This document shows, piece after piece, positions 1 through 52,600 of a stretch of DNA of 52,600 nt. The notes beneath the pieces are model-generated. The model did no database searches. It had not been told where the DNA came from and was given only the letters and a program-made list of their open reading frames with translations. Positions within the stretch are counted from its first letter, which is position 1; every line of letters starts with the position of its first letter. The position numbers and the translations under genes were made by a program. The DNA is from a virus (taxonomy: Duplodnaviria > Caudoviricetes): IMG/VR virus record IMGVR_UViG_3300017783_000031, positions 1 to 52,600 of that record. The stretch is one strand, 5' to 3'.

Positions 1-1
1 A

Positions 2-67
2 CTTATTGAAGCAGTAAAAGAATTATCACAAGAAGTTACTGAATTAAAAAAACAAATAAACGCATAG
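2..67 (+). CDS. 3' end of a tail fibre gene, probable Peptidase_S74-type intramolecular chaperone C-terminal coiled coil (partial)
   Basis: Frame 2 reads LIEAVKELSQEVTELKKQINA*, typical of the LIEAVKEL coiled-coil end of S74 chaperone domains; lies directly upstream of the adhesin gene. Confidence 0.6.
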   Translation, partial: LIEAVKELSQEVTELKKQINA

Positions 68-70
68 ACT

Positions 71-3000
71 ATGCCAATACAAAATACTGGTTCGGATATT
101 AGATTAAGAGGTAACGCTGGAGATAGTGTAACTGATATAAACGAGGAAATAAATGGTAATTCCACGGATACCAACGTTTCATTAGGCACACTTAATACAA
201 CAGCATTTACTAATGTTTCTGACGGTAGTGTGATTACCGGTAGGGCTATGTCTGAAATGCAAGGCTATTCTACCTTTACATCTGCTTTGCCACAAACAGA
301 AGCTACGGGTGCTTTAGGCGAGAGTTTATTATTAGATGGTAGTAATTACACTTTCCATAGAATACCAAGTTTAACAAGCAATAGAACAACGTTTACATAT
401 AGTGGCTGGTATAAGTTTAATAATTTAGATTCTGGTAACATAATCATTATGGAATCCGGGCCTACAAGTGGCAATGGATATATTAGCTTAAGAATTGATA
501 ATACTAATAACAATATATACGGTTTAGTTGGAAACAATCCTGGAAACCCATGGCTTGTTAGAAGCCCAGAGTTGTTTTTTGACACGTCTTCTTGGTTTCA
601 TTTTGTTTTTGCTGTAGATACAACTAAAGATTTTATAAATGATAGACTTAGAGTTTATGTTAATGGTATAGAAATAAAATTTACATATACAGCTAATACT
701 ATAGCAAAAAATCAAACTTTTTTTATAAACGATGGTTCATCAAGAATTTGTGTTGGTAGAACAGCTAGAACAGATCAATATGCTCAATTTGGCCAAACGG
801 TTGTTGCCGACGCTAAATTTATTGATGGTACACAACTACGACCAGATAGTTTTGGTGAATTAATACAAGGTATATGGATACCTAAAGCATTTAATACGCC
901 TAGTACAGATCAACCTGTTACAAGAGGTTTAATTGCTGATTATCAGTTTAATGGAAATGCTAATGATACATCAGGTACGGCAACAACTTATAATGGTACA
1001 GTTTCTAATACTGAGTTTATAACTAATAATTATGGCTCTATTAAAATAGCAGGAAGTTCTGATAAAGTAGATTTTAGTGGATACTCACACTCTATGTTTA
1101 ATAATGCTACTGTTTCTGTTTCAACCTGGGTAAATGCACAAGCTTTAGCATCTCCATCACAGGCTGGATCTCATATATTTATGGGTCAAGGAAATTGGCA
1201 GATTCAAATTACTAATAGTAGTACTTATGGAATTTATTTTACGAAGTATCATGGTAGCAGTGGTGGCAACAATAATACAAACTGGGCACGCTATGTTCCT
1301 GGAGGAGGAGTAAAAACTGGAGTTTGGTATCATATAGTTGTTGTTGATGACACACCTAATGGAAATGGCATTAAATTATATGTAGATGGAAATCTTGTAG
1401 CTCAAAACACAGCATATACTCAAGTTGATTCTAATAACTGGGTTGCTGGGATAGCTAACTATCCTGGTAGAACAGGTGGTAATTATGTAATAGGGGAAAC
1501 TAAAGTTTTTACTAGTGCCTTAACCGCATCAGAAGTTTTGCAAGAACATAACGCCACAAAATATAAATATGCTTATGGTCTAAACGGTTTTTGGTTGCCA
1601 CTTAATAATACATCAATTGGCAGCATAGACAGCAGTAGTAATTTAAAATTACATTTAGATGCATCTAATAATTCTTCATACGGAGGCAGTGGTACGACTT
1701 GGAGTGATTTAACTAGTAATAGTAATAATGGCACTATATCAGGTGCTAACTTTTTATCTACAACTAATGGTGGTGTTTTTGAATTTGATGGTAATAATGA
1801 TTCTGTACAAGTAAATACGCTTGCAGGAATTACAAACTATAATTTCACTATGTCTATTTGGGTAAATACGACTGATACGCTTGCTTATTATGTTTCTTTT
1901 AGGGATCCAATTTATATTACTTTTGGGTCTGTATATAGTAGCAACAGCGTTGGGATGGGCATATATGATGGAACAAATCAATACTTTATAAATAATACTG
2001 CAATGCAGAGTATTGATGATGGTAAATGGCATCACGTGGTATTAACACATAATGGTACAAATCTTGTAGGTTATATTGATGGAAACATTATAGCGACTGT
2101 ATCTACAGGTACTACAACACACCATTCAGGAGGAACTAATCATAATAGGATTGGGATGCGAGGTGATGGTGTTTCAACTACTTATGATTTTAATGGAAAA
2201 GTAGCACAGTTTAGAATATACAACAAAGCTTTAACAGCGCAAGAAGTTATTACAAACTACCGCGCTACACAAGGTAACTACGAGCAAGTAAGTTTAGTAG
2301 ACATATCTGGTAATGCTAATAGCTTTACATCAACTAATATAGATTATACAGATCATATTAAAGATGAGCCATTAGATAATTATGCTACATTGAATCCATT
2401 AGAACCTTACGCTGATCAATTTTCTTTTTCAGAAGGTAATACAAAATTTACTAGTGCTACAACAGGTTATCATACGAGTTCTGCTAATATGGCCTTGACT
2501 TCAGGAAAATGGTATGTTGAGTTTAAATATTTAGGTTCAAGTGCTTATGGTAGTGCTAGAATCGGCCCGTCAATATTAGGAGATATTACCGGTTTGAACA
2601 GTTATGGCGGTACAACTACTAACTCTTGGATGTGGGGATCTAATGGAGCTATATATAATAATAATGCAAATATTGCATCATCTTCTGTTACAGCTACGAC
2701 AGGTGATATTATTGGGTTTGCTATAGATTTAAATAATTATCGTTGGTTTATAAGTAAAAATGGTAGTTTTTTATATTCGCATGATCCCGCCACACCATCA
2801 ACAGGTATAGATATATCTGGTTTTACGGATTATTTTATAGGCTTTCATGCTTACACCACAACTGATATAGGTAAATTTTATTTTGGTGCAGAAGGCTTTA
2901 ATTACACACCTCCAACAGGATTTAAAGCCTTATCAACTAAAAACCTTCCGGCTCCTTCAATTAATCCAGATGGTGCAACACCAGATAAACCAAGTAATCA

Positions 3001-6000
3001 CTTTAAAGCTGTAATATATCAAGGTAATGGTGGTAAACAAGGTGAAACTTATGGTTTTAAAGATGGTAGTAGAGCTGCGGTATTTAATGGCAGTAGTAGT
3101 AAAATAGATTTAGGAAATAATTCATCAAATAATTCATCTACTATAAGTGTTTCTTTATGGTTTAAAACAACAGGGCATAGTGGTACTGCTACTTTAATAA
3201 ATAATGGAGGATCAAATAGCAATGAAACAGGGTATTTTTTAGGATTAAATTCTAATGGAACTGTAAAATTCGAAGCAGGTGGGGGGACGGTCAATAGCTC
3301 AGTAAATTATGCAGATGATATTTGGCATCATATAGTTTTAACTTTAAATAGCGGAACATATAATATATATGTAGATGGAAATACAACACCCGTACTTACT
3401 GGAAGCGGTGCATTTACATCAACCGCTACTAGGCCAACTTGGATAGGCCAGTTTTCATATGCTTTATCAAATATAGAATTTTTTAATGGCTTAATAGATG
3501 ATGTAAGAATATATTCAGATGTGCTTACAACAACAGAAGTAGGTTATCTTTATAATGATGATACTACAAATATTGCTAATATTAGTAATCAAGTAGCGTA
3601 TTATGATATGGAGAGTGATTCTAATAATAATACATTACAAACTATTACAAGTGTTGCAACTTATCAGCTTAATAGCGATGGTGGCACAACAAACAACGTA
3701 CCTGACACCACAACAAACTACAACGGAACTGCTTCTAACATAACCTATGCTTCAGGGAAATTTGATAATGCTGCGGTATTAAATGGAAGTAGTAGCGTAA
3801 TAACATTGCCTAGTATCTCACAATTACCATCAAACAGTAATAATACTAATAATTTTACATTTAGTTGCTGGGTTAAATCTACCACTACAAGATTAAATAA
3901 CGGAGGAGGAAGCAATCCTATTTTTCAAAATAATGTTGGCTCTTACCAATTTATTGGGTTTGGTGGCAATGATAACGGAAATTTTCCCGCGGGAAGACTT
4001 TTTTATTATACATATGGAGGCTCCGGTCAACACAATAGTTGGATTATAACACCTAACACTTATGATAATGGCCAATGGCACCATCTTGTAGTTACAGATA
4101 AATATAACTCTGGAAGCGACAATAGAACAAGAACTATATATGTTGATGGAACACAAATAGTTCAAGATACAGTAGATAAAAACTTTTTAAACGGTACCGC
4201 AACCAATCATACATTAGGGGATGCAACAGGAACCGGGAACAGGCATGCGGGCATGGATCTTGACCAGGTAAGATTATTTAATGTACCGCTGGGGCAAGAG
4301 GGTGTGACAGCGTTGTATAACGAAACTACCACTTCAGCTCAGAGTGCTAGTATTCAAGGTTCACTTGATTATGATGGTGCTGACACTAACGTAACTTACA
4401 CTCAAGATAAACCTTATGGTAATATCAACGTTGGATTTGCTCCGGATTTTGTTTGGATAAAAAATAGAAATGGTAACAACTCACACATTTTGCAAGATTC
4501 TGTTAGAGGGTCAGGAAGTTCTAAAACACTCCATTCTGACTTGACTGCTTATGAGGGTCAATATGGCTCATACGGGAACATATCTTCTTTTGATGCAAAT
4601 GGTTTTTCCCCAAACGCAGGTTCAAATGGGGCTCACAACACAAATCTTTTAAATAATGTTTATGTAGCTTGGAACTGGAAAGCAGGCGGAACAGCAGTGT
4701 CAAACACAGATGGGGATATTACGGCAACAGTTAGTGCAAATCCTGATGCAGGGTTTAGTATTATAAAGTGGGATGCAACAACTACAGGAAGTGATAGATT
4801 AGGTCACGGTTTAGATAATAAGCCTGAACTTGTTATAATGAAAAATATAAGCAATTCAAATAGAAATTGGTTTGTATTTACAGATATAATTGACGGAAGT
4901 TATGACTATTTATATTTAAATTTAACAAACAATAAAGCCAATAGCACAAGAAATGTTCCTACTGCTGAGGTGTTTGACCAAGGTAACTTAGGAGGTGTTG
5001 TTGCAGGAGATGACTGTATCGCCTACTGCTTCCATTCAGTAGATGGTTTTTCCAAAATCGGCTCGTACACTGGAAATGGTTCATCTGATGGTCCATTTGT
5101 TCATACAGGATTTAAACCAGCTTGGGTTATGATAAAATCATATTCCAGTGGTAATGCAGGTGATTGGATGATAGTTGATAATGCAAGAGAAGTTAAAAAC
5201 ACTCTAGACTTAAGGTTAGATGCAAACTCATCAGATGATGAAGCTACGGATACTATAATGGATTTTTATTCTAATGGCTTTAAATTAAAAACTGCAAGTG
5301 CTGCTAAAAATAGAAATGGGTATGGGTTTCTCTACATGGCATTTGCTGAAGAACCAGTTAAATACTCTAACGGTGTAGCTACATTAGGTGATGGTAATGA
5401 ATTTATTCAAGATACTAATTACCCTGAAGATAATTTTAGTACTAATATATATACTGGTGATAGTGTTGATGGCCGACTTATAAAAACAGGATTTTCTCCT
5501 GATTTAACTTGGATAAAAGCAAGAAATCAGCCATTTTACCATTTTATATTCGATTCTTTAAGAATTGACCCTAATGATGACTATCATATAATGTCTAGTG
5601 ATGCTGGCGCGGAAGGAACTGTAGGGGAATCAAATCAAAGATTAAAAGAGTTTAGAAGCGATGGGTTTATTTTAGGTGGCGGCGGGCAACTTTCTAATAT
5701 TAATAAAGCCAGCAATAATTACGTTGCTTGGTCGTGGAAAGCTGCAGGCCATGAATATAAATCTGCCAGTTTTAATGGGAGTAATAGTAAAATAAATTTA
5801 TCAACTATTTCAAATATAAAAACTTATTCTTTTTGGATTAATCCTAATTCTAGCGGAAATCCTACTTATGCAAGGAGGATATTTGGTAATATAGGCGGAA
5901 CATCTTATACTTATTCTATTGTGCTAGACCCAGGATTTGGTGCCGCCGGGCAGGGTAGGATGGTTTATTACGAAAATACATCGGCAAGATACGGGGATAT

Positions 6001-7093
6001 AATTAATTTTGATGAATGGAGCCATATAGCTTTTACTTCGGATGGAACTACTTTAAAAGTATACACAAACGGAATTTTAAGCAATAGCTACACCACAAGT
6101 AGTTTTGTTAGTTCTATAAACGAAATATGTAGCACAACTTCAAATAGACAGTTTAAAGGGAAAATAGACCAAGTAAGAATATTTAACAAGCCAATTTTAC
6201 CCTCAGAAGGTGCAACATTATATAATGAAACAAAAAGCACCGTAGATACACTACAAGTTTTAGGGGATGCATCGTGTATAGCAACATATAGATTAAACGG
6301 AGATGCTTTAGATTTATCAGGTAACTATAATGGCACTGAAAGCAATATTGATTATGTAAAAGGCGGCCACTTTACTTATAACATTTACGAAAACAAAGCT
6401 AGAACATTTAGCCACAAAGCATCTGATCTAAATTTAAATACTCATCCTATTGTACCCGATGCTATTAGTGTCAATAGAGACAACGGTTTTAGTATTATAA
6501 AATGGAAAGGAAATGGTGTTGGTGAAAGTAATACAGAGGGTGCTTTAGTGTCGCATGGGCTAGGTAGTATTCCGGATATTGTAATTTTAAAAGATTTAGA
6601 TGCTAGTAGTGATTGGATGGTGCATTCGTATAATTTATGGACAGATCCAACTGATTATTATTTAAAATTAAACCAAAATATTTCAATAACAAACGGAACT
6701 GGATATCCATATAGAGTAACATCAACAGGATTTGCTAATGCATATAGAAATACACTTAATAATAATTATATAGCTTATGCTTGGCACTCTGTTCCTGGTT
6801 TTAGTAAAATAGGTTCTTTTACAGGAACGGGTTCAAGCGGTAATAAAATTTTAACAGGATTTGAACCAGAGTTTTTAATGATAAAAGGAACATCAATTAA
6901 TGGTAATTGGACAATTTTTGACAATCAAAGATCAAATGAAACTCTTTGGGCTAATTTAAATAATAGTTATGGTAGTGTTTCGACTACTAATAATTTTTCA
7001 TTTAATTCCGATGGATTCACAAGCCTTGGAGGTGGTAGTTCTACTAACAGTAATAATCACAATTATATATATATGGCCTTTGCACACAGATAA
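71..7093 (+). CDS. Giant tail fibre/adhesin-like virion protein with multiple LamG/concanavalin-A-like domains, a SPRY-like domain and duplicated PDxxWIKxR beta-repeat blocks (2340 aa)
   Basis: Repeated LamG motifs (WHHIVLT..YVDG, FNGxIDxVRIY), SGKWYVEF..GDIIGFAIDL SPRY-like motif, two blocks each ending YMAFA; Gly/Ser/Thr/Asn rich. Confidence 0.8.
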   Translation: MPIQNTGSDIRLRGNAGDSVTDINEEINGNSTDTNVSLGTLNTTAFTNVSDGSVITGRAMSEMQGYSTFTSALPQTEATGALGESLLLDGSNYTFHRIPSLTSNRTTFTYSGWYKFNNLDSGNIIIMESGPTSGNGYISLRIDNTNNNIYGLVGNNPGNPWLVRSPELFFDTSSWFHFVFAVDTTKDFINDRLRVYVNGIEIKFTYTANTIAKNQTFFINDGSSRICVGRTARTDQYAQFGQTVVADAKFIDGTQLRPDSFGELIQGIWIPKAFNTPSTDQPVTRGLIADYQFNGNANDTSGTATTYNGTVSNTEFITNNYGSIKIAGSSDKVDFSGYSHSMFNNATVSVSTWVNAQALASPSQAGSHIFMGQGNWQIQITNSSTYGIYFTKYHGSSGGNNNTNWARYVPGGGVKTGVWYHIVVVDDTPNGNGIKLYVDGNLVAQNTAYTQVDSNNWVAGIANYPGRTGGNYVIGETKVFTSALTASEVLQEHNATKYKYAYGLNGFWLPLNNTSIGSIDSSSNLKLHLDASNNSSYGGSGTTWSDLTSNSNNGTISGANFLSTTNGGVFEFDGNNDSVQVNTLAGITNYNFTMSIWVNTTDTLAYYVSFRDPIYITFGSVYSSNSVGMGIYDGTNQYFINNTAMQSIDDGKWHHVVLTHNGTNLVGYIDGNIIATVSTGTTTHHSGGTNHNRIGMRGDGVSTTYDFNGKVAQFRIYNKALTAQEVITNYRATQGNYEQVSLVDISGNANSFTSTNIDYTDHIKDEPLDNYATLNPLEPYADQFSFSEGNTKFTSATTGYHTSSANMALTSGKWYVEFKYLGSSAYGSARIGPSILGDITGLNSYGGTTTNSWMWGSNGAIYNNNANIASSSVTATTGDIIGFAIDLNNYRWFISKNGSFLYSHDPATPSTGIDISGFTDYFIGFHAYTTTDIGKFYFGAEGFNYTPPTGFKALSTKNLPAPSINPDGATPDKPSNHFKAVIYQGNGGKQGETYGFKDGSRAAVFNGSSSKIDLGNNSSNNSSTISVSLWFKTTGHSGTATLINNGGSNSNETGYFLGLNSNGTVKFEAGGGTVNSSVNYADDIWHHIVLTLNSGTYNIYVDGNTTPVLTGSGAFTSTATRPTWIGQFSYALSNIEFFNGLIDDVRIYSDVLTTTEVGYLYNDDTTNIANISNQVAYYDMESDSNNNTLQTITSVATYQLNSDGGTTNNVPDTTTNYNGTASNITYASGKFDNAAVLNGSSSVITLPSISQLPSNSNNTNNFTFSCWVKSTTTRLNNGGGSNPIFQNNVGSYQFIGFGGNDNGNFPAGRLFYYTYGGSGQHNSWIITPNTYDNGQWHHLVVTDKYNSGSDNRTRTIYVDGTQIVQDTVDKNFLNGTATNHTLGDATGTGNRHAGMDLDQVRLFNVPLGQEGVTALYNETTTSAQSASIQGSLDYDGADTNVTYTQDKPYGNINVGFAPDFVWIKNRNGNNSHILQDSVRGSGSSKTLHSDLTAYEGQYGSYGNISSFDANGFSPNAGSNGAHNTNLLNNVYVAWNWKAGGTAVSNTDGDITATVSANPDAGFSIIKWDATTTGSDRLGHGLDNKPELVIMKNISNSNRNWFVFTDIIDGSYDYLYLNLTNNKANSTRNVPTAEVFDQGNLGGVVAGDDCIAYCFHSVDGFSKIGSYTGNGSSDGPFVHTGFKPAWVMIKSYSSGNAGDWMIVDNAREVKNTLDLRLDANSSDDEATDTIMDFYSNGFKLKTASAAKNRNGYGFLYMAFAEEPVKYSNGVATLGDGNEFIQDTNYPEDNFSTNIYTGDSVDGRLIKTGFSPDLTWIKARNQPFYHFIFDSLRIDPNDDYHIMSSDAGAEGTVGESNQRLKEFRSDGFILGGGGQLSNINKASNNYVAWSWKAAGHEYKSASFNGSNSKINLSTISNIKTYSFWINPNSSGNPTYARRIFGNIGGTSYTYSIVLDPGFGAAGQGRMVYYENTSARYGDIINFDEWSHIAFTSDGTTLKVYTNGILSNSYTTSSFVSSINEICSTTSNRQFKGKIDQVRIFNKPILPSEGATLYNETKSTVDTLQVLGDASCIATYRLNGDALDLSGNYNGTESNIDYVKGGHFTYNIYENKARTFSHKASDLNLNTHPIVPDAISVNRDNGFSIIKWKGNGVGESNTEGALVSHGLGSIPDIVILKDLDASSDWMVHSYNLWTDPTDYYLKLNQNISITNGTGYPYRVTSTGFANAYRNTLNNNYIAYAWHSVPGFSKIGSFTGTGSSGNKILTGFEPEFLMIKGTSINGNWTIFDNQRSNETLWANLNNSYGSVSTTNNFSFNSDGFTSLGGGSSTNSNNHNYIYMAFAHR

Positions 7094-7134
7094 AAATACA
7101 CAATAAATAACTATATTTACTTAAATTTTATACA

Positions 7135-7383
7135 ATGAAAAAACAAATTAAAACAGAAGAGTTAGCAAAATTACAAAATTTAGCAACAGTTATTAAAACA
7201 ACTCAAGAGCAAGTAGGAGTGCTAGAAACACAAAAGCACGTGTTATTACATAAATATGATATATTAAGCCAAGAGTTAAATAAATTTAAATCAGAGCTAC
7301 AAGAAACATACGGAGACGTGAGTATAGACATTAAAGATGGTAGCTTTAAAAAAATTAAAAATGAATCTAATAAGGAAGATTAG
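7135..7383 (+). CDS. Small coiled-coil protein (possible fibre assembly chaperone)
   Basis: 82-aa heptad-rich ORF ending YGDVSIDIKDGSF; directly follows the fibre gene. Confidence 0.5.
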   Translation: MKKQIKTEELAKLQNLATVIKTTQEQVGVLETQKHVLLHKYDILSQELNKFKSELQETYGDVSIDIKDGSFKKIKNESNKED

Positions 7384-7579
7384 TATTGGTCGTGATTATA
7401 AAAATGATGCAATGCATTATAGTGTAGGTCAAGAGGTTTTTGGAGGACATACTATAGTAGAAATTATAGAAGAAAAAGAAAGCTACAATATATTTATAGA
7501 AAAAAACGAAGAGGTTTTACCTTGGAAAAATTTTAATAAAAACATGGCAATAGCCGTAGAATACAATTTAGAGTATTAA
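7361..7579 (+). CDS. Conserved hypothetical phage protein (72 aa, MNLIRKISIGRDYK...)
   Basis: ATG at 7361 after an A-rich leader is preferred over the track start 7337; stop overlaps the next ATG. Confidence 0.6.
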   Translation: MNLIRKISIGRDYKNDAMHYSVGQEVFGGHTIVEIIEEKESYNIFIEKNEEVLPWKNFNKNMAIAVEYNLEY

Positions 7580-8172
7580 TGAAACATTTACATGCGTACA
7601 TTATAGAACCTATTGATGGCAGATATACTAATAATAAAAAAATAGGCAACTCTAATTTAATTTTAAATACATCTATAGAAGATCACAAATTTGTGAATAG
7701 AATAGGAGTTGTTGTTGAAACACCAATAAATAATTCTGTGTTAAAAAAAGGAGATGAAATAGTTGTGCATCATAATACGTTTAGAAGATATTATGATATG
7801 AAAGGTAAAGCTAAAAATAGCAGTAATTATTTTAAAGATAATTTGTTTTTTTGCTACATAGATCAAATATTTTTATATAAAAGGAAAAATCAGTGGCAAG
7901 TTCCCGAAGAATACTGTTTTGTAAAGCCTATTATTGAAGATAAACAATTTAGCGATCAAAAAGAAAAGCCATTAACGGGCGTTTTAAAGCATTTAGGGGA
8001 TCATTTAAGGAGCTTTAATCTTTCAGAAAATGATTTAATAGGTTTTACGCCTAATAGTGAGTATGAGTTCGTTATTGATAACGAAAAATTATATAGAGTA
8101 CCTGTAAATTCAATAGCAATTAAATATGACAGAAAAGGAACTGAAGTTGAATATAATCCAAGCTGGATATAA
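7579..8172 (+). CDS. GroES/chaperonin-10-like protein (probably tandem GroES-like folds)
   Basis: IIEP..LILN..GVVVETP..LKKGDEIVVHH, followed by a second FVKP..GVLK..LSENDLIGF..EYEF..LYRV unit; located before terminase as in phi38:1-like phages. Confidence 0.6.
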   Translation: MKHLHAYIIEPIDGRYTNNKKIGNSNLILNTSIEDHKFVNRIGVVVETPINNSVLKKGDEIVVHHNTFRRYYDMKGKAKNSSNYFKDNLFFCYIDQIFLYKRKNQWQVPEEYCFVKPIIEDKQFSDQKEKPLTGVLKHLGDHLRSFNLSENDLIGFTPNSEYEFVIDNEKLYRVPVNSIAIKYDRKGTEVEYNPSWI

Positions 8173-8401
8173 AGCAGTGCACGAACTTATACGTGTTGCT
8201 GAAGAAGAAATTATAGTAGATGGGGCTGAAGACGAGTTAGCTGCTGATAGATTAAAAAACGCGGCTGCAACTAAAAAACTTGCAATATTTGATGCTTTTG
8301 AAATACTTACTCGTATAGAAGCCGAAAAAAATATTATGCATGATAAACCTGCTGAAAGCAGAAAAAGCTTTGGTGGTTTTGCTGAAAAAAGATCTAAATA
8401 A
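8126..8401 (+). CDS. Probable terminase small subunit
   Basis: 91-aa helical ORF immediately upstream of and translationally coupled to TerL (positional inference). Confidence 0.5.
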   Translation: MTEKELKLNIIQAGYKAVHELIRVAEEEIIVDGAEDELAADRLKNAAATKKLAIFDAFEILTRIEAEKNIMHDKPAESRKSFGGFAEKRSK

Positions 8402-10608
8402 TGTACGAGCAAACATTAGTTAAAACCGTAAAGCCTATAAAAGAAAATGTTATTAAAAGAAATAACAGATATAAAAAATGGCTATATGGTTATAATAAAG
8501 AATATGATATTATTGTTATTAGTAAAAACGGCACAATAGGGGAAATTGTTGAAATACAAAATTTAGTTATAGCTTTGCCATTATCACCCAAAAACGCTGA
8601 AAATAATAATAACAAATGGGAAGCTCATATATATCCTAAAGAATTAAAACAAATCAATACAATATTTGATTGGGAATCATATCCTGAGTCTTTTAAAAAT
8701 AAATGGTATGCATATATTGATAGAGAATTTACTAGGCGCGAAGAAGGCTATTGGTTTTATAATAAAAATAATCTTACTTATATTACTGGTTCTCATTATA
8801 TGTACTTGCAGCACACCAAGATTGATGTTGGGAAGCCAGACTACAGAGAAGCTAATAGAATATTCTTTATTTTCTGGGAAGCGTGTAAAGCCGATTATAG
8901 GTCTTATGGAATGTGCTATCTTAAAAACAGACGGTCTGGTTTCTCATTTATGTCCTCGGCAGAAGCAGTTGCTCAAGCTACAATTACTACCGACGCACGG
9001 TTCGGAATATTGTCCAAATCTGGGGCTGATGCTAAAAAAATGTTTACCGACAAAGTTGTCCCTATATCCGTCAATTACCCGTTCTTTTTTAAGCCAATAC
9101 AAGACGGTATGGATAGACCAAAAACTGAATTAGCATATAGAGTGCCCGCTAGTAAGCTTACCCGGAAATCTATTACTGAAACCGATGAAAAACAAATATT
9201 AGAGGGATTAGATACAACTATTGATTGGAAAAATACAGGAGACAATAGTTATGATGGAGAAAAGTTAAAATTGTTGGTACATGATGAGTCTGGAAAATGG
9301 GAGCGACCTGATAATATATTAAATAACTGGCGAGTAACAAAAACCACATTAAGATTAGGTAGTCGCATTATAGGTAAATGCATGATGGGCTCTACTTCAA
9401 ACTCTTTAGATAAAGGAGGCGAAAATTTTAAAAAATTATATTATGACTCCGACGTTACAAAAAGAAATAAGAATGGCCAGACTAGCTCAGGACTATATTC
9501 TTTGTTTATACCTATGGAGTGGAATTACGAAGGATACATTGATTCTTATGGACACCCTGTATTTGATACGCCAAAAGTACCCGCGATTGACAACGCTGGA
9601 TGCGAAATTGATACAGGTGTTGTAGATTTTTGGCATAACGAAGTTGATGGATTAAAGCATGACTCAGACGGTTTAAACGAATATTACCGACAATTTCCTA
9701 GAACAGAAGAGCACGCGTTTAGAGACGAAGCTAAAAATAGTATATTTAATTTAAGCAAAATTTATGAGCAAATAGACTATAATGAAGACCTAGAAAGAAA
9801 TGGATTTGTTACAAGAGGAAGCTTTTCTTGGGAAAATGGTATTAAAGACACAAGGGTAATGTTTACCCCAAATAGATCAGGGCGATTTTTGGTCTCATGG
9901 ACCCCACCTAAAAACCTTGAAAACAATGTAATAAACAAAGGAGGGATAAAATATCCCAGCAATGAGCATGTTGGTGCTTTTGGATGTGACTCTTACGATA
10001 TATCAGGCACAACTGATGGGCAAGGATCTAAAGGATCTCTTCATGGGCTTACAAAATTTAGCATGGAAGACGCTCCTCCTAATACATTTTTTTTAGAATA
10101 CATTGCAAGACCTCAAACCGCTGAAATATTTTTTGAAGATGTGCTCATGGCTCTTATATATTATGGAATGCCTTTATTAGCAGAAAATAATAAACCAAGG
10201 CTTTTATATCATTTAAAAAGAAGAGGTTATAGAGGGTTTGCAATGAATAGACCTGATAAAATTTGGAATAAATTATCGGTAACAGAAAAAGAAATTGGTG
10301 GAATACCAAATTCATCTGAAGATATTAAACAAGCTCACGCGGCGGCTATTGAAACTTATATTAATAAACACGTAGGAATAACCGAAGAAGGCGGAGGTAA
10401 TATATATTTTAATAAAACCTTAAATGATTGGGCAAAGTTTGATATAAATAAAAGAACAAAATTTGATGCAACTATAAGTTCCGGATTAGCTATAATGGCT
10501 TGCAATAGACATTTATATTATCCAAAACCCAAAGTTGAAAAACAAAATGTAAATTTAAAAATTTCTAAATTTAATAATAAAGGATTGCATTCGCAAATAA
10601 TACAATAG
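8401..10608 (+). CDS. terL: Terminase large subunit
   Basis: LKNRRSGFS Walker-A-like motif, LLVHDESGKW Walker B, MGSTSN motif III, nuclease domain GCDSYD and C-terminal FDATISSGLA. Confidence 0.9.
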   Translation: MYEQTLVKTVKPIKENVIKRNNRYKKWLYGYNKEYDIIVISKNGTIGEIVEIQNLVIALPLSPKNAENNNNKWEAHIYPKELKQINTIFDWESYPESFKNKWYAYIDREFTRREEGYWFYNKNNLTYITGSHYMYLQHTKIDVGKPDYREANRIFFIFWEACKADYRSYGMCYLKNRRSGFSFMSSAEAVAQATITTDARFGILSKSGADAKKMFTDKVVPISVNYPFFFKPIQDGMDRPKTELAYRVPASKLTRKSITETDEKQILEGLDTTIDWKNTGDNSYDGEKLKLLVHDESGKWERPDNILNNWRVTKTTLRLGSRIIGKCMMGSTSNSLDKGGENFKKLYYDSDVTKRNKNGQTSSGLYSLFIPMEWNYEGYIDSYGHPVFDTPKVPAIDNAGCEIDTGVVDFWHNEVDGLKHDSDGLNEYYRQFPRTEEHAFRDEAKNSIFNLSKIYEQIDYNEDLERNGFVTRGSFSWENGIKDTRVMFTPNRSGRFLVSWTPPKNLENNVINKGGIKYPSNEHVGAFGCDSYDISGTTDGQGSKGSLHGLTKFSMEDAPPNTFFLEYIARPQTAEIFFEDVLMALIYYGMPLLAENNKPRLLYHLKRRGYRGFAMNRPDKIWNKLSVTEKEIGGIPNSSEDIKQAHAAAIETYINKHVGITEEGGGNIYFNKTLNDWAKFDINKRTKFDATISSGLAIMACNRHLYYPKPKVEKQNVNLKISKFNNKGLHSQIIQ

Positions 10609-10609
10609 C

Positions 10610-13033
10610 ATGGCAGAAACATTATTAAAAAGCTCATTCCCTAGTCAGATAGCCTCTGATGTGGAGAAGGCAACCGAAGAATATGGCTTAAAAGTTGCGC
10701 GTGCTATTGAACACGAGTGGTTTAAAAGAGATAGCGGAGCTACAAGGTTTTACTCTAATAGGGATGAGTATCATCGACTGCGTTTATACGCAAGAGGAGA
10801 ACAATCAGTAAAAAAGTATAAAGATGAATTGTCTATTAATGGTGATTTATCTTATCTTAATTTAGACTGGAAACCCGTGCCAATTATTCCAAAGTTTGTT
10901 GATATAGTTGTTAATGGTATGTCTGATAGACTTTATGATATTAAAGCCTTTTCACAAGACCCATCATCTGTAAAGCAAAGAACAGATTATGTTGAATCTG
11001 TTTTAGCAGATATGCAATCAAAAGAAATATCTGATCAAATTCAGCAGCAGCTCGGAATAAATGTGTATAGCAACGATAGAGATAATTTACCTGAAAACGA
11101 AGATGAACTGGCTCTGCACATGCAACTTGAATATAAACAATCTATTGAAATTGCAGAAGAGCAGGCTATAAATTCTATATTTAATTCTAATAATTACGAT
11201 TTAACACAAAGACGTGTTAATTATGATTTAACTGTTATAGGGGTTGGTTGTGTTAAAAATGAATTTACAAATTCAGAAGGGATAAAATTAAAATATGTAG
11301 ATCCTGCTGATTTGGTATATTCTTACACTCATTCCCCATATTTTGACGATATATATTACGTAGGTGAAGTAAAGTCTGTAACTATTAATGAACTAAAACA
11401 ACAGTTTCCTCATTTAACAGACGAAAATTTAAGTAATTTATCAAAGCAAGGAGCTCAAACTTCAGCTTCACACAATAGATATATAAACGAAGATTCTGTA
11501 TTAGATGCAAATACAATACAAATATTATATTTTAATTATAAAACATATAATAATGAAGTATTTAAAATAAAGAAAACAGCGTCAGGAGCTGACAAAGCTA
11601 TTCCTAAAAATGATCAGTTTAATCCACCTAAAGATAATAGAGCTTTATTCAGCAAAGAATCAAGATCAATTGAAGTTGTATATGATGGGGCTTTCGTTTT
11701 AGGAACACAACAATTACTTAAATGGGAAATAGCTAAAAACATGGTTAGACCTAAAAGCGATACTACAAAGGTAATGTTAAATTATAACGTTGTAGCTCCC
11801 CGTATATATAAAGGTCGTATTGAATCGTTAGTTAGTAGAATTACAGGTTTTGCTGATATGATACAATTAACGCATTTAAAGCTGCAACAGGTGATGGCAA
11901 GAATGATACCTGATGGAGTTTATTTAGATGCTGATGGTTTGGCTGAAATTGATTTAGGTAACGGAACAAACTATAATCCTCAAGAGGCGTTAAACATGTT
12001 TTTTCAAACAGGATCTGTTATTGGTAGGTCTATGACGCAAGAGGGGGATATGAACCCCGGGCGAATGCCAATTCAAGAACTTACTTCAAATGGTGGTAAT
12101 AATAAAATAGGTTCACTTATTAATACATATAATTATTATTTACAAATGATAAGAGATGTTACTGGCCTTAACGAGGCTCGGGATGGCTCTTTACCAGATA
12201 AAAATGCATTAGTTGGTGTACAAAAACTTGCTGCTGCTAATTCAAATACAGCTACAAGGCATATATTACAATCTAGTTTATATTTAGCCGCAAAAACAGC
12301 GGAATCAGTTAGTCTAAGAATATCAGACGTATTAGAATACTCGCCTACAAGAGATGCTTTTATATCTAGTATTGGTAGATTTAATGTGGCAACATTAGAG
12401 GATATCAAAAACATGCATCTACATGACTTTGGTATATTTATTGAACTGTCACCTGATGAAGAAGAAAAACAAATGCTTGAAAATAATATTCAACAAGCTT
12501 TGGCCAAAGATCAAGTTTATTTAGAAGATGCTATTGATATTAGGGAAATAAAAAATATTAAACTAGCTAATCAACTTTTAAAAGTTAGAAGAAGAAAAAA
12601 ATTAGAACAAGATCAAGCAAGGCAACAGCAAAATATTGAAGCACAAGCAAACGCAAATTCCCAGAACACTCAGGTTGCTGCGGAAATGGAAATTAAAAAG
12701 AATCAATCTATTACACAACAGAAAGCTGAGCTTGCGCAGATTGAAGCAGATCTTGAAATGCAAAAAATGCAAAATGAAAAAGAGCTCAAGAAAGAACTTA
12801 TGCGATTTGAGTTTGATCTTAATATTGCATTGAAAGATAAAGAGGGTGAAGTATATACTAATAGAGAGCAGTATAAAGAAGATCGCAAAGACGAAAGAAC
12901 CAGAATACAAGCTTCGCAACAATCTAAACTTATTGAACAAAGAAAAGATAAAAAAGGAGAACAAGAGTTCGAGTCAGCTGGTAATGACACCATGGGGAGC
13001 GGCTTTAACTTAGAATCATTTGAACCCCGTTAA
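10610..13033 (+). CDS. Portal protein
   Basis: 807 aa following TerL; PIIPKFVDIVVNG, IRDVTGLNEARDG and C-terminal coiled coil typical of Bacteroidota podovirus/crAss-like portals. Confidence 0.85.
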   Translation: MAETLLKSSFPSQIASDVEKATEEYGLKVARAIEHEWFKRDSGATRFYSNRDEYHRLRLYARGEQSVKKYKDELSINGDLSYLNLDWKPVPIIPKFVDIVVNGMSDRLYDIKAFSQDPSSVKQRTDYVESVLADMQSKEISDQIQQQLGINVYSNDRDNLPENEDELALHMQLEYKQSIEIAEEQAINSIFNSNNYDLTQRRVNYDLTVIGVGCVKNEFTNSEGIKLKYVDPADLVYSYTHSPYFDDIYYVGEVKSVTINELKQQFPHLTDENLSNLSKQGAQTSASHNRYINEDSVLDANTIQILYFNYKTYNNEVFKIKKTASGADKAIPKNDQFNPPKDNRALFSKESRSIEVVYDGAFVLGTQQLLKWEIAKNMVRPKSDTTKVMLNYNVVAPRIYKGRIESLVSRITGFADMIQLTHLKLQQVMARMIPDGVYLDADGLAEIDLGNGTNYNPQEALNMFFQTGSVIGRSMTQEGDMNPGRMPIQELTSNGGNNKIGSLINTYNYYLQMIRDVTGLNEARDGSLPDKNALVGVQKLAAANSNTATRHILQSSLYLAAKTAESVSLRISDVLEYSPTRDAFISSIGRFNVATLEDIKNMHLHDFGIFIELSPDEEEKQMLENNIQQALAKDQVYLEDAIDIREIKNIKLANQLLKVRRRKKLEQDQARQQQNIEAQANANSQNTQVAAEMEIKKNQSITQQKAELAQIEADLEMQKMQNEKELKKELMRFEFDLNIALKDKEGEVYTNREQYKEDRKDERTRIQASQQSKLIEQRKDKKGEQEFESAGNDTMGSGFNLESFEPR

Positions 13034-13050
13034 TTTTATAATATTATATC

Positions 13051-14298
13051 ATGACAGAAGAAACAACTCAAGTTGAAGAAACAGTACAAGAAGCTGTTGA
13101 ACAACAAACAGAAGAAAAACAACCTGTTGCTAAAGAACCAGAAAGGCCTAGCAACGTATCCGTTGATGACGACGGAATGATTAAAGTAGACCTTAGAAAC
13201 TTAAACCAAAACGACGATGCCATTCAAGAGCAAAGCACAGATGAGGTTCCTGTACGCGACGAATCCGAAACTAGCGGAGAAGTACAAGAACAAAACACCG
13301 AAAAAACAAATGAAGAGCCTTCCGGAGAAAGCAACCCCATTGACAATGAAAATGAGGTGCTCGAACTCATACAAGATGAAGAACCGGTAAAAGAAAAAGC
13401 AACATTAGCGGATAAAATAAAAGATATTCCTAATAAGCTTAAAGAGGAGACAGAAGACGTAAATAATAATCAAGAAGTCAATGAGTTACCAGAAAACGTA
13501 AATAAGCTTGTTGACTTTATGAAAGAAACTGGAGGAACTCTTGAAGATTATGTTAATCTAAATAAAGATTACTCCGATATGGATGATATGGATGTTTTAA
13601 GAGAACACTATAGGCAGTCCAAACCTCACTTAAACGAAGAGGAAATAAGTTTTTTAATTGAAGACTCTTTTTCATATGATGAAGAAACAGATGATGACAG
13701 AGATGTTCGAAGAAAAAAACTTGCATTAAAAGAATCTATCGCAGAAGCTAAATCAACTCTAACTAATTTAAAGAGTAAATATTACGATGATCTTAAGTTA
13801 AGTTCAAAGTTAACTCCACAACAGAAAGAAGCGGTTCAGTTTTATGATGATTATAGACAAACGCAGGAAACATCAAAACAACAGCGGTCTATATTTGAAC
13901 AAAAAACAAATGACTTGTTTGCCAACAATTTCAAAGGTTTTGAATATAAAGTTGGAGAAAACAAATATAGATTTAAAGTAAAAGATGTAAATAATATACA
14001 GGAAAGCCAGTCTGATATTAATTCATTAGTTAGCAGATTTGTTGACGAAAAAAACAATATGAAAGATGCAGTGGGCTATCATAAGGCATTGTTTACAGCT
14101 ATGAACGCTGATGCTATTGCAAATCATTTTTATGAGCAGGGTAAGGCTGATGCTGTTAAAAACAGCATGGCTAAGTCTAAAAACATAGATATGAACCCTA
14201 GAGGGACACATGAAAATGTTACAACTCAAGGAGGCATGCAAGTAAAAGCAGTTAGTGGAGATGATTTTAGTCGTTTAAAAATTAAAATGAAACAATAA
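13051..14298 (+). CDS. Acidic capsid scaffolding/head assembly protein
   Basis: Very E/D-rich disordered N-half, helical C-half; located between portal and MCP. Confidence 0.7.
   Translation: MTEETTQVEETVQEAVEQQTEEKQPVAKEPERPSNVSVDDDGMIKVDLRNLNQNDDAIQEQSTDEVPVRDESETSGEVQEQNTEKTNEEPSGESNPIDNENEVLELIQDEEPVKEKATLADKIKDIPNKLKEETEDVNNNQEVNELPENVNKLVDFMKETGGTLEDYVNLNKDYSDMDDMDVLREHYRQSKPHLNEEEISFLIEDSFSYDEETDDDRDVRRKKLALKESIAEAKSTLTNLKSKYYDDLKLSSKLTPQQKEAVQFYDDYRQTQETSKQQRSIFEQKTNDLFANNFKGFEYKVGENKYRFKVKDVNNIQESQSDINSLVSRFVDEKNNMKDAVGYHKALFTAMNADAIANHFYEQGKADAVKNSMAKSKNIDMNPRGTHENVTTQGGMQVKAVSGDDFSRLKIKMKQ
13217..13390 (+). CDS. Putative overprinted small basic protein in the +1 frame of the scaffold gene (57 aa, MPFKSKAQMRFLYATNPKLAEKY...)
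   Basis: ATG 13217 to TAA 13388-13390; N-terminus resembles the MPFKSxAQ small phage protein motif; A at -3 and -6; locally raised GC. Confidence 0.55.
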   Translation: MPFKSKAQMRFLYATNPKLAEKYKNKTPKKQMKSLPEKATPLTMKMRCSNSYKMKNR

Positions 14299-14317
14299 CT
14301 AACTAAGATTATTAAAA

Positions 14318-15793
14318 ATGGGATTATTTTCAACGGGTGGAGCGTTTCCAGCTGGATTAACGCCTGCCCCAACTAAAAGTTTGTTTGGTACAAATTACCT
14401 AACATTCGATTCTGCCTCAGGAGGTGGAACATTTACACAACAATTTCTACCCGACGTATACGAAAAAGAAGTTGAAAGATACGGAAACCGTTCTGTAGCT
14501 TCTTTCTTACGTATGGTTGGTGCTGAAATTCCTTCAGCTTCAGATCAAGTTATTTGGTCAGAGCAAGGAAGATTACACATTGCTTATGATAGTGCATCTG
14601 CAAATACTACAACTGGTGTGATTACCGAAAACGGTCACGCTGTACGAGTAGGGCAAACAGTAGCTATTATTGAAGCTGGAACACATCCAAATGATGGAGT
14701 TACTTGGACTGCCGATAAAGTAGTTAAAGGTGTTGTGTCTGCTGTACCAAATGCAAACACATTTACCGTACTTGCTTATGGTGGTGCTACTCTTACTGCT
14801 GCTGGACTTACTTCTGGAACTGGCGTTACTGTTAAGGTATTCGTTTATGGTTCAGAATTTAAGAAAGGTACTGCTGGTATGGATGGATCTGTAGACGCTG
14901 GTTTTCAACAATTCAGCAATTCGCCAATTATTATCAAAGATAAATATTCTATCTCTGGTTCTGATACTGCGCAAATTGGATGGGTTGAAGTTACTACTGA
15001 AAACGGAGCTTCAGGATACTTATGGTACTTAAAGTCTGAACATGAAACAAGATTAAGATTTGAAGATTATCTTGAAATGTCAATGGTTGAAGGTGAACTT
15101 GCAGCTTCTGGTTCTGGTGCAATTGGCGCTAGTTTCAAAGGTACTGAAGGTTTATTTGCTGCTATTGAATCAAGAGGAAATATTTATCAAAACTTTAATT
15201 CTGGTGAAGACGCATTAGATAATTCTGATGGCGGCGCAAGAGGCGGACTACAAGATTTTGATGAAATTCTTAAAAATCTTGACAAGCAAGGTGCAATTGA
15301 AGAAAACATGCTTTTCTTAAACCGTGCTACCGCGCTAACTTTTGATGATATGTTAGGGGCTGTTAACGCTCATTATGCTGGTGGATCCTCTTATGGAGTA
15401 TTCAACAACAGTGAGGATATGGCACTTAACTTAGGATTTAGTGGTTTCCGTAGAGGTTCTTACGATTTCTATAAGACTGACTGGAAATACTTAAACGATG
15501 CAACAACTCGTGGTTTAGGTGGAAACATTGATGGTGTACTTGTACCTGCTGGTACTTCTACTGTATACGATCAATCACTTGGTAAAAATATCAAGCGACC
15601 ATTCTTACACGTACGTTACAGAGCTTCTGAAGCTGATGATAGAAAAATGAAATCTTGGATCACTGGATCTGTAGGTGGAGTTTATACTTCTGACGTTGAT
15701 GAAATGAATGTACACTTCTTATCTGAAAGATGTTTGTGTGTTCAAGGTGCGAATAACTTCGTATTATTTAAGACTGCTTCACAGGTAGCTTAA
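14318..15793 (+). CDS. Major capsid protein
   Basis: 491 aa; QQFLPDVYEKEVERYGNR, WSEQGRLH, TEGLFAAIESRG, HFLSERCLCVQGANNF; strongly biased codon usage; followed by a terminator hairpin. Confidence 0.85.
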   Translation: MGLFSTGGAFPAGLTPAPTKSLFGTNYLTFDSASGGGTFTQQFLPDVYEKEVERYGNRSVASFLRMVGAEIPSASDQVIWSEQGRLHIAYDSASANTTTGVITENGHAVRVGQTVAIIEAGTHPNDGVTWTADKVVKGVVSAVPNANTFTVLAYGGATLTAAGLTSGTGVTVKVFVYGSEFKKGTAGMDGSVDAGFQQFSNSPIIIKDKYSISGSDTAQIGWVEVTTENGASGYLWYLKSEHETRLRFEDYLEMSMVEGELAASGSGAIGASFKGTEGLFAAIESRGNIYQNFNSGEDALDNSDGGARGGLQDFDEILKNLDKQGAIEENMLFLNRATALTFDDMLGAVNAHYAGGSSYGVFNNSEDMALNLGFSGFRRGSYDFYKTDWKYLNDATTRGLGGNIDGVLVPAGTSTVYDQSLGKNIKRPFLHVRYRASEADDRKMKSWITGSVGGVYTSDVDEMNVHFLSERCLCVQGANNFVLFKTASQVA

Positions 15794-15801
15794 TACTTAA
15801 T

Positions 15802-15844
15802 GTAAAGACGGGGCGTCTTCGGGCGCTCCTATCTTTACTTTTAT
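15802..15844 (+). terminator. Rho-independent terminator/hairpin after MCP
   Basis: gtaaaga-c-ggggcgtc TTCG ggcgctcc-ta-tctttac followed by a T run; UUCG tetraloop. Confidence 0.7.
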
Positions 15845-15864
15845 AAATTTTATTATATTATATC

Positions 15865-16638
15865 ATGGCAACAAAAATAACGGCAAAAAAGCCTCAAACC
15901 CCAAGTTGGGTTATAAAAGATAGATCTTATGCTCTTAAGGGTGGTAAACAACCTTTAACATTTACATTAGCCTCAAGGCATCATTCAAGAACACCTTTAA
16001 TGTGGTGGGATGAAGAAAAAGGTTATTCAAGAGAATTAAGATATGCTACCAATCAAAAATCACCACTTCGTGATGAACAACAAGGTAGATCAACATTAGG
16101 ACATATTGTTTTTAAAGACGGATTTTTATACGTATCAAAAACAAATCAGTCATTACAAAAACTATTATCATTATACCATCCAGGGAAAAATGCAATTTAT
16201 CAAGAACTGGATGCTGTTCAAGAAGCAAAAGATGATTTGGTTGATTTAGAAATGGAAATCGAAGCTTTAAATATTGCAAAAACAATGGATTTAGACCATG
16301 CTGAAGCAGTATTGCGAGTTGATCAGGGAAGTTCTGTTTCATCTATGACTTCACAAGAAATAAAAAGAGATATATTATTATATGCTAAAAATAACTCTGC
16401 TCTTTTCTTACAATTAGCAAATGACGATAATGTTCAACTAAGAAACTTTGGTATTAAAGCATCTGAGCTTGCTATAATTAGCTTATCAGCAGACCAAAGA
16501 TCTTGGCACTGGAGTAAAACAAATAGAAAATTATTTTCTGTACCTTTTGATGAAAATGCTTTTTCAGCATTAGCTGCTTGGTTTAAAACCGACGAAGGAA
16601 CTGAAGTATATAAAGCAATTGAAAAACAATTAAAATAA
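15865..16638 (+). CDS. Hypothetical virion/head-associated protein
   Basis: 257-aa ORF directly after MCP, RELRYATNQKSP motif; no function recognised. Confidence 0.6.
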   Translation: MATKITAKKPQTPSWVIKDRSYALKGGKQPLTFTLASRHHSRTPLMWWDEEKGYSRELRYATNQKSPLRDEQQGRSTLGHIVFKDGFLYVSKTNQSLQKLLSLYHPGKNAIYQELDAVQEAKDDLVDLEMEIEALNIAKTMDLDHAEAVLRVDQGSSVSSMTSQEIKRDILLYAKNNSALFLQLANDDNVQLRNFGIKASELAIISLSADQRSWHWSKTNRKLFSVPFDENAFSALAAWFKTDEGTEVYKAIEKQLK

Positions 16639-16644
16639 CCACCT

Positions 16645-16684
16645 TGTAGTGATATGGGTCACTGCGGTGGCCCTATCATTATAA
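16645..16684 (+). terminator. Intergenic hairpin (terminator or RNA processing site)
   Basis: tgtagtgata-tgggtcac-tgcg-gtggccc-tatcattata inverted repeat; no strong U tract. Confidence 0.45.
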
Positions 16685-16694
16685 ATACAAAATT

Positions 16695-17378
16695 ATGGCA
16701 ATAAGCGTAGACACGGTATACCAAAGAGTACAAGCCATTCTTAATAAAGAGAATAGAGGTTATATGACTCCACAGGAATATAATCTTTTAGCAAATCAAG
16801 CTCAATTAGAAATATTTGAGCAATATTTTTATGATCTTAACCAATTTAATAGAGGAGGTGAGATTACAAATGAATACGCTAATATTGTAAACAATATAAA
16901 AGAAAAAATTAATTTATTTCGAACAAACTCTTCACTTACAAAAGCAAATTCTGTTTTTACTCTTCCATCAAACTTATATAGGCTGGGAACTGTATATTAT
17001 AATAATACTATAGAATTAGACGCTATAGATCAAAATGATTTCTTACATATTAATGCGTCAAAATTAACTAAACCTGATACAAAAAAACCGGTATATATAA
17101 GAAACGGAAATGAGCTTACTGTTTATCCAACATCTATAGATACAATAGCCTGTACTTTTATTAAGCAACCGGCACAAGTTGTTTGGGGTTATGTTGAAAT
17201 TGGAAATATTGCAAAGTACGACGCTACTTCTGCAACCAACTTTGAATTACATGACTCAGATGAAACAACTGTAGTATATAAAATACTTAGCTATGCTGGT
17301 TTAGTTATTAAACAGCCTGAAATAAGTCAAGTTGCAGAACAGAAAGACAATTTAAAAGTTCAAAAAGAAAAATCATAA
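16695..17378 (+). CDS. Head-tail adaptor / tail ring protein
   Basis: VYQRVQAILNKENRGYMTPQEYNLLANQAQLEIF and C-terminal FELHDSDE..VYKIL pattern of podovirus ring proteins; position in the tail module. Confidence 0.65.
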   Translation: MAISVDTVYQRVQAILNKENRGYMTPQEYNLLANQAQLEIFEQYFYDLNQFNRGGEITNEYANIVNNIKEKINLFRTNSSLTKANSVFTLPSNLYRLGTVYYNNTIELDAIDQNDFLHINASKLTKPDTKKPVYIRNGNELTVYPTSIDTIACTFIKQPAQVVWGYVEIGNIAKYDATSATNFELHDSDETTVVYKILSYAGLVIKQPEISQVAEQKDNLKVQKEKS

Positions 17379-17381
17379 TAA

Positions 17382-18275
17382 ATGGCTTTAGCACAATATA
17401 CACCGAAAGAATACTACAATAGTAAGGATCAAGGATATTATCAATTTGTTACAATAGATGATATAATAAGCAATTTTTTGGTTTCGTATGTTGGCGATGA
17501 TAAAATTATAAAGTCAGCAAAAAGAAATGAAATAGCATACCATGCTCAAAGAACACTGCAAGAGTTAAGTTATGATACTATAGACAATGTAAAATCTATA
17601 GAAGTTGAAATACCTCCTTCTATGTCGCTACCATTACCCCATGATTTTGTAAACTATGTTAGAATAACATGTTTAGATGAGGCCGGTATTGAAAGACCCT
17701 TGAAACCAAGCCAAACAACAACTGCTCCAACACCATATTTGCAAGACGACGATTATAATTATTTATATGACGACAAAGGCAATGTTTTAATAGGTAAAGA
17801 ATCAGAAGCAGCAAAAAGATTTAAAGGGCAAAATAATAATTCTTATAGTACAACAGACGCATCAGACATAACTTATTTAGAAGAGGGCTATGGCTATAAT
17901 GTTGATTTTGGAAAAAGATATGGAATTGATCCTGCTACTGCTAATAAAAATGACACATTTGTAATTGATCAGCCTAGAGGTGTTATATCATTTAGTAGTG
18001 GTGTTAAAAATAAAATAATTATTATTAAATATGTTTCCGACGGGTTGAATGTTGATGAAGACATGAAAATACATAAGTTTGCTGAGGAAGCAATGTATAA
18101 ATCAATTGCATTAAATATAATGTCGGCTAAATCAAATATACCCGAGTATCAAATAAATAGATTAAAAAAAGAAAGGAAAGCAGCTATGCGTTCGGCTAAA
18201 CTTAGATTAGCTAATATAAATATAGAAGATCTTACTCAAGTAATGAGAGGCAAATCAAAACAAATTAAACACTAA
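17382..18275 (+). CDS. Second tail ring/adaptor structural protein
   Basis: LPHDFVNYVRI, YVSDGL, IHKFAEEAMY motifs; located between the ring protein and the stabilization protein. Confidence 0.6.
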   Translation: MALAQYTPKEYYNSKDQGYYQFVTIDDIISNFLVSYVGDDKIIKSAKRNEIAYHAQRTLQELSYDTIDNVKSIEVEIPPSMSLPLPHDFVNYVRITCLDEAGIERPLKPSQTTTAPTPYLQDDDYNYLYDDKGNVLIGKESEAAKRFKGQNNNSYSTTDASDITYLEEGYGYNVDFGKRYGIDPATANKNDTFVIDQPRGVISFSSGVKNKIIIIKYVSDGLNVDEDMKIHKFAEEAMYKSIALNIMSAKSNIPEYQINRLKKERKAAMRSAKLRLANINIEDLTQVMRGKSKQIKH

Positions 18276-21200
18276 TGGCGGAACTAAAGCACACCTTTAC
18301 GTCGGGTAGAATGAATAAAGACCTAGATGATAGACTTGTACCTAATGGCGAGTATACTGATGCTTTAAATATACAGATTTCTTCTTCTGAAGGTGACGAT
18401 GTTGGCTCAATAGAAAACACATTAGGTAATGAACTTTTGTCTGATTTGCAGTTACAAAACGCAAAAACACTAGGCAGTATATCTGACACTAAAAAAGATA
18501 AAATATACTGGATAGTTACTTCTGATTCTATAGACGCTATTTATGAGTTTGATGAAAAAACTAAAGAAATAAAACCTGTATTGTTAGATGAAAAAACAAA
18601 TCAAACAATAACAATAAATGATGTTTCTATATATTCAAATGTTGAAGGTGAATTATCCTTTTCATATAATGAATTAAAATTTAATAGTTTATTAGGTAAA
18701 AATCTAGAAAAAGCCACGCCTGATTCTCCACAAAAATATGGGTTAACACATAGCAATGTAGACATAGAGTGTTCAGAAATTGATTTAAAAATAACAGCGC
18801 CAAAAAACACAAGTGTTTTAAATAACAATAACGAAAGTATTGAATTTAAAAATATACCTTATAACGGAAAACATTTTGGAAATTTAGATGTAAACTTTAC
18901 TTACACTGATTCTGGTTTTTTAAATTTTTCTAAAAACAACTTAATAACAGGCATAAACATAATTGATGGACTTTTATTTTGGACAGATAATATAAATCAA
19001 CCTAGAAGAATAAATATATCTGAATTTAAAAACTACAAGCATATTGCTAATCAAACGCAAATATCATACAAGTATAAGGATTCAAATGGCACTGTTAATA
19101 TTGATTATAGACCAATAAATGAAGATGATATATCTGTAATTAAAAAAGCTCCTCTAAAAGCTCCTAATATAACTTTATTTGACACTGATATAACAGGTAA
19201 TACAACTATTACAGCACAAGTTAATTTTGTAGATAAAATAGCTGGGGATGAAATTGATATAACTGATTTTGGAGGTATACCTAATTGGGTAGAAGGCCAA
19301 TCTATTTTGTTTGTTACGGAAGATGCCGATTTATCTTTAGAATGTAGGGTGCAAAGCATCGATGCTACAAATAAAAGTATTAAAGTTATTATTTCTAATA
19401 TAGATTCAGATGAACCTGTTACTAAGAGTCATTTATTTACAGCTAATTTAGTAGAAGAAGATCCTATATATGAATTGGCTTTTGTAAGATTTGCGTATAG
19501 ATGGAAATATAAAAACGGAGAATATTCTGTTTTTTCCCCTTTTACTCAACCAGCTTTTTATCCAAACTTTAAAGTAAATAGAAACGGTTTTAAATACGAT
19601 GGTAAAGAGGCTTTTAACTATGGTATGGTAAACCAAGTTCGTAAGGTTTTATTAGAAGATTTTGACTTAGGATCAGATGAGGTAGAAGATATTGAGATAA
19701 TATTTAAAGAAACTAGAAATAATAATATATATATATTAACTACTAAAAAAAGATTAAATTTTGAAAACTCTTTTACAATAAGAAAAGAGCAAATTAAATC
19801 TTTAGTAGCTAACGATCAACTACTCAGACAATGGGATAATGTACCAAGAAAAGCAAAAGCACAAGAGGTTACTGCTAATAGAGTTATTTATGGTAATTAT
19901 ATACAAAATTATGATGTATTTGAAGACCCTGATTTTGATGTAAAACTAAATACCGCAAACGCAGAAAGAAGAATAAGCGCTAAGTCAAATCGCAATTACC
20001 AATTGGGTGTTGTTTATTCAGATGAATACAATAGACAAACACCTGTTTTTTCTAACGACACAGGTGTTATAACTATACCTAAATCTAAATCGTCCGAACA
20101 AAATAGAATATCTGCGTCTATAAAAACTCCACCACCGCCCTGGGCGACACACTATAGGTATTTTATAAAAGATACATCTGGTGAGTTCTATAATTTAGCA
20201 GCGGACCGGTTCTACAATGACGTTGAAAACGGTTTTATGTATATAAGTTTTCCTTCTTCAGAAAGAAACAAAGTTACAGAAGAACATTATTTGTTGTTAA
20301 AAAAGAATCATGGAGACAATAATCCTGTTGATTCTACTGAAAACAGATATAAAATAATAGATATATCTGCTGAGCCACCTGAATTTATAACTGCTAGAAA
20401 AAGACTTGTAAGATCATTAGGCAATATAGTATTTACTGATGACTATAAAGGCTCTGGCGGTGGAACTACAATAACAAATAAAGATGATGCTAGTAACGCC
20501 GCACCATTAAACGAAAGAGCAATTATACAGTTAAAACAGGCTAATGGTAGTCCTGATGGTGTAGAGTTAGAAGAAACTAAAGAAATAAAGCCTGGTAGAT
20601 ATATAAATTTTGAATATTTAGGTAAAGAATCAAAACCTTACAAAATAAAAAGACTATCACAGGATCCAGCCGGATCTAATGAAATAAAAATAGATTTTGA
20701 AGAGCCTTTTGGAGAAGATGTTGAAATAATATATAATAAAACAAGTGGTAATCTAGGAGATCAAAACACAAACCTAGGTGTTAGCATGAACATCTTAGAA
20801 GAGTTTATTGCTGCTGGTGATAAAGAATTTGATGGAAGATTTTTTGTTAAACTTAAATCTAATTCTACTTTAATAAACTCTATAATAACACAAGATATTG
20901 GGGGAGTAAGCTATCTAGTTAAATTTGATCTTAATCTAATAGGTATATATTCATCAAAAGATTCTAATGGTACAGGTAGATCTGGATCCAATAAGTGGAG
21001 AAATGTAAACAGAGGAAAAGATAGCGCAGCGACTAATCCAAGAAATGATTTTGTTGTTCATAAAGGTGGGACCGCAATACCTGGTAGTACTTATGAAACA
21101 GGTAAAAGACATGACGCTGGATCAATAGAGTATAATATTTCAGTTGAAGCTTCTACAAGACGTAGAAATTCTGAAGTTGAAAAATTACAAAAATTAGCTA

Positions 21201-24200
21201 AAGTTGGTAATTTTGTAAGATTTGTAAATCCTGATGGTACTCCACATCACGATAAAATATATGAAATAGGTCAAACTTTAAGAACCACTCATGAAACAAA
21301 GCATGGAGGTAATTATTTTACAAAATTTAGAACCTATGTAGAATTACATTTTAGATTCGTAGACGAAGACGGAAATTTTCAACCATTATTAAAAGATATA
21401 GTAACAAGAGGTGATGATACTTGGATGAATGAACCAAGGATGGAGATACTAGAAGAGAGGGTAGAAGAAAATCTAGTAGTAAAAGAGCCGGCTATATTTG
21501 AGACGGAGCCTTTAGAAAGTAAAACAGAATTAAATATATATTTTGAGGCTTCTGATATACTTCCAATAAGTATACACGGTGATAATTACAACTTAAACTG
21601 GTATAATTGTATTTCCTTTGGTAATGGTGTTGAGTCTAATAGAATAAGAGATGATTATAATGCTGTGTTTATAGACAATGGTGTTAAAGCTTCAACTGTT
21701 TTAGATGAACCATTTAAAGAAGAACACAAATTCAACTCGTTAATATGGTCGGGTATAGTAAACTCAAGATCAGGCGTTAATAGATCTAATGAGTTTAATA
21801 TGGCAAATCCTATAACAAAGGATTTTTTACCATCATATGGGAGCATACAAAAACTACACGGATGGGATGATTCTATGGTTATTATTTGTGAAGATAAAAC
21901 ATTAAGGGTTTTAGCAAATAAATCAGCTCTTTACAATGCTAATGGGTCTTCTAATTTAATATCTGATAGTAGAGTTATAGGAGATCCTATAGAATACAAC
22001 GGGGAATATGGCATTGGAACATATCCAGAGTCTTTTGCTTCGCATGGATTTAGATGCTATTTTGCTGATAAAACTAGAGGTGTTATTATTAGACTATCAA
22101 AAGATGGGTTAACTCCAATATCAAAAAACTACATGAATAGTTTTTTCCGTCAAAGATTATTTGCCGCAAATACTTTTTACGGAAGCTATGATGCAAGAAA
22201 AAAATTATATAATATTTCTTTTGACGGATTAGATACGGTTTGTTTTTCTGAAGACGTAAACGGCTGGGTAACAAGAGCATCATTTATACCTGAAAATGCT
22301 TTATATTTAAACAACATTTATTATACGTATAGAAATGGTGATTTATGGCAGCATGACAGCCCTAATGTAGTTAGAAATAACTATTATGGAGCACAATATA
22401 AATCTCATGTAGAATTTATAATAAATGATAACCCCTCTGTTATAAAAAAATACAAAACTTTAGGTTATGAGGGTACTGCCGGATGGATTGCTAAAAATAT
22501 AGTTACAGATCAAGTTACTGGAACAGAAGCAACTTTTACGCCTAAAGAAAATAAATTTTTTACTAATATAACACAAGAGGCTAAAAAAACAAATAATCTT
22601 GATCATAAAAACTTTTCAACACAAGGTATAGGTAGATCAATTAGAAAGCCAAACGAAGTAGATTATGATGATACTGTAGGGGCACAAGATCTTGATGATT
22701 TTAATGTAAAAATAAATGACGGACAGTCTTGGAGTAGTGATATAAAACAATCAATAGAAATAAAACAGGATGGCAGCATAGATGATATTCAAATAACATT
22801 ATTTCCTACAAGTGGTTATTTGATAGAAAAAGCACAATTTACAACACCAAATAGTTTAATAACTGTTGAAAATTCTACACCTAATGTTATTGTTACTGTA
22901 AAGGGAGATTATCTTGAATCTTTAAATCCGTCTGATAACGATACAAAATATATAACACTAGCAGGAAAATCTGTTTTACAACCAATAAAAGTAAGTGGTA
23001 GTTATAGTATACAAGGGCCTTTTGTAACAGATGATATAGGTAATGGAAATTATCAAATAACAGAAGATCCTAATACTGTTCAGCAGATAAATAAAAGAAT
23101 AATAAAACCTTTAAATGGTTATTATATTAATGTTGAAGATATAACTATAGATAATTCTTTAATTTCTATAAGCAAGAATAAACTTGGCAATGGAAATATA
23201 GAAGTTATAGAAACTATAACTATACCAAGAGCAAAATCTACAAACATAAACTACACTATAAGCGCAGTAGCTCATGAAATAATAATACCTGATAAAGTAA
23301 TATTTACTAAAAATTTAAACACTAGCGATGTTAACAACGATGGTGAAACAAGAACGTTAATATTAAATGGAGAAAAAAATTCAGAATATGAACTTGTTTT
23401 TTTAGAAGGCTCTAGTGTTATAAAATCGGTAAGTGGTAAAATTCCATCAAATACTTTAAAATCAAATGTAGATTTAATTTTTCCAGCTGGGGACACGGCA
23501 CAGACGTATACTGTTCAATTAAAGACAGTATCTGGTACTGTTTTTTCTAATACTTTTGGAGATGAAACTATTAATATTTATAGAAAAGTTAGGTATGTTA
23601 ATGATATAACATTTACTGTAGATGTTGGAAGTAATATTACAACAACTCAATCTTTAACAAATAGTCCTGTTATTGTTTCTGGTTATGTAGATGATATTGC
23701 TGATATTGATTTTACGTTTTCATATACATTAAATGGCACAGGTTACAGCCTTAGTAAAGTTCCTGTCATGGATGATGTAGTTTTTAGTACTAACAATACT
23801 GGAACAAAAATAATATTTAATACGTTTACTCTAACCACAGCAACAAATGATACTTTATTAATAAAAGGTAAATTAACATCTACTAGCTTTATTGATTCAG
23901 AATTTTTTGAATTAAACTTAAATAATCTATTAGATAAAAATGTAACAATAACTTTTGCTTATTCTAACACTATAGCGGGAGGTTCGGCTACATCAAATTA
24001 CACTGTAGCCGGATATAATGGTGCAAGTATACCTTATACAATAACAACAAAAGCAAATAAGCCACATACAAATATGATTGGCCGTTATTTTGAGTTGACC
24101 TCGGCTTCAGGTTATAAGAATAAAAAAACATTTACTAATATAATACCTTTTAAAATATACGACTCATCCAACAATGATGTTACAGCAACCTTTGCTTTTA

Positions 24201-26029
24201 ACGAAAAAGTTTCTTTTGGTCCGCGCCCATCTGTTAATAATAGTAAAATTGTTGTTGGTTTTAAAAATAAGACTTTTGTAGCTCCTTCAACAAATCAAAC
24301 ATATACAATTAGACCTTTAGAAGAAATTTTTGAAGCTAATACCGGCGTTGAAATAAGAGCTCTTATAGCTTTCGCAACACAATTAAAATCATCAGGTTTT
24401 ACTAAAATAAATGGATATTCAAGCGTTGCAGCTTACAATATGACAATTAATACTGTTTCTACAGGTCAAAATTTTGAAAGCGGATCAATAAACCAAAGAT
24501 CGTTAGATAATATAGACAGAGCATTAAGCGGAGAAGGAGTCACACAAAGATGGTTAGGTTCAAATGGCAATGAACAGTTTTTTAATGGTAATGGATTACA
24601 AGGTATAACTAATTCTTTTAGTGAAACAAGCTCTGGTAGGTACTGGATTACAGATGGATCAGCAGGAAATAAATTGATGCAGCATGTTATGAAAATGCCT
24701 GATTCATTGTTTTATTGGTGGGATCCAGATAATACTAGTACGTCAAAATATAATATAACAAACTTAGGTAGTTATTTTACAAAAGCAACTGCTGGTACTT
24801 ATACCGATATATTTGGAGATTCAAAACAAGTAACCAATACTTTTGAGGTTAGTGCAGACGGAAAAACACTCACAGTTAACATGCTAATCAATTTTAATAA
24901 CACTCCTGTTGGTAATACATATTATATACCTGAACTTTTAGTAACTGCTGTTAATGACCACCCTGGTTTTTTCAATAAATATCTTGCAAAAGTAGGTAAC
25001 TACGATCATTATAAAGACCCTTGTACTTTGGTTCATGATGATAATATTGATTTTGTTGAAGTTATTTCTAAAGATTTACCATTAAAAAAAGGTAGTCTTG
25101 TGTATTTAAGAACAAATGATGGAGATTTATTATATCTTGGCAATAGATTCCCTGCATATATAAAAGATAACCCAAATCTTTTATATAGTGATGAAAATAA
25201 ATTTCTTAATGCAGGTGCTAAATCTGTACCTAAAGGACATTATAATTTCATTCAAGGTGAAGCGCCTATAACTCTTGAAGATACAAATTGCTCAATAGTT
25301 AAATTTAATGATTTCCCTACTGTTAAAAAAACAGGTGAACTTGGATATATTAAATCTGTTACTTCTAATAATGGTGGTATTTATCAATATAAAGAAATTT
25401 ATTTAAAAAATACCGCTTATGCAAATAAAGAAATAACGATAAAAGGAACCTATTTTGACATGAGATATGCGAATTATAGTAATATTCCTAATAATAATGT
25501 TAGTAATAATGCTTTTAATAAAAATCTTATGATTGTAACATCCCCTTCATATCCAAAAGGAATCTATGCTCAAAAAGCAATTGAGCATGTTGAAACTTTT
25601 GGTTGGAAAATAACAGATCCTGCATTAAATACTTGGGAAGCTAAAGTCCAACTTGATTCAAAAGGTGAAGGCACATTGCAAATTGGTGTTCAAATATATT
25701 CAAATGTTAACGTAAATGGTTTAATAGTATATAGTGAACAAATAACAGGGCCTAATGGTGAAACATTAGCCTCTCATGGTGATGCTTATTATGATTTAAC
25801 AAGAATGAGAATAGGTTCATCAGCTAAAAAACCAGAACCAAAATACGAAATAGATTATTCTGTTAAGCAATTTGTATTTAAAGGCAATTATAAACCATAT
25901 ACTGATCATCCTGAAAATGCTGATTTTCCTTCTCTTTACAATATAGACAGTAATGGTACTATAGTTGAATCAGATCAATGGGTTAATTATTATACAGGAC
26001 AAATGTTTTTACCTACTAAAAATCAATAA
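18275..26029 (+). CDS. Tail stabilization/muzzle (nozzle) protein with a long C-terminal extension (2584 aa)
   Basis: N-terminal GRMNKDLDDRLVPNGEYTDALN, WTDNINQPRRINI, FAYRWKYKNGEYS, GNGVESNRIRDDYN, YGIGTYPESFA motifs of P22 gp10-like/crAss muzzle proteins. Confidence 0.75.
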   Translation: MAELKHTFTSGRMNKDLDDRLVPNGEYTDALNIQISSSEGDDVGSIENTLGNELLSDLQLQNAKTLGSISDTKKDKIYWIVTSDSIDAIYEFDEKTKEIKPVLLDEKTNQTITINDVSIYSNVEGELSFSYNELKFNSLLGKNLEKATPDSPQKYGLTHSNVDIECSEIDLKITAPKNTSVLNNNNESIEFKNIPYNGKHFGNLDVNFTYTDSGFLNFSKNNLITGINIIDGLLFWTDNINQPRRINISEFKNYKHIANQTQISYKYKDSNGTVNIDYRPINEDDISVIKKAPLKAPNITLFDTDITGNTTITAQVNFVDKIAGDEIDITDFGGIPNWVEGQSILFVTEDADLSLECRVQSIDATNKSIKVIISNIDSDEPVTKSHLFTANLVEEDPIYELAFVRFAYRWKYKNGEYSVFSPFTQPAFYPNFKVNRNGFKYDGKEAFNYGMVNQVRKVLLEDFDLGSDEVEDIEIIFKETRNNNIYILTTKKRLNFENSFTIRKEQIKSLVANDQLLRQWDNVPRKAKAQEVTANRVIYGNYIQNYDVFEDPDFDVKLNTANAERRISAKSNRNYQLGVVYSDEYNRQTPVFSNDTGVITIPKSKSSEQNRISASIKTPPPPWATHYRYFIKDTSGEFYNLAADRFYNDVENGFMYISFPSSERNKVTEEHYLLLKKNHGDNNPVDSTENRYKIIDISAEPPEFITARKRLVRSLGNIVFTDDYKGSGGGTTITNKDDASNAAPLNERAIIQLKQANGSPDGVELEETKEIKPGRYINFEYLGKESKPYKIKRLSQDPAGSNEIKIDFEEPFGEDVEIIYNKTSGNLGDQNTNLGVSMNILEEFIAAGDKEFDGRFFVKLKSNSTLINSIITQDIGGVSYLVKFDLNLIGIYSSKDSNGTGRSGSNKWRNVNRGKDSAATNPRNDFVVHKGGTAIPGSTYETGKRHDAGSIEYNISVEASTRRRNSEVEKLQKLAKVGNFVRFVNPDGTPHHDKIYEIGQTLRTTHETKHGGNYFTKFRTYVELHFRFVDEDGNFQPLLKDIVTRGDDTWMNEPRMEILEERVEENLVVKEPAIFETEPLESKTELNIYFEASDILPISIHGDNYNLNWYNCISFGNGVESNRIRDDYNAVFIDNGVKASTVLDEPFKEEHKFNSLIWSGIVNSRSGVNRSNEFNMANPITKDFLPSYGSIQKLHGWDDSMVIICEDKTLRVLANKSALYNANGSSNLISDSRVIGDPIEYNGEYGIGTYPESFASHGFRCYFADKTRGVIIRLSKDGLTPISKNYMNSFFRQRLFAANTFYGSYDARKKLYNISFDGLDTVCFSEDVNGWVTRASFIPENALYLNNIYYTYRNGDLWQHDSPNVVRNNYYGAQYKSHVEFIINDNPSVIKKYKTLGYEGTAGWIAKNIVTDQVTGTEATFTPKENKFFTNITQEAKKTNNLDHKNFSTQGIGRSIRKPNEVDYDDTVGAQDLDDFNVKINDGQSWSSDIKQSIEIKQDGSIDDIQITLFPTSGYLIEKAQFTTPNSLITVENSTPNVIVTVKGDYLESLNPSDNDTKYITLAGKSVLQPIKVSGSYSIQGPFVTDDIGNGNYQITEDPNTVQQINKRIIKPLNGYYINVEDITIDNSLISISKNKLGNGNIEVIETITIPRAKSTNINYTISAVAHEIIIPDKVIFTKNLNTSDVNNDGETRTLILNGEKNSEYELVFLEGSSVIKSVSGKIPSNTLKSNVDLIFPAGDTAQTYTVQLKTVSGTVFSNTFGDETINIYRKVRYVNDITFTVDVGSNITTTQSLTNSPVIVSGYVDDIADIDFTFSYTLNGTGYSLSKVPVMDDVVFSTNNTGTKIIFNTFTLTTATNDTLLIKGKLTSTSFIDSEFFELNLNNLLDKNVTITFAYSNTIAGGSATSNYTVAGYNGASIPYTITTKANKPHTNMIGRYFELTSASGYKNKKTFTNIIPFKIYDSSNNDVTATFAFNEKVSFGPRPSVNNSKIVVGFKNKTFVAPSTNQTYTIRPLEEIFEANTGVEIRALIAFATQLKSSGFTKINGYSSVAAYNMTINTVSTGQNFESGSINQRSLDNIDRALSGEGVTQRWLGSNGNEQFFNGNGLQGITNSFSETSSGRYWITDGSAGNKLMQHVMKMPDSLFYWWDPDNTSTSKYNITNLGSYFTKATAGTYTDIFGDSKQVTNTFEVSADGKTLTVNMLINFNNTPVGNTYYIPELLVTAVNDHPGFFNKYLAKVGNYDHYKDPCTLVHDDNIDFVEVISKDLPLKKGSLVYLRTNDGDLLYLGNRFPAYIKDNPNLLYSDENKFLNAGAKSVPKGHYNFIQGEAPITLEDTNCSIVKFNDFPTVKKTGELGYIKSVTSNNGGIYQYKEIYLKNTAYANKEITIKGTYFDMRYANYSNIPNNNVSNNAFNKNLMIVTSPSYPKGIYAQKAIEHVETFGWKITDPALNTWEAKVQLDSKGEGTLQIGVQIYSNVNVNGLIVYSEQITGPNGETLASHGDAYYDLTRMRIGSSAKKPEPKYEIDYSVKQFVFKGNYKPYTDHPENADFPSLYNIDSNGTIVESDQWVNYYTGQMFLPTKNQ

Positions 26030-26031
26030 AA

Positions 26032-26355
26032 ATGGCTAACTTAACTGTAAATTTTGGTGAAGCATTAAATACTTCTTTACAAAAAGGAGATATTATATAT
26101 TTTTTAAAAAATGATAATTTAACAGAATTAGGTGAGTGTGTTTCCGTTGCTTCTGATAGATTAAGTTTTATAGTAGATGTACCACCGCAGGCACAAAGAC
26201 CTGTTATAGGTGATTACTTTATGTTTGCAAAAAACAATGTAATAAATAGTAGTGGACTTATTGGCTATCAAGCCACTATAAAAATGGAAAATGATAGCAC
26301 AGATTTTTGTGAATTATACGCTGTAAACAGCGAAACAATGTTTAGTAGTAATTAA
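26032..26355 (+). CDS. Hypothetical tail-associated protein
   Basis: 107-aa ORF, LNTSLQKGDIIY..SSGLIGY..ELYAV; located in the tail operon. Confidence 0.6.
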   Translation: MANLTVNFGEALNTSLQKGDIIYFLKNDNLTELGECVSVASDRLSFIVDVPPQAQRPVIGDYFMFAKNNVINSSGLIGYQATIKMENDSTDFCELYAVNSETMFSSN

Positions 26356-26357
26356 TT

Positions 26358-27059
26358 ATGGAAGAAAGAAACACACCTTTAAAATATGTTGCTCAAGCAG
26401 GTACATCTCCTTTAAAAAAAGGCGGTTTTGGCGCTGCAGTAAAGGGAGCAGCTAAAGACGATCCTGGAGCATTTGGACAAATTGCTGGTGGGCTAGCGGG
26501 TATTGCTGGTGGTCTTATAGGCGGGCGTGCCCGTAGAAGAGAACAAAGAGCAGCAAGAGCAGAATTAGCAGAAAAAAGATCCGCGTATGAATCATTTGAA
26601 TTTAAAGATTCTTCAGCTAACTTAACTAATACATTTGAAGATTTAACTGTAAATCAACAACAAGCGCAGTTTGCGTCTCAGCAGCAGCAACAAGGATTAG
26701 CTAGTACATTATCAGGTTTATCTGGAGCTGCCGGTGGCGGTGGAATTGCCGCTTTAGCACAAACATTAGCGCAACAACAATCAACTAATTTGCAGTCCGC
26801 ATCAGCAAGTATTGGGCAACAAGAGGCTGCTAATCAAATGGCGAGAGCACAAGGGCAGGCAAATTTAGAAACTCAAAGAGCTGCCGGTCAACAAGCAAAA
26901 GAAGCAAAAGAATTTGGTAGAACAGAAACATTATTTGGTATGGCTCAACAACGTAAAGCTGCTGCTGATGAAGCAAGAAAAGCTGCAACTCAAGGCTTAG
27001 TCGGCGGTATAGCTAACGTAGCTGTAGGAGCTGGTCGAATAGCTGCTGGGGCAGGTTAA
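26358..27059 (+). CDS. Internal virion/ejection protein (Gly/Ala/Gln-rich)
   Basis: Gly-rich hydrophobic segments and Q/A-rich helices typical of podovirus ejectosome/pilot proteins; first of three genes of increasing size. Confidence 0.6.
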   Translation: MEERNTPLKYVAQAGTSPLKKGGFGAAVKGAAKDDPGAFGQIAGGLAGIAGGLIGGRARRREQRAARAELAEKRSAYESFEFKDSSANLTNTFEDLTVNQQQAQFASQQQQQGLASTLSGLSGAAGGGGIAALAQTLAQQQSTNLQSASASIGQQEAANQMARAQGQANLETQRAAGQQAKEAKEFGRTETLFGMAQQRKAAADEARKAATQGLVGGIANVAVGAGRIAAGAG

Positions 27060-27070
27060 AATAATATATT

Positions 27071-28522
27071 ATGGCAAATCAACAATTAATTAGAGGTGCG
27101 CGCATGGCAGCAAATAAATTTACCGACGTCGGAGACGTTGTTGGTGAAGCTGTAATGCGAGGTGAGAGAGCTATACTTAGACGTCGCGCTGTAGAAAATA
27201 GACGACAAGAATTACAAGCTCAAGCTATTGCGCAATTACCCATGCTTGATGAATCACAAGTTCCGGAGCAAATGCGTGAATATGCAGTAACTGAAGCTAT
27301 GAATATTCGTAATGAAGCTATTGCTGCTATTCAAGATAAAAATATAACCCCTGTTGAAAGACAATTAGCTATTAGTAAAGCTATGGGTAAGGTTAATAAA
27401 ATAGCAACACAAGCTGGTGACTTTAAACAATGGATAGCTAACCTAGCTGAAATGAGCCAAGATGATCTAAGTAAATTAAACAGCCCTGAGCTAATGTCAA
27501 AAGTTGACGATATATATAAAGGCAATTATACTGTACAAGATGGCCAATTTATATTTAATGATGGCGAAGTGAAAGATTTTGGCACTTTAGTTAATACAAG
27601 ACCTATATCAAGAAGATCAGACTCATATTTACAGCAATTGCAAACTGTAGGTAATGAATATGAAAAATATGGATTACAAGGATGGGACGAAGCGTCGTTT
27701 AATAATAAAATTGAAAATGAAGTAAAGAATATAAAATATTCTGATGCTGACTTAGCAAGTATATTAGTAGACGAAATGGGAGATGAACTTCCTGAAGGTA
27801 TGTTACAAAAAATTAAAGATGATTTTGAAGACAACGGGGTGCTAGATAGCGAGGAAGAATCTGTATCAAGAGAACAACTTGTTACATTAGTTTCTGATAG
27901 ATATAAGTCTGCAGCTAAAGAAGCTTTTGATAGATCTAAAAAATTATATGATGAAAAAGTTTCCGCTAAAGCCGCTGCTGATGCAGCTAAAGATAGAGCT
28001 GATTCTGGAATGACAGCTTCATTAAAACAAGAAATACAATTGTTTGGACCAACTGTAATGCCGTATAGCAAATTTAGCGAGACTATATCTAATATTACAG
28101 ATATACAAGGCCCTCCACAAAATGTTGGGGTTGATGCTCCAACTACAATACCTGTAAGTGATGAAATGAAATCACAAACCATAGTTGGTCAGCTTCGTTC
28201 AATAAATAAACAAAGTCAAGGTGATTATGTAACCAGAGAAGAACAATTAAAAATATTTATAGAAAATGCTAAGGCTTCAGAAAGCTTAAAAGATTTATCT
28301 TCTGATCAACTTACAGATATGTTTAATACTGTGAATGGAGATGCTTTGGCTTTTTATAAAGGTCAACCATTACAAATTAATTATAATAATCCTGATGACA
28401 TTTATGATTTAATACTTAAAAATACACCAGGTTTAAGCCCAGAGGGGCAAAAGTACTTCTTTAATAAATATATGGCCGATAAATACGCTAATGTTGATAC
28501 TTCCGGAATGCCGGGAACTTAA
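27071..28522 (+). CDS. Internal virion/ejection protein
   Basis: 483-aa helical protein between the small and the giant ejection-type genes. Confidence 0.5.
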   Translation: MANQQLIRGARMAANKFTDVGDVVGEAVMRGERAILRRRAVENRRQELQAQAIAQLPMLDESQVPEQMREYAVTEAMNIRNEAIAAIQDKNITPVERQLAISKAMGKVNKIATQAGDFKQWIANLAEMSQDDLSKLNSPELMSKVDDIYKGNYTVQDGQFIFNDGEVKDFGTLVNTRPISRRSDSYLQQLQTVGNEYEKYGLQGWDEASFNNKIENEVKNIKYSDADLASILVDEMGDELPEGMLQKIKDDFEDNGVLDSEEESVSREQLVTLVSDRYKSAAKEAFDRSKKLYDEKVSAKAAADAAKDRADSGMTASLKQEIQLFGPTVMPYSKFSETISNITDIQGPPQNVGVDAPTTIPVSDEMKSQTIVGQLRSINKQSQGDYVTREEQLKIFIENAKASESLKDLSSDQLTDMFNTVNGDALAFYKGQPLQINYNNPDDIYDLILKNTPGLSPEGQKYFFNKYMADKYANVDTSGMPGT

Positions 28523-28534
28523 AAATAATATAAT

Positions 28535-31500
28535 ATGTTTGAATTAGACGGGAATGAATATACATTAGATCAAGTTCAAGCCGCGGCTTATAAGTCGGGT
28601 ATGATGGTTGATGATTATGTTCAAAAATATAAATTCAAAGAATTGGGAAAGACAACTCCCACATCACCGGGTGCGGATGTGGAGGAAAATGCAGCACCCG
28701 AATTGACCGTTACGGAATCTCCATCGGTAGATATTTCTTTGGAGTTACCTCAAACAGGAACAGTTGATTCAACATTAGTTACTCCTCCACGAAAAAAAAC
28801 ACCGTCTGAATTAAGGATAGATGTTACAAGACAAGCGATGGCAAGAGCTAATCCTATGGCTACCCTTATGCCTGATTTTATGATACCTATATTAGCTGAT
28901 TGGACCGCTATGACAGCAGAATTAGGGGCAGGGGTTGTAGATACTGCTGAAATATTATATGAATTGGGATTAGCTGGAATAAGTGATAAAACTTTTGATA
29001 GAATATCTCGTGAACAAAGAATAGATATGTCAGAAGTTTACGAGGGCGTGGAAGCACTTAGAAATATTAGAGAAAAAAAATATGATGAACAAGGCAATGA
29101 GTTAGATGCTATTGGTTTGTGGCAATCAGGTCGCAAAGGTGAGTCAGCACAACAATTTATTAGCGAAGCGATTGGTTCGTTACCTGCTACTGTTTTAACT
29201 TATATGATGCCAGGATATGGCTCAGCTGTAATAGGGCTTGGTACATTTGGTTCTGAATTTGAAAGGAATTTAAAAGAACGACCTGAAGAAACAGCAGGAT
29301 TGATGTTGGGTAATGCTGCTTTAAAAGGAGGATCAGAAGCTTTATTTGAATGGTTAGGGGGATATACCTTTAAAACATTAACTAGAGCAGCTACAAGAGG
29401 GGTAACGGAAAAAGTTATTAAAGATATGACACGTACCGGGGTTCCTTATGCTCTTCGTAAAATACTAGGCATTGGTGCACAAGCTGGGGTTGAAGCTCTT
29501 ACAGAATCAGCAACAGGGGTTACACAATTAGCGGCTGATGAAATGTTTTTTGATGACGAAATAGAAGCTGCGCAATATTGGAGAACAGCTATTCATAGCG
29601 GGGTAGTTGGTGGATTAATGGGTGGTGGTATTACAGCTGGAACTATAGGAACGCAAGTAGCGTTGACTGGCGATAGAAAAAAAATAGCGATGTCAATAAT
29701 TGCACCAAAAAAGTGGAGGCAAGAGCAATTACAAATTGGTATCGAGATTGATAGAGCAACTAAGGATTATGAAAATGCTCCTGATCGGAAAAAAGCATAT
29801 TTTAAAAATAAAATAGAAGTATTAGAACAACGCCAACAAGGGAGGGCTGATAGATTATCTAAAGTTTGGGATGGTTTAACTAGAGCAGAAAAAATAGAAT
29901 ATGCGAGATTAATAGATGAAACTAATTCTCAATTAGATATTATAGGCAATGTTAAATATACTAACCAAGCCCAAAAAGAAGCGCAAGTACTTTTAGATAG
30001 CGCTTATACAGAAATGGGAGCTATATTAGGTAAAGATAATATAGACATAGAACAAGAGCAAGCGTTGTCAAGAATAATTAAAAGTGGAGTTAGTATAGCA
30101 GAAGCGGTTGGAGTTGCAAAAAAAGTTTTAAAAGATATAAATATAGAAAATGTTTCTAATGAAGTATTTCAAGAAGTATCAAAAGCAATAACTGGTAAAA
30201 AAAGTAAATCAGATGCTCTATTTTTTGATGGTAATAATATATATATAAATAGAGATATTTCAGCAGCTACAGAACAAACAAATGTATTGGGACACGAACT
30301 ATTACATTATGTTATGGCTAAAAATTTTAATGTTAGCGATGAATCTTTAGGCCCATTAGTAAATAGCTTTAAAGATTATTTAAAACAAACTCAGCCGAAG
30401 ATATTAGAAAGAATAGAACAAAGACTTAAAAAAGCTTATGAGGGTGAAGCACCTTTGGAAGAATATTTAAATATTTTTTCAGATATTATAGCTAGAGAAA
30501 AAATAATAGTTGATGAAAGCATTACTGATAAAATAAAAAATTCAGCAACTCGTCTTTTAAGTAGTTTCGGATTTGGTTCGGTTAAGTTAGAAACAGGAAA
30601 AGATGTTTTTAATTTTTTAAGAAACTATACTAAAAATGTTAATAATCTAAAGTTTAAGCAACTTGGCGTTGACATTAAGTCTAGTAAAATAGGTAATGAA
30701 ATTAAAGAAGACGTTGAAAGATTTTCTAAGTCTGGAGCTTCAGATAAAGTACAAGAAATATATGAAGCCCAAGGCGCTGCAAATGCTTTTGATATAATTG
30801 CAGAGTTTAAACCTATTGTAGATAAAATTGTAAATAAATATAGAAACGTACCTGGTTTTGAATATCAATTATTAAAAGATGAAATAGAAACAGGGAAACG
30901 CGGTATACTTGACATGATTATGGCATACACGCCTGAAAAAGCCAAGGGTGCACCATTAGCCGCTTATATAAATAAATTTTTACCAAAAAGAGCAATTGAA
31001 GCAGCTAATCGTATATTAGACACGGAATTTACATTAGATGTTACCGAGGCTAAGGGTGTTACAGATACCACTACTGAAGAAAGTATAGATATAACTGAAG
31101 AAGTTAATATAGCCGACGAAATAAAAAGTTTAAGAAAAGAAATTGGTCTACCAGAAGAGCTTATTACAAAAGTTAAAGATGCGGTAATAAAAACATTTGG
31201 TACAAAATTACCAAACCCTCAAGACCCTAAGTTTAGAGCGGAGTTACAAAAAAGGTTTAGAACAGAGCTTAAAAAACCAATGGCAAAATTTGTTGGTAGA
31301 CAAGAAGCATACGAATCTTTTTTACGTAATAATTTTAAATCTATATATGATAAACTACCTCAGTCAATATTAAATAAAAGATTTAAAGATTTTATTGAAC
31401 CTGTTGTTGATGAAAATGGAAAACAATTACGTGAAAAAACGGCCGAGGGTAATAAAATATTTACTAAGAAAAAAATTACGCCTGCTGAATTTATAAAATA

Positions 31501-34500
31501 CTTTTTAGGTTCTGATGTTGGAAGATCAACACAAGGAACTAGAAAAACTGCAATTGTTGAAGCTATAGCAGAAGAAATAGCATTTGATGCTACAATGGAA
31601 GTATTAAATAGTAACGATGTAAAATCTAAATACGAACAAATTGCTGAAATAACGGGTGATATATTGCCTGATAATTATTTAGCTCAAATAGCAAAACAAA
31701 TAGATAGAAATGAAGACTTTAGGTTTTCAAAAAGTATTCTTAATGATTCGGGATTAAGCAATCAAGAATTAAGCTCTATTTTATTTAAAGGATTTATTTC
31801 TGCTGCTGGTAAGCTTGACCCTAAAATAATTGAAGTATTATTAGATGATGCATGGACAAAAAGTTTTCCAATAGTATTAGAGAAATATATATTGCCTGGC
31901 TATGCTGAAGCAATAAAAAACAAATCTATTGAGGAACAAAGCGATATAAGTAAATATTTAATTAATATTATTTCAAGACCATTAAGAACAATCTCTAGAC
32001 AAACGGAGGAATTAAATTATAATACAAATTATAGATTATTTAAAAAATTACAAGAAATTGCAGGAGATAAAATTTTTGGGCCCAATGAACCTATTCGCCT
32101 TGACGAAAAAATTATAGAATATAAAGAAGGACCTAATAAAGGTAAATTTAAAGAAAAAAGAACTTATATAAGAGATGTTGATGGCGTAGCATTAGGATCT
32201 TCTACGTACAATACTTCGGTGCAGAGTTTTCATAAAGATTTAATAAATGATAAGCTTTCAAGAGAGGAAGTTGATGGAGTATTTAGCGAAAATAGGAATA
32301 GGTTAAAAGAATTAATATTTGGCCTTGGGACTGAAAATAAAGGTTTAGCTATATCTCTCATTAAACTTACTCAAAAAGATCAAAGAGGATTATTGAGGTC
32401 TTCTGGTAACATAGGGGGGATTGTACAAAATTATTCAGGTGAAACAGTATTTGAGCATCGACCGCCGGTACAATATTTATTTGAAAAAATAGTTAATTAT
32501 ATACAACGACCAACAGATGCAAAAAAAGAAAAATTAAATACGTTATTAGACACTGCTCAAATAAACGTAGTGCCAAAAGATTTTGCAGATATAGTTGATC
32601 AAGATTATAAAACTACTATTCCTAAAGATGGTAAAATAAGTTATGAAAAAGCATTAGATCAAACTAATTATAATTTTGATGGAATGTTTAGATTTTCTAA
32701 ATCATTAGATAAGGAGTTTAATCAGCTGTTGCAAGCAACTACTGGTGTTGAATGGACAAAAGAATTTTCACCTGTTAAAGCTAAAATGCTTGGCAGAGGA
32801 AAAGGTAAAAAGTTTTTTATACCATATTCAGCTGATGATTTTGTAGGTTTATTATACGCTACATTAGGTAAAGGTAAAGTAGGAGATCGGCAAATGGAAT
32901 GGTATAATGAAAATTTAATTAGACCTTTTTCCCGCGCTATTCAACAATTTGAAAATGCTAAGCAAAATTCATTGCGTAAATGGATGGAACTCAAAAAAGA
33001 AGCTATTAAAGATGTGCCTGGTAAACTTGATAAAAAAAATAGTTCAGGATTTACAAATCAAGATTCTGCTAGAATATATATATGGAAATCACAAGGAATG
33101 GAAATACCAGGTCTTGAAAACGATCCACAAACAATAAGTGAAAATCTTGAAATTGTAAAAAACAACCCTAAATTAAAAGAATTTGCTGATAGATTAAAAG
33201 CTTTGAATTCAGAAGGCTATCCAGAGCCAAGCGCTGATTGGTCTGCTGGGGATATTACAACAGACCTTGTATCATATGTTAATGATGTAAAACGATCTGA
33301 ATATTTAACACAATGGAAAGAAAATGTAAAAGAAATATTTAATGACCGTAATAAAAACAAGCTAAGAGCGTTATATGGAGATAGGTATGTTGAAGCTTTA
33401 GACGATATATTAGCTCGCATGAGTACGGGCCGTAATAGAAGAAGCGCAGCAAGTAAAGCTGAAAAAGCTTTTATGGATTGGACTAATAATTCTATTGGTA
33501 CGATCATGTTCTTTAATGCTAGATCAGCAGTACTGCAAACATTATCAGCAGTTAACTTTATAAACTTTAGCGATAACAATCCAATTAATGCAGGATTAGC
33601 TTTAGCTAATTTCCCGCAATATGCAAAAGATTTTACAACATTATTTAATTCTGACTTTTTAAAACAAAGACGTTCTGGCTTACAAACAGACGTAAACGCA
33701 GATGAAATTGCGAATGCAGCTGCTACATCACAAAACAAAGCAAAAGCAATGTTGAGTTATATTCTTAAAATAGGATTTGCCCCAACACAAATAGCTGACT
33801 CATTTGCAATTGCTTCAGGCGGTGCCACATTTTATCGCAATAGAATAAAAAAATATTTAAAAGAAGGATTAGAACAATCTGAAGCTGAAGCAAAAGCATT
33901 TACAGACTTTCAAGAAATAGCGGAAGAAACGCAACAATCCGCTAGGCCTGATAGGATATCATCGCAGCAAGCAGGCTCATTAGGGCGCCTTATATTAGCT
34001 TTTGGTAATACACCTATGCAATACGCTCGATTAACTAAAAAAGCTGCTTTAGATTTAATTAATGGGCGTGGAGATTGGAAGACAAATATTAGTAAGATTG
34101 CATATTATAGTGTAATACAAAATATTATATTCTCCGCTTTACAACAAGGTCTTTTTGCTTTATTATTTGATGATGAAGATGATGATGATGTTAAGTCTAG
34201 AATATTTAGAATAGGTAATAGTAGTGTTGACACATTACTTAGAGGTACAGGGGTTTATGGTGCCGCGGCTGCTACTGTTAAGAATATGATATTAGAAATT
34301 ATAGAACAATCTCAAAAGTCTAGACCAGATTATACACAAGTTGCAATAGAATCTACAGCAATTTCACCACCAATCAATTCAAAATTAAGAAAATTAATAT
34401 CTGCCGGTAAAACTTTTACTTATAAGCAAACAAAAGAAAAAGTGTTTACAAAAGGCTTTAGCTTAGAAAACCCTGCATTTATGGCGGCTGGACAAGTTAT

Positions 34501-34735
34501 ATCTGCTGGTACTAATTTTCCCGCTGACAGAGTTGTTAAAAAATTAGATCATTTGAGTATAGCAATGCAACCCGAAACAGAATTATGGCAATCAATTGCA
34601 TTATCTCTTGGGTGGAGCAAATGGGATCTTAATATGATTGAAAAGCAAACTTCTAATAAAACCTTAACAACAAAGCAGTTGCAAAACTTAATGAAAAGAA
34701 ATAATAATCTTAAACAATTAATGAAAAGAAAATGA
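28535..34735 (+). CDS. Giant internal virion (ejection) polyvalent protein: hydrophobic N-region, zincin metallopeptidase (HELLH), sigma70 region-2-like domain, uncharacterised domain, conserved helical C-terminal domain (2066 aa)
   Basis: HELLH at aa 587-591 with downstream EE at aa 642-643; RFSKS at aa 729, 1063 and 1386; IIAEFKPIVDKIVNKYR..GILDMIMAYTPEK..LAAYINKFL sigma-like segment. Confidence 0.75.
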   Translation: MFELDGNEYTLDQVQAAAYKSGMMVDDYVQKYKFKELGKTTPTSPGADVEENAAPELTVTESPSVDISLELPQTGTVDSTLVTPPRKKTPSELRIDVTRQAMARANPMATLMPDFMIPILADWTAMTAELGAGVVDTAEILYELGLAGISDKTFDRISREQRIDMSEVYEGVEALRNIREKKYDEQGNELDAIGLWQSGRKGESAQQFISEAIGSLPATVLTYMMPGYGSAVIGLGTFGSEFERNLKERPEETAGLMLGNAALKGGSEALFEWLGGYTFKTLTRAATRGVTEKVIKDMTRTGVPYALRKILGIGAQAGVEALTESATGVTQLAADEMFFDDEIEAAQYWRTAIHSGVVGGLMGGGITAGTIGTQVALTGDRKKIAMSIIAPKKWRQEQLQIGIEIDRATKDYENAPDRKKAYFKNKIEVLEQRQQGRADRLSKVWDGLTRAEKIEYARLIDETNSQLDIIGNVKYTNQAQKEAQVLLDSAYTEMGAILGKDNIDIEQEQALSRIIKSGVSIAEAVGVAKKVLKDINIENVSNEVFQEVSKAITGKKSKSDALFFDGNNIYINRDISAATEQTNVLGHELLHYVMAKNFNVSDESLGPLVNSFKDYLKQTQPKILERIEQRLKKAYEGEAPLEEYLNIFSDIIAREKIIVDESITDKIKNSATRLLSSFGFGSVKLETGKDVFNFLRNYTKNVNNLKFKQLGVDIKSSKIGNEIKEDVERFSKSGASDKVQEIYEAQGAANAFDIIAEFKPIVDKIVNKYRNVPGFEYQLLKDEIETGKRGILDMIMAYTPEKAKGAPLAAYINKFLPKRAIEAANRILDTEFTLDVTEAKGVTDTTTEESIDITEEVNIADEIKSLRKEIGLPEELITKVKDAVIKTFGTKLPNPQDPKFRAELQKRFRTELKKPMAKFVGRQEAYESFLRNNFKSIYDKLPQSILNKRFKDFIEPVVDENGKQLREKTAEGNKIFTKKKITPAEFIKYFLGSDVGRSTQGTRKTAIVEAIAEEIAFDATMEVLNSNDVKSKYEQIAEITGDILPDNYLAQIAKQIDRNEDFRFSKSILNDSGLSNQELSSILFKGFISAAGKLDPKIIEVLLDDAWTKSFPIVLEKYILPGYAEAIKNKSIEEQSDISKYLINIISRPLRTISRQTEELNYNTNYRLFKKLQEIAGDKIFGPNEPIRLDEKIIEYKEGPNKGKFKEKRTYIRDVDGVALGSSTYNTSVQSFHKDLINDKLSREEVDGVFSENRNRLKELIFGLGTENKGLAISLIKLTQKDQRGLLRSSGNIGGIVQNYSGETVFEHRPPVQYLFEKIVNYIQRPTDAKKEKLNTLLDTAQINVVPKDFADIVDQDYKTTIPKDGKISYEKALDQTNYNFDGMFRFSKSLDKEFNQLLQATTGVEWTKEFSPVKAKMLGRGKGKKFFIPYSADDFVGLLYATLGKGKVGDRQMEWYNENLIRPFSRAIQQFENAKQNSLRKWMELKKEAIKDVPGKLDKKNSSGFTNQDSARIYIWKSQGMEIPGLENDPQTISENLEIVKNNPKLKEFADRLKALNSEGYPEPSADWSAGDITTDLVSYVNDVKRSEYLTQWKENVKEIFNDRNKNKLRALYGDRYVEALDDILARMSTGRNRRSAASKAEKAFMDWTNNSIGTIMFFNARSAVLQTLSAVNFINFSDNNPINAGLALANFPQYAKDFTTLFNSDFLKQRRSGLQTDVNADEIANAAATSQNKAKAMLSYILKIGFAPTQIADSFAIASGGATFYRNRIKKYLKEGLEQSEAEAKAFTDFQEIAEETQQSARPDRISSQQAGSLGRLILAFGNTPMQYARLTKKAALDLINGRGDWKTNISKIAYYSVIQNIIFSALQQGLFALLFDDEDDDDVKSRIFRIGNSSVDTLLRGTGVYGAAAATVKNMILEIIEQSQKSRPDYTQVAIESTAISPPINSKLRKLISAGKTFTYKQTKEKVFTKGFSLENPAFMAAGQVISAGTNFPADRVVKKLDHLSIAMQPETELWQSIALSLGWSKWDLNMIEKQTSNKTLTTKQLQNLMKRNNNLKQLMKRK
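28645..28700 (+). promoter_or_regulatory. Predicted programmed -1 ribosomal frameshift signal (G GGA AAG plus H-type pseudoknot)
   Basis: In-phase slippery heptamer 28645-28651; stem 1 ctcc(c)acatc/gatgtggag, stem 2 cgggtgc/gcacccg. Confidence 0.65.
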
Positions 34736-34899
34736 AACCAATAACAAGTAAAACGTGTACTCAATCTCCTCTTTTAAAAGATGCATGCTATAATAAAGTT
34801 GTAAGCCGATATGGCCCTAAAAATTCTGCTTATAGAAGTGGCGCAATGGCAAAATGTAGAAAAGTTGGTGCAGCTAACTGGGGTAATTCTAAAAAGTGA
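34732..34899 (+). CDS. Small basic protein (55 aa, ...DACYNKVVSRYGPKNSAYRSGAMAKCRKVGAANWGNSKK), not in the ORF track
   Basis: ATG overlaps the stop of the giant gene and TGA overlaps the next ATG; motif recalled from small conserved marine-phage proteins. Confidence 0.7.
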   Translation: MKPITSKTCTQSPLLKDACYNKVVSRYGPKNSAYRSGAMAKCRKVGAANWGNSKK

Positions 34900-35159
34900 T
34901 GGCATACAAAATGAAAAGGTCACCTTTTAAAAAAGTGCGTAAAACAGCAAAAGGAGCTGCTCTTAAAAGATGGTTTAAAGAGGATTGGAGGACACCTAGC
35001 GGTAAAAAAGGCTATGAAGGGGGAGAAAATACATTTAGACCTACAAAAAAAATTTCTAGTAAAACTCCATCAACATGGAGCGAATTAACTCCAGCACAAA
35101 AAGCAAGAGCCAAAAGAGAAAAAAATACTAAAGGTAGAGTAAGCAAATATAAAAAATAA
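34899..35159 (+). CDS. Small very basic protein (LKRWFKEDWR..FRP motif)
   Basis: 86 aa from ATG 34899, translationally coupled at both ends. Confidence 0.65.
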   Translation: MAYKMKRSPFKKVRKTAKGAALKRWFKEDWRTPSGKKGYEGGENTFRPTKKISSKTPSTWSELTPAQKARAKREKNTKGRVSKYKK

Positions 35160-35311
35160 TGAACTCACTAGATTCACTAAAAGTATACGGATTGAATATT
35201 ACAGCACTATTTACTACTATGGCTCCATTGACCCAGGTACTACAAACAATTGTATTATTGCTTACGGCGATATACACCATTATCCAAATATATAAAACAA
35301 CTAAAAAGTAA
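35159..35311 (+). CDS. Holin-like small membrane protein (50 aa), not in the ORF track
   Basis: MNSLDSLKVYGLNITALFTTMAPLTQVLQTIVLLLTAIYTIIQIYKTTKK: hydrophobic segments and a basic C-terminus; ATG overlaps the previous stop. Confidence 0.55.
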   Translation: MNSLDSLKVYGLNITALFTTMAPLTQVLQTIVLLLTAIYTIIQIYKTTKK

Positions 35312-35314
35312 AGT

Positions 35315-35728
35315 ATGAAGCTCCCCAAAAACGGTGTGGCGAAAGAAATTCGTCATTATGTAGGATCATTATTTATATTCCTATTGGTAATGTCTATTAT
35401 TTTTATTTTAATGCAGTACCCTGTATTAGAAACAAATAAAGAAGTGGTAATGATGCTCATTGGAACAATTTCCGCAAGTATTGGAATTGTAGTAAGCACA
35501 ATCACTGGTGCTAAACCTGATGATGTAAATGCTTTAAAAAATGAAGTTGAAAAGAAAAACAACCAAATAGATTTACTTGTAAAATCTAAAGATGATTTAG
35601 AAAAAATGGTTATTGATTTGCAAAAACAAATGCTTGAGAATCAAGATAATGTTATGGATAAAATTATTCTTAAAGCTGCTCTTGAACACGATGATAGATA
35701 TACAGCTAAAAAAGTAATGAATAAATAA
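35315..35728 (+). CDS. Two-TM membrane protein with C-terminal coiled coil (lysis-related?)
   Basis: Two hydrophobic helices followed by heptad repeats; last gene of the late arm. Confidence 0.55.
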   Translation: MKLPKNGVAKEIRHYVGSLFIFLLVMSIIFILMQYPVLETNKEVVMMLIGTISASIGIVVSTITGAKPDDVNALKNEVEKKNNQIDLLVKSKDDLEKMVIDLQKQMLENQDNVMDKIILKAALEHDDRYTAKKVMNK

Positions 35729-35763
35729 AAAAATAAGGGGCTTTGCGGCCCCTTTTTTTGTTT
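35729..35763. terminator. Bidirectional rho-independent terminator between the convergent arms
   Basis: A-tract, ggggc-tttgcg-gcccc hairpin, T-tract at the + / - strand junction. Confidence 0.85.
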
Positions 35764-35951
35764 TAGAATATTAATCCTATTCCTATACCAACCAGTGGGC
35801 CTATAACTGCCCAGGCTTCTAAAAACTTAATTTTCTTAAGTTCATCTTTAGTAAATACATTATCTTCTGTATTTAAAATTAGATTGCTAGCATCTCTTTT
35901 AGCTTTTTCTAATTCTGCTTCTAGTTTTTTTACTTTTTCTTTTAAAGTCAT
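35763..35951 (-). CDS. Small coiled-coil protein with a C-terminal TM anchor
   Basis: 62 aa ending AWAVIGPLVGIGIGLIF. Confidence 0.55.
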   Translation of the reverse strand: MTLKEKVKKLEAELEKAKRDASNLILNTEDNVFTKDELKKIKFLEAWAVIGPLVGIGIGLIF

Positions 35952-35966
35952 AATATAAATTTTAAA

Positions 35967-37709
35967 TTATCCATCGCAGCTTAAACAATCAGGATCCATT
36001 GCCGCTGCAGCAATATCTCCCCTCAATACAGACTCAGTACGCATATAGTACAAAGTTTTAATCCCTCGCTTCCATGCCTCCAAGTGTACTTGATTAATCC
36101 ATTTAGGGGTAGCTACAGATGGAAATGCCAAATTTAAACTTGCAGACTGATCTATATAATCTTGTCTAATGCCAGCTTGATTAACTAATTCCAACTGATT
36201 TATTTCCTTAAATGTTTTAAATACATTTTTTATCAATTCTCCTTCTCCTTGGTTAAGTCTTCCTGTGTGATCGTAAAACCATCCATCAAGTTGTTTAATT
36301 CCTTGAACGGATCCACCATCTTCCAAAATTTTATCCCAAGTTTCTTTATTGTCGATACCAATTTTTCTTAATACTTTTTTAAGTTCTTTGTTTTTACGTA
36401 TAAAAGTGCCTTTTGCCGACTGTTCAGTAAAAACATTAGCAGCCCAAGGTTCTATACCTGCAGACACGTTGCCACTGAGCTTGCTATTAGATACAGTAGG
36501 GGCAATAGCTCTAAGATGAGTGTTGCGCATTCCTGTTCCAACACACCATAAAGGTTCTCCATAAACTTCTGCAAGGTTCCTTGAAGCTCTTTCAGTTTCT
36601 ATTTTTATTTTTGAAAATATTTCTCGCGTTTTGAATTGTGCTAATAAGCTTTCGAAAGCGATTCCGTTTTTTTGGAGTAGGCTGTGCCACCCAAGGACAC
36701 CAAGTCCAAGCGCCCTGCCTTTCTCCGCACTGCGTACAGAGTTCTCGAATCCCTTCATATTCTTGGCTTTCTGGATAAATTCTTCCAGCACACCGTCCAG
36801 GAACCAAGTCGCGTCGTAAATTAAATTCGTATTCTTCCATTCGTCATATTTGTCTAAATTAACAGATGATAGACAGCAAACAAAAGAATGTGATTCATCT
36901 GTATGTAATGTTATTTCGCTACATATATTTGTCATATGAACTTTGAGTCCGTTTTGCTTATATGCTTTTGGGTTAGCTTTGTTTGTATTTCCCTTAAAGA
37001 GTATATAAGGTTCTCCAGTTGCTTTACGCTTTTGGAGAAGTTTTGACCATTTTGTTCTAGCTTCTTTATCTCCTGATTCAAGTCTTCGCATAAACTTGTC
37101 ACCGACCACAGCACACTGGTGGAGATTAAGTGACTGTCTATTAACGTCTCCTTTCGGTTCTCGTATCTCCAACCACTCTTCAAAGTCGGAGTGATCAATA
37201 TTGATATTAACTGACGCAGCTCCTCGCCGGACAGATCCTTGATTAGTGGCGAGTATAGTTGAATCGTATATCTTGCAAAACGGCACCACTCCATCAGATG
37301 TTCCATTACCTGTAATTTTAGCTCCGGCGGGTCTTATCATATTAACTCCTACGCCAACACCGCCACCATGCTTGGCTAAAAGCATCATTTCTAAATTTTT
37401 CTGTCCTATATCTTGTATACTATCAGCAACATCAATTCCAAAACAACTTATAGGCAAACCCCTATCTGTACCTGTATTAGATAATACTGGTGAGGCTAAA
37501 CACAACCACCCATCCCATATATACTGAAAAAATTTATCGGCTATTTCTGGTTTATATAAACGTCTTGCTACAGTTTTAGCAACACGCATATATGCTTCTC
37601 TAGGTGTTTCACCATTATATAAATAACCTCCAGATATTGTTTTTTTATAAACTTCTGTATCGCCCCACGCGGGGTAATCTTCGCCTTTTTTCCAGTCGTT
37701 ATTCCACAT
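35967..37709 (-). CDS. nrdA: Class I ribonucleotide reductase alpha subunit (no ATP cone)
   Basis: ASPVLSN, PISCF, TNICSEI (catalytic N-x-C-x-E), AIAPTVSNS, GIKTLYY, C-terminal CLSCDG. Confidence 0.95.
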   Translation of the reverse strand: MWNNDWKKGEDYPAWGDTEVYKKTISGGYLYNGETPREAYMRVAKTVARRLYKPEIADKFFQYIWDGWLCLASPVLSNTGTDRGLPISCFGIDVADSIQDIGQKNLEMMLLAKHGGGVGVGVNMIRPAGAKITGNGTSDGVVPFCKIYDSTILATNQGSVRRGAASVNINIDHSDFEEWLEIREPKGDVNRQSLNLHQCAVVGDKFMRRLESGDKEARTKWSKLLQKRKATGEPYILFKGNTNKANPKAYKQNGLKVHMTNICSEITLHTDESHSFVCCLSSVNLDKYDEWKNTNLIYDATWFLDGVLEEFIQKAKNMKGFENSVRSAEKGRALGLGVLGWHSLLQKNGIAFESLLAQFKTREIFSKIKIETERASRNLAEVYGEPLWCVGTGMRNTHLRAIAPTVSNSKLSGNVSAGIEPWAANVFTEQSAKGTFIRKNKELKKVLRKIGIDNKETWDKILEDGGSVQGIKQLDGWFYDHTGRLNQGEGELIKNVFKTFKEINQLELVNQAGIRQDYIDQSASLNLAFPSVATPKWINQVHLEAWKRGIKTLYYMRTESVLRGDIAAAAMDPDCLSCDG

Positions 37710-37920
37710 TCTCTAATTTTTTTTCTTTATTCCCAGAATCTTTCTGTGTATCTTCCTTGAGTTGATCTAGGGCTTTTTCGTAGCCAGGTATCCGCTTTAA
37801 GGTCTCTAGCGTCCCAATCAAGAGGTCTTTCATGTTTTGCATCTCTTGTATTATTTGTTGTTGGTTTGCCCCGAGTATCTCTACTCTTTTCCACATTTCT
37901 ATTATTTTGTTTTCTTTCAT
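37699..37920 (-). CDS. Hypothetical coiled-coil protein
   Basis: 73-aa ORF coupled to its neighbours. Confidence 0.55.
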   Translation of the reverse strand: MKENKIIEMWKRVEILGANQQQIIQEMQNMKDLLIGTLETLKRIPGYEKALDQLKEDTQKDSGNKEKKLENVE

Positions 37921-38174
37921 TATGCATTATATAAATAAATTAAATACCCTAAAGTTACATTTATGTTTACTATTACTAAATTCCATTGTTTTGCCACAAA
38001 AACTTGTGGTAAAGATAATAAACCTCCAAATACATATGTTATTGCACCTATATTATCAGGAAGCAAATAAGGTGAAATCATTATAAAGGCTGCGCCCATA
38101 TATCCAAGTCTATTAGATAATCTTTCTTTGGGCGTTAACTTTCTTTCTTTTACTAATGCTTTTAAATTTACCAT
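37920..38174 (-). CDS. Small multi-TM membrane protein
   Basis: 84 aa with three hydrophobic segments, between nrdB and nrdA. Confidence 0.6.
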   Translation of the reverse strand: MVNLKALVKERKLTPKERLSNRLGYMGAAFIMISPYLLPDNIGAITYVFGGLLSLPQVFVAKQWNLVIVNINVTLGYLIYLYNA

Positions 38175-39136
38175 ATATCTTCAAAATCTTCACCTTCATT
38201 TGCTTTAGAATAATCAGTTGGACGAACAGCAAAGAAGTCAGTATGAGTATGGCCACCAGTAAGATGATAGAACCAGTCCAAATTACTTGCTTTTTTTCCG
38301 TCATATGCAAAGTACTGCCCGAGGTCGAAGTAACCAAGTTCTTGTAATTTCTCGTTAAGTCTTTTTCTAATAAAATGTTTGAGGTCGTTAGATCTAAGAT
38401 TCTCAATGTCTCCTTGTTCGAACATTTTATCAATATATTTTTCTTCTGCTTCAAGCATTGTTTGGGCCGCTTTAATAACATCTTCTCTACAATCTTCTAA
38501 TAAATTTGGAATTTCTTTACACATATGTTGAAATAGTTTACATCCCATTCTGCTATGTAATGATTCATCCCTTACAGACCATTTCATTTGCTGCCCAATA
38601 CCCTTGAGTAAATTACGTAATTGGAAGCTATAAAGAACAGCAAAAGCAGAATAGAGACTAACTCCCTCTGCGAATGCACTAAATATTGCCAATGATTTAC
38701 CAATACCCACGGGATTGTTGCCATTATAAGTAACGAGATTATCAAATCTATCAGCCGTTGCTGGCTCATGTAAAAATGCTTCAAAGTTTTCAAGTCCTAA
38801 AGTTTCGTTTAAATAACTATATGCTACTGCGTGAATGGTTTCTTGCGAACCAAACATCATTGCCATTTGTTGTATTTCATGCTTGGGAAACCAAGATACA
38901 ACGTTTTGTGTCCAATAATCAGATACAGCACATTCTGTTTGAGCAAAACCTAGTAGTATATTGCCTACTAAATTTTTTTCTGATTCTGTTAGTTTTTCAT
39001 TCCAGTCTTTTACATCACCTGACATGGGTATTTCGGTATGTAACCAAAATGCCTGAGCTTGCTTAAGCCAACCTTCAGTATAATATTCCGGATATTCAAA
39101 TGGCTTATACGGTATTCTTTTGTCAAATAATCCCAT
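38168..39136 (-). CDS. nrdB: Class I ribonucleotide reductase beta subunit
   Basis: Start reassigned to ATG 39136 (MGLFDKRIPYKPFEYP); QETIHAVAY, EGVSLYSAF, RDESLH, DFFAVRPTDY. Confidence 0.95.
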   Translation of the reverse strand: MGLFDKRIPYKPFEYPEYYTEGWLKQAQAFWLHTEIPMSGDVKDWNEKLTESEKNLVGNILLGFAQTECAVSDYWTQNVVSWFPKHEIQQMAMMFGSQETIHAVAYSYLNETLGLENFEAFLHEPATADRFDNLVTYNGNNPVGIGKSLAIFSAFAEGVSLYSAFAVLYSFQLRNLLKGIGQQMKWSVRDESLHSRMGCKLFQHMCKEIPNLLEDCREDVIKAAQTMLEAEEKYIDKMFEQGDIENLRSNDLKHFIRKRLNEKLQELGYFDLGQYFAYDGKKASNLDWFYHLTGGHTHTDFFAVRPTDYSKANEGEDFEDIW

Positions 39137-39279
39137 TATTGTTTGTCTATTTCTAAGCATAAATCTACAAAAGGTAGATAAAGCACGTGTTGTACATATT
39201 CTTTTTCTGGATAAGATCTTATGCCTATCAATATTCCTGGGTATAACCCAATACTTAAATTCCAATTAGGTATATTCAT
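39136..39279 (-). CDS. Small hypothetical protein (47 aa, MNIPNWNLSIGLYPGILIGIRSY...)
   Basis: Read by hand; start and stop overlap the neighbouring genes; accounts for the spurious N-extension of nrdB in the track. Confidence 0.6.
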   Translation of the reverse strand: MNIPNWNLSIGLYPGILIGIRSYPEKEYVQHVLYLPFVDLCLEIDKQ

Positions 39280-39410
39280 TTTCCTTGCCCTTTATAAGGT
39301 TTAACATAATTTTTTGATGATTTTAATTTAGATGTTTTACTTTTTGCATGCACCCCTTTTCTTTTTACTTTATGTTTTAATATATAATTATTTAATATTA
39401 TTTTAGCCAT
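39276..39410 (-). CDS. Small basic protein (44 aa, ends KPYKGQGK)
   Basis: Read by hand; a YxGQGK/R C-terminus is common in small marine phage proteins; coupled ends. Confidence 0.6.
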   Translation of the reverse strand: MAKIILNNYILKHKVKRKGVHAKSKTSKLKSSKNYVKPYKGQGK

Positions 39411-39576
39411 AGCACTTTATATTATATTCTTCATGTAATTGTACTAACTCATTATATTTTAAATACCCTCTGCTTTCAACCGTCCATTTGATCCATTTTT
39501 CAATTTGGCGATTTGCGTAATGTCTTCTTGCTACTTCCTTCGAGCCTCCTTTATTAGGTCTATTACCCTGTCGCAT
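39403..39576 (-). CDS. Small hypothetical protein (57 aa)
   Basis: Read by hand: MRQGNRPNKGGSKEVARRHY..IEKWIKWTVESRGYL..KCYG; fills the gap between the endonuclease and the next gene. Confidence 0.45.
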   Translation of the reverse strand: MRQGNRPNKGGSKEVARRHYANRQIEKWIKWTVESRGYLKYNELVQLHEEYNIKCYG

Positions 39577-39980
39577 TCTTTTTGATTTTGTGGTTTAAAT
39601 AAAACGTAGTCTGGAAATTGTTCTGAAACCAAACGCTTAAATAATTTCCATCTAATAGGAAATGATTCATTAGCTCTACCTTTTGTTTCTATTATAAAAT
39701 CTTCTCCTATAAAATCTGGCGTATATTTTATTGGTAATATTCTTTTTCCTCCCCTATTAGTAAAATCTCCTTTACCGTTAGCTTGTCTTTCATACGATTC
39801 GTTTGCTAAATGAAAGCCATTTATAAGAACAAAGGTTTCTCCTTCATATTTTGCTTTTATTTTTGCTTTTCTTAAAGCCATGTACATATATCTTTCTAAC
39901 CCTGAAGCAAAATTAATTCCATCATAAGTTATTTTTTTAGATTGTACAGGTCCTCTTTTGCTTTTATATTTCTTTCGCAT
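39531..39980 (-). CDS. PD-(D/E)XK endonuclease (T7 endonuclease I / Holliday junction resolvase-like)
   Basis: FASGLE..YEG..YTPDF..IIETKG motif. Confidence 0.8.
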   Translation of the reverse strand: MRKKYKSKRGPVQSKKITYDGINFASGLERYMYMALRKAKIKAKYEGETFVLINGFHLANESYERQANGKGDFTNRGGKRILPIKYTPDFIGEDFIIETKGRANESFPIRWKLFKRLVSEQFPDYVLFKPQNQKECDRVIDLIKEARRK

Positions 39981-40191
39981 CTCTTACGTAGCATTCTTCA
40001 ACTTCCTCGCGTAATACCATCCGTGCTTTTTCAAGATAATTAACTGCATCCATTAATTCTTCTTGTAAATGCTTCAACCAGGTATCAAGAGTTTGATCGT
40101 CATCGGCTAAAGTAACACCGTACTTTTTAAAACCAACATCAGAACGCGATTTAATTTTATTAATTACTTGTTCAATTATTTTGTCTCTCAT
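39964..40191 (-). CDS. Small conserved phage protein (possible all-alpha NTP-PPase-like)
   Basis: GFKKYGVTL..WLKHLQEELMDAVNYLEK. Confidence 0.55.
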   Translation of the reverse strand: MRDKIIEQVINKIKSRSDVGFKKYGVTLADDDQTLDTWLKHLQEELMDAVNYLEKARMVLREEVEECYVRDAKEI

Positions 40192-40958
40192 AATGTATCT
40201 TTTACAAATGTTCCATCTATCATTCTGCCAGTTCTATTAGATATTTCATCATAAGCAGACTGAATACAGCTTTCAACGTCATATCCGACCAGTTTTGAGA
40301 GATTAGTAAGAACAACAACACTATCACCAATAGCATCAATAATACCTTCTTTATCATCTTCAAGTAATGCTTTGGCAAGTTCTCCTGTTTCTTCATATAA
40401 TTTAATTAGTTGTGTTTTAGGATCACCCTTGTCATATATACCACGCTCGTCTGCCCAGCCTCTAATAAGATCAAATATCTCAACCTTATTATATGTAGGT
40501 TTTGAGGAAAAAGCTTCATAATAAGCTTTATTATAAATAAAACAACGGTCATTGTTGTACATGGATGGTTTAGCATTTGCGATTATCCATTTTTTTGTTT
40601 CATTATTTATTTCAAATTCACCAAGACTTGTTTTCCATTTAAATCCTTCATTTTGATTTAAAACTTGCAATAAGTCTTGACGCTCACAATCAAATGTTGA
40701 TGTTTGCTCTGTGGGATTAACTTTCATTGATTTAATTTTTATTAAATTAGTATATAATTGCCTATCAATTTTATAGCCATAAAACTTTTGCAATTTTCTT
40801 TCCATTAATGATGCTTTATTTACATCTCTAGATGAGAATAAAACTTCATATTCATCTTTTTTATATCCTTGTTCATGTTCAACGCGTTTATTTAAATTAC
40901 ACGTCATTCCAATTTTTTGATTAGGAATATGATAAATATAATAATTTTTTTTAATCAT
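40188..40958 (-). CDS. mazG: Fusion protein: N-terminal GIY-YIG-like domain plus C-terminal MazG-like nucleotide pyrophosphohydrolase
   Basis: YYIYHIPNQKIGMTCNLNKRV at the N-terminus; WADERGI..KLYEETGELA..IIDAIGDSVVVL..AYDEISNRTGRMIDGTFVK at the C-terminus; start 40958 or 40970. Confidence 0.75.
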   Translation of the reverse strand: MIKKNYYIYHIPNQKIGMTCNLNKRVEHEQGYKKDEYEVLFSSRDVNKASLMERKLQKFYGYKIDRQLYTNLIKIKSMKVNPTEQTSTFDCERQDLLQVLNQNEGFKWKTSLGEFEINNETKKWIIANAKPSMYNNDRCFIYNKAYYEAFSSKPTYNKVEIFDLIRGWADERGIYDKGDPKTQLIKLYEETGELAKALLEDDKEGIIDAIGDSVVVLTNLSKLVGYDVESCIQSAYDEISNRTGRMIDGTFVKDTL

Positions 40959-41361
40959 AAATTTTATCATATTTAGCTACAACATATATATACTCATTGC
41001 TTTCGGCCATTCCAAAGCCAACTTCGGTACAACTATAACATAATTGCTGATAATATTCAGGAGTATCATAAGCTTCAAACCAAGCTACTGCCGCGTCTAA
41101 ATAATAATTTCTAGAATTCATTATATCATTTTTAGGTAATCTATATAATGATTCTCCATACATATCAGAAGATAAAATTAAGTCATCTTCAATAGCAATA
41201 TAATTAGCCCAAGCTTGAGCTTCTTTTTTAAGCTGTCTATTACTAGATAGCTCTTGCATATTGTAATACGTTCTTACGGTATTTTGAAACTTTACAGCTC
41301 TTCCGTATTGTGCATTAATAAATAAAGGTAAAAATAGTAAAAGTAAATTTAATTTTTTCAT
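40951..41361 (-). CDS. Secreted CAP/SCP-domain protein
   Basis: Signal peptide MKKLNLLLLFLPLFINAQ; N.VR..LKKEAQAWA..GESLY..AVAWF..TEVGFG..YVVAKY pattern. Confidence 0.65.
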   Translation of the reverse strand: MKKLNLLLLFLPLFINAQYGRAVKFQNTVRTYYNMQELSSNRQLKKEAQAWANYIAIEDDLILSSDMYGESLYRLPKNDIMNSRNYYLDAAVAWFEAYDTPEYYQQLCYSCTEVGFGMAESNEYIYVVAKYDKIYD

Positions 41362-42182
41362 GTCGATAATTTTGCTTTAATTGGTTCGTGATATTTATAA
41401 TTATTTAACTCAATCATATTCTTTGTGGGAATATGAATAAAATTACCAGCGCCTTCTCTAAGGGTTAACCCAAAGGACATTTCTAGTTGCGGTAATTCAA
41501 ATGTAGACCTTTCCAGCTGAATTTTAGCTGCTTCAAGGTGATTATTATATAAATGACAATCTCCAAGACTACATATTAATTCTCCGGGCTTATACCCGTT
41601 TCCTCTTGCTAACATTTCTAATAATAAGCCGTACATGACTATATCGTAAGGTAAGCCAAGAAATATGTCAGCGGATCTTTGCTGCCACATTAAACTAATT
41701 TCACCATTATTAATATACACTTGTAAACCGTAATGGCAAGGAGGAAGTACCATATCAGCAAGCTCAGCTGGATTCCAAGCATTAATAATAATTCTACGTG
41801 AAGTTGGATTTTTTTTGATCTCTCTAAGAAGCTCATATAGCTGATCAACCCCACCGAAATTACGCCACTGCTTGCCATATACGGGGCCCAATGTGCCATC
41901 GGTTCTACCTGATCTATTATAATCATCATCCCAATATCTAACATTGTTGGAATGCAAATAAGCAAGATCAGTTTTACCGGATAAAATCCATAAAAGTTCT
42001 GTAACAGCTTTTTCAAAATATATTTTTTTGCTAGTTAATATTGGAAATCCGAGTTCCATATTATGTCTAAGCATTCTTCCGAAGACAGCACGCGTCCCCG
42101 TGCCTGTTCTATCTGATTTTTCAGCTCCGCCATAGAGTACTCCTGATAATAATCCTCTGTATTCATGTTCTATATTTATCAT
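41358..42182 (-). CDS. thyA: Thymidylate synthase
   Basis: DRTGTGT, LGPVYGKQWR, SRRIIINAWN, LPPCH, QRSADIFLGLPYD, GDCHLYNNH. Confidence 0.95.
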   Translation of the reverse strand: MINIEHEYRGLLSGVLYGGAEKSDRTGTGTRAVFGRMLRHNMELGFPILTSKKIYFEKAVTELLWILSGKTDLAYLHSNNVRYWDDDYNRSGRTDGTLGPVYGKQWRNFGGVDQLYELLREIKKNPTSRRIIINAWNPAELADMVLPPCHYGLQVYINNGEISLMWQQRSADIFLGLPYDIVMYGLLLEMLARGNGYKPGELICSLGDCHLYNNHLEAAKIQLERSTFELPQLEMSFGLTLREGAGNFIHIPTKNMIELNNYKYHEPIKAKLST

Positions 42183-42444
42183 AATAATATTTACAAAATT
42201 TATAATATTCTACCCAAATTGTGTTTTTATCATATATGTGTGGGGCTATTTTAGGCTTTTCGCCTTTCTTATATGGCCCTATATTAATACCTATTCTCCA
42301 CTTATTGGGCTCACCATTAATACCTAAAGGGGAAATCCTAAAGTTATTTCTAATACAAAATAAACTTGCTTCATATTCTTCAGGTGTAGGATGATAATAA
42401 GGCATCCACGTATTTTTATCTTTATTTTTTAATCCGCTTCCCAT
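42163..42444 (-). CDS. Hypothetical protein
   Basis: 93-aa ORF overlapping its neighbours in the operon. Confidence 0.55.
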   Translation of the reverse strand: MGSGLKNKDKNTWMPYYHPTPEEYEASLFCIRNNFRISPLGINGEPNKWRIGINIGPYKKGEKPKIAPHIYDKNTIWVEYYKFCKYYYDKYRT

Positions 42445-44144
42445 GGCATTTTATCATTAATTGCTATTTCTCTGTGCGGAATAAAGCAACCTGACTTTGG
42501 CTCCCATTTAAAATAAGCTTCAGCCCCATTTTCACCTAAATTTTGAAATTTAACTTTTAAAACTTTAGCTTTAACTGTTTTGTTTTCATAATCTCTGTGA
42601 ACAAGTAAACCGTGATAACTAGCATCATACCATTCCCCGCCTCCTTTAATATTATACATTGTGGGCTCTTCAATTTTACCATTTGTATCTTTATACATTT
42701 TAGTAGGATGAGCAACTATTATAACTAAAACATCATATTTTTTAGCAAATATTTCAATTTTAGTTAAATATTCCATTGTATAACGATTTACATCTTCTGT
42801 TTTAGCATCTATATCTCTAATTTTATTAAATGGGTCAATAACTAAGCATTTAATGCCTTTTCTTTTTACCAGTTCAGCGCCTTTCTTTAAAACTGACTCT
42901 AAAGTATAGCGTTCCATGTCTATAAAAAAGAAATTATCATTAACATGCCCAGCTATTGATTGCCATTTCTCCCCCCCAATGTCGGATTTGCGTGGCATAT
43001 CTTGCCAAACTTTTCGCATTAGTTTATGGGCGTGTAAAAATGTTGGAGCATTTTCTGGTGAGGCAAAAGCTGTTTTCCAACCATAATTTGCATTATAGCC
43101 TATAACCATTTGGTCAACAAAATCAGACTTCCCAGAAGAAGGAATACCAGTAACAGTAATAAATTGTCCGGTGTACGTTGAAAATATTTCATCAAAATTT
43201 TCCAAACCAATTTGAAAGCCTTTCTTAAATCCATTTTGCACAAAATCTGTAATCTCACCCTCAATATCATTAAGCGTTGTAACATTTTCAAGCGGTACCG
43301 GTTTTGCTTTGGTAATACACTGTGCCAGTTTTTGTTTTCCATATTTTAATAAATATTCATTTGCATCTTTGCAGTCATCAAAATCTGCAATATAACATAT
43401 TTCAGCCCCTAATCTTCTAACTAATTCAGCTCTTAAAGCTATACCAGGCTCATCTTGATCAACAGCAATAATAACTTTTTCTTTATCTATAAAATAATCT
43501 ATACAATTATCTAAATAATCTAAATTATTTGAATTTAGTGTTGCTCCGTTAGGTACAGATATTACGTTAGGGATACCAGCTTCATAAATACTAAGAGCAT
43601 CCATTTCACCTTCCACAATAATACAATATTCATAACCAACAATATTATCAATATTATAGAATATTTTTTCGGCTCCTTTATATAATTTAAAATTTTTCCT
43701 ACCATCTCTATATTTAACGTTTATAAGCTCGTTACCTGCATAATAATTAAAATGTATAGCATTTTCTTGTTTACCTGTTTGAGGCATATATTCAGGGCCT
43801 TCAGAAACTTTTAAAGATTTTAAAGTACCCTGAGATATACCTCTAGTATTAAACCATTTAGTTATCTTACTTCCTAAATCTTTCGGCTTTACCTCTGGTT
43901 TAATATAAACTTTATCTGCATTACCTTTTCTTTGATATGTATGTAATTGAAAAGTTGAATTACAATTATGGCAAGTACCAAGACCCCGTTCCCAATCATA
44001 AGAAGCGCATTTGCGTTTTTTATTTTCAGGTTTTCTATCAGATGAACAAAGAGGACATGTGCCCTCTTTTTTTCCTGTCTGTAGATCATATTGATTGAAT
44101 GTATCAATCAAAAATCCATTGATCTCCGTATTGTTTATATCCAT
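42429..44144 (-). CDS. DNA primase-helicase (T7 gp4/Twinkle-like)
   Basis: CPLC..CHNC zinc finger, TOPRIM IVEGEMDALS and DQDEPG, KDANEYL, SF4 Walker A GIPSSGKS, LVIDPFN, VAHPTK. Confidence 0.92.
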   Translation of the reverse strand: MDINNTEINGFLIDTFNQYDLQTGKKEGTCPLCSSDRKPENKKRKCASYDWERGLGTCHNCNSTFQLHTYQRKGNADKVYIKPEVKPKDLGSKITKWFNTRGISQGTLKSLKVSEGPEYMPQTGKQENAIHFNYYAGNELINVKYRDGRKNFKLYKGAEKIFYNIDNIVGYEYCIIVEGEMDALSIYEAGIPNVISVPNGATLNSNNLDYLDNCIDYFIDKEKVIIAVDQDEPGIALRAELVRRLGAEICYIADFDDCKDANEYLLKYGKQKLAQCITKAKPVPLENVTTLNDIEGEITDFVQNGFKKGFQIGLENFDEIFSTYTGQFITVTGIPSSGKSDFVDQMVIGYNANYGWKTAFASPENAPTFLHAHKLMRKVWQDMPRKSDIGGEKWQSIAGHVNDNFFFIDMERYTLESVLKKGAELVKRKGIKCLVIDPFNKIRDIDAKTEDVNRYTMEYLTKIEIFAKKYDVLVIIVAHPTKMYKDTNGKIEEPTMYNIKGGGEWYDASYHGLLVHRDYENKTVKAKVLKVKFQNLGENGAEAYFKWEPKSGCFIPHREIAINDKMPWEAD

Positions 44145-44145
44145 A

Positions 44146-44460
44146 TTAAAATGGCAAGTCGTCTTCTACTTCTTTAGGCGCTGCAGATGTTGTTTGTAAT
44201 GGTTGACCATCTCTGGGTGGTGGGCTTGGAAATTCTCCATTAGTCCATGCAACTTGCACATTTCCCAAATATGTTTTTTCCATTTTAGCATCTCTTTCGT
44301 CTTTTGTTTGAGATACAATAACTGGACCTTGGTTACCAAATTGATCAACCTCGTCATTAATACTAATTGTAATAGGTAAATATTTACCTTTTTTACCCTC
44401 AATAATTTTATCTTTAGGTATGTTACTCAAGTTAATACTTGTTTTAATAATTCCTGCCAT
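44146..44460 (-). CDS. Probable single-stranded DNA-binding protein
   Basis: 104 aa with an acidic EDDLPF C-terminus; located next to the helicase and recombination genes. Confidence 0.65.
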   Translation of the reverse strand: MAGIIKTSINLSNIPKDKIIEGKKGKYLPITISINDEVDQFGNQGPVIVSQTKDERDAKMEKTYLGNVQVAWTNGEFPSPPPRDGQPLQTTSAAPKEVEDDLPF

Positions 44461-44462
44461 TG

Positions 44463-45191
44463 TTATAAAGTTAAGTTAATAAAATAATTTTCTGGTTTAA
44501 AATTTTCTGTTTTATAAAACAATTCATAAACGTCAGTTGCTTTTTGAACTTTGTCTAATCCTGTTTGATAAAATTTATCAGACACATCAAATAAACCTAT
44601 TTGATGAGTATTTTTGTCTACAACAATAAACAAAAAGTTATATCCAAATAACTTACTATAAATATATGCCTGGCTATCATAATTATAACGTTTAGCACTA
44701 TATCTAAATGATTGAATATCATTTGTAGTTTTTAAATCAATGATTAATTTTTCATCATGATTTATAATATCCGCTTTGCCTTTCCATTTATTATTTTCTA
44801 TTTCAATAATACCTGGAACTTCATACTCAACATTACCTGTAATTAATTTATTTATAATTTCATTATTGAGCATTTTGTCTCGCATTACTTCTATTTGATC
44901 AACTTCATGTTGCAATAAACATAATTCGCCTCCCGATATTTCTTTATAAAGCTTTGTGTTACGGGTAGAGGCTTCTATAACTTTATATTTCTTTAGCTTA
45001 TCAGGCTCAAGTATACAAGTGTGAAAATATCCTCCTACTAAAAAAGCGGGCGAAGGTTTACTGGGTTTTTTAAAGTCGAGCGGATTTGAAAGTAATACGG
45101 AAATATCTGAATTGCTTAAAAATTGTTTACCAAAATCACCATAATAATGATTATCATTTCTTAGCTTTTCAATTATTTCATTTTGGTTCAT
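44463..45191 (-). CDS. PD-(D/E)XK exonuclease (RecE/exonuclease VIII-like)
   Basis: LSNSDI, GGYFHTCILEP, KGKADII..IIDLKTT, YDSQAYIY. Confidence 0.8.
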   Translation of the reverse strand: MNQNEIIEKLRNDNHYYGDFGKQFLSNSDISVLLSNPLDFKKPSKPSPAFLVGGYFHTCILEPDKLKKYKVIEASTRNTKLYKEISGGELCLLQHEVDQIEVMRDKMLNNEIINKLITGNVEYEVPGIIEIENNKWKGKADIINHDEKLIIDLKTTNDIQSFRYSAKRYNYDSQAYIYSKLFGYNFLFIVVDKNTHQIGLFDVSDKFYQTGLDKVQKATDVYELFYKTENFKPENYFINLTL

Positions 45192-45720
45192 GTACTTTTA
45201 ATGTTAGCATGTCATCGCTTGACACATTATACTTACTTAATATTGCTTTTAATGCGCCACCAGATTCTACAAAACTAATTGCTTTTGTCCAATTTTCTGT
45301 GCCTTTAATTAACTTAGGTTTTGAAGAGGATTTATCATGCATATTAGTTGCATCTGAATCTGCTGTATCATCAATTAACAATAGATTTCCAAGTGCATAC
45401 TTTTTACCGTAAGAAGAAGCAGAACCAAATTGCTGAGGTACTTGCATTCCTTTTTGATTAAAGTCTACACCGACTAGAGCAGAAGCTGATATAAAGTTTG
45501 CACCATCTGCATCAAATACAGTTGCTGCCGACTCAATAACGCCGTCGCCTAGGTATTTCTCATTAACAGTAAAGTATACTTTATACTTTTTGTTAAATGG
45601 TTTAAGTGCTTCAAGGATGTCTTCGGCTGATCTGAAGTTGTATTTGCCGAACGAGTTAAAACGTGACTTTTTGGACTTAAACTCTTGTTGAATTAAACTT
45701 AATTTCTCATGAATAGTCAT
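45178..45720 (-). CDS. ERF-family ssDNA annealing recombinase
   Basis: NSFGKYNFRSAEDILEALKP and QQFGSASSYGKKYALGNLLLIDD..DSD. Confidence 0.85.
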   Translation of the reverse strand: MTIHEKLSLIQQEFKSKKSRFNSFGKYNFRSAEDILEALKPFNKKYKVYFTVNEKYLGDGVIESAATVFDADGANFISASALVGVDFNQKGMQVPQQFGSASSYGKKYALGNLLLIDDTADSDATNMHDKSSSKPKLIKGTENWTKAISFVESGGALKAILSKYNVSSDDMLTLKVHEPK

Positions 45721-45749
45721 AATATATTATTACGTATTAATGGTTAAAC

Positions 45750-46493
45750 TTAAAGAAAATCAATTACTTGAGCTGGGTTTACACTCTCGATTAACTTATT
45801 TATTGCATCCCTTTTTATTTGAGATATTCTTACATATGAAGCTGTGCCTTTTATCTGTAATTTATCAGCAATTGCTTTAGCTGACATTTTATCACAGTCT
45901 AAACCATAACTCATACGCAATACATCATATTCTTTTATACTTAAATGTGATTGCATTATAGATAATAAATACTTATTCATTATATCTATATTGTAATCTT
46001 TTGAATTATCTGGTATTTCAAAAAATGTATTATTATCTTTATCTGTTTCATCTAGCGAATAAAATATACTATTAAAAAACATTTCAACTGTTTTTTGTTC
46101 CGCCTCAGAATTTTTTCGCATATCATTTAACTTATGCTCAGGAATACGTATATTACCCCTGTTTATATCAATAGCTCTGCGTATAGCACCTTTAATTCTT
46201 TTACTTAAAAAACTATTAAGTGTGCGTTGGGGTTCAGTTGAATCAGTAATTTGATTCCAATCTATTTTATCAACCGCCGCTATTAATCCTATTGCTCCTT
46301 CTTGTATTAAATCATTTATAGTCATAACGCCTGACGCTTGTTGAGATGTAGAAAATTTTCTTGCTATTGTTTCAACCAAACCCATGTGAGATATAATTAA
46401 ATCTTGTCTACTATCTCCGGTATCGGGTATTTCGCTATAACTTGCAAGGTCATGTTTAAACCTAACGTAGTTTTGTATGTTATACTTCTTCAT
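45750..46493 (-). CDS. Phage sigma70-family RNA polymerase sigma factor
   Basis: Region 2 LVETIARKF..DLIQEGAIGLIAAVDKID, IRIPEH, region 4 LSIKEYDVLRMSYGL..VRISQIKRDAINKL. Confidence 0.85.
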   Translation of the reverse strand: MKKYNIQNYVRFKHDLASYSEIPDTGDSRQDLIISHMGLVETIARKFSTSQQASGVMTINDLIQEGAIGLIAAVDKIDWNQITDSTEPQRTLNSFLSKRIKGAIRRAIDINRGNIRIPEHKLNDMRKNSEAEQKTVEMFFNSIFYSLDETDKDNNTFFEIPDNSKDYNIDIMNKYLLSIMQSHLSIKEYDVLRMSYGLDCDKMSAKAIADKLQIKGTASYVRISQIKRDAINKLIESVNPAQVIDFL

Positions 46494-47097
46494 TCAATAG
46501 CATCTTTTCTTGCTTAATCTCTAAAGTTATATTTCTGTATATAGTTCTTGTTGACACGTTTAATAAATTAGCTATTTTAGAAATAGTAATTTTTTTATTA
46601 TTATCATGTATGCCAAGCATTGCTTCATATATATCTCCTGCCTCTGCTTTTTTCTTTCTACCTATAATACTGCCAACTATTTTTAGTTTTTCAGTAGATG
46701 TGAGACCAGAATATTCTTTAAATATAATTTTACGCATTTTATTTTTTGGAGGGGCTTCTAAATCTTTTTCAAAAACCTCGTCAACTAAATTAATTATACT
46801 TGATTCATTTAGTTTTATAACTACAAACCCATTATCCTTATCAGCAAGATAGCGCGTTAATTCTAAAATATCGTCATATGTTAATTTTTTATTTAAATAC
46901 CATAATACAAGTAAGTGCCATTTAAATGATTTATAAGATGTTATTTTTGCTTTAGATCTAAATAATTCATAACATTCGTATGTACCATTTTCATAAAAGT
47001 TACCCCAACTAAAAATTTCAGAAGGGGTATCAGTAATAGGTCCGCGTCGATATACGATACGTCTTCGATGTAAATACTCGAGATTTTTATGTGACAT
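46480..47097 (-). CDS. DNA-binding protein with C-terminal HTH (possible replication initiator or regulator)
   Basis: ITISKIANLLNVSTRTIYRNI helix-turn-helix. Confidence 0.6.
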   Translation of the reverse strand: MSHKNLEYLHRRRIVYRRGPITDTPSEIFSWGNFYENGTYECYELFRSKAKITSYKSFKWHLLVLWYLNKKLTYDDILELTRYLADKDNGFVVIKLNESSIINLVDEVFEKDLEAPPKNKMRKIIFKEYSGLTSTEKLKIVGSIIGRKKKAEAGDIYEAMLGIHDNNKKITISKIANLLNVSTRTIYRNITLEIKQEKMLLNEEV

Positions 47098-47138
47098 TAG
47101 CCTGCTACTATTATTTAATTAATTTGCTATCGTCATGC

Positions 47139-47348
47139 TTATAGCAATACTAGTCTTAAATGTTTTCTATATTGTTTCATTCTTGAACCAATAGCCTGCA
47201 TTTCTTTTACTTTTTTATTTAATTCTTTCCCTTTTAATTCTGAAATTTCTAAAGAATTTTTAGATAATTTATTATGCAGATAAAATAGATGATTTGATAC
47301 GGCTGATATGTGTTTACTTTTTCTACTTTTTAGCTTTTCTAAAATCAT
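47139..47348 (-). CDS. Small basic hypothetical protein
   Basis: 69-aa ORF in the track. Confidence 0.5.
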   Translation of the reverse strand: MILEKLKSRKSKHISAVSNHLFYLHNKLSKNSLEISELKGKELNKKVKEMQAIGSRMKQYRKHLRLVLL

Positions 47349-47388
47349 TTGTTTTTGTTTTATGGTTTTTAAAAAAAAATATAAATAA

Positions 47389-47541
47389 TTAAAATATTTT
47401 TATAATATCTATTACTGCTTCGGGGCTAAAGTACTTTAATATACCATTTATTGCAGCTTCCTGTACGTGTAAATCTACTTCGGTATTAATTAAAAACTCT
47501 TCTCTACCCCATCTTGGGCAATTAATTATAAGTGTACTCAT
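47389..47541 (-). CDS. Small hypothetical protein (50 aa, MSTLIINCPRWGREEF...)
   Basis: Read by hand; ATG overlaps the upstream stop. Confidence 0.5.
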   Translation of the reverse strand: MSTLIINCPRWGREEFLINTEVDLHVQEAAINGILKYFSPEAVIDIIKIF

Positions 47542-47837
47542 TATAATTTGTTAATTTTAAGTCTTAATATTCTTATTTTATTTTTAATTATTTCGGCTTT
47601 TTCATAATCTTCATTATCTACATATGTTTCAAGTAAATTTTCAAGTTTATGTAGTTCCCACCCATAATATTCAATTTCTGATACTTGAGTACTATTACCA
47701 AATTCATCAGATACCATAAACGTTTGAGTATTATTTTCATAAGACTCTTGGTGGGTAACTAATTTTTTGAATAATAATTCAGCTATTTTTTCAATTTCTT
47801 GTTCTGATAGTGCCATAGAAGTTATTATATTACTCAT
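47541..47837 (-). CDS. Hypothetical protein with a C-terminal UVR (UvrB/UvrC) coiled-coil motif
   Basis: LETYVDNEDYEKAEIIKNKIRIL. Confidence 0.6.
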   Translation of the reverse strand: MSNIITSMALSEQEIEKIAELLFKKLVTHQESYENNTQTFMVSDEFGNSTQVSEIEYYGWELHKLENLLETYVDNEDYEKAEIIKNKIRILRLKINKL

Positions 47838-47842
47838 TTTTA

Positions 47843-48037
47843 TTATTTATTTAATATATTTTTTATGTTAGTTTTATTAGAAACTATGGTTTCGGCGGCA
47901 TCAATAATGTTGTGTATAGCAATACCTTCAGGCATATCTATTTGCATATCAGCTATATTCCCAATTTGATAATCATGAATAAAATTCCATAAATTATATT
48001 GTAAATCATCTAAATTATTTTTTGTAAGCATATTCAT
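47843..48037 (-). CDS. Small hypothetical protein
   Basis: 64-aa ORF in the track. Confidence 0.5.
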   Translation of the reverse strand: MNMLTKNNLDDLQYNLWNFIHDYQIGNIADMQIDMPEGIAIHNIIDAAETIVSNKTNIKNILNK

Positions 48038-48248
48038 ATTTATTAGCTTTTATAATATGTTTATTAATAAACTTACCAATTGACTCAGAATATTTCATAG
48101 ATAAAAAAGTATTGGTTGGTACACCAATATAACTATATTTTTTACCATCATTAAATTTTAAATCTAATATTTCATTTTCATAGTCATACTCGGCTTTACT
48201 AATAGCCATAGAGTTTACATGCACTGTTTCTTTGTTTACTTTAATCAT
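48015..48248 (-). CDS. KTSC-domain protein
   Basis: VNSMAISKAEYD..LDLKFNDGKKYSYIGVP..SESIGKFINKHI. Confidence 0.85.
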   Translation of the reverse strand: MIKVNKETVHVNSMAISKAEYDYENEILDLKFNDGKKYSYIGVPTNTFLSMKYSESIGKFINKHIIKANKYEYAYKK

Positions 48249-48648
48249 TTGTTAATTTATTTAATTGTTCTTCTAATATTTCAACACGCTTTAAAATGCG
48301 TTCAAACGTCATATCAAATTCTTGAATGCGCCCAGGTGGTATATATTTTTTATCTAATTTAGTAGATATTTTATCATATATATCATTCATATATGGATCG
48401 TATTTGGCTTCAGTATCATATTTTTTTAAACCATTTATAACTGTAGCGTGATCGCGATTTACTTGTTTACCTATAGCTGATAAGCTTGCATATCTACAAA
48501 ACTTACGGGCTAATTTAAAATATATAAATCTTGCCTGTGCTAATTCTCTTGTTCTTGTTTTTGAACTTAAATTATTTATACTAAGTTCATATTGTACTAA
48601 ATCAAATATTTCTTTAGTTTTAACTATTCGTTTGTTTTTAATATCCAT
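48241..48648 (-). CDS. Protein with a DnaA domain IV-like (Bac_DnaA_C) HTH
   Basis: LSSKTRTRELAQARFIYFKLAR..SLSAIGKQVNRDHATVINGLKK matches the RDHxTV signature. Confidence 0.8.
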   Translation of the reverse strand: MDIKNKRIVKTKEIFDLVQYELSINNLSSKTRTRELAQARFIYFKLARKFCRYASLSAIGKQVNRDHATVINGLKKYDTEAKYDPYMNDIYDKISTKLDKKYIPPGRIQEFDMTFERILKRVEILEEQLNKLTND

Positions 48649-48660
48649 ATGTATTCGTGT

Positions 48661-48864
48661 TTATCTTGTAATTGTCCATAATTTATTGTGTACAAATTTT
48701 GTTTTATATGTGCGTTTGCCAGATATAATAACATCTTGATGTTTCATATACTCTTTAAAAGTAAATGGTTTACAATCGCCATGCTGTTTTTTTTCTTTAG
48801 CCCAGCGTATTGCATTTTGCTTTCTTTTGTTTTTTACGTATTCTTTAAGTTCTTGTATACTCAT
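48661..48864 (-). CDS. Small basic hypothetical protein
   Basis: 67-aa ORF coupled to the upstream gene. Confidence 0.55.
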   Translation of the reverse strand: MSIQELKEYVKNKRKQNAIRWAKEKKQHGDCKPFTFKEYMKHQDVIISGKRTYKTKFVHNKLWTITR

Positions 48865-49118
48865 TGTGATAATTGTTTTGCTTTATAAGTTGCATATGGT
48901 TCAGATGGAACAAATCCATCATAAGCTTTTTCAATTAGTTCAGCCATACGTAACCATACCTTTAGTGTCCTAACGTCGCCTGTTATAATATTATAAGATA
49001 ACTCTGGCCAAGCAACGTTATGTCTATTTTTAAACTTTGTACGTATGTTTAACCTATGAGTTGTTATTTTAGCTATTAACATAGCTTCAATTCTGTCGTT
49101 AATTTCTTTTGTTGTCAT
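48861..49118 (-). CDS. Hypothetical protein
   Basis: 85-aa ORF with an A-rich leader. Confidence 0.55.
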   Translation of the reverse strand: MTTKEINDRIEAMLIAKITTHRLNIRTKFKNRHNVAWPELSYNIITGDVRTLKVWLRMAELIEKAYDGFVPSEPYATYKAKQLSQ

Positions 49119-49137
49119 AGTGTTTAATTTAATTTAG

Positions 49138-49213
49138 TGGACGTGGGAGGAGTTGAACCTCCGTTTGTTGATAGTGTACTTTTGAACTTTGTCAACACTT
49201 ACCCGTCACGCCC
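49138..49213 (-). ncRNA. tRNA-like small RNA resembling an isolated tmRNA tRNA-like domain (76 nt)
   Basis: Acceptor stem GGGCGTG/CACGTCC with a G3.U pair and discriminator A; perfect T-arm GGAGG-TTCAACT-CCTCC; no D-stem; central helix TGTTGA/TCAACA; no canonical anticodon arm. Confidence 0.7.
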
Positions 49214-49215
49214 GT

Positions 49216-49357
49216 AGCCGAAGGCACAGCACATTACCTGTCTTTTTAACTAGTATATATTGCTCGTCAGCATTCCTTCGGTGCCGTTAATAATGTAAAG
49301 ACCTCACCGCCGGTTTTATTTACCCCTGCAGAGGTACGACGGTTTTTTGGTCTTACA
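49216..49357 (-). ncRNA. Two additional structured intergenic RNA elements
   Basis: ccgaagg/ccttcgg closing helix (49218-49281); nested helices gtaagacc/ggtctttac, accgtcg/cggcggt, tacctc/ggggta (49296-49356), with G-U pairs on the - strand. Confidence 0.45.
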
Positions 49358-49384
49358 ACAAACACACACTGTTTGAAAAAAAGT

Positions 49385-49531
49385 TTATAGTTGTTGATTA
49401 AGTATATAATTAATTACTTGTTTTGGTGTGCCTGTCATTGAATGCGTTGCGCCGTCTTTATTTTTAAAAATTAATTCATAAAAATGTGGTTGGTGTATAG
49501 CAAATGGTGTGTCATATTTATTTCCTGCCAT
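49385..49531 (-). CDS. Small early protein (48 aa, MAGNKYDTPFAIHQ...)
   Basis: Start reassigned to ATG 49531 to avoid overlap. Confidence 0.5.
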   Translation of the reverse strand: MAGNKYDTPFAIHQPHFYELIFKNKDGATHSMTGTPKQVINYILNQQL

Positions 49532-49532
49532 A

Positions 49533-49706
49533 TTATTCGTCATTAGGATTATAGTTATCTTCTTCAGGATATTCAAATTTATCTCTTGTTCGATTACCCC
49601 AAATAGGTTTTTCATATTTATATCCTAGTATAGGATTAATACCATGGTTCCACCAGTCATCAGGCATTTCTTTTGTTTCAATATATTTGTTATTTTTATT
49701 CGTCAT
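49533..49706 (-). CDS. Small early protein (57 aa, ..WWNHGINPILGY..)
   Basis: Start reassigned to ATG 49706. Confidence 0.55.
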   Translation of the reverse strand: MTNKNNKYIETKEMPDDWWNHGINPILGYKYEKPIWGNRTRDKFEYPEEDNYNPNDE

Positions 49707-50028
49707 TTTCGTTGTCTTTATGTTCTTCAATATAATCTTGTACTTCATACTCTGGTAAGTATGTGTCTACGTCAGCTATATGTATAATAGCTTCATCAGG
49801 CTCATTATCTCCACATTCTTTGATTCTTTCAATAATATCATCAAAAGATGGTTCGTAATAGTATACGTCATTTTCCCAGTCGAGATGTTGTGCATCATTT
49901 GTTACAACGTGAATATCATAGCCATCAGCTGTGTTCCACGTACCTATTTCTAAAGCTGGACTACCTTTCCAATCTTCAGTAATTTCTGCTACATTTAGTA
50001 GCTTTGCTAGTTGTTCAATATGTGTCAT
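49696..50028 (-). CDS. Highly acidic early protein (DNA-mimic candidate)
   Basis: 110 aa, about 31 D/E versus 5 K/R by manual count. Confidence 0.6.
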   Translation of the reverse strand: MTHIEQLAKLLNVAEITEDWKGSPALEIGTWNTADGYDIHVVTNDAQHLDWENDVYYYEPSFDDIIERIKECGDNEPDEAIIHIADVDTYLPEYEVQDYIEEHKDNENDE

Positions 50029-50204
50029 TTTGTTACTTTTTTAATTAGTGAAAATAATATTTGTTGTTTTACTTTTAATTCTAGTTCATAGAAGTCATCG
50101 CCATCAAGCTCGCTTTCGTCAAGCTGCCAGCTGATTGTATTATCAATGTGCTCATCAATTTCTTCAATCAAATGTGACGATATGTTTTGAATTAAATTTT
50201 TCAT
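50025..50204 (-). CDS. Small acidic early protein (59 aa), not in the track
   Basis: Read by hand, MKNLIQNISSHLIEEIDEHID..; ATGA overlaps at both ends. Confidence 0.55.
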   Translation of the reverse strand: MKNLIQNISSHLIEEIDEHIDNTISWQLDESELDGDDFYELELKVKQQILFSLIKKVTK

Positions 50205-50401
50205 GCTATTTCAAGATTAAGTTGTTGTGCCACATAGTTGACATGCTTCGACGTTGTAACGCTATATGATCCAACGCCGGGAACATGCCAGTTCATCAAA
50301 TGAAGTTTGTTATCTTTTATTTGTGCAACGACAGTATCATAAGAATAAATGTCATTGCCAATTTGTTTTAAGTTTTGTTTGTATTTGTCAAATGTTTTCA
50401 T
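50201..50401 (-). CDS. Conserved small early phage protein (SYxTxVA..SVTTSKH motif)
   Basis: 66 aa; motif recalled from many phage early regions. Confidence 0.6.
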   Translation of the reverse strand: MKTFDKYKQNLKQIGNDIYSYDTVVAQIKDNKLHLMNWHVPGVGSYSVTTSKHVNYVAQQLNLEIA

Positions 50402-50402
50402 A

Positions 50403-50639
50403 TTATTGGTTGTTTGTTGTTATAATTTCTTTTTCATCTTCAAGCTTATCAATACATTCAGATAGCTTTACAGTTATATAATTTTGAATGTCTTCTGTTT
50501 CAAACCCGTCAGCCCATAAGATAGGTACAATTTTTTCAAGGCAATAGCGTACATCCCAGTCGCCTCCTAATAGTTTTTCAATTCGCGTTACAGTTTGACG
50601 CATTTGAATGTAGTTATTTAGTTGTGTGTTTGTGTTCAT
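50403..50639 (-). CDS. Small early protein
   Basis: 78 aa, directly downstream of a promoter motif copy. Confidence 0.6.
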   Translation of the reverse strand: MNTNTQLNNYIQMRQTVTRIEKLLGGDWDVRYCLEKIVPILWADGFETEDIQNYITVKLSECIDKLEDEKEIITTNNQ

Positions 50640-50665
50640 AATATTTAATTTTAATTGTTATTCGT

Positions 50666-50701
50666 ATTTATTATCCGGTTATTAACGTGTTTGCTTTGTA
50701 A
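50666..50701 (-). promoter_or_regulatory. Early promoter-like motif, copy 1
   Basis: - strand TTACAAA-gcaaa-CACG-ttaataacc-GGATAATA. Confidence 0.7.
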
Positions 50702-50790
50702 TTTGCGTATAGCAAAATGGTTATGATAAATGGTATAGCTATTGCAATACCTTTAAAAAATTCGTTGGGGTCTATTGGTATGTGGTTCAT
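50671..50790 (-). CDS. Small membrane peptide (39 aa), not in the track
   Basis: MNHIPIDPNEFFKGIAIAIPFIITILLYANYKANTLITG; shares a 28-bp leader/start repeat with the next gene. Confidence 0.5.
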   Translation of the reverse strand: MNHIPIDPNEFFKGIAIAIPFIITILLYANYKANTLITG

Positions 50791-50808
50791 AATATTTAAT
50801 TTTAATTG

Positions 50809-50982
50809 TTATCCTATATATTCTAATAATTTTTTAATCTTCTTTAAATTTTTGTGTGCGATCTGTGCATTCATAAAGTATGCATAGTCTGGTCCAATCT
50901 CAACTAGATCATCTATTGTTTGACGTAGTTGGTATAATTTGTCTTTTACTATTATTGTTTTGTTATGTGTGTTAGTATCCAT
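50809..50982 (-). CDS. Small early protein (57 aa)
   Basis: Start reassigned to ATG 50982 (MDTNTHNK). Confidence 0.5.
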   Translation of the reverse strand: MDTNTHNKTIIVKDKLYQLRQTIDDLVEIGPDYAYFMNAQIAHKNLKKIKKLLEYIG

Positions 50983-51160
50983 ATTTAGTATAATGTTTAA
51001 TTGTTTCAATTGACGCTTTGTTGAATTGGTGTACTCGCTCTCTGTATTTGGCGTCAGTACAATATTTTTTCATTGCTCTGGATTCTGTACATTCACCCCA
51101 GCGACGTTCGAAGTCATTGACTTGTTTTAGTTTTGCTTTTAGTTGTGCTTCTGTTTTCAT
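50972..51160 (-). CDS. Small early protein
   Basis: 62-aa ORF, coupled. Confidence 0.55.
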   Translation of the reverse strand: MKTEAQLKAKLKQVNDFERRWGECTESRAMKKYCTDAKYRERVHQFNKASIETIKHYTKYGY

Positions 51161-51264
51161 AATCCTAAGTGCATTTCAATTTCCCAGTTTTCCATTTCAG
51201 TTATTTGTTCTTCAGTGTAGCTTGTATTAGCAAGCATTTCTTCTAAGTAGTATTGATTCATCAT
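51157..51264 (-). CDS. Tiny acidic early protein (35 aa)
   Basis: Read by hand, MMNQYYLEEMLANTSYTEEQITEMENWEIEMHLGL. Confidence 0.45.
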   Translation of the reverse strand: MMNQYYLEEMLANTSYTEEQITEMENWEIEMHLGL

Positions 51265-51265
51265 A

Positions 51266-51406
51266 TTAGTTGTGTATTAAGTATTGTTTTGTTTCGTCAT
51301 AGCTCAGTGGCCAATCATAGTATTTATATATTCTGTTAATCTTTTCTTCTGTTGGTAGGTCAAGTGTGTTAACCCAGTCCATTAAATTTGTGTGTGATGT
51401 GTTCAT
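51266..51406 (-). CDS. Tiny early protein (46 aa)
   Basis: Read by hand, MNTSHTNLMDWVNTLDLP.. Confidence 0.45.
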   Translation of the reverse strand: MNTSHTNLMDWVNTLDLPTEEKINRIYKYYDWPLSYDETKQYLIHN

Positions 51407-51576
51407 ATTATATAATCTTTTTTAATTTGTTTTATTAGTTCAAAGCGTCTGTCAAGAAGTTGTTGGTGTATAGCAAGTAGCTTTTCTTGTTGGTCGAGTG
51501 ATAATCCTAGGCCTTGTATTTTTAGATCTTGTATCATGTCTAGTTTGCCATTTATTTCGTGTAGTCGTGTTTTCAT
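51403..51576 (-). CDS. Small early protein (57 aa)
   Basis: Read by hand, MKTRLHEINGKLDMIQDL..; ATGA overlaps. Confidence 0.5.
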   Translation of the reverse strand: MKTRLHEINGKLDMIQDLKIQGLGLSLDQQEKLLAIHQQLLDRRFELIKQIKKDYII

Positions 51577-51737
51577 AGTTTACTAAATTTTTTGATTAAA
51601 TCTAATTCTGTTTTAAACATTTCTTGTTGTGTTATGTTGAGGTCATGTAGCCTGTCAACATCAGTTTGTGTTTTTATATAGTCAACTAGGTTGAAGTAAA
51701 GCTTATCTATTTGTTGTTTTGTTAATTCTATTTTCAT
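51573..51737 (-). CDS. Small early protein (54 aa, MKIELTKQQ..)
   Basis: Start reassigned to 51737 because the track start lies inside a promoter motif. Confidence 0.55.
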   Translation of the reverse strand: MKIELTKQQIDKLYFNLVDYIKTQTDVDRLHDLNITQQEMFKTELDLIKKFSKL

Positions 51738-51754
51738 TTGTGTTTGTTTTACGT

Positions 51755-51790
51755 TTATATTATCCATTTAAGATAGTATTAAGCTTGTAA
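51755..51790 (-). promoter_or_regulatory. Early promoter-like motif, copy 2
   Basis: - strand TTACAAG-cttaa-TACT-atcttaaat-GGATAATA. Confidence 0.6.
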
Positions 51791-51955
51791 CTTTGTGTGA
51801 GCATAGTAGACTTTAGTTGTGTTGATATGGTTCCAGTGAGCATTTCTTGCAAAGGTTATTCGTGTTGGACCTTTAGAACCAAGGCCATAGAAGCCCATTT
51901 GTCTTTCAGTTTGCTTTGCTTGTCTTGCTAATTTCTTTTGTAATTGAGTAGTCAT
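51779..51955 (-). CDS. Small early protein (58 aa)
   Basis: Read by hand, MTTQLQKKLARQAKQTERQMGFYGLG.. Confidence 0.5.
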   Translation of the reverse strand: MTTQLQKKLARQAKQTERQMGFYGLGSKGPTRITFARNAHWNHINTTKVYYAHTKLQA

Positions 51956-51995
51956 AAGGTATGTGTTTTGTTTGTTAGTATAATTTTAGATGGTG

Positions 51996-52154
51996 TTATT
52001 GTGCTTTGTCTGTGTCTGTTACAAATACTTTTTTGTTTTCAAATATGTCAATCATTTGATAGATCTCGTGTCTTATGTGTTCCCAGTCATCAGAGTTTGC
52101 ACAATCTTCTAAACAATGCTTGATGAGGTTGGTATGTCTTGGTGTTAGTTTCAT
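51996..52154 (-). CDS. Small early protein (52 aa)
   Basis: Read by hand, MKLTPRHTNLIKHCLEDC..; directly downstream of a promoter motif. Confidence 0.5.
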   Translation of the reverse strand: MKLTPRHTNLIKHCLEDCANSDDWEHIRHEIYQMIDIFENKKVFVTDTDKAQ

Positions 52155-52160
52155 ATTCTT

Positions 52161-52196
52161 ATATATTATCCAGTTGAGGTCGTATTTAGTTTGTAA
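52161..52196 (-). promoter_or_regulatory. Early promoter-like motif, copy 3
   Basis: - strand TTACAAA-ctaaa-TACG-acctcaact-GGATAATA. Confidence 0.7.
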
Positions 52197-52364
52197 TTAA
52201 CATTCTTCAATTTTAATTATATTATCTAATGAATATCTATTTGCCCATTCTTTTGTAGCAATGTCTATGCTTTCACATTTCATATATTTATTAGAAATTC
52301 TTTTATTCTTTTCTCCTTTAGCATTTACATAAGTAATGTTAATTGTAGCTTTATACATTTTCAT
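52197..52364 (-). CDS. Small early protein (55 aa)
   Basis: Read by hand, MKMYKATINITYVNAKGEKNKR.. Confidence 0.5.
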   Translation of the reverse strand: MKMYKATINITYVNAKGEKNKRISNKYMKCESIDIATKEWANRYSLDNIIKIEEC

Positions 52365-52386
52365 AATTAGTATTTATTTGTTACAT

Positions 52387-52422
52387 ATATATTATCCAAA
52401 ATAGATCGTGCTAGCTTTGTAA
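52387..52422 (-). promoter_or_regulatory. Early promoter-like motif, copy 4
   Basis: - strand TTACAAA-gctag-CACG-atctatttt-GGATAATA. Confidence 0.7.
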
Positions 52423-52466
52423 TTTGCTATACATTAAAAATGTATAATTGGGGTTGGGGCCTAACT

Positions 52467-52500
52467 AGATTATCCGAAATAGTCCGTGTTTTGCACGTAA
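52467..52500 (-). promoter_or_regulatory. Early promoter-like motif, copy 5 (variant)
   Basis: - strand TTACGTG-caaaa-CACG-gactatttc-GGATAATC with identical spacing. Confidence 0.55.
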
Positions 52501-52600
52501 AAAAGAAGATTTAAAAAGCTAAAAAAAATCAACAATGTGTTGTAAATGTAACGGGGGTGGGGTAAAATAAACAGTTTAGTGTAAGGGGCTGGTTACCAAT

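What the first reader, a model, noticed from the sequence alone, without database searches (positions are those of the whole stretch)
30734..31720. Sigma-factor-like domain embedded in the giant ejection protein: a candidate virion-delivered sigma factor
Seen: aa ~750-828 (nt ~30785-31017) read IIAEFKPIVDKIVNKYRNVPGFEYQLLKDEIETGKRGILDMIMAYTPEKAKGAPLAAYINKFLPKRAIEAAN. By eye this aligns with the sigma70 region 2 pattern (L...lV..ia.kY......eDL.qeG..Gl..a...fdpekg..f.tYa...ir..i). The domain starts right after the first RFSKS repeat and the segment ends at the second, giving a ~334-aa unit. Known: podovirus genes at this position encode proteins ejected with the DNA, and N4-like and crAss-like phages inject an RNA polymerase for early transcription. 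Inference: this phage instead injects a sigma subunit, released by proteolysis, that redirects host core RNAP to the phage-specific early promoters at 50.6-52.5 kb. Those transcripts would run toward the free-standing sigma gene (45750-46493), giving a two-step sigma cascade. A region-4 HTH is not obvious in the released segment.
Basis: partly seen in the sequence, partly recalled or inferred. Interest (0 to 1): 0.92.

Follow-up and report, generated by a model that had tools for sequence, protein, structure and literature searches.

The report
Sigma-like domain inside giant phage protein
A giant late protein of an uncultured marine phage, probably carried in the virus particle, contains a diverged copy of the sigma-factor domain that docks on bacterial RNA polymerase, so the phage may bring a polymerase-capturing module into the cell with its DNA.

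Summary
The quoted peptide lies at aa 754-825 (nt 30794-31009) of a 2066-aa ORF (28535-34735, +). RFSKS motifs at aa 729 and 1063 bound a 334-aa unit. An AlphaFold2 model (pLDDT 83.9) gives a helical N-domain. Its 25 best matches among 48,161 PDB chains are all sigma factors or chains of transcription-initiation complexes (Z 8.0-5.4). A protein-language-model search (27 of 30 named hits in the Sigma70_r2 set) and a profile comparison with the phage's own sigma (P 2.3e-4, correct register) agree. Pfam, PDB sequence profiles and Foldseek see nothing. The rest of the unit is a confident fold with no sigma 3 or 4 match. So this is one sigma domain, not a whole sigma. Packaging is inferred only: crAss-type muzzle gene upstream, invariant HExxH, conserved KFSKS boundaries. 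The early promoter-like motif is real and conserved, but I could not tie it to this module rather than the free sigma. The scan noted the same feature in other genomes. First reading: partly supported.

The parts
28535..34735 (+). Giant 2066-aa ORF (P0001). It is modular: variable N-terminus, zincin-like region, sigma2-like unit, variable cassette, conserved C-terminal module.
   Evidence: Conservation profile over 205 homologs: aa 751-1050 and 1401-2000 are conserved; aa 1-500 and 1101-1350 are variable. The homolog set was chosen by the middle region, so coverage there is biased.
30293..30307 (+). HELLH (aa 587-591), a zincin-type HExxH motif.
   Evidence: H, E and H are identical in 129 of 129 aligned homologs; 136 of 206 homologs had a hit to aa 540-700. 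Weak Peptidase_M78 hit, E 0.0078-0.027, below the cut-off. phrog_87 metalloprotease E 0.029.
30719..30733 (+). RFSKS boundary motif 1 (aa 729-733).
   Evidence: In 161 aligned homologs: F 59, S 98, K 88, S 84 at the four core positions.
30728..31027 (+). Sigma domain-2-like helical domain (aa 732-831).
   Evidence: AF2 helices at model residues 4-29, 31-39, 49-58, 63-69 and 80-100. VIA ranks 1-25. Atlas 27 of 30. hhalign P 2.3e-4.
31043..31120 (+). Acidic, poorly conserved linker (aa 837-862), predicted disordered.
   Evidence: pLDDT below 50 for model residues 109-134.
31121..31720 (+). C-domain of the unit (aa 863-1062): a confident helical fold with a small hairpin and no recognised relative.
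   Evidence: Folded alone: pLDDT 90.5, pTM 0.85. VIA: 0 of 48,161 chains at Z>=5, best Z 4.5. Foldseek PDB: none at E<=0.001. BFVD: one uncharacterised giant viral protein, E 3.3e-4.
31721..31735 (+). RFSKS boundary motif 2 (aa 1063-1067).
   Evidence: In 80 aligned homologs: F 76, S 78, K 64, S 52.
32690..32704 (+). RFSKS boundary motif 3 (aa 1386-1390).
   Evidence: In 75 aligned homologs: F 40, S 66, K 62, S 51.
32705..34732 (+). Conserved C-terminal module with one hydrophobic, transmembrane-like stretch (aa 1860-1878) followed by an acidic run.
   Evidence: Atlas leads to viral clusters carrying LPD39 (score 0.91) and LPD38 (0.89); these are leads only.
18275..26029 (+). 2584-aa virion protein with a crassvirus muzzle C-terminal domain, four genes upstream of the giant ORF.
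   Evidence: PF25729 crAss_MUZ_C, E 7.5e-8, above the cut-off. phrog_14478 virion structural protein, 1.5e-125.
45750..46493 (-). Free-standing 247-aa phage sigma factor (regions 2 and 4).
   Evidence: A homolog is present in 10 of 10 module-bearing related records searched.
50670..52487 (-). Five promoter-like sites, ACG-N9-GGATAAT, at 50670-50688, 51759-51777 (one mismatch), 52165-52183, 52391-52409 and 52469-52487. All point towards the sigma gene.
   Evidence: The 4 exact matches in the window all lie here. Sequence read.

Best explanation
SHOWN: aa 732-831 of the giant ORF is a diverged sigma-70-family domain 2. This is the domain that in real sigma factors docks on the beta-prime clamp helices and reads the -10 element. 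It is followed by a flexible linker and a 200-aa domain of unknown fold. K/R-F-S-K-S motifs, conserved at the same three domain boundaries in relatives, frame the unit. An invariant HExxH motif lies upstream in the same polypeptide.

INFERRED: the giant protein is a cargo or ejection polyprotein of the polyvalent type. It is packed in the capsid and expelled ahead of or with the DNA, and it is possibly cut at the KFSKS sites. It sits where crAss-like phages keep their zincin and virion-RNA-polymerase block.

INFERRED, less surely: once in the cell, the sigma2-like domain docks on host core RNA polymerase. This gives the phage a hold on transcription before any phage gene is expressed. Most attractively, it acts as a sigma2-only starter factor for the compact ACGA-N8-GGATAAT promoters that lead into the gene for the full phage sigma.
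For: - Fold: 25 of the top 25 VIA rows are sigma factors or chains of initiation complexes.
- Atlas features: 27 of 30 named hits fall in the Sigma70_r2 set.
- hhalign puts the module in the region-2 register against the phage's own sigma (P 2.3e-4). Residues conserved at >=90% in both families coincide: module G59, R91, R98 with sigma G66, R99, R106 (read).
- The module is widespread and unusually conserved for an internal protein: 763 proteins at E<=1e-3 and 463 cluster representatives. Many relatives match only the first 110-150 residues, at 55-69% identity.
- Cargo-type context: a crAss muzzle domain lies upstream. In crAss001, muzzle gp44 is followed by cargo gp45 and gp46 and the polymerase-associated gp47, gp49 and gp50, all found in virions by mass spectrometry (passages read). 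In phi14:2, zincin gp65, polymerase gp66 and gp67 are in virions, and in some phages they are fused into a polyprotein thought to be cleaved (passages read).
- HExxH is invariant in 129 of 129 aligned homologs, and KFSKS is conserved at all three sites.
- Promoter-like sites: 4 exact copies, only at 50.7-52.5 kb on the minus strand. Clusters of 5-8 exact copies lie on the strand of, and mostly upstream of, the sigma gene in 4 of 5 related records.
- No polymerase-type DxDxD motif apart from an acidic run.
Against: - Pfam and PDB sequence profiles do not recognise the domain. Only 1 of 59 relatives hits Sigma70_r2.
- Foldseek finds nothing.
- The best Z of 8.0 lies in the range the tool calls common for helical models. 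hhalign probability is only 44%.
- No sigma 3 or 4 was found in the unit, so -35-type recognition and flap binding are missing.
- Nothing shows packaging. P0001 hits no virion PHROG and has no tblastn match in 50,697 phage records.
- The motif is not tied to the module. Of 40 near-complete sigma-bearing records, 12 of 19 with a detectable module have >=3 exact motif copies, but so do 6 of 21 without one. The free sigma, present in all 40, is the simpler reader.
- The record is about 83% complete, so other early genes or promoters may be missing.
Confidence: 0.5

Rival explanations
1. Injected polymerase-docking module without promoter specificity. The sigma2-like domain binds the clamp helices to displace host sigma (host shut-off), or to tether host polymerase to the ejectosome and the entering DNA end. 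The promoters themselves are read by the free phage sigma or a host sigma.
For: Only domain 2 is present. The free sigma occurs in every related record searched: 10 of 10, and the 40 were chosen for having it. Motif clusters occur in 6 of 21 records without a detectable module.
Against: The helix that aligns with regions 2.3-2.4 is among the most conserved parts and keeps two arginines that are invariant in the free sigma. A pure clamp-helix binder would not need these. If the free sigma reads the sites upstream of its own gene, something must start it.
Confidence: 0.2
2. A sigma2-derived fold reused for a job unrelated to RNA polymerase, for example a packing, scaffolding or channel-building element of the internal protein. 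Alternatively, a module that acts in the producing cell and is never delivered.
For: No direct evidence for packaging or for polymerase binding. Internal virion proteins are largely helical (passage on crAss001 cargo proteins). The unit's second domain has no known fold.
Against: The strong conservation of the segment that aligns with region 2.2, and of the two arginines, is hard to explain by a packing role. The gene sits where related phage lineages keep delivered transcription proteins.
Confidence: 0.2
3. Chance resemblance: a generic four-helix arrangement that happens to score best against sigma factors.
For: Z values of 5-8 are common for helical models by the tool's own note. Pfam and Foldseek are negative.
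Against: Three methods of different kinds point to the same family and the same register. The top 25 of 48,161 chains all come from one family or from transcription-initiation complexes.
Confidence: 0.07

Closest known systems
Sigma-70 family, domain sigma 2 (regions 1.2, 2.1-2.4; Pfam PF04542), especially group 3 and ECF factors (best rows SigB 8x6g_H, sigma28 6pmj_F, AlgU 8z6g_B)
   Same: Same helical fold over 80-92 residues at rmsd 2.6-3.3 A. Same order of conserved segments, and glycine and arginine positions shared with the phage's own sigma.
   Different: It is embedded in a 2066-aa protein, falls below Pfam's detection, has no region 3 or 4 after it, and has an extra N-terminal helix.
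Phage T4 gp55, a small late sigma made essentially of domain 2 (that chain 7d7d_F is gp55 is recalled; the entry title names only the gp45-dependent activation complex)
   Same: A sigma that works without region 4 and reads a single -10-like element. It ranks 5th: Z 7.2, rmsd 3.1 A, 90 residues.
   Different: gp55 is a free protein made after infection and needs gp33 and the sliding clamp (recalled). Here the domain is part of a giant late protein.
crAss-like virion block: phi14:2 gp65 (zincin), gp66 (two-barrel virion RNA polymerase), gp67; crAss001 cargo gp45-gp50
   Same: Giant late proteins downstream of the muzzle gene. A zincin domain. Sometimes fused into one polyprotein thought to be cleaved. 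Delivered to start early transcription.
   Different: No polymerase catalytic motif here and no sequence similarity to any phage record. A sigma2-like domain sits where the polymerase would be, so host core polymerase would have to be used.
Polyvalent proteins of phages and conjugative elements (Iyer et al. 2017, PMC5512222)
   Same: A giant multidomain protein with a zincin-like peptidase. Such proteins are proposed to be delivered with the DNA, processed, and used to jump-start transcription (passages). Atlas leads point to LPD38 and LPD39 clusters.
   Different: The word sigma (or the Greek letter) occurs 0 times in that paper's main text. Its supplementary domain tables could not be opened.
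Free-standing phage sigma factors (phiEco32 gp36 and its SU10 orthologue)
   Same: Phage-encoded promoter specificity for host core polymerase.
   Different: These are free proteins made after infection. SU10's sigma gave one peptide in PEG-precipitated, unpurified phage. It is listed among middle-gene products, and the authors warn that early or middle gene products could be present in such samples (passages).

Membership tests
Sigma-70 family domain 2 (PF04542) | Match to the Pfam Sigma70_r2 model above its gathering score | tested here: not met
   No hit at E<=10 for P0001 or for aa 734-1062. 1 of 59 relatives hits, at E 0.0079, below the cut-off.
Sigma-70 family domain 2 (PF04542) | Sigma 2 fold | tested here: met
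   VIA ranks 1-25 of 48,161 chains. 17 titles name a sigma. 4 more (AlgU, CnrH, BldN, WhiG) are sigma factors by recall. 4 (ranks 5, 9, 21, 22) are chains of initiation complexes. Z 8.0-5.4.
Sigma-70 family domain 2 (PF04542) | Profile similarity to a true sigma region 2 in the correct register | tested here: inconclusive
   hhalign P 2.3e-4 but probability 44%. P 0.0048 and probability 7% with a shallower alignment.
Sigma-70 family domain 2 (PF04542) | Binding to the beta-prime clamp helices of core RNA polymerase | not testable with these tools
   Needs a binding assay or a structure.
Complete sigma factor | Region 4 (and usually 3) after region 2 | tested here: inconclusive
   The C-domain folded alone (pLDDT 90.5) gave no sigma row: best Z 4.5, 0 chains at Z>=5. 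Foldseek found none.
Complete sigma factor | Promoter-specific initiation with core polymerase | not testable with these tools
   Needs in vitro transcription.
Polyvalent / cargo polyprotein | Giant multidomain protein encoded in the virion gene block | tested here: met
   2066 aa, last large gene of the plus-strand late block, four genes after a muzzle-domain protein.
Polyvalent / cargo polyprotein | Zincin-like metallopeptidase motif | tested here: met
   HExxH in 129 of 129 aligned homologs. The Pfam M78 match is below the cut-off.
Polyvalent / cargo polyprotein | Presence in virions and delivery into the cell | not testable with these tools
   No cultured relative: tblastn found no match in 50,697 phage records.
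crAss-type virion RNA polymerase | Two-barrel catalytic DFDxD-type motif | tested here: not met
   The only D-x-D-x-D is inside the acidic run at aa 1880. No similarity to phage records.

The most novel reading that the evidence does not exclude
This abundant clade of marine Flavobacteriia phages replaces the injected RNA polymerase of its crAss-like cousins by an injected, protease-released, sigma2-only starter factor. The factor loads host core polymerase onto compact ACGA-N8-GGATAAT promoters at entry. In this way it bootstraps expression of a full-length paralogous phage sigma that reads the same element: a self-priming sigma cascade.
Probability: 0.17. Interest if true: 0.9.

Novelty: new variant of a known kind. 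Interest (0 to 1): 0.7.

Why it matters
Phages are known to start early transcription in three ways. They use host holoenzyme, inject a complete RNA polymerase (N4, crAss-like and jumbo phages), or inject enzymes that modify host polymerase (T4 Alt). A delivered sigma-type module would be a fourth route, and it would explain how phages whose early promoters do not look like host promoters get started without a polymerase of their own.

The family is large: 763 proteins, and 224 viral-contig stretches. It is also well conserved, so one biochemical test would annotate many marine viral genomes. In seven full-text searches and two targeted readings I found no paper describing a sigma domain inside a virion or ejection protein (readings). 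Subscription journals and supplements were not searched.

Tried and rejected
- **Sequence searches for sigma.** Pfam on the whole protein and on the unit, PHROGs, PDB profile searches with 9 and 59 sequences, and Pfam on each of 59 module sequences found no usable sigma hit.
- **Foldseek.** The two-domain model and the C-domain model against PDB gave nothing at E<=0.001.
- **Complex prediction.** The module (alignment A3) with residues 200-380 of Flavobacterium johnsoniae beta-prime gave no answer: score 0.24 against a mark of 0.32, and the controls were not run. This is no evidence either way.
- **Cultured relatives.** tblastn of the unit, of the whole protein and of the free sigma against 50,697 phage records found no match. 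megablast found no match.
  - The nearest record by terminase is MW202828.1 (63% identity). It has a 3859-aa gene at the same place with no similarity.
- **Does the promoter motif go with the module?** I took 40 of the 80 sigma-bearing loci: my own choice of contigs of 58 kb or more that I had not already searched.
  - The module was detected in 19 of 40.
  - At least 3 exact motif copies occurred in 12 of those 19 and in 6 of the other 21.
  - Five of the 'negative' records do have homologous giant ORFs.
  - Three of those five give weak module-like matches at the same place: i-E 0.0027, 0.051 and 0.071 in a five-sequence search. The other two give 0.41 and 1.3.
  - Pfam finds nothing in the four segments scanned.
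  - The test is therefore confounded and inconclusive.
- **Motif counts in the window.** Counts of GGATAATA (5 against 3.55 expected) and of the long pattern with up to 2 mismatches (43 against 43.9) are at chance. Only the exact copies and their clustering stand out.
- **Host-type promoters.** The Bacteroidota consensus TTG-N17-21-TAnnTTTG (recalled) gives 9 sites against 7.1 +/- 2.7 in shuffles, so nothing can be said.
- **Other parts of the giant protein.** Pfam and PDB searches found nothing.
- **Sequences left out.** For A2 and A3 I used 57 of the 80 loci. The 23 dropped were rows from the same contig or with identical scores, judged by eye and not by a test. I added L009 and the window.

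Full report
**What the window is.** It is a linear viral metagenome record of 52.6 kb, estimated 83% complete, with about 32% G+C.
- The plus strand from 71 to 35.7 kb carries late genes:
  - a 2340-aa fibre-like protein;
  - terminase, portal and capsid proteins;
  - a 2584-aa protein with a crassvirus muzzle C-terminal domain (E 7.5e-8);
  - three small genes;
  - the 2066-aa ORF at 28535-34735.
- The minus strand from 52.5 to 36 kb carries small early genes followed by sigma, ERF, exonuclease, primase-helicase, thymidylate synthase, MazG and ribonucleotide reductase genes.
- The nearest cultured phages by terminase are Flavobacterium 'elemo' and Cellulophaga podoviruses, at 46% identity or less. 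An uncultured record, MW202828.1, reaches 63%.

**The observation.**
- The quoted peptide is at aa 754-825, and RFSKS occurs at aa 729, 1063 and 1386.
- I collected relatives: 763 proteins at E<=1e-3, 463 cluster representatives, and 224 of 374 candidate stretches in IMG/VR.
- Many relatives match only the first 110-150 residues of the unit, at 55-69% identity. The N-terminal module is therefore the widely shared piece.
- An AlphaFold2 model built on 59 sequences has pLDDT 83.9. It shows a helical N-domain (model residues 4-100), a disordered linker (109-134) and a second domain (135-330).

**Is it sigma-like?**
- VIA-align against 48,161 PDB chains puts sigma factors, or chains of initiation complexes, in all of the first 25 rows. 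SigB scores Z 8.0 (rmsd 2.6 A, 86 residues). Sigma28, AlgU, ShbA, the T4 late complex, SigE, pro-sigmaK, sigma32, SigA domain 2, RpoS, SigR and sigma70 follow, down to Z 5.4. TFIIB and cyclin folds appear only below that.
- The Z values alone are unremarkable for a helical model, as the tool warns. The uniformity of the list is what counts.
- The ESM Atlas feature search independently gives 27 of 30 named hits in the Sigma70_r2 set, at 0.96-0.97.
- hhalign against the phage's own free sigma aligns module residues 23-99 with sigma 33-113, which is region 2. P is 2.3e-4 with 19 diverse sigma copies and 0.0048 with 21 close ones.
- In that alignment, residues conserved at >=90% in both families coincide: G59/G66, R91/R99 and R98/R106.
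- Against this, Pfam, PDB sequence profiles and Foldseek are silent.
- I put the odds that this is a true sigma 2 relative at about 0.9.

**What it is not.**
- The second domain, folded alone (pLDDT 90.5), matches nothing at Z>=5 and no sigma 3 or 4. In BFVD it matches only an uncharacterised giant viral protein.
- The giant protein has no polymerase-type D-x-D-x-D motif outside an acidic run.
- So this is one sigma domain plus an unknown partner domain. It is neither a complete sigma nor a polymerase.

**Context that bears on delivery.**
- HExxH at aa 587-591 is identical in 129 of 129 aligned homologs.
- The K/R-F-S-K-S motif is conserved at all three boundaries, for example site 2: F 76, S 78, K 64 of 80.
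- The stretch between sites 2 and 3 is a variable cassette, whereas the sigma unit and the C-terminal module are conserved.
- The C-terminal 1004 residues lie nearest to viral clusters with LPD38 and LPD39, domains of polyvalent proteins; this is a lead only.
- Passages of PMC5512222 describe such proteins as delivered with the DNA, processed by zincin peptidases and used to jump-start transcription. The word sigma does not occur in its main text.
- Passages of the crAss001 paper give the order muzzle gp44, cargo gp45 and gp46, then the polymerase-associated gp47, gp49 and gp50, all detected in virions.
- Passages of the phi14:2 preprint say that gp65 (zincin), gp66 (polymerase) and gp67 are in virions, and that in some phages they are fused into a polyprotein thought to be cleaved.
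- The ORF here occupies that slot. None of this shows packaging of this protein.

**The promoters.**
- The pattern ACG-N9-GGATAAT has 4 exact copies in the window, all on the minus strand between 50670 and 52487, plus a one-mismatch copy at 51759.
- The same pattern forms clusters in related records:
  - 6 exact copies in G001, 8 in G003, 7 in G004 and 5 in G005, all on the strand of the free sigma gene;
  - every copy lies upstream of the free sigma gene except one of G003's eight, at 50200, which lies just downstream of it;
  - none in G002.
- The element is compact. The upstream ACGA lies 8 bases from GGATAAT, too close for a standard -35 contact (inference).
- Which factor reads it is open. 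The free sigma is present in all related records examined.
- My attempt to separate module from motif was confounded by diverged module copies.

**Verdict.**
- The domain is real and is sigma 2-like.
- The giant protein is most likely a cargo polyprotein.
- That it delivers a polymerase-docking module is the best reading, at about 0.5.
- That it is a working starter sigma is possible, at about 0.17.
- The scan has noted the same feature in at least 15 other genomes, with follow-ups reaching the same partial verdict.
- I found no paper describing it (readings). SU10's free sigma gave a single peptide in unpurified phage, which is not evidence of packaging.

Noticed in passing
window 46480-47097 (-): A 205-aa ORF overlaps the start of the sigma gene by 14 nt and ends in a helix-turn-helix (HTH_11, E 1.7e-5). 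It may be a partner or regulator co-transcribed with the phage sigma.
   Followed up: no
window 31121-31720 (+): The 200-aa domain after the sigma-like domain folds confidently (pLDDT 90.5) but has no PDB match at Z>=5. It is a candidate new fold that always travels with the sigma-like domain in the closer relatives.
   Followed up: partly
window 18275-26029 (+): A crassvirus muzzle C-terminal domain occurs in a phage whose related complete records are only 58-71 kb. This suggests a crAss-type tail tip outside the roughly 100-kb crassviruses.
   Followed up: no
window 31736-32689 (+): The segment between RFSKS sites 2 and 3 (aa 1068-1385) is aligned in only 15-28% of 205 homologs, whereas its neighbours are aligned in over 80%. 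It behaves as an exchangeable cassette.
   Followed up: partly
window 40951-41361 (-) and 48241-48648 (-): A CAP (cysteine-rich secretory protein) family domain (E 2.4e-7) and a DnaA C-terminal helix-turn-helix domain (E 5.9e-14) are encoded among the early and middle genes.
   Followed up: no
related records G001, G004, G008 (loci L095-L098, L103, L104): In G001 the free sigma match carries 2 TAA stops and is split. In G004 it is split into two frames. G008 holds two copies, near both ends of the record.
   Followed up: no
window, upstream of late genes (e.g. 13051, 15865, 27071, 28535): Many plus-strand genes are preceded directly by a similar AT-only string of the type AATAATATAT(T/C) before the ATG. 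This may be a translation-initiation context rather than a promoter.
   Followed up: no
window 71-7093 (+): A 2340-aa fibre-like protein has several Laminin_G_3 repeats (six stretches reported), DUF7483 and a sialidase N-terminal-like domain.
   Followed up: no

Follow-up and report, generated by a model that had tools for sequence, protein, structure and literature searches.

Large polyvalent proteins of phages and plasmids are the closest described counterparts of the protein considered here, and in the main text of Iyer et al. 2017 (J Bacteriol; PMC5512222) the zincins embedded in them are proposed to process the very proteins in which they reside. The same main text also describes some MPTase-bearing proteins as delivered uncut, e.g. 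the N4 virion RNA polymerase, ArdC and TraC1, and it names no cleavage motif; the words 'linker' and 'sigma' are absent from it, and 'cleavage site' appears in the references alone. Self-cutting of polyvalent proteins by their own zincins has been a proposal since 2017, so far without defined sites at which it could be tested. Another point of comparison are the Peptidase M78 / ImmA-IrrE enzymes, which are specific both for a single partner and for the single site at which they cut it. RNA-virus polyproteins offer a further one, the potyvirus protease NIa-Pro being described with seven conserved sites in the polyprotein of a eukaryotic RNA virus (PMC7833154).

The window analysed here is a stretch of 52,600 nt from the IMG/VR record of an uncultured marine phage, 83% complete. 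The ORF of interest (28535..34735, + strand, stop codon included) encodes 2066 aa organised in at least five modules, and it is the final gene of a + strand block that also holds TerL, the portal, the major capsid protein and giant virion proteins. It belongs among the large multidomain phage and plasmid proteins that are encoded with virion or transfer genes and, judging from its gene position and its resemblance to polyvalent proteins, it is probably packed in the virion. With the polyvalent proteins as described in the main text of PMC5512222 it shares a giant, multi-module build, a gene located among the late/virion genes, swappable modules and an embedded HExxH...E zincin, here predicted, whose sheet has three strands and whose two active-site helices are separated by a variable insert. 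Unlike them, it has joints with a defined motif that is lost where the zincin is absent; moreover, no Pfam or PHROG model of the polyvalent set (LPD and MPTase-PolyVal included) matches it, and of the enzymes that such proteins usually carry as cargo (ART, nuclease, methylase, primase) none was detected in it. A single translation product, an embedded (here predicted) protease and a short conserved motif per joint also recall the RNA-virus polyproteins as presented in PMC7833154, the differences being that the protease would be of the zinc and not the Cys/Ser class, that the genome is that of a DNA phage and that cleavage is here a proposal from sequence.

The family to which this protein belongs is found in metagenomes only, marine and other, and has more than 2000 members: 2199 homologues were obtained at E<=0.001 among 8000 candidates scored. 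No match was returned when the full protein (P0001) and its C domain were compared by tblastn with 50,697 deposited phage records, nor did we find any Pfam or PHROG annotation of the family. The N-terminal region (aa 1-519; 28535..30091, + strand) is Pro/Thr/Ser-rich near aa 40-95 and continues with Gly-rich and helical parts; its first 500 residues match no Pfam family at E<=10.

A zincin-like domain of gluzincin type is predicted at aa ~520-712 (30092..30670, + strand) from an AF2 model, the alignment and a weak Pfam match. The initial annotation of this DNA had singled out HELLH, EEY and three copies of RFSKS, all of which lie at the stated positions (from aa 587, from aa 642, and from aa 729, 1063 and 1386, respectively) and within one ORF. 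HELLH (aa 587-591; 30293..30307, + strand) would be the zinc-binding and catalytic motif, and in EEY (aa 642-644; 30458..30466, + strand) E643 is the likely third zinc ligand, both assignments drawing on the sequence and the alignment. According to the AF2 prediction, the domain runs from three strands through the helix with H587-E588-x-x-H591 and a two-helix insert to the helix with E642-E643; in model 1 the strands lie at 17-21, 42-45 and 49-53 and the helices at 65-78 and 122-135 (model numbering), the three strands preceding the active-site helix 65-78 with pLDDT ~78-91. The predicted protease domain therefore has the HExxH on a helix and the Glu on a later helix that define a gluzincin, and its predicted fold fits the zincin core described in the main text of Iyer et al. 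2017 (PMC5512222). H587, E588 and H591 are kept in 50/50 aligned sequences, E643 in 48, F648 in 49 and D650 in 45, and the pattern HExxH...EE..T.FSD recurs in divergent homologues; such complete or near-complete conservation of the H-E-x-x-H residues and the later Glu points towards retention of a catalytic role. The domain resembles the Peptidase M78 / ImmA-IrrE zincins (PF06114) in having an HExxH and a downstream Glu, and Peptidase_M78 is its best Pfam match, but the score of 14.7-18.7 bits (E 0.0016 at 18.7 bits) is below the curated cut-off of 22 and the alignment is limited to the HExxH helix region (aa 565-597, profile positions 26-59 of 123). No curated protease family in Pfam matches the domain above threshold, and profile and fold searches with it retrieved no protease in the PDB.

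Downstream of this domain the pentapeptide RFSKS occurs at aa 729-733 (site 1; 30719..30733), aa 1063-1067 (site 2; 31721..31735) and aa 1386-1390 (site 3; 32690..32704), each on the + strand. It is the sole 5-mer that occurs three times in the 2066-aa protein. The copies use different codons, exactly as had been claimed, and the view that they are not a DNA repeat is borne out by an identity of only 0.36-0.43 in register over the 105 nt around the three sites, with 10-13 of 15 nt identical inside the motif. Elsewhere in the window RFSKS is absent from the 26 other ORFs (12,654 aa), which include those for the capsid, the portal and other virion proteins, and from all other six-frame translation. 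Chance repetition of a K/S-rich pentapeptide does occur, as some 5-mer was found at least three times in 7 of 2000 shuffles of the protein, i.e. with a probability of ~0.4%. This is low, yet it is the conservation of the motif at aligned joints in hundreds of homologues that decides the matter and refutes the chance reading, to which we assign next to no weight.

It had also been claimed that the three copies lie at domain boundaries, and this stands for sites 2 and 3 while being weaker for site 1. Breakpoints were counted within +/-15 aa of each site in 471 BLASTP HSPs from 252 homologues, for which a uniform distribution predicts 7.1: 96 HSPs end close to site 2 and 140 start close to site 3, compared with 34 that start at site 1. 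The linker at site 2 has pLDDT <50 in both structure models and, at site 3, model residues 338-340 drop to <50 while the blocks on either side are at 84 and 81, whereas site 1 is placed with pLDDT ~68-70 between two predicted helices. Conservation follows the same order: at site 2 the alignment (A1) has K/R in 46/50 sequences, F in 49/50, S in 49/50, K/R in 45/50 and S/T in 44/50, and motif 3 directly precedes the conserved start of the C domain in homologues, SL[DN]K[EQ]FN, whereas at site 1 conservation is poor (F in 17/50). The motif forms a five-residue island in otherwise unalignable, low-confidence linkers of proteins that are only 35-45% identical, and in homologues it recurs before unrelated modules at up to five joints. 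The alignments thus indicate a conserved short motif at each module joint, with strong evidence for sites 2 and 3 and moderate evidence for site 1.

Across homologues, the motif goes with the zincin-like domain. Its strict form, [KR][FYLM]S[KR][ST], occurs 254 times in the 255 retrieved homologues, as opposed to 16.4 +/- 3.9 times in shuffles. The related pattern [KRQ][FY]SK was found 389 times, with 53 expected from shuffles, in 272 proteins of more than 1700 aa with HExxH (or an EE..H variant), and 6 times, with 6 expected, in 37 long homologues without the zinc motif; 69 of the 272 zincin-bearing proteins lack it altogether. At site 1, the motif is present in 116/170 zincin-bearing and 0/32 zincin-less homologues (202 anchored at the joint), and at site 2 in 114/128 and 0/33, respectively. 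At site 3, [FYLM]S[KR] is present in 131/200 zincin-bearing and 3/37 zincin-less homologues. Most of the 69 zincin-bearing misses at this site carry variants, e.g. KASKS, KESKS or KFSIS, while several distant relatives, such as L060, L069 and L078, have nothing motif-like before the C domain. Among the three zincin-less exceptions, the zinc motif takes the variant form EELFH in two, and the other is apparently N-terminally truncated; a fourth apparent case, seen when the motif was broadened, matches by chance 20 aa upstream, and after this review site 3 has one chance match among 35 zincin-less homologues. In a phylogeny of the C domain from which the motif columns were left out, presence of the zincin switches 29 times, and in 26 independent pairs the joint motif changes in the same direction as the zincin in ~19-20, in the opposite direction in 0-1 and not at all in ~6 (median p 4e-5 and 2e-6), although these pairs are not fully independent since recombination could have moved zincin and motif together as co-inherited blocks. 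With this caveat of linkage, the motif appears to co-vary with the embedded protease-like domain and, from its distribution, to be functionally tied to it. The expectation that R[FY]SK motifs would be conserved at joints and bracket a variable module in homologues was likewise confirmed, the motifs being present only where the zincin-like domain is.

We consider it probable that this is a self-processing polyvalent protein, likely packed in the virion, and that its own gluzincin cleaves it at [KR]-F-S-K-S. A single 2066-aa chain would be translated, composed of the N-terminal region, the gluzincin-like protease, modules M1 and M2, the latter variable, and a C-terminal module that is helical and conserved, and [KR]-[FY]-S-K-[ST] at the three joints would act as the recognition and cleavage signal for the chain's own zincin. 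Cuts at these joints would release pieces of ~728, 334, 323 and 681 aa, sizes that agree with those given in the initial annotation, and the pieces would act separately during or after DNA delivery. Thermolysin-type zincins usually accept a hydrophobic residue at P1', so the cut would probably fall before the aromatic residue. That relatives without the protease also lack the tag suggests that the tags are the protein's own candidate cutting sites. Such relatives provide a natural control, and three exact candidate sites together with a predicted catalytic residue, E588, are now on offer for testing the proposal.

Co-variation of motif and zincin would fit binding as well as cutting, and the motif could serve for docking or as a pseudo-substrate, being bound by, or cooperating with, the zincin-like domain while staying uncut; it would fold the long chain back on this protease-like domain for packaging or to keep it inactive. 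In two lineages the motif is retained next to the EELFH variant of the zinc motif, where another residue stands in for the first zinc-binding His, and some MPTase-bearing proteins are delivered uncut according to the main text of PMC5512222, both of which favour docking; we nonetheless consider it unlikely, given that the 50 aligned sequences keep the H-E-x-x-H and the later Glu without exception or nearly so, and that a motif repeated three to five times, at joints between unrelated modules, is what polyprotein sites look like. A different question is whether there is a functional tie at all, as the motif may be a linker feature of a zincin-bearing lineage that was co-inherited with the domain by block recombination. 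The zincin-less proteins come from few lineages as far as their N-terminal and M1 parts are concerned and, as they share similar sequences there, the number of independent losses proven for these two sites (1 and 2) is small; recombination breakpoints at the start of the C domain would also leave the motif physically linked to the upstream block. Against this, three upstream module families each hold both members with zincin and motif and members with neither (e.g. P0100 vs P0130), the five-residue island is kept where the surrounding linkers cannot be aligned, and the motif appears before unrelated modules at as many as five joints, all of which makes mere co-inheritance quite unlikely in our view.

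The sites could also be cut by another enzyme, i.e. a phage head-maturation protease or a host protease. There is precedent in the head proteases of T4-like and phiKZ-like phages, which cut internal head proteins at short motifs, and ORF 13051-14298, which lies between the portal and capsid genes and has no PHROG match, could hide such a protease. However, the motif is found in no other ORF of the window, those for capsid, portal and other virion proteins included, and it vanishes where the in-cis zincin is absent, and we regard cleavage by another enzyme as very unlikely.

Module M1 (aa 729-1062; 30719..31720, + strand) is conserved in 243/255 homologues, and its first ~100 residues are tentatively sigma-70 region 2-like: the pattern D-E-I-x-x-G-x-x-G-[IL]-L-D-[LM]-I-x-x-Y-x-P...P-L-A-A-Y-I-N...R-A-I-E lines up with sigma-70 regions 2.2-2.4. 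Sigma70_r2 makes up 27 of the 30 named matches of M1 in the ESM Atlas (score 0.93). In a profile search of the PDB, sigma factors are four of nine matches (E 0.021, 0.063, 0.25 and 0.94, none at the significance threshold). The alignment of M1 with the phage's own sigma gene by hhalign is in the right register over 72 columns at E 0.023, below significance; when 18 homologues of the phage sigma were used for a profile-profile comparison, E was 0.036 and the probability 1.4%, and Foldseek comparisons of M1 with sigma gave E 0.7-1 and probabilities of 0.41 and 0.35. Pfam Sigma70_r2 matches 1/35 homologous M1 segments (E 0.0057); PF04542 does not match the window's own M1, and a genome-wide scan with it found only the separate sigma gene at 45750-46493. 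M1 may have a remote likeness to region 2 of the sigma-70 family (PF04542) but differs from it in scoring below the Pfam gathering score and in region 4, the -35 recognition helix-turn-helix, for which no model or structure was matched in Pfam and PDB profile searches. These signals are weak but consistent, and suggest that M1 may be a sigma-70 region 2-like, RNA-polymerase-binding module.

A more far-reaching scenario, which we find rather doubtful, is that the sigma-like, RNA-polymerase-binding M1 enters the cell within the virion polyprotein, which cuts itself at the R/K-F-S-K-S sites on either side of M1 and thereby sets the module free. In this way the phage would capture or redirect host RNA polymerase as its DNA enters, ahead of any phage gene expression; the sigma gene at 45750-46493 would serve later stages, and the motif at the joints would amount to a 'cleavage code' particular to the lineage and co-evolving with the embedded zincin. 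If M1 is truly sigma-like, we know of no earlier report of this kind of delivered cargo, and literature searches found none.

The remaining modules differ in how they are conserved. Module M2 (aa 1063-1385; 31721..32689, + strand) occupies a variable slot, with homology breaking at both of its ends; it is confidently predicted (pLDDT 70-91 over model residues 61-336) to adopt an alpha/beta fold from ~aa 1110, and has no match in Pfam or the ESM Atlas. The C-terminal module (aa 1386-2066; 32690..34732, + strand) is helical, with one hydrophobic segment at aa 1860-1878 by hydropathy. Its first 305 aa are matched by 247/255 homologues, and it is often 70-80% identical where the remainder of the protein differs. 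Wherever the upstream end of an IMG/VR locus is closed (74/74 loci), at least 1045 aa stand in frame ahead of the C domain, which is never a separate gene, as would be expected if it has to be made as part of a polyprotein. A Foldseek search of BFVD with the C-terminal half gave 38 matches at E<=0.001 (2e-9 to 1e-3), with TM-scores of only 0.2-0.26 and ~12% identity, and the names among these matches include PolyVal ADP-ribosyltransferase, ART-PolyVal-like, MuF C-terminal and Large polyvalent protein-associated domain.

The 2066-aa protein encoded at 28535-34735 (+), P0001, carries the pentapeptide RFSKS at residues 729, 1063 and 1386 (sites 1, 2 and 3), all downstream of a gluzincin-like domain (zincin, aa ~520-712) with HELLH at aa 587 and EEY at aa 642. 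The initial annotation had described these repeats as conserved at the protein level, and its coordinates, codons and piece sizes all proved correct when checked against the P0001 sequence. Its argument against a DNA duplication also held, as the sequences surrounding the three repeats show no relationship at the nucleotide level (0.36-0.43 identity in register). RFSKS is the sole pentapeptide that occurs three times in P0001, and any pentapeptide reached that number in only 7 of 2000 shuffles of the protein. Elsewhere in the window, [KR][FYLM]S[KR][ST] has no match in the other 26 ORFs (12,654 aa) and [RK]FSKS is absent from all other frames. The repetition of the motif is confirmed. We rejected the idea that KFSKS represents the 'KMSKS' loop of class I aminoacyl-tRNA synthetases, since the motif lies in linkers between unrelated modules; the literature matches for KFSKS are methionyl-tRNA synthetase papers.

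Across 255 homologous proteins the strict motif occurs 254 times, compared with 16.4 +/- 3.9 times in shuffles, with one to five copies per protein. Its composition is K 92% or R 7%, F 79%, L 11% or Y 7%, S 100%, K 90% or R 9%, and S 83% or T 16%, where the 100% serine is set by the search pattern and that column is uninformative on conservation; position -1 is often hydrophobic, with L or I frequent at +5. The ends of local alignments point to the same places. BLASTP aligned P0001 to 252 homologues in 471 HSPs, for which 7.1 would be expected within 15 aa of a given site if breakpoints were uniform; 34 start at site 1, 96 end at site 2 and 140 start at site 3, and the HMMER and tblastn tables show the same accumulation. 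These breakpoints indicate an architecture of a conserved N-terminal region with the zincin, a conserved module M1 (aa 729-1062), a variable slot (M2, aa 1063-1385) and a conserved C domain (aa 1386-2066), and the motif marks each of the three boundaries. Single-linkage clustering of the inter-motif segments merged M1 and M2, and so did not separate the groups. In A1, the 50-row alignment of homologues used for structure prediction, site 2 is well kept (K/R 46, F 49, S 49, K/R 45, S/T 44), and site 1 is much looser (K/R 28, F 17, S 24, K/R 29, S/T 35). A peculiarity of six homologues (P0148, P0154, P0156, P0161, P0169 and P0224) is a pair of motif copies 27-29 aa apart, directly upstream of the C domain; cleavage at both would free a short peptide spacer.

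The motif follows the presence of the zincin. In A1 the zinc-site residues H587, E588 and H591 are kept in 50/50 sequences, E643 in 48, F648 in 49 and D650 in 45, and even zincin modules too divergent for jackhmmer have the same layout (an I-x-I-N strand, HExxH, 45-70 residues, then EE-x-x-T-x-F-S-D). Approximately 37 long homologues have no zincin domain altogether and thereby provide a natural control. The motif is present at site 1 in 116/170 proteins with a zinc motif and 0/32 without, and at site 2 in 114/128 and 0/33, respectively, the 14 zincin-bearing misses at site 2 reading KFSL, KFSN, KFAK and similar. At site 3, where we searched for [FYLM]S[KR] in the 26 aa that precede the C domain against a random-window background of 7.1%, the counts are 131/200 and 3/37, and most of the 69 zincin-bearing misses read KASKS, KESKS, KSSKS, KFSIS and the like. 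Over whole proteins, [KRQ][FY]SK occurs 389 times against 53 expected in the 272 proteins with a zinc motif, and 6 times against 6 expected in the 37 without. The three site-3 exceptions dissolve on closer reading of their sequences: P0136 and P0152 have a zincin module in which EELFH replaces HExxH, and the N-terminus of P0242 lies past the position of the zincin in its closest relative. A fourth apparent exception, P0081, which arises under a broader motif, is a chance match 20 aa upstream. P0136 and P0152, and likewise loci L047 and L082, have replaced the first histidine of HExxH and retained K-F-S-K-S joints; either the metal site of these modules is altered, or the protease is inactive and the motif is still required.

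A coupling of this kind could also arise through shared ancestry, with motif and zincin inherited or exchanged together. We therefore built a FastTree phylogeny of the C domain, motif columns excluded, for 237 proteins with at least 900 aa upstream, 235 of which carry both traits. Zincin presence changes 29 times on this tree. In 26 independent pairs (averages over 200 random pairings) the joint motif and the zincin shift in the same direction in 18.6 and in opposite directions in 1.0, and the motif is unchanged in 6.4 (median p 4e-5); a wider definition of the motif gives 20.0, 0 and 6.0 (median p 2e-6). The pairs may not be fully independent, because recombination has its breakpoints immediately 3' to the motif and motif and zincin may consequently move as one upstream block. 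We also clustered the 200 aa that lead up to site 3, and all three largest clusters contained both zincin-bearing and zincin-less proteins. The motif is present in 77/93 zincin-bearing and 1/24 zincin-less members of a cluster of 117, in 17/23 and 0/8 in a cluster of 31, and in 62/66 and 3/4 in a cluster of 70, those three being the site-3 exceptions. Such mixed clusters speak against pure hitch-hiking. One example is the zincin-less P0100, which has a 'FADDA..NV.AVKD...VQQAK' module in common with P0130 and reads KKPAKSL where P0130 reads VRFSKSV; [KR][FYLMA]S[KR] is absent throughout P0100. Overall, the coupling between motif and zincin is well supported.

Structure models place sites 2 and 3 in low-confidence linkers. 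AF2 model 1 (aa 520-1075, from A1; mean pLDDT 76.9) predicts a zincin core of three strands, an HExxH helix, a two-helix insert and an EE helix, followed by a helical M1 in which aa 835-863 are disordered. Site 1 (model residues 210-214) falls between helices 200-212 and 216-238 at pLDDT ~68-70, and site 2 lies in the tail, below 50. Site 2 is disordered also in model 2 (aa 1050-2066, from a second alignment, A2; mean pLDDT 64.1), whose residues 1-60 are below 50. In this model M2 is predicted with confidence as an alpha/beta fold, and site 3 (residues 337-341) dips below 50 at 338-340 between flanking blocks at 84 and 81. Confidence is high over the first ~250 residues of the C domain and low over the helical remainder; there is one hydrophobic segment, at aa 1860-1878. 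A complex prediction of the zincin (aa 520-719) with zinc and a 37-aa site-2 linker scored 0.02 in a run without controls, and we draw no conclusion from it.

For both models, Foldseek against the PDB returned no match at E<=0.001; we do not regard the rank-2 match, the phage ejectosome protein 8vb2_A (E 0.48, probability 0.03), as evidence. Against BFVD, model 2 gave 38 matches at E<=0.001, of which four are homologues (39-44% identity) and the next are long alignments at ~12% identity and TM 0.2-0.26 to chunks named PolyVal ADP-ribosyltransferase, ART-PolyVal-like, MuF C-terminal and Large polyvalent protein-associated domain. These matches place P0001, loosely, among phage polyvalent proteins.

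How would such a protein work? The upstream end is closed in 74 IMG/VR loci (another six are truncated by the contig edge), and in every one of the 74 the reading frame of the C domain extends at least 1045 aa ahead of it, so that it never forms a gene of its own, which indicates that the chain is made whole; relatives with the modules as separate genes split at the motif were sought, and none occurred in these 74 loci. After translation of the whole chain, the embedded gluzincin would recognise [KR]-[FY]-S-K-[ST] in the flexible joints and cut, separating four pieces: the N-terminal part with the zincin, M1, the variable module and the C-terminal module. Many zincins prefer a hydrophobic P1', and by analogy our guess for the scissile bond is before F. 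The cut might take place before packaging, as for P1 DdrB, in the head or after ejection, and Iyer et al. (PMC5512222, section 8) give all three timings. We consider cleavage at the motifs by the protein's own zincin, as the initial annotation proposed, to be reasonably likely. The general kind is known, in that polyvalent proteins with a zincin hub were proposed to process themselves in 2017 (PMC5512222). The main text of that paper does not mention a joint motif; it has 'cleavage site' in the reference list alone, and 'linker' and 'sigma' are absent. Among the literature matches listed, there was no phage paper with KFSKS or RFSKS in its full text, no later experimental work on polyvalent protein, cleavage site and zincin, and nothing relevant on packaged or co-injected sigma factors. 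To this the present analysis adds the natural protease-less control and, possibly, a sigma-like cargo.

The candidate cargo is M1, which is found in 243/255 homologues, zincin-less ones included, and whose first ~100 residues follow sigma-70 regions 2.2-2.4 by eye. A profile of 35 of 37 diverse M1 segments (P0214 and P0232 were left out as mis-anchored) found four sigma factors in one register among nine PDB matches: 8b3z_A (E 0.021), 8x6g_H (0.063), 8vjl_B (0.25) and 5h6x_A (0.94). Two of these were already present with the full-length profile; profile searches of the PDB with full-length A1 and A2 gave nothing significant. Of the 30 named M1 matches in the ESM Atlas, 27 were Sigma70_r2 and 3 were viral 'sigma factor' clusters, with a score of 0.93 and a recognition value below the tool's own comfort mark; M2 had no usable match there. 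The two top Foldseek probabilities for model 1 were WhiG (0.41) and sigma-S (0.35), at E 0.7-1. Pfam Sigma70_r2 matches 1/35 M1 segments, not the window's own, and no region 4 was seen for M1. The phage also has its own 247-aa sigma-70 family gene (45750-46493, -; PF04542, 24.6 bits, above cut-off), the sole PF04542 match in the whole record. Alignment of M1 to this gene by hhalign gave E 0.023 across 72 columns, and to a profile of 18 of its homologues E 0.036 with a probability of 1.4%. We treat M1 as a lead that fairly probably has a sigma region-2-like fold. For the 247-aa gene, all 8000 scored candidates were homologous at E<=0.001 and the best 120 are 74-94% identical, many with PF04542 and/or PF04545, which marks these sigma-encoding phages as a very abundant group.

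P0001 itself belongs to a family seen chiefly in metagenomes. It had no match above cut-off in PHROGs or, as a whole or in five pieces, in Pfam, where the sole match is a sub-threshold Peptidase_M78 across the HExxH helix; tblastn of the whole protein or the C domain alone found nothing in 50,697 deposited phage genomes. Among 8000 scored metagenome candidates, 2199 were homologous at E<=0.001; aa 501-1683 matched 1882 representatives at 50% clustering, and relatives of the C-terminal half occur in at least 572 IMG/VR stretches. Contigs with relatives are mostly 30-68 kb. By terminase, the phage is related to podophages of Flavobacterium, Cellulophaga, Tenacibaculum and Maribacter (87 matching records), the closest being MW202828.1 at 63%. 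That genome encodes, in the equivalent position, a 3859-aa protein (L001:741-12320 (-)) that has two HEFGH motifs and in which no 5-mer recurs and [KR][FYLM]S[KR][ST] is absent. It is otherwise unrelated to P0136, also in an equivalent genome position, and by eye, unaligned, the two have a common pattern, MNE.A.K...SLF...GY.G...., in aa 1-30, which might be a packaging or targeting signal.

The window, an IMG/VR virus record of 52,600 bases at an estimated completeness of 83%, opens with a 2340-aa tail-fibre or virion protein (71-7093, +) that matches several virion-structural and tail-fibre PHROGs, among them phrog_19943 (E 2e-192) and phrog_24898 (E 7e-95); with it, the genome of ~60 kb has three giant genes. 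The plus-strand block includes the large terminase and then the portal, a 415-aa ORF (13051-14298, +) that no PHROG matches, the major capsid protein, three small virion proteins, a 2584-aa virion protein (18275-26029, +), three ORFs of 107, 233 and 483 aa (+), and lastly P0001. The interval between portal and capsid genes is the usual location of a scaffold or head protease. Minus-strand genes from ~36 kb include ribonucleotide reductase, primase-helicase and the sigma-70 family gene, and GC and AT skew change sign at ~35.8-36 kb, where the plus-strand virion block switches to the minus-strand replication block. The 107-aa ORF (26032-26355, +), directly after the 2584-aa protein, matches phrog_18548 at profile positions 151-237, and aa 1320-1482 of the 2584-aa protein match the same family at positions 3-165, which relates the small ORF to a piece of its giant neighbour.

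What the first reader, a model, noticed from the sequence alone, without database searches (positions are those of the whole stretch)
28645..28767. Programmed -1 frameshift cassette 39 codons into the giant ejection gene, yielding a Cys-cluster mini-protein
Seen: in-phase X XXY YYZ heptamer G GGA AAG (28645-28651, codons 37-39). It is followed after 4-7 nt by a GC-rich H-type pseudoknot: stem 1 ctcc(c)acatc 28656-65 / gatgtggag 28676-84, stem 2 cgggtgc 28668-74 / gcacccg 28694-700. The -1 frame reads DNSHITGCGCGGKCSTRIDRYGISIGRYFFGVTSNRNS* (stop 28765-67), giving a 77-aa product with CGCGGKC and an aromatic beta-like tail. Known: GGGAAAG is the lambda G/GT slippery site. Inference: frameshifting sets the ratio between a small metal-binding isoform and the 2066-aa polyprotein that share an N-terminal (targeting?) domain. 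This would be unusual for a podovirus ejection gene.
Basis: partly seen in the sequence, partly recalled or inferred. Interest (0 to 1): 0.78.

Follow-up and report, generated by a model that had tools for sequence, protein, structure and literature searches.

The report
Conserved frameshift makes hidden small phage protein
The start of a giant virion gene in an uncultured marine phage carries a ribosome slip site, an RNA knot and a hidden overlapping reading frame, all conserved in over a hundred related phages, so the gene very probably also makes a small 77-residue protein that no annotation lists.

Summary
G_GGA_AAG (28645-28651) is in phase at codons 37-39 of the 2066-aa gene 28535-34735. 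The stems and the 38-codon -1 frame are as described.

The window alone is weak evidence: it holds 169 in-phase heptamers, and the fold z-scores are about -1.

Relatives decide it. 129 of 160 sources, with 115 distinct sequences, carry the same -1 peptide near the start of a giant ORF. That peptide is a Cys-rich loop followed by RYG.x.G.WFFG.

In the overlap, the second codon position of the main frame varies most. Peptide identity is 49.7% in the -1 frame and 33.3% in the 0 frame. An upstream ATG occurs in 1 of 63. 103 of 115 keep N_NNA_AAG.

A downstream hairpin of -10 kcal/mol or better follows 80% of these sites, against 0.6% of 1545 control sites. Stem 1 clearly covaries. Stem 2 is supported less strongly.

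What the small protein does is unknown, and metal binding is untested. My five searches found no paper on it. This scan has confirmed the same cassette in another genome (e1-6192668).

The parts
28535..34735 (+). Giant 0-frame gene (2066 aa), the last gene of the structural module
   Evidence: ORF list; translation. Homologues of 1878-2948 aa in related contigs. One segment is homologous to gp21 'structural protein' of Flavobacterium phage elemoA (hhalign probability 95.6%, E 1.3e-8).
28535..28651 (+). Shared N-terminal part (codons 1-39): a small folded domain of type I (MFELxGxxYTLxQVQxAA..DDY) plus Leu-Gly-Lys
   Evidence: At least four unrelated N-domain types precede the cassette in relatives. 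AlphaFold2 of a natural in-frame relative (P0037) gives two short strands and two helices, block-mean pLDDT 84-92 over residues 1-40.
28645..28651 (+). Slippery heptamer G_GGA_AAG, in phase
   Evidence: GGGAAAG occurs in 56 and some N_NNA_AAG in 103 of 115 distinct relatives. AAG makes up only 17.8% of Lys codons in these genes.
28652..28655 (+). Spacer (4 nt)
   Evidence: Spacers across the family are 6 nt in 60, 5 in 19, 4 in 13, 3 in 10, 7 in 8 and 2 in 1; no hairpin was found in 4.
28656..28684 (+). Stem-loop S1: 5' arm 28656-65 (bulged C at 28660), loop 28666-75, 3' arm 28676-84
   Evidence: Class A alignment: stem 1 is 94.7% paired (95.1% for both stems), with compensatory changes. Across classes, cognate arms score -12.2 against -5.7 kcal/mol for non-cognate arms. 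A hairpin of -10 or better follows 80% of conserved sites against 0.6% of control sites.
28668..28700 (+). Stem S2 of the proposed H-type pseudoknot: 5' arm 28668-74 (inside the S1 loop), 3' arm 28694-700
   Evidence: 95.5% paired in class A, with one pair changed on both sides in one sequence (G-C to A-U, L071). Other classes use other sequences in the same layout. The statistics are weaker than for S1.
28651..28767 (+). -1 frame read after the slip: 38 codons plus TGA (28765-67). A Cys-rich loop is followed by RYGISIGRYFFGV
   Evidence: A profile of this tail finds it once, on the gene's strand and in the -1 frame, in 129 of 160 sources. Codon-position entropy and peptide identity show that the -1 frame is the selected frame.
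28699..28758 (+). Part of the -1 frame that encodes the predicted beta-hairpin (tail residues 17-36)
   Evidence: AlphaFold2 on 62 aligned tails gives strands at 17-25 and 28-36. Mean pLDDT is 63.6, and 85 for residues 21-30. Gly22 and Gly26 are invariant; Tyr21, Phe29 and Gly31 are nearly so.

Best explanation
This is a genuine programmed -1 ribosomal frameshift cassette. A fraction of the ribosomes translating the giant gene slip back one base on G_GGA_AAG (codons 38-39). The tRNA-Lys re-pairs from AAG to AAA, and the tRNA-Gly from GGA to GGG. A stem-loop that starts 4 nt downstream, probably closed into an H-type pseudoknot, pauses the ribosome there. The shifted ribosomes read 38 further codons in the -1 frame and stop at 28765-67.

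The result is a 77-residue protein. Its first 39 residues, an acidic and folded mini-domain, are shared with the giant protein. Its last 38 residues are a basic tail made of a Cys-rich loop and an aromatic beta-hairpin. In the 0 frame the same bases encode only a low-complexity Thr/Pro/Ala/Glu linker, so the tail was overprinted where the giant protein tolerates change.

Shown by comparison: the cassette, the structure and the -1 peptide are under selection. Inferred: that slipping happens, and at what rate. More speculatively, I propose that the shared N-domain takes both proteins to the same partner during virion assembly or DNA delivery, and that the tail gives the small form its own binding surface. 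In that case frameshifting would fix the ratio of small to giant protein.
For: (1) The peptide is conserved in the -1 frame. A profile of the tail finds it exactly once, on the gene's strand, in 70 of 84 sources of the first set. Of the 14 without it, 6 lack the gene's 5' end and 8 have the 5' end but no tail. Over all sets it is in 129 of 160 sources, with 115 distinct nucleotide versions. It always lies one frame behind a long ORF, about 25-97 codons from that ORF's start: 66 ORFs are complete at 1800 aa or more, 41 run off the locus, and 8 are complete but shorter.

(2) Which frame is selected. Over 31 well-occupied columns the entropy at -1-frame codon positions 1/2/3 is 0.893/0.798/1.269, so the most variable base is 0-frame position 2. 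A control block in the C-terminal domain gives the normal 0.517/0.324/1.041. Mean pairwise peptide identity over the same bases is 49.7% in the -1 frame and 33.3% in the 0 frame, over 1953 pairs.

(3) The -1 frame has no start of its own. It opens on average 6.3 codons before the slip site. An ATG lies there in 1 of 63, and GTG or TTG in 0 of 63.

(4) The slip site. N_NNA_AAG occurs in 103 of 115; the other 12 have GGATTTT, AACTTTT, GGGAAAT or GGGAAAA. In these genes AAG is 17.8% of Lys codons, GGA is 28.5% of Gly codons, and G is 10.5% of third positions. G_GGA_AAG is described as highly shift-prone in E. coli, and Z_ZZN as the minimal -1 site (passages of PMC5009743).

(5) The structure. The best hairpin starting 2-9 nt after the site averages -11.95 kcal/mol and is -10 or better in 80% of 115 sites. 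At 1545 other in-phase NNNAAAG sites in the same ORFs it averages -0.85 and is -10 or better in 0.6%. The stem-1 sequences differ between classes yet stay complementary: cognate arms beat 90% of other-class partners in 56 of 59. Class A shows 95.1% of cells paired against 34-52% when slid, with a covariation score of 0.185 against 0.096 shuffled, 0 of 500. Class C stem 1 is 100% paired.

(6) Contigs from two RNA libraries of one study span the site with no inserted or deleted base.
Against: No frameshifting was measured and no peptide was observed. Everything here is comparative inference.

On the window alone the structure is not exceptional: z = -1.1 and -0.9 against shuffles of the same GC-rich stretch. 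In-phase heptamers are also common, 169 in the window.

Stem 2 is weaker than stem 1. The loop-to-downstream duplex averages -12.0 kcal/mol against -7.9 for shuffles and -9.0 for other-class partners, and the cognate partner is clearly better in only 36 of 59. In class C it needs two registers, with 83.3% paired in one.

Many relatives have a poor P-site match (A_GTA_AAG, A_GCA_AAG) and would have to slip on A_AAG alone. Eight relatives with an intact 5' end lack the cassette. So does the cultured phage elemoA, so the cassette is not essential to this kind of gene. The 4-nt spacer in the window is at the short end.

The host's tRNA-Lys set is unknown, and A_AAG is less slippery where a CUU-anticodon tRNA-Lys exists (my recollection; the passages seen say only that about half of known bacteria have a single tRNA-Lys for AAA and AAG).

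The RNA-library contigs cannot show rare variants, and they may come from DNA in the library.
Confidence: 0.88

Rival explanations
1. Frameshifting is real, but the stimulator is the stem-loop S1 alone. The S2 pairing does not form or does not matter, so there is no pseudoknot.
For: S1 carries most of the statistical signal. S2 is only moderately better than controls: -12.0 against -9.0 for non-cognate partners, clearly better in 36 of 59. It needs two registers in class C (87). Its 3' arm lies in strongly conserved codons (YGI/YGF, or Ser-Thr-Arg), which could mimic pairing. Bacterial sites such as dnaX use plain stem-loops (passages of PMC5009743).
Against: The S2 5' arm always sits in the 3' part of the S1 loop, 1-2 nt from the S1 3' arm. 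Its sequence changes between classes together with its partner: GGGTGC/GCACCC, GGGTGT/ACACCC, GGATGC/GCATCC, GGATCC/GGATCC, GGTTCC/GGAATC, CAACTGC/GCAGTTG, GACTGT/ACAGTC, GGCTGC/GCAGCC (read). Class A has a G-C to A-U double change.
Confidence: 0.25
2. The frameshift mainly throttles synthesis of the giant protein. The small product is a by-product with no role of its own.
For: Any -1 shift at codon 39 removes ribosomes from the 6.2-kb gene. A phage needs few copies of a giant virion protein (general knowledge). Eight relatives and elemoA do without the cassette.
Against: A by-product would not keep a 23-48-residue peptide under purifying selection, with third-position variation in its own frame and a stop at a constant place just after the hairpin motif. 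A stop right after the slip site, as in dnaX, would be enough for throttling.
Confidence: 0.07
3. No second protein is made. The apparent -1 conservation is a side effect of RNA-structure constraints and 0-frame constraints.
For: The region is GC-rich and structured, and part of the 0-frame peptide (GKTTPTSPGADVEE.AAPE) is itself conserved among closer relatives.
Against: The best-conserved -1 residues (RYG.x.G.WFFG) lie downstream of the class A structure. 0-frame position 2 is the most variable base, and -1 identity exceeds 0-frame identity. The -1 frame is open for just this stretch in all 115 versions.
Confidence: 0.03
4. The -1 ORF is an independent overlapping gene with its own initiation, or its frame is reached by transcriptional slippage.
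For: Overprinted genes with internal starts do exist in phages (general knowledge).
Against: An ATG lies upstream in the -1 frame in 1 of 63, and GTG or TTG in none. The -1 frame opens only about 6 codons before the slip site. The runs are only G3 and A3, whereas bacterial transcriptional slippage is described on runs of about 9 A or T (passage of PMC5009743). RNA-library contigs show no indel (rare forms are not excluded). The paired conservation of slip motif and downstream structure fits a ribosomal mechanism.
Confidence: 0.03

Closest known systems
Phage lambda G/GT tail-assembly-chaperone -1 frameshift and its counterparts in long-tailed phages
   Same: A -1 ribosomal frameshift in a phage structural module gives two proteins with a common N-terminus at a fixed ratio. 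The heptamer is the same, G_GGA_AAG. That lambda uses this heptamer is my recollection. The review passages I read list G_GGA_AAG as highly shift-prone in E. coli and as a g-t shift site in a haloarchaeal virus (PMC5009743).
   Different: In lambda the frameshift product is the longer one; here it is the short one. The lambda genes sit between the tail tube and tape-measure genes of long-tailed phages. This gene is the giant last gene of a podovirus-like structural module, and Pfam and PHROGs show no similarity to a tail-assembly-chaperone (gpG/gpT-type) family or to any other. From recollection, lambda has no strong downstream structure; here a conserved stem-loop or pseudoknot follows.
E. 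coli copA / CopA(Z): a -1 frameshift early in a long gene releases the N-terminal domain as a small protein
   Same: The slip comes early in a long ORF, and the short product consists of the N-terminal domain of the long protein. The slippery C_CCA_AAG and a downstream pseudoknot are my recollection of Meydan et al. 2017. I saw only its entry in the reference list of PMC7558416; the paper itself is not held.
   Different: CopA(Z) ends almost at once after the slip (recalled). Here a conserved tail of 23-48 residues with its own predicted fold is added. This is a virion gene, not a transporter, and there is no sequence relationship.
Bacterial dnaX (tau/gamma) -1 frameshift
   Same: An A_AAG-type slip site plus a downstream RNA structure gives a shorter product by early termination in the -1 frame (passages of PMC5009743).
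   Different: [quoted passage not shown] Here the shift is at about codon 39 of 2066, the -1 frame encodes a conserved peptide, and I did not look for an upstream stimulator.
Capsid-gene frameshifts: T7 gene 10A/10B and Lactobacillus phage A2 major head protein
   Same: A -1 frameshift in a virion gene gives a second virion component. T7 is recalled. For A2 I saw only the title in the reference list of PMC10885494.
   Different: Those shifts lie near the 3' end and lengthen the protein. This one lies at the 5' end and replaces about 98% of the protein with a short tail.

Membership tests
Programmed -1 ribosomal frameshift cassette | In-phase slippery site (X_XXY_YYZ, or at least Z_ZZN) | tested here: met
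   G_GGA_AAG is in phase at 28645-51. N_NNA_AAG occurs in 103 of 115 relatives, and the other 12 have T_TTT, A_AAT or A_AAA sites.
Programmed -1 ribosomal frameshift cassette | Stimulatory RNA structure a few nucleotides downstream | tested here: met
   In the window the spacer is 4 nt and S1 is 9 bp. The hairpin is -10 kcal/mol or better at 80% of 115 sites against 0.6% of 1545 control sites. Covariation is shown.
Programmed -1 ribosomal frameshift cassette | The -1 frame downstream is open and under coding selection | tested here: met
   Tails of 23-48 codons in 115 versions. Codon-position entropy and peptide identity favour the -1 frame.
Programmed -1 ribosomal frameshift cassette | The trans-frame product is actually made, with measurable efficiency | not testable with these tools
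   No proteomic or ribosome-profiling data were available. RNA-library contigs show only that the unedited sequence is present.
H-type pseudoknot stimulator | A second stem between the S1 loop and downstream sequence, with loop lengths that allow it | tested here: inconclusive
   In the window L1 is 2 nt, S2 is 7 bp, L2 is 1 nt and L3 is 9 nt. S2 is 95.5% paired in class A, with one pair changed on both sides in one sequence, and 83.3% paired in class C in one register. Cognate partners score -12.0 against -9.0 for non-cognate, clearly better in 36 of 59. This is suggestive, not proven.
Lambda G/GT-type tail assembly chaperone | Lies between the major tail and tape-measure genes of a long-tailed phage, and the frameshift gives the longer fusion protein | tested here: not met
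   The gene is the giant last gene of a module ordered terminase, portal, capsid and onward, in synteny with podophage elemoA. The frameshift product is the short one.
Lambda G/GT-type tail assembly chaperone | Sequence membership of a tail-chaperone family | tested here: not met
   No Pfam or PHROGs family matched the giant protein. Nothing above cut-off matched the N-part, the tail or the natural in-frame relatives.
   The number of Cys varies: 3 in 62, 4 in 31, 2 in 16, 0 in 4, 1 in 1 and 5 in 1 of 115. Only one Cys column is nearly invariant. No Pfam zinc-binding family matched. Metal binding itself cannot be tested here.

The most novel reading that the evidence does not exclude
The trans-frame product founds a new family of small two-part phage proteins: an exchangeable acidic 'address' mini-domain, then a basic Cys-loop and an aromatic beta-hairpin. 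The tail was created by overprinting the linker of a giant virion protein. The small protein would be a required partner of the giant protein in assembly or DNA delivery, for example a plug, an adaptor or a membrane- or DNA-binding piece. It would be loaded at the same site through the shared N-domain, in a ratio set by the pseudoknot. That would make this a second widespread, structure-module frameshift in tailed phages besides G/GT, specific to a large clade of marine Bacteroidota-type podoviruses.
Probability: 0.35. Interest if true: 0.8.

Novelty: new variant of a known kind. Interest (0 to 1): 0.72.

Why it matters
Three reasons.

First, gene callers miss this protein in every genome. It is a conserved protein family in an abundant group of uncultured marine phages: 524 relatives of the giant gene were found in IMG/VR alone.

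Second, the natural variation is useful to people who study recoding. It includes several slip-site variants, among them sites with a poor P-site match, and at least four sequence classes of one stem-loop or pseudoknot layout. It lies in phages whose nearest cultured relatives infect Flavobacteriia. From memory, that phylum largely lacks Shine-Dalgarno-led translation, and I know of little frameshifting work in it.

Third, it is a clear case of overprinting: a folded, selected peptide is encoded on top of a disordered linker. The exchangeable N-domains shared by the giant and the small protein also give a handle on how giant virion proteins are addressed.

Tried and rejected
Cultured relatives. 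tblastn of the first 400 aa, the last 711 aa and the 38-aa tail against 50,697 phage records gave no usable match (the tail search gave only two chance-level Synechococcus phage rows, E = 4). The nearest cultured phages by terminase are Flavobacterium 'elemo' podophages (45.7% identity). Their syntenic giant gene gp21 has no tail in any frame.

Function. Pfam, PHROGs and PDB sequence searches of the giant protein, the N-part, the tail and the natural in-frame relatives gave nothing above cut-off. The ESM Atlas gave no usable hit. Foldseek of the P0037 model against the PDB gave no match at E 0.001 or better. A dimer-plus-zinc complex prediction of the tail returned 'no answer', which is evidence neither way.

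Natural unshifted versions. A profile of the tail against 1.84 billion proteins found 17 small ORFs (54-131 aa) in which an N-domain and the tail are in one frame. In their exact-sequence clusters, 15 are singletons on one contig each, P0026 is on two contigs, and P0034 shares its cluster with an 89-aa member, P0043. The nearest loci to P0035 have the ordinary -1 layout, and P0035 appears to lack about 47 nt between the N-domain and the tail. These ORFs may be real indel variants or assembly errors, so I do not count them as support.

Alignments. Mixed alignments of N-fragments and tails were imperfect (A7, A8). A7 was used for the fold, so the low confidence of the tail may be partly an artefact.

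Unexamined loci. Seventeen loci fetched through N-domain similarity alone (15, 2) have no tail, and I did not examine them further.

Slip-site calls. My automatic slip-site pick is probably wrong for three loci (L152, L153, L156: TGTAAAG was picked, but a GGAAAAG lies upstream). This does not change the 103 of 115.

Literature. Five searches found no paper on this cassette. I saw only listings and abstracts, except for passages of PMC5009743, PMC10885494 and PMC7077304 and the reference list of PMC7558416. The supplement of the PRFect paper, which lists predicted frameshifted genes, may hold related predictions that I could not see.
Full report
OBSERVATION. The gene 28535-34735 (+) encodes 2066 aa. 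Codon 37 is TTG, codon 38 is GGA and codon 39 is AAG, so G_GGA_AAG at 28645-28651 is in X_XXY_YYZ phase. Four bases downstream, CTCC(C)ACATC (28656-65) can pair with GATGTGGAG (28676-84). CGGGTGC (28668-74), inside that loop, can pair with GCACCCG (28694-700). After a -1 slip the frame reads 38 codons and stops at 28765-67, which gives a 39 + 38 = 77-residue product.

On its own this is not remarkable. The window's ORFs hold 169 in-phase heptamers. The GC-rich stretch (59% against 32%) folds no better than its shuffles, with z = -1.1 and -0.9.

GENOME AND GENE. The window is a whole IMG/VR-type virus record of 52.6 kb, estimated 83% complete. Its gene order is terminase, portal, capsid-like protein and onward, with three giant genes. 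The nearest cultured relatives by terminase are podophages of Flavobacterium, Cellulophaga, Tenacibaculum and Maribacter: 87 records, of which the nearest named isolates are the Flavobacterium 'elemo' phages at 45.7%, plus one uncultured record at 62.9%. In Flavobacterium phage elemoA the same place in the module is held by the 3694-aa 'structural protein' gp21. A profile of our family matches gp21 over about 150 residues (hhalign probability 95.6%, E 1.3e-8). So the gene is a giant virion-module protein. An 'ejection' role is inferred from position only. No Pfam or PHROGs family matches it.

THE HIDDEN FRAME IS CONSERVED. A search with 18 full-length homologues found 524 relatives in IMG/VR, of which the best 80 were kept. 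In the loci whose gene start could be found, the -1 frame after the slip motif encodes the same kind of peptide, even where the 0-frame peptide has diverged beyond recognition. A profile built from these tails finds it once per source, always on the gene's strand, in 70 of 84 sources. Of the 14 without it, 6 lack the gene's 5' end and 8 have the 5' end but no tail. With three further sets the total is 129 of 160 sources and 115 distinct nucleotide versions.

The tail frame is always one base behind a long ORF: 66 ORFs are complete at 1800 aa or more, 41 run off the locus, and 8 are shorter. The -1 frame is open for only 33-56 codons from stop to stop. It opens on average 6.3 codons before the slip site and holds an upstream ATG in 1 of 63.

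Two tests show which frame is selected. First, in the overlap the entropy at 0-frame codon positions 1/2/3 is 0.798/1.269/0.893, which puts the 'wobble' at the third position of the -1 frame. A control block in the C-terminal domain gives 0.517/0.324/1.041. Second, peptide identity over the same bases is 49.7% in the -1 frame and 33.3% in the 0 frame.

SLIP SITE. Among the 115 versions, 56 have GGGAAAG, 19 GGAAAAG, 12 AGTAAAG, 10 AGCAAAG and 6 other NNNAAAG, for 103 in all. The other 12 have GGATTTT, AACTTTT, GGGAAAT or GGGAAAA. The constant element is therefore an A-site A_AAG (or T_TTT). In these AT-rich genes AAG is only 17.8% of Lys codons and G only 10.5% of third positions. The review by Atkins et al. 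names Z_ZZN as the minimal -1 site. It cites N_CGA_AAG sites in Bacillus cdd and IS1222, and it lists G_GGA_AAG as highly shift-prone in E. coli (passages).

RNA STRUCTURE. A hairpin of 6-13 bp starts 2-7 nt (mostly 6) after the site in 111 of 115 versions. Its mean energy is -11.95 kcal/mol, and 80% are -10 or better. At 1545 other in-phase NNNAAAG sites in the same ORFs the mean is -0.85, and 0.6% are -10 or better. At least four sequence classes keep the stem with different bases. Cognate arms give -12.2 kcal/mol against -5.7 for arms of other classes, and they are better than 90% of foreign partners in 56 of 59. Within class A (19 sequences) 95.1% of cells pair, against 34-52% when slid. 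Three pairs change on both sides, and the covariation score is 0.185 against 0.096 shuffled, 0 of 500. Class C stem 1 is 100% paired.

Stem 2 keeps its place in the 3' part of the loop and changes sequence together with its partner between classes. Its statistics are weaker, however: -12.0 kcal/mol against -7.9 for shuffles and -9.0 for foreign partners, clearly better in 36 of 59, and 83.3% paired in class C in one register. I rate stem 1 as established by comparison and the pseudoknot as probable.

THE PRODUCT. The shared N-part is 26-97 residues (median 43; one locus lacks the gene's start) and acidic, with a median net charge of -4. The tail is 23-48 residues (median 33) and basic, with a median of +4. 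The whole product has a median of 77 residues. At least four unrelated N-domain types precede the same cassette, so the small protein is an exchangeable N-domain plus a constant tail.

AlphaFold2 folds the type I N-domain of a natural in-frame relative into two short strands and two helices (pLDDT 84-92). It folds the tail's RYG.x.G.WFFG. part into a beta-hairpin (pLDDT 85 for residues 21-30; 63.6 overall). The number of Cys varies from 0 to 5, so a fixed metal site is not a family feature. No fold or family match was found.

OTHER DATA. Seventeen small database ORFs have the N-domain and the tail in one frame. Contigs from two RNA libraries of one study span the site without an indel, and they carry A28696G, which keeps a U-G pair in stem 2. 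This is weak evidence: contigs hide rare forms, and DNA may be present in the library.

MECHANISM AND RIVALS. The best reading is a ribosomal -1 shift that yields the small protein (confidence 0.88). That the structure is a true pseudoknot is less sure, at about 0.65-0.75. That the small protein works with the giant one through the shared N-domain is a hypothesis.

Three rivals fit the frame-specific selection, the lack of starts and the short homopolymer runs poorly: a structure-only effect, an internal start, and transcript slippage. A pure throttle does not explain a selected tail.

COMPARISON AND NOVELTY. The mechanism is the classical heptamer-plus-structure cassette. The nearest analogues by logic are copA/CopA(Z) and dnaX, where the short product arises by frameshifting. 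By setting, the nearest are lambda G/GT and the capsid-gene frameshifts. It belongs to none of those families: the position, the direction of the product and sequence membership all fail for G/GT.

My five literature searches found no description of it. This scan has met the same cassette before on other genomes. Note e1-6192668 was followed up and confirmed there, and e1-6248066 is a first reading. My analysis was done independently and agrees.

LIMITS. There is no experimental evidence of slipping. The host and its tRNA set are unknown. No carrier phage is cultured.

Noticed in passing
window 28535-28630 and the homologous starts in L004-L160: The first 30-60 residues of the giant protein come in at least four unrelated types. 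Type I is MFELxGxxYTLxQVQxAA..DDY. Type II is MNELExIVQRMIDAGEPEENI. Type III is ..YxVDGxxYxVxP..FLxKFPNA. Type IV is a tandem GxYTKSFEDFxxQF repeat. The types are exchanged between otherwise related genes, always just upstream of the cassette.
   Followed up: partly
proteins P0026-P0042 (database ORFs, DNA not seen): Seventeen small ORFs of 54-131 aa have an N-domain and the tail in a single frame. In P0036 and P0042 the frame even continues past the tail. They may be natural unshifted variants or assembly indels.
   Followed up: partly
proteins P0015 and P0016 (distant homologues): These relatives have a type II N-domain followed, in the 0 frame, by a CxxC...CxxC segment that looks like a zinc ribbon. 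I did not check their DNA for the frameshift cassette. A Cys-rich element after the N-domain may be a recurring theme.
   Followed up: no
window 30293-30307 (HELLH) and window about 29216-29665 (residues 228-377): A HExxH motif (GHELLHY) is conserved in the family. The Gly-rich segment at residues 228-377 is the only part with detectable homology to the 3694-aa gp21 of Flavobacterium phage elemoA.
   Followed up: no
L063, L064, L066, L067, L049, L075, L078, L083; L084 (elemoA): Eight relatives with an intact 5' end, and the cultured phage elemoA, lack the tail and the cassette. Some of them still have a type II or type III N-domain.
   Followed up: partly
window 10810-10816 (portal gene) and 6955-6961: Two other in-phase heptamers have a downstream hairpin of about -8.5 kcal/mol: AAAAAAG at 10810 and TTTAAAT at 6955. 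Their -1 frames stop after 1 and 0 codons. I did not check whether they are conserved.
   Followed up: no
window 1-52600: ARAGORN finds no tRNA or tmRNA gene in the window. I did not examine it beyond this negative scan.
   Followed up: no
window 28696 and 28705: Contigs from two RNA libraries, and locus L001, carry A28696G (stem 2 U-A becomes U-G, so pairing is kept) and G28705A.
   Followed up: partly

What the first reader, a model, noticed from the sequence alone, without database searches (positions are those of the whole stretch)
49138..49213. Minimal tmRNA tRNA-like-domain RNA lacking the mRNA-like domain
Seen (- strand): GGGCGTG AC GGGTAAG TGTTGA CAAAGTTCAAAAGTACACTA TCAACA AAC GGAGG TTCAACT CCTCC CACGTCC A (followed by CTA). 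It has a 7-bp acceptor stem with a G3.U wobble and discriminator A, a perfect T arm, an unpaired D region and one irregular helix in place of an anticodon arm. Known: G3.U70 is the AlaRS identity element, and an unpaired D loop with a GGGnnTGAnnGG..TTGAC start is characteristic of tmRNA 5' ends. Inference: a 76-nt TLD-only RNA in the early region. It could sequester SmpB/EF-Tu, rescue ribosomes without tagging, or act as a decoy for host tRNA-targeting defence nucleases. CCA is not encoded.
Basis: partly seen in the sequence, partly recalled or inferred. Interest (0 to 1): 0.75.

Follow-up and report, generated by a model that had tools for sequence, protein, structure and literature searches.

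The report
Tag-less mini-tmRNA gene in phage
An uncultured marine phage carries a conserved 76-base gene for only the alanine-accepting, tRNA-shaped head of the bacterial ribosome-rescue RNA (tmRNA), a rarely described phage RNA type that probably interferes with or bypasses the host's tagging of stalled proteins.

Summary
Window 49138-49213 (- strand) reads exactly as written. It is a real RNA gene. I found 18 distinct variants in uncultured marine phage contigs. They keep the fold in 99.7% of pair cells, and 11 of 18 pairs show compensatory changes. G3:U70 is kept in 18 of 18, across three different acceptor stems.

ARAGORN and Rfam at curated thresholds miss it. Its best Rfam match is tmRNA, ends only (31.1 bits, cut-off 47). 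The tRNA model gives 16.0 bits against a cut-off of 29.

The architecture equals the 'TLD only' tmRNA of mycobacteriophage DS6A. A distant cultured relative, Cellulophaga phage phi38:1, carries a full-length tmRNA with the same A-CUA end. So this is a new member of a known but barely studied kind. This scan has already noted such mini-tmRNAs on other DNA.

Function is inferred. The RNA is probably cut out like a tRNA, alanylated, bound by SmpB, and competes with host tmRNA.

One twist: the apical loop is a swappable module that also occurs free-standing. Expression, CCA addition, charging and SmpB binding are untested.

The parts
49207..49213 (-). Acceptor stem, 5' strand GGGCGTG (RNA positions 1-7). 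G3 forms the G.U wobble.
   Evidence: Pairs 1-7 are 100% paired in 18 sequences, and 3 of 7 pairs show double changes. G3:U is kept in 18 of 18.
49198..49206 (-). Unpaired D region ACGGGTAAG (positions 8-16). It has A8 rather than the U8 of the Rfam tRNA consensus, and no D stem.
   Evidence: It is identical in the 5 relatives found through a neighbouring protein, without any RNA pattern. In all other loci it was fixed by my search patterns.
49192..49197 (-). Central helix, 5' strand TGTTGA (positions 17-22). It sits where a tRNA has its anticodon stem and a tmRNA has helix P2.
   Evidence: All 6 pairs show double-sided changes. Variant pairs TGCTGA/TCAGCA, TGTTAA/TTAACA, TGCAAA/TTTGCA, TGTTAC/GTAACA, ATTAAAGC/GCTTTAAT and TAAGCC/GGCTTA are.
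49172..49191 (-). 20-nt apical loop CAAAGTTCAAAAGTACACTA (positions 23-42), a swappable module.
   Evidence: Other loops or longer inserts replace it in L030, L026, L015, L002 and L038. The same loop sits on a free-standing hairpin in L026.
49166..49171 (-). Central helix, 3' strand TCAACA (positions 43-48).
49163..49165 (-). Junction AAC (positions 49-51) before the T arm.
   Evidence: It was not fixed by the patterns and is invariant in 16 of 16 sequences. Rfam aligns the AC to the tmRNA consensus AC before its T arm.
49146..49162 (-). T arm GGAGG TTCAACT CCTCC (positions 52-68).
   Evidence: The stem was mostly fixed by my patterns. With the freer pattern, 2 of 5 pairs show double changes: L070 has GUAGG/CCUAC and L067 has GGCGG/CCGCC.
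49139..49145 (-). Acceptor stem, 3' strand CACGTCC (positions 69-75). The T at position 73 (window 49141) pairs with G3 (tRNA numbering U70).
49138..49138 (-). Discriminator A (tRNA numbering A73).
   Evidence: Constant in 18 of 18 sequences.
49135..49137 (-). 3' trailer CTA. CCA is not encoded.
   Evidence: The same CTA trailer follows the tRNA-Met gene of relative L004, the full-length tmRNA of phage phi38:1 and the DS6A TLD.

Best explanation
This is a phage gene for a tag-less, TLD-only mini-tmRNA.

Shown here:
- A conserved 76-nt RNA with a 7-bp acceptor stem carrying G3:U70 and A73.
- A canonical T arm.
- A stemless 9-nt D region.
- One covarying helix whose loop is variable.
- It lies between small leftward genes of a marine podophage whose terminase is closest to phages of Flavobacteriia.

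Inferred course of events:
1. It is transcribed with its neighbours and cut out by RNase P and a 3' tRNA-processing enzyme.
2. It receives CCA, like the tRNA-Met gene that abuts it in relatives.
3. Host alanyl-tRNA synthetase charges it through G3:U70/A73.
4. Its D region and elbow bind host SmpB.
5. The complex competes with host tmRNA at stalled ribosomes.

The net effect would be less ssrA tagging during infection. This could come from titrating SmpB, which I favour, or from accepting the nascent chain without offering a tag template.
For: - Family match. The only Rfam match in the window at E<=1 is tmRNA, 31.1 bits. It aligns model positions 1-18 and 345-374 and replaces 326 positions by 39 nt. 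The tRNA model gives 16.0 bits.
- Alanine mark. G3:U70 and A73 are kept in 18 of 18 sequences, although the acceptor stem comes in three versions: GGGCGUG, GGGGACG and GGGGGCG.
- Strong constraint. The window and L004 RNAs are 72/76 identical, while the two flanking proteins are 48% and 59% identical.
- Same build as DS6A 'TLD only'. That RNA has acceptor G3:U70, a stemless D loop, a 5-bp helix with a 20-nt loop, a T arm and an A-CUA end, and scores 43.2 bits on RF00023. PMC4131195 (passages read) says a similar molecule, chargeable or not, strongly inhibits tmRNA, perhaps by titrating SmpB.
- Peptidyl transfer to a TLD-only tmRNA is reported in vitro (Shimizu and Ueda 2006, as cited in PMC3895274; passage read).
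- Relatives. Cellulophaga phage phi38:1 (terminase 36% identical) has a full-length tmRNA of 87.6 bits that starts GGGGGCGACUGGU and ends ACUA. PMC8776804 reports one tmRNA gene in the related phage Calle.
- tRNA-gene context. tRNA-Met(CAT) starts 2 nt after the RNA in 3 of 32 distinct contexts (L004, L018, L044) and has the same CTA trailer.
Against: - It is below the Rfam tmRNA cut-off (31.1 against 47), and ARAGORN calls nothing.
- The D region has 9 nt, against 13 positions between the acceptor stem and P2 in the Rfam consensus. It lacks the UUCGAC motif whose G is needed for SmpB binding in E. coli (PMC8363625, passage read).
- Two loci with the same D region, L069 and L071, have C3-G70, so the alanine mark is not universal.
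- The apical loop is itself conserved and occurs without the TLD in L026. The L002 insert occurs without it in L008. This points to a function in the loop.
- The window encodes no SmpB.
- There is no evidence of a discrete RNA, of CCA addition, of charging or of SmpB binding. RNA-library contigs only show presence inside longer contigs of relatives.
- D-region and T-arm invariance is largely forced by my search patterns.
Confidence: 0.55

Rival explanations
1. Natural tRNA-like carrier. The functional part is the apical hairpin module, which would be a protein-binding or pairing site. The tRNA-shaped frame only provides precise excision by tRNA-processing enzymes, CCA and stability. The conserved 5' and 3' halves also serve as recombination anchors for swapping modules.
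For: - At least five different middles sit on the same frame.
- Window and L002 share about 170 nt of upstream DNA with 1 mismatch, yet the RNA middle is exchanged for a longer insert.
- The main 20-nt loop sits on a free-standing long hairpin next to the TLD of L026 (z -3.38).
- The L002 insert core is free-standing in L008.
- The main loop is nearly invariant in sequence.
Against: - A carrier does not need G3:U70 kept across three different acceptor stems, nor a stemless D region with A8.
- I found no target for the loop. Only 1 other site in the window has up to 3 mismatches, which is chance level, and there is no convincing complementary arm nearby.
- DS6A and the full tmRNA in phi38:1 tie the frame to tmRNA.
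Confidence: 0.2
2. Alanine-accepting tRNA mimic with a role outside ribosome rescue. It could be a decoy or sponge for a host defence factor that senses or cuts tRNA. It could also be an alanine donor for a non-ribosomal transferase.
For: It has the G3:U70/A73 identity set and tRNA size and shape. It sits in an early-type gene block next to a phage tRNA in relatives.
Against: - It has no anticodon loop, so it cannot mimic the usual target of anticodon nucleases.
- No transferase or defence-related gene was seen among the 10 larger neighbouring proteins scanned.
- The tmRNA model scores higher than the tRNA model.
Confidence: 0.1
3. Pure processing signal. A tRNA-like punctuation mark at which RNase P and 3' enzymes cut the polycistronic transcript, separating upstream from downstream messages. 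The released RNA has no function.
For: It lies between two genes on the same strand, 19 nt before the next start codon. tRNA-like excision is plausible from the acceptor and T arm.
Against: Punctuation needs neither G3:U70, nor an invariant D region, nor a conserved loop. About 95% RNA identity against 48-59% identity in the flanking proteins is far more constraint than a cut site needs.
Confidence: 0.08
4. Remnant. It is either a decayed tRNA or tmRNA gene, or the copy of a host ssrA 3' end that temperate phages carry as an attachment site.
For: Phages often integrate at ssrA and carry its 3' end (stated in PMC9004378, passage read). The 3' half resembles tmRNA.
Against: - Compensatory changes and near-identity across diverged phages exclude decay.
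- The RNA includes the 5' acceptor strand, which an attachment site does not need.
- The 25-nt 3' half occurs in 1 of 185,579 species genomes scanned, on an 11.8-kb MAG contig that carries the same phage genes.
Confidence: 0.03

Closest known systems
'TLD only' (CDS-less) tmRNA of Mycobacterium phage DS6A (tmRNA Website entry cited in PMC4131195 and PMC11915505; JN698994 28478-28560)
   Same: - It is phage-borne and about 80 nt long.
- 7-bp acceptor stem with G3:U70, and A73 followed by CUA.
- Stemless D loop.
- One short helix capped by a 20-nt loop.
- Canonical T arm, with no tag frame and no pseudoknots.
- It also falls below the Rfam tmRNA cut-off and is not annotated in its record.
   Different: - The host phylum and phage lineage are unrelated.
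- The DS6A D loop has 14 nt and keeps GUCGAC. Here it has 9 nt (ACGGGUAAG) without that motif.
- DS6A scores 43.2 bits and this RNA 31.1.
- This family shows exchangeable apical modules and sits in a cluster of other structured RNAs.
Full-length phage tmRNA of Cellulophaga phage phi38:1 / Calle (Rfam RF00023; PMC8776804)
   Same: The phages infect Flavobacteriia and have a related terminase (36% identity). The TLD has G3:U70, the D region starts GAC.GGU, and the 3' end is A-CUA without encoded CCA.
   Different: The phi38:1 RNA is 362 nt long. It has helix P2, pseudoknot regions and a predicted tag frame (ARAGORN), and scores 87.6 bits. The window RNA has none of these. The flanking small proteins show no similarity.
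CDS-less organellar tmRNAs (about 65-bp plastid forms of Mallomonadaceae in PMC11915505; mt-tmRNA, Rfam RF02544)
   Same: tmRNA reduced to the tRNA-like domain.
   Different: They are organellar and evolved by reduction. The RF02544 model gives no match here at E<=10.
Canonical tRNA-Ala (Rfam RF00005)
   Same: The G3:U70 and A73 identity set, the T arm, a total length of 76 nt, and tRNA-gene-like context and trailer.
   Different: It has no D stem, A8 instead of U8, and no 7-nt anticodon loop or anticodon. RF00005 gives 16.0 bits (cut-off 29) and ARAGORN finds nothing.
D-armless tRNA-like RNA at the head of the tRNA cluster of Tenacibaculum phage Gundel_1 (NC_062747 73061-73132)
   Same: Acceptor stem, unpaired stretch, a 4-bp helix with a 17-nt loop, and a T arm. 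It is in a Flavobacteriia phage.
   Different: It has G3-C70, so no alanine mark. It scores 27.8 bits on the tRNA model and 24.2 bits on my model.

Membership tests
tmRNA (ssrA, Rfam RF00023) | 7-bp acceptor stem with G3:U70 and discriminator A73 | tested here: met
   G3:U70 in 18 of 18 sequences.
tmRNA (ssrA, Rfam RF00023) | T arm with a 5-bp stem and 7-nt loop, preceded by AC | tested here: met
   The Rfam alignment covers it with posterior marks of '*'.
tmRNA (ssrA, Rfam RF00023) | D region without a D stem | tested here: met
   Positions 8-16 are unpaired in the covariation-supported structure.
tmRNA (ssrA, Rfam RF00023) | D-loop UUCGAC motif with the G needed for SmpB binding (PMC8363625) | tested here: not met
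   Rfam deletes 8 D-loop positions. The window's TTGAC lies in the variable helix. Whether G16 substitutes for that G is only my guess.
tmRNA (ssrA, Rfam RF00023) | mRNA-like domain with resume codon, tag frame and stop | tested here: not met
   39 nt stand in for 326 model positions. There is no other tmRNA piece in the window at E<=1.
tmRNA (ssrA, Rfam RF00023) | Pseudoknots PK1-PK4 and long helix P2 | tested here: not met
   There is only one 6-bp helix.
tmRNA (ssrA, Rfam RF00023) | Curated score cut-off and detection by ARAGORN | tested here: not met
   31.1 bits against 47. ARAGORN finds 0 genes.
tmRNA (ssrA, Rfam RF00023) | Alanylation by AlaRS, and binding of SmpB and EF-Tu | not testable with these tools
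   This needs biochemistry.
TLD-only (CDS-less) phage tmRNA, DS6A type | A complete TLD (acceptor with G3:U70, stemless D region, T arm) joined by one short helix, with no tag frame, about 65-85 nt | tested here: met
   Compared side by side with DS6A and with the window.
TLD-only (CDS-less) phage tmRNA, DS6A type | Inhibits host trans-translation | not testable with these tools
   Reported for 'a similar molecule' (Mao et al. 2009, as cited in PMC4131195). The 2009 paper itself is not held.
Canonical tRNA (Rfam RF00005) | Cloverleaf with D arm and anticodon arm, and a score over the cut-off | tested here: not met
   16.0 bits against 29. ARAGORN finds 0 genes.
mt-tmRNA (Rfam RF02544) | Match to the model | tested here: not met
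   No match at E<=10 among 26 candidates scored.

The most novel reading that the evidence does not exclude
The tRNA-like frame is a natural display and delivery vehicle. Phages mount interchangeable small RNA modules on an alanine-accepting, SmpB-type scaffold and swap them by recombination between the conserved halves. The scaffold would give each module tRNA-style processing and stability, and perhaps access to the SmpB/EF-Tu/ribosome path. That would make the locus a modular RNA toolkit rather than a single anti-tagging RNA.
Probability: 0.15. Interest if true: 0.8.

Novelty: new member of a known kind. Interest (0 to 1): 0.55.

Why it matters
Phage tmRNAs are recorded in about 2% of phage genomes (PMC9004378, passage read). 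In the papers I could search, the tag-less form appears in print for one phage only, DS6A.

This case shows a whole family of the tag-less form in abundant marine phages of a different host phylum. Standard annotation misses it: ARAGORN, Rfam cut-offs and GenBank records. If these RNAs damp or bypass ssrA tagging, then control of host ribosome rescue is a common early phage strategy.

The family offers a compact natural tool, 76 nt long, to probe SmpB recognition with a much shorter D loop. The swappable loop modules, if functional, would be a natural counterpart of engineered tRNA scaffolds.

Tried and rejected
Searches that found nothing:
- ARAGORN on the window and on 16 relatives' loci found no tRNA or tmRNA at the element.
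- Rfam at gathering thresholds found nothing in the window.
- blastn of 1.1 kb around the element against 50,697 phage records found no match. No cultured phage in that collection carries this sequence.
- My model R1 on five cultured relatives (MW202828, elemoA, phi19:3, phi38:1, Gundel_1) gave only weak hits of 24.2 bits or less. Where I checked them, they were ordinary tRNAs, the phi38:1 tmRNA and the Gundel tRNA-like RNA.
- mt-tmRNA model: none. SmpB domain in the window: none.
- A second, separate tag-coding piece: none by Rfam at E<=1.
- A target or antisense partner of the apical loop: chance level.
- Promoter and terminator scan: at shuffle level. Its one 'terminator' is the T arm read on the wrong strand.

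Readings rejected:
- Hammerhead reading of the upstream CUGACGA. L038 has CCGACGG with a compensating change, and Rfam finds nothing.
- Tag-frame reading of the upstream linker. The putative stop varies (TAA, TAT, TAG) and L038 differs throughout.

Loci set aside:
- L003 (A3-U70, encoded CCA, 31 bits) and L014/L068 (T-arm minihelices in G/T-rich repeats) were set aside as not of this family.
- L069/L071 were left out of the pair counts because they score 32-34 bits. I report them as evidence against.

Sequencing runs:
- 6 of 21 listed runs are RNA libraries with small shares.
- Four were laid, and all are kept as contigs. Contigs of relatives cover 49128-49292 in three of them.
- No starts, ends or CCA can be read from contigs, and DNA carry-over is not excluded. 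I draw nothing from uncovered parts.

Papers not seen:
- Mao et al. 2009 is not held.
- Supplements were not opened. The tmRNA database tables behind PMC11915505 might already list related marine phage entries.

Full report
**The observation**

- a 7-bp acceptor stem GGGCGTG/CACGTCC with a G.T wobble at the third pair
- nine unpaired letters, ACGGGTAAG
- a perfect 6-bp helix TGTTGA/TCAACA around a 20-nt loop
- the junction AAC
- a T arm GGAGG-TTCAACT-CCTCC
- discriminator A, followed by CTA rather than CCA

The total is 76 nt, the size of a tRNA. ARAGORN finds no tRNA or tmRNA anywhere in the window, and Rfam at curated thresholds finds nothing.

At relaxed thresholds the only match in the whole 52.6-kb window is tmRNA RF00023, at 31.1 bits and E 7.8e-9 against a cut-off of 47. 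That alignment uses only the two ends of the model, namely the acceptor stem, the first D-loop letters, the AC junction, the T arm and the tail. It bridges 326 model positions with 39 nt. The tRNA model reaches 16.0 bits against a cut-off of 29, and the mitochondrial tmRNA model gives nothing. The single-sequence fold is only modestly better than shuffles (z -2.29).

**Where it lies**

The window is one virus record, estimated 83% complete. Its terminase is 63% identical to that of an uncultured podovirus. It is 46% identical to Flavobacterium 'elemo' phages, 36% to Cellulophaga phages phi19:3 and phi38:1, and 33% to Tenacibaculum phage Gundel_1. The host is therefore probably a member of the Flavobacteriia; this is an inference.

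The RNA sits in a leftward block of small genes together with these functions:
- ribonucleotide reductase
- thymidylate synthase
- primase-helicase
- a sigma-like factor
- a DnaA-type helix-turn-helix protein

The RNA ends 19 nt before the next start codon. No SmpB domain is encoded in the window.

**Relatives and conservation**

A search through the upstream neighbouring protein used no RNA information and gave 9 loci.
- 5 carry the RNA with an identical D region (L002/L005, L004, L006, L009, L010).
- 3 lack it (L007, L008, L012).
- 1 ends before the site (L011).

Pattern scans added 8 viral and 31 metagenome stretches, plus 1 contig among 185,579 species genomes. That contig is an 11.8-kb MAG contig carrying the same phage genes. 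A covariance model built from 16 distinct sequences finds full-length matches of 71 bits or more in 40 of 46 sources. A freer pattern added L067 and L070.

On the 18 distinct sequences:
- 99.7% of pair cells are standard pairs.
- 11 of 18 pairs change on both sides: all 6 of the central helix, 3 of the acceptor stem and 2 of the T stem.
- No shuffle of 500 reaches any observed measure.
- Sliding the partner gives 44-58% paired.

G3:U70 is kept in 18 of 18 sequences, although the acceptor stem occurs as GGGCGUG, GGGGACG (L015) and GGGGGCG (L067). The window and L004 RNAs are 72/76 identical, while the two flanking proteins are 48% and 59% identical.

Three caveats apply:
- My patterns fixed the D region and most of the T arm, so their invariance is informative only for the five loci found by protein.
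- The alignment was fitted to the model.
- Many sequences are close relatives.

**What speaks for a tmRNA head rather than a tRNA**

- The model scores favour tmRNA over tRNA.
- The RNA has A8 where the Rfam tRNA consensus has U8.
- It has no D stem.
- It has the same AC junction before the T arm as the tmRNA consensus.

Two comparisons place it.

First, mycobacteriophage DS6A carries what the tmRNA Website curators call a 'TLD only' tmRNA (PMC4131195, passages read; PMC11915505, passage read). I located it at JN698994 28478-28560, where it scores 43.2 bits, also under the cut-off, and is unannotated. It has the same build: acceptor stem with G3:U70, stemless D loop, a 5-bp helix with a 20-nt loop, a T arm and an A-CUA end.

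Second, Cellulophaga phage phi38:1 carries a full-length tmRNA of 87.6 bits. ARAGORN predicts a tag for it. It begins GGGGGCGACUGGU and ends ACUA. Its record annotates a hypothetical protein on the other strand instead. PMC8776804 lists one tmRNA gene in the related phage Calle. The window RNA therefore looks like the reduced end of a series that exists in phages of this host group.

**What speaks against, or complicates**

- The D region has 9 nt and lacks the UUCGAC motif. In E. coli the G of that motif is needed for SmpB binding, and SmpB Trp122 sits in a pocket formed by A15, U17 and A334 (PMC8363625, passages read).
- L069 and L071 share the D region, acceptor-T architecture and size but have C3-G70.
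- The middle of the RNA is modular.
  - Five or more different loops or inserts occupy the same frame.
  - Window and L002 share about 170 nt of upstream DNA with one mismatch but differ in the RNA middle.
  - The main 20-nt loop sits on a free-standing hairpin beside the TLD of L026.
  - The core of the L002 insert is free-standing in L008, which has no TLD.

So the loop may have a function of its own.

**Maturation and expression**

In 3 of 32 distinct contexts (L004, L018, L044) a tRNA-Met(CAT) gene starts 2 nt after the RNA. It has the same CTA trailer. This fits processing by the tRNA pathway and CCA addition after trimming; that step is inferred.

Public RNA libraries gave only assembled contigs. 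In three of the four libraries laid, contigs of related phages cover 49128-49292 inside longer pieces. This shows presence in RNA libraries. It shows neither a discrete RNA, nor its ends, nor CCA.

**Mechanism I commit to (confidence 0.55)**

The RNA is excised like a tRNA, gets CCA, is alanylated through G3:U70/A73, binds host SmpB and competes with host tmRNA.

- Titration of SmpB is favoured. PMC4131195 reports that a similar molecule inhibits tmRNA whether or not it can be charged, and the C3-G70 relatives keep the rest of the design.
- Tag-less acceptance of the nascent chain is possible as well, because peptidyl transfer to a TLD-only tmRNA is reported in vitro (cited in PMC3895274).

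Rivals:
- a tRNA-like carrier for the loop modules (0.2)
- an alanine-accepting mimic with a role outside rescue (0.1)
- a bare processing signal (0.08)
- a remnant or attachment site (0.03)

The last is contradicted by covariation and by the absence of the 3' half from bacterial genomes.

**Novelty**

The kind is in print for one phage and for organelles. My four literature searches found no description of such RNAs in Flavobacteriia or marine podophages. Supplements and the tmRNA database itself could not be checked.

This scan's own earlier notes list many phage 'mini-tmRNA' findings on other DNA, including one in a marine flavobacterial phage with several RNAs back to back. These are unchecked AI notes that agree with my reading, and they came after it.

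I file the RNA as a new member of a known kind. Its particular features are a very short D region, exchangeable loop modules and a surrounding cluster of other structured RNAs.

Noticed in passing
window 49218-49281 (- strand), 4 nt upstream of the RNA: A second conserved structured RNA. It has a closing helix CCGRAGG/CCUYCGG, a hairpin UGCY-GACG-RGCA and a hairpin RCAG...CUGY. Each shows compensatory changes among 13 distinct variants. Rfam finds no match. Some relatives have it and others lack it, with the TLD directly after a gene.
   Followed up: partly
window 49298-49357 (- strand): A further upstream non-coding block (ACCGTCGTACCTC ... GGTGAGGTC) shared with L006, L007 and L008. Its complementary segments are in crossing order, so it may be a pseudoknot. 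One RNA-library contig covers it.
   Followed up: no
L004:615-688; also L018, L044, L007:3268-3341, L008:3522-3595, L070:6284-6357: A phage tRNA-Met(CAT) with an A1.A72 mismatch and three G-C pairs at the foot of the anticodon stem, so it looks like an initiator. It lies 2 nt after the mini-tmRNA in three relatives and is absent from the window.
   Followed up: partly
L002:1256-1314 and L008:3440-3510: A module of about 44 nt (GGGGAGGCGATGTAAC...TGAAC). It has a hairpin whose GUUCA loop is complementary to the downstream UGAAC, so it may be a pseudoknot. It is inserted in the TLD of L002 and free-standing before tRNA-Met in L008.
   Followed up: partly
L026:1598-1672 (- strand): A free-standing long hairpin (z -3.38) that carries the same 20-nt apical loop as the main mini-tmRNA type. 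It lies directly upstream of a TLD that has a different loop.
   Followed up: partly
L009, L025, L030, L038, just downstream of the RNA: Another shared non-coding block starting ATAGGGAAAAGTCTGGAAGCCGAAAGG. L008 has a similar start before its module. The locus behaves as an island of small RNAs.
   Followed up: no
NC_021796 (Cellulophaga phage phi38:1) 26803-27164, L061:1501-1862 (-): A full-length tmRNA (87.6 bits, with an ARAGORN tag frame) is not annotated in the record. A hypothetical protein, gp041, is annotated on the opposite strand inside it.
   Followed up: partly
NC_062747 (Tenacibaculum phage Gundel_1) 73061-73132, L057:1501-1572: A D-armless tRNA-like RNA with G3-C70 at the head of the tRNA cluster. 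It is just under the tRNA cut-off (27.8 bits) and ARAGORN does not call it.
   Followed up: partly
L069:7256-7333 and L071:2132-2210 (- strand): Relatives with the same D region and architecture but with C3-G70 and a different T stem. They may be a non-alanine branch of the family, in other phages.
   Followed up: partly
L003:6422-6486: A contig of high G+C with an RNA of about 62 nt. It has an acceptor stem with A3-U70, a T arm identical to the window's and an encoded CCA.
   Followed up: no
L014:2540-2700 and L068:6590-6820: Repeated T-arm minihelices (a short stem plus GGTTCGACTCC-type T arm) embedded in G/T-rich repeats of two other viral contigs.
   Followed up: no
L051 (contig of a MAG labelled Rickettsiales): The 11.8-kb contig carries the same phage genes and the mini-tmRNA. 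It is probably a phage contig binned with a bacterial genome.
   Followed up: no
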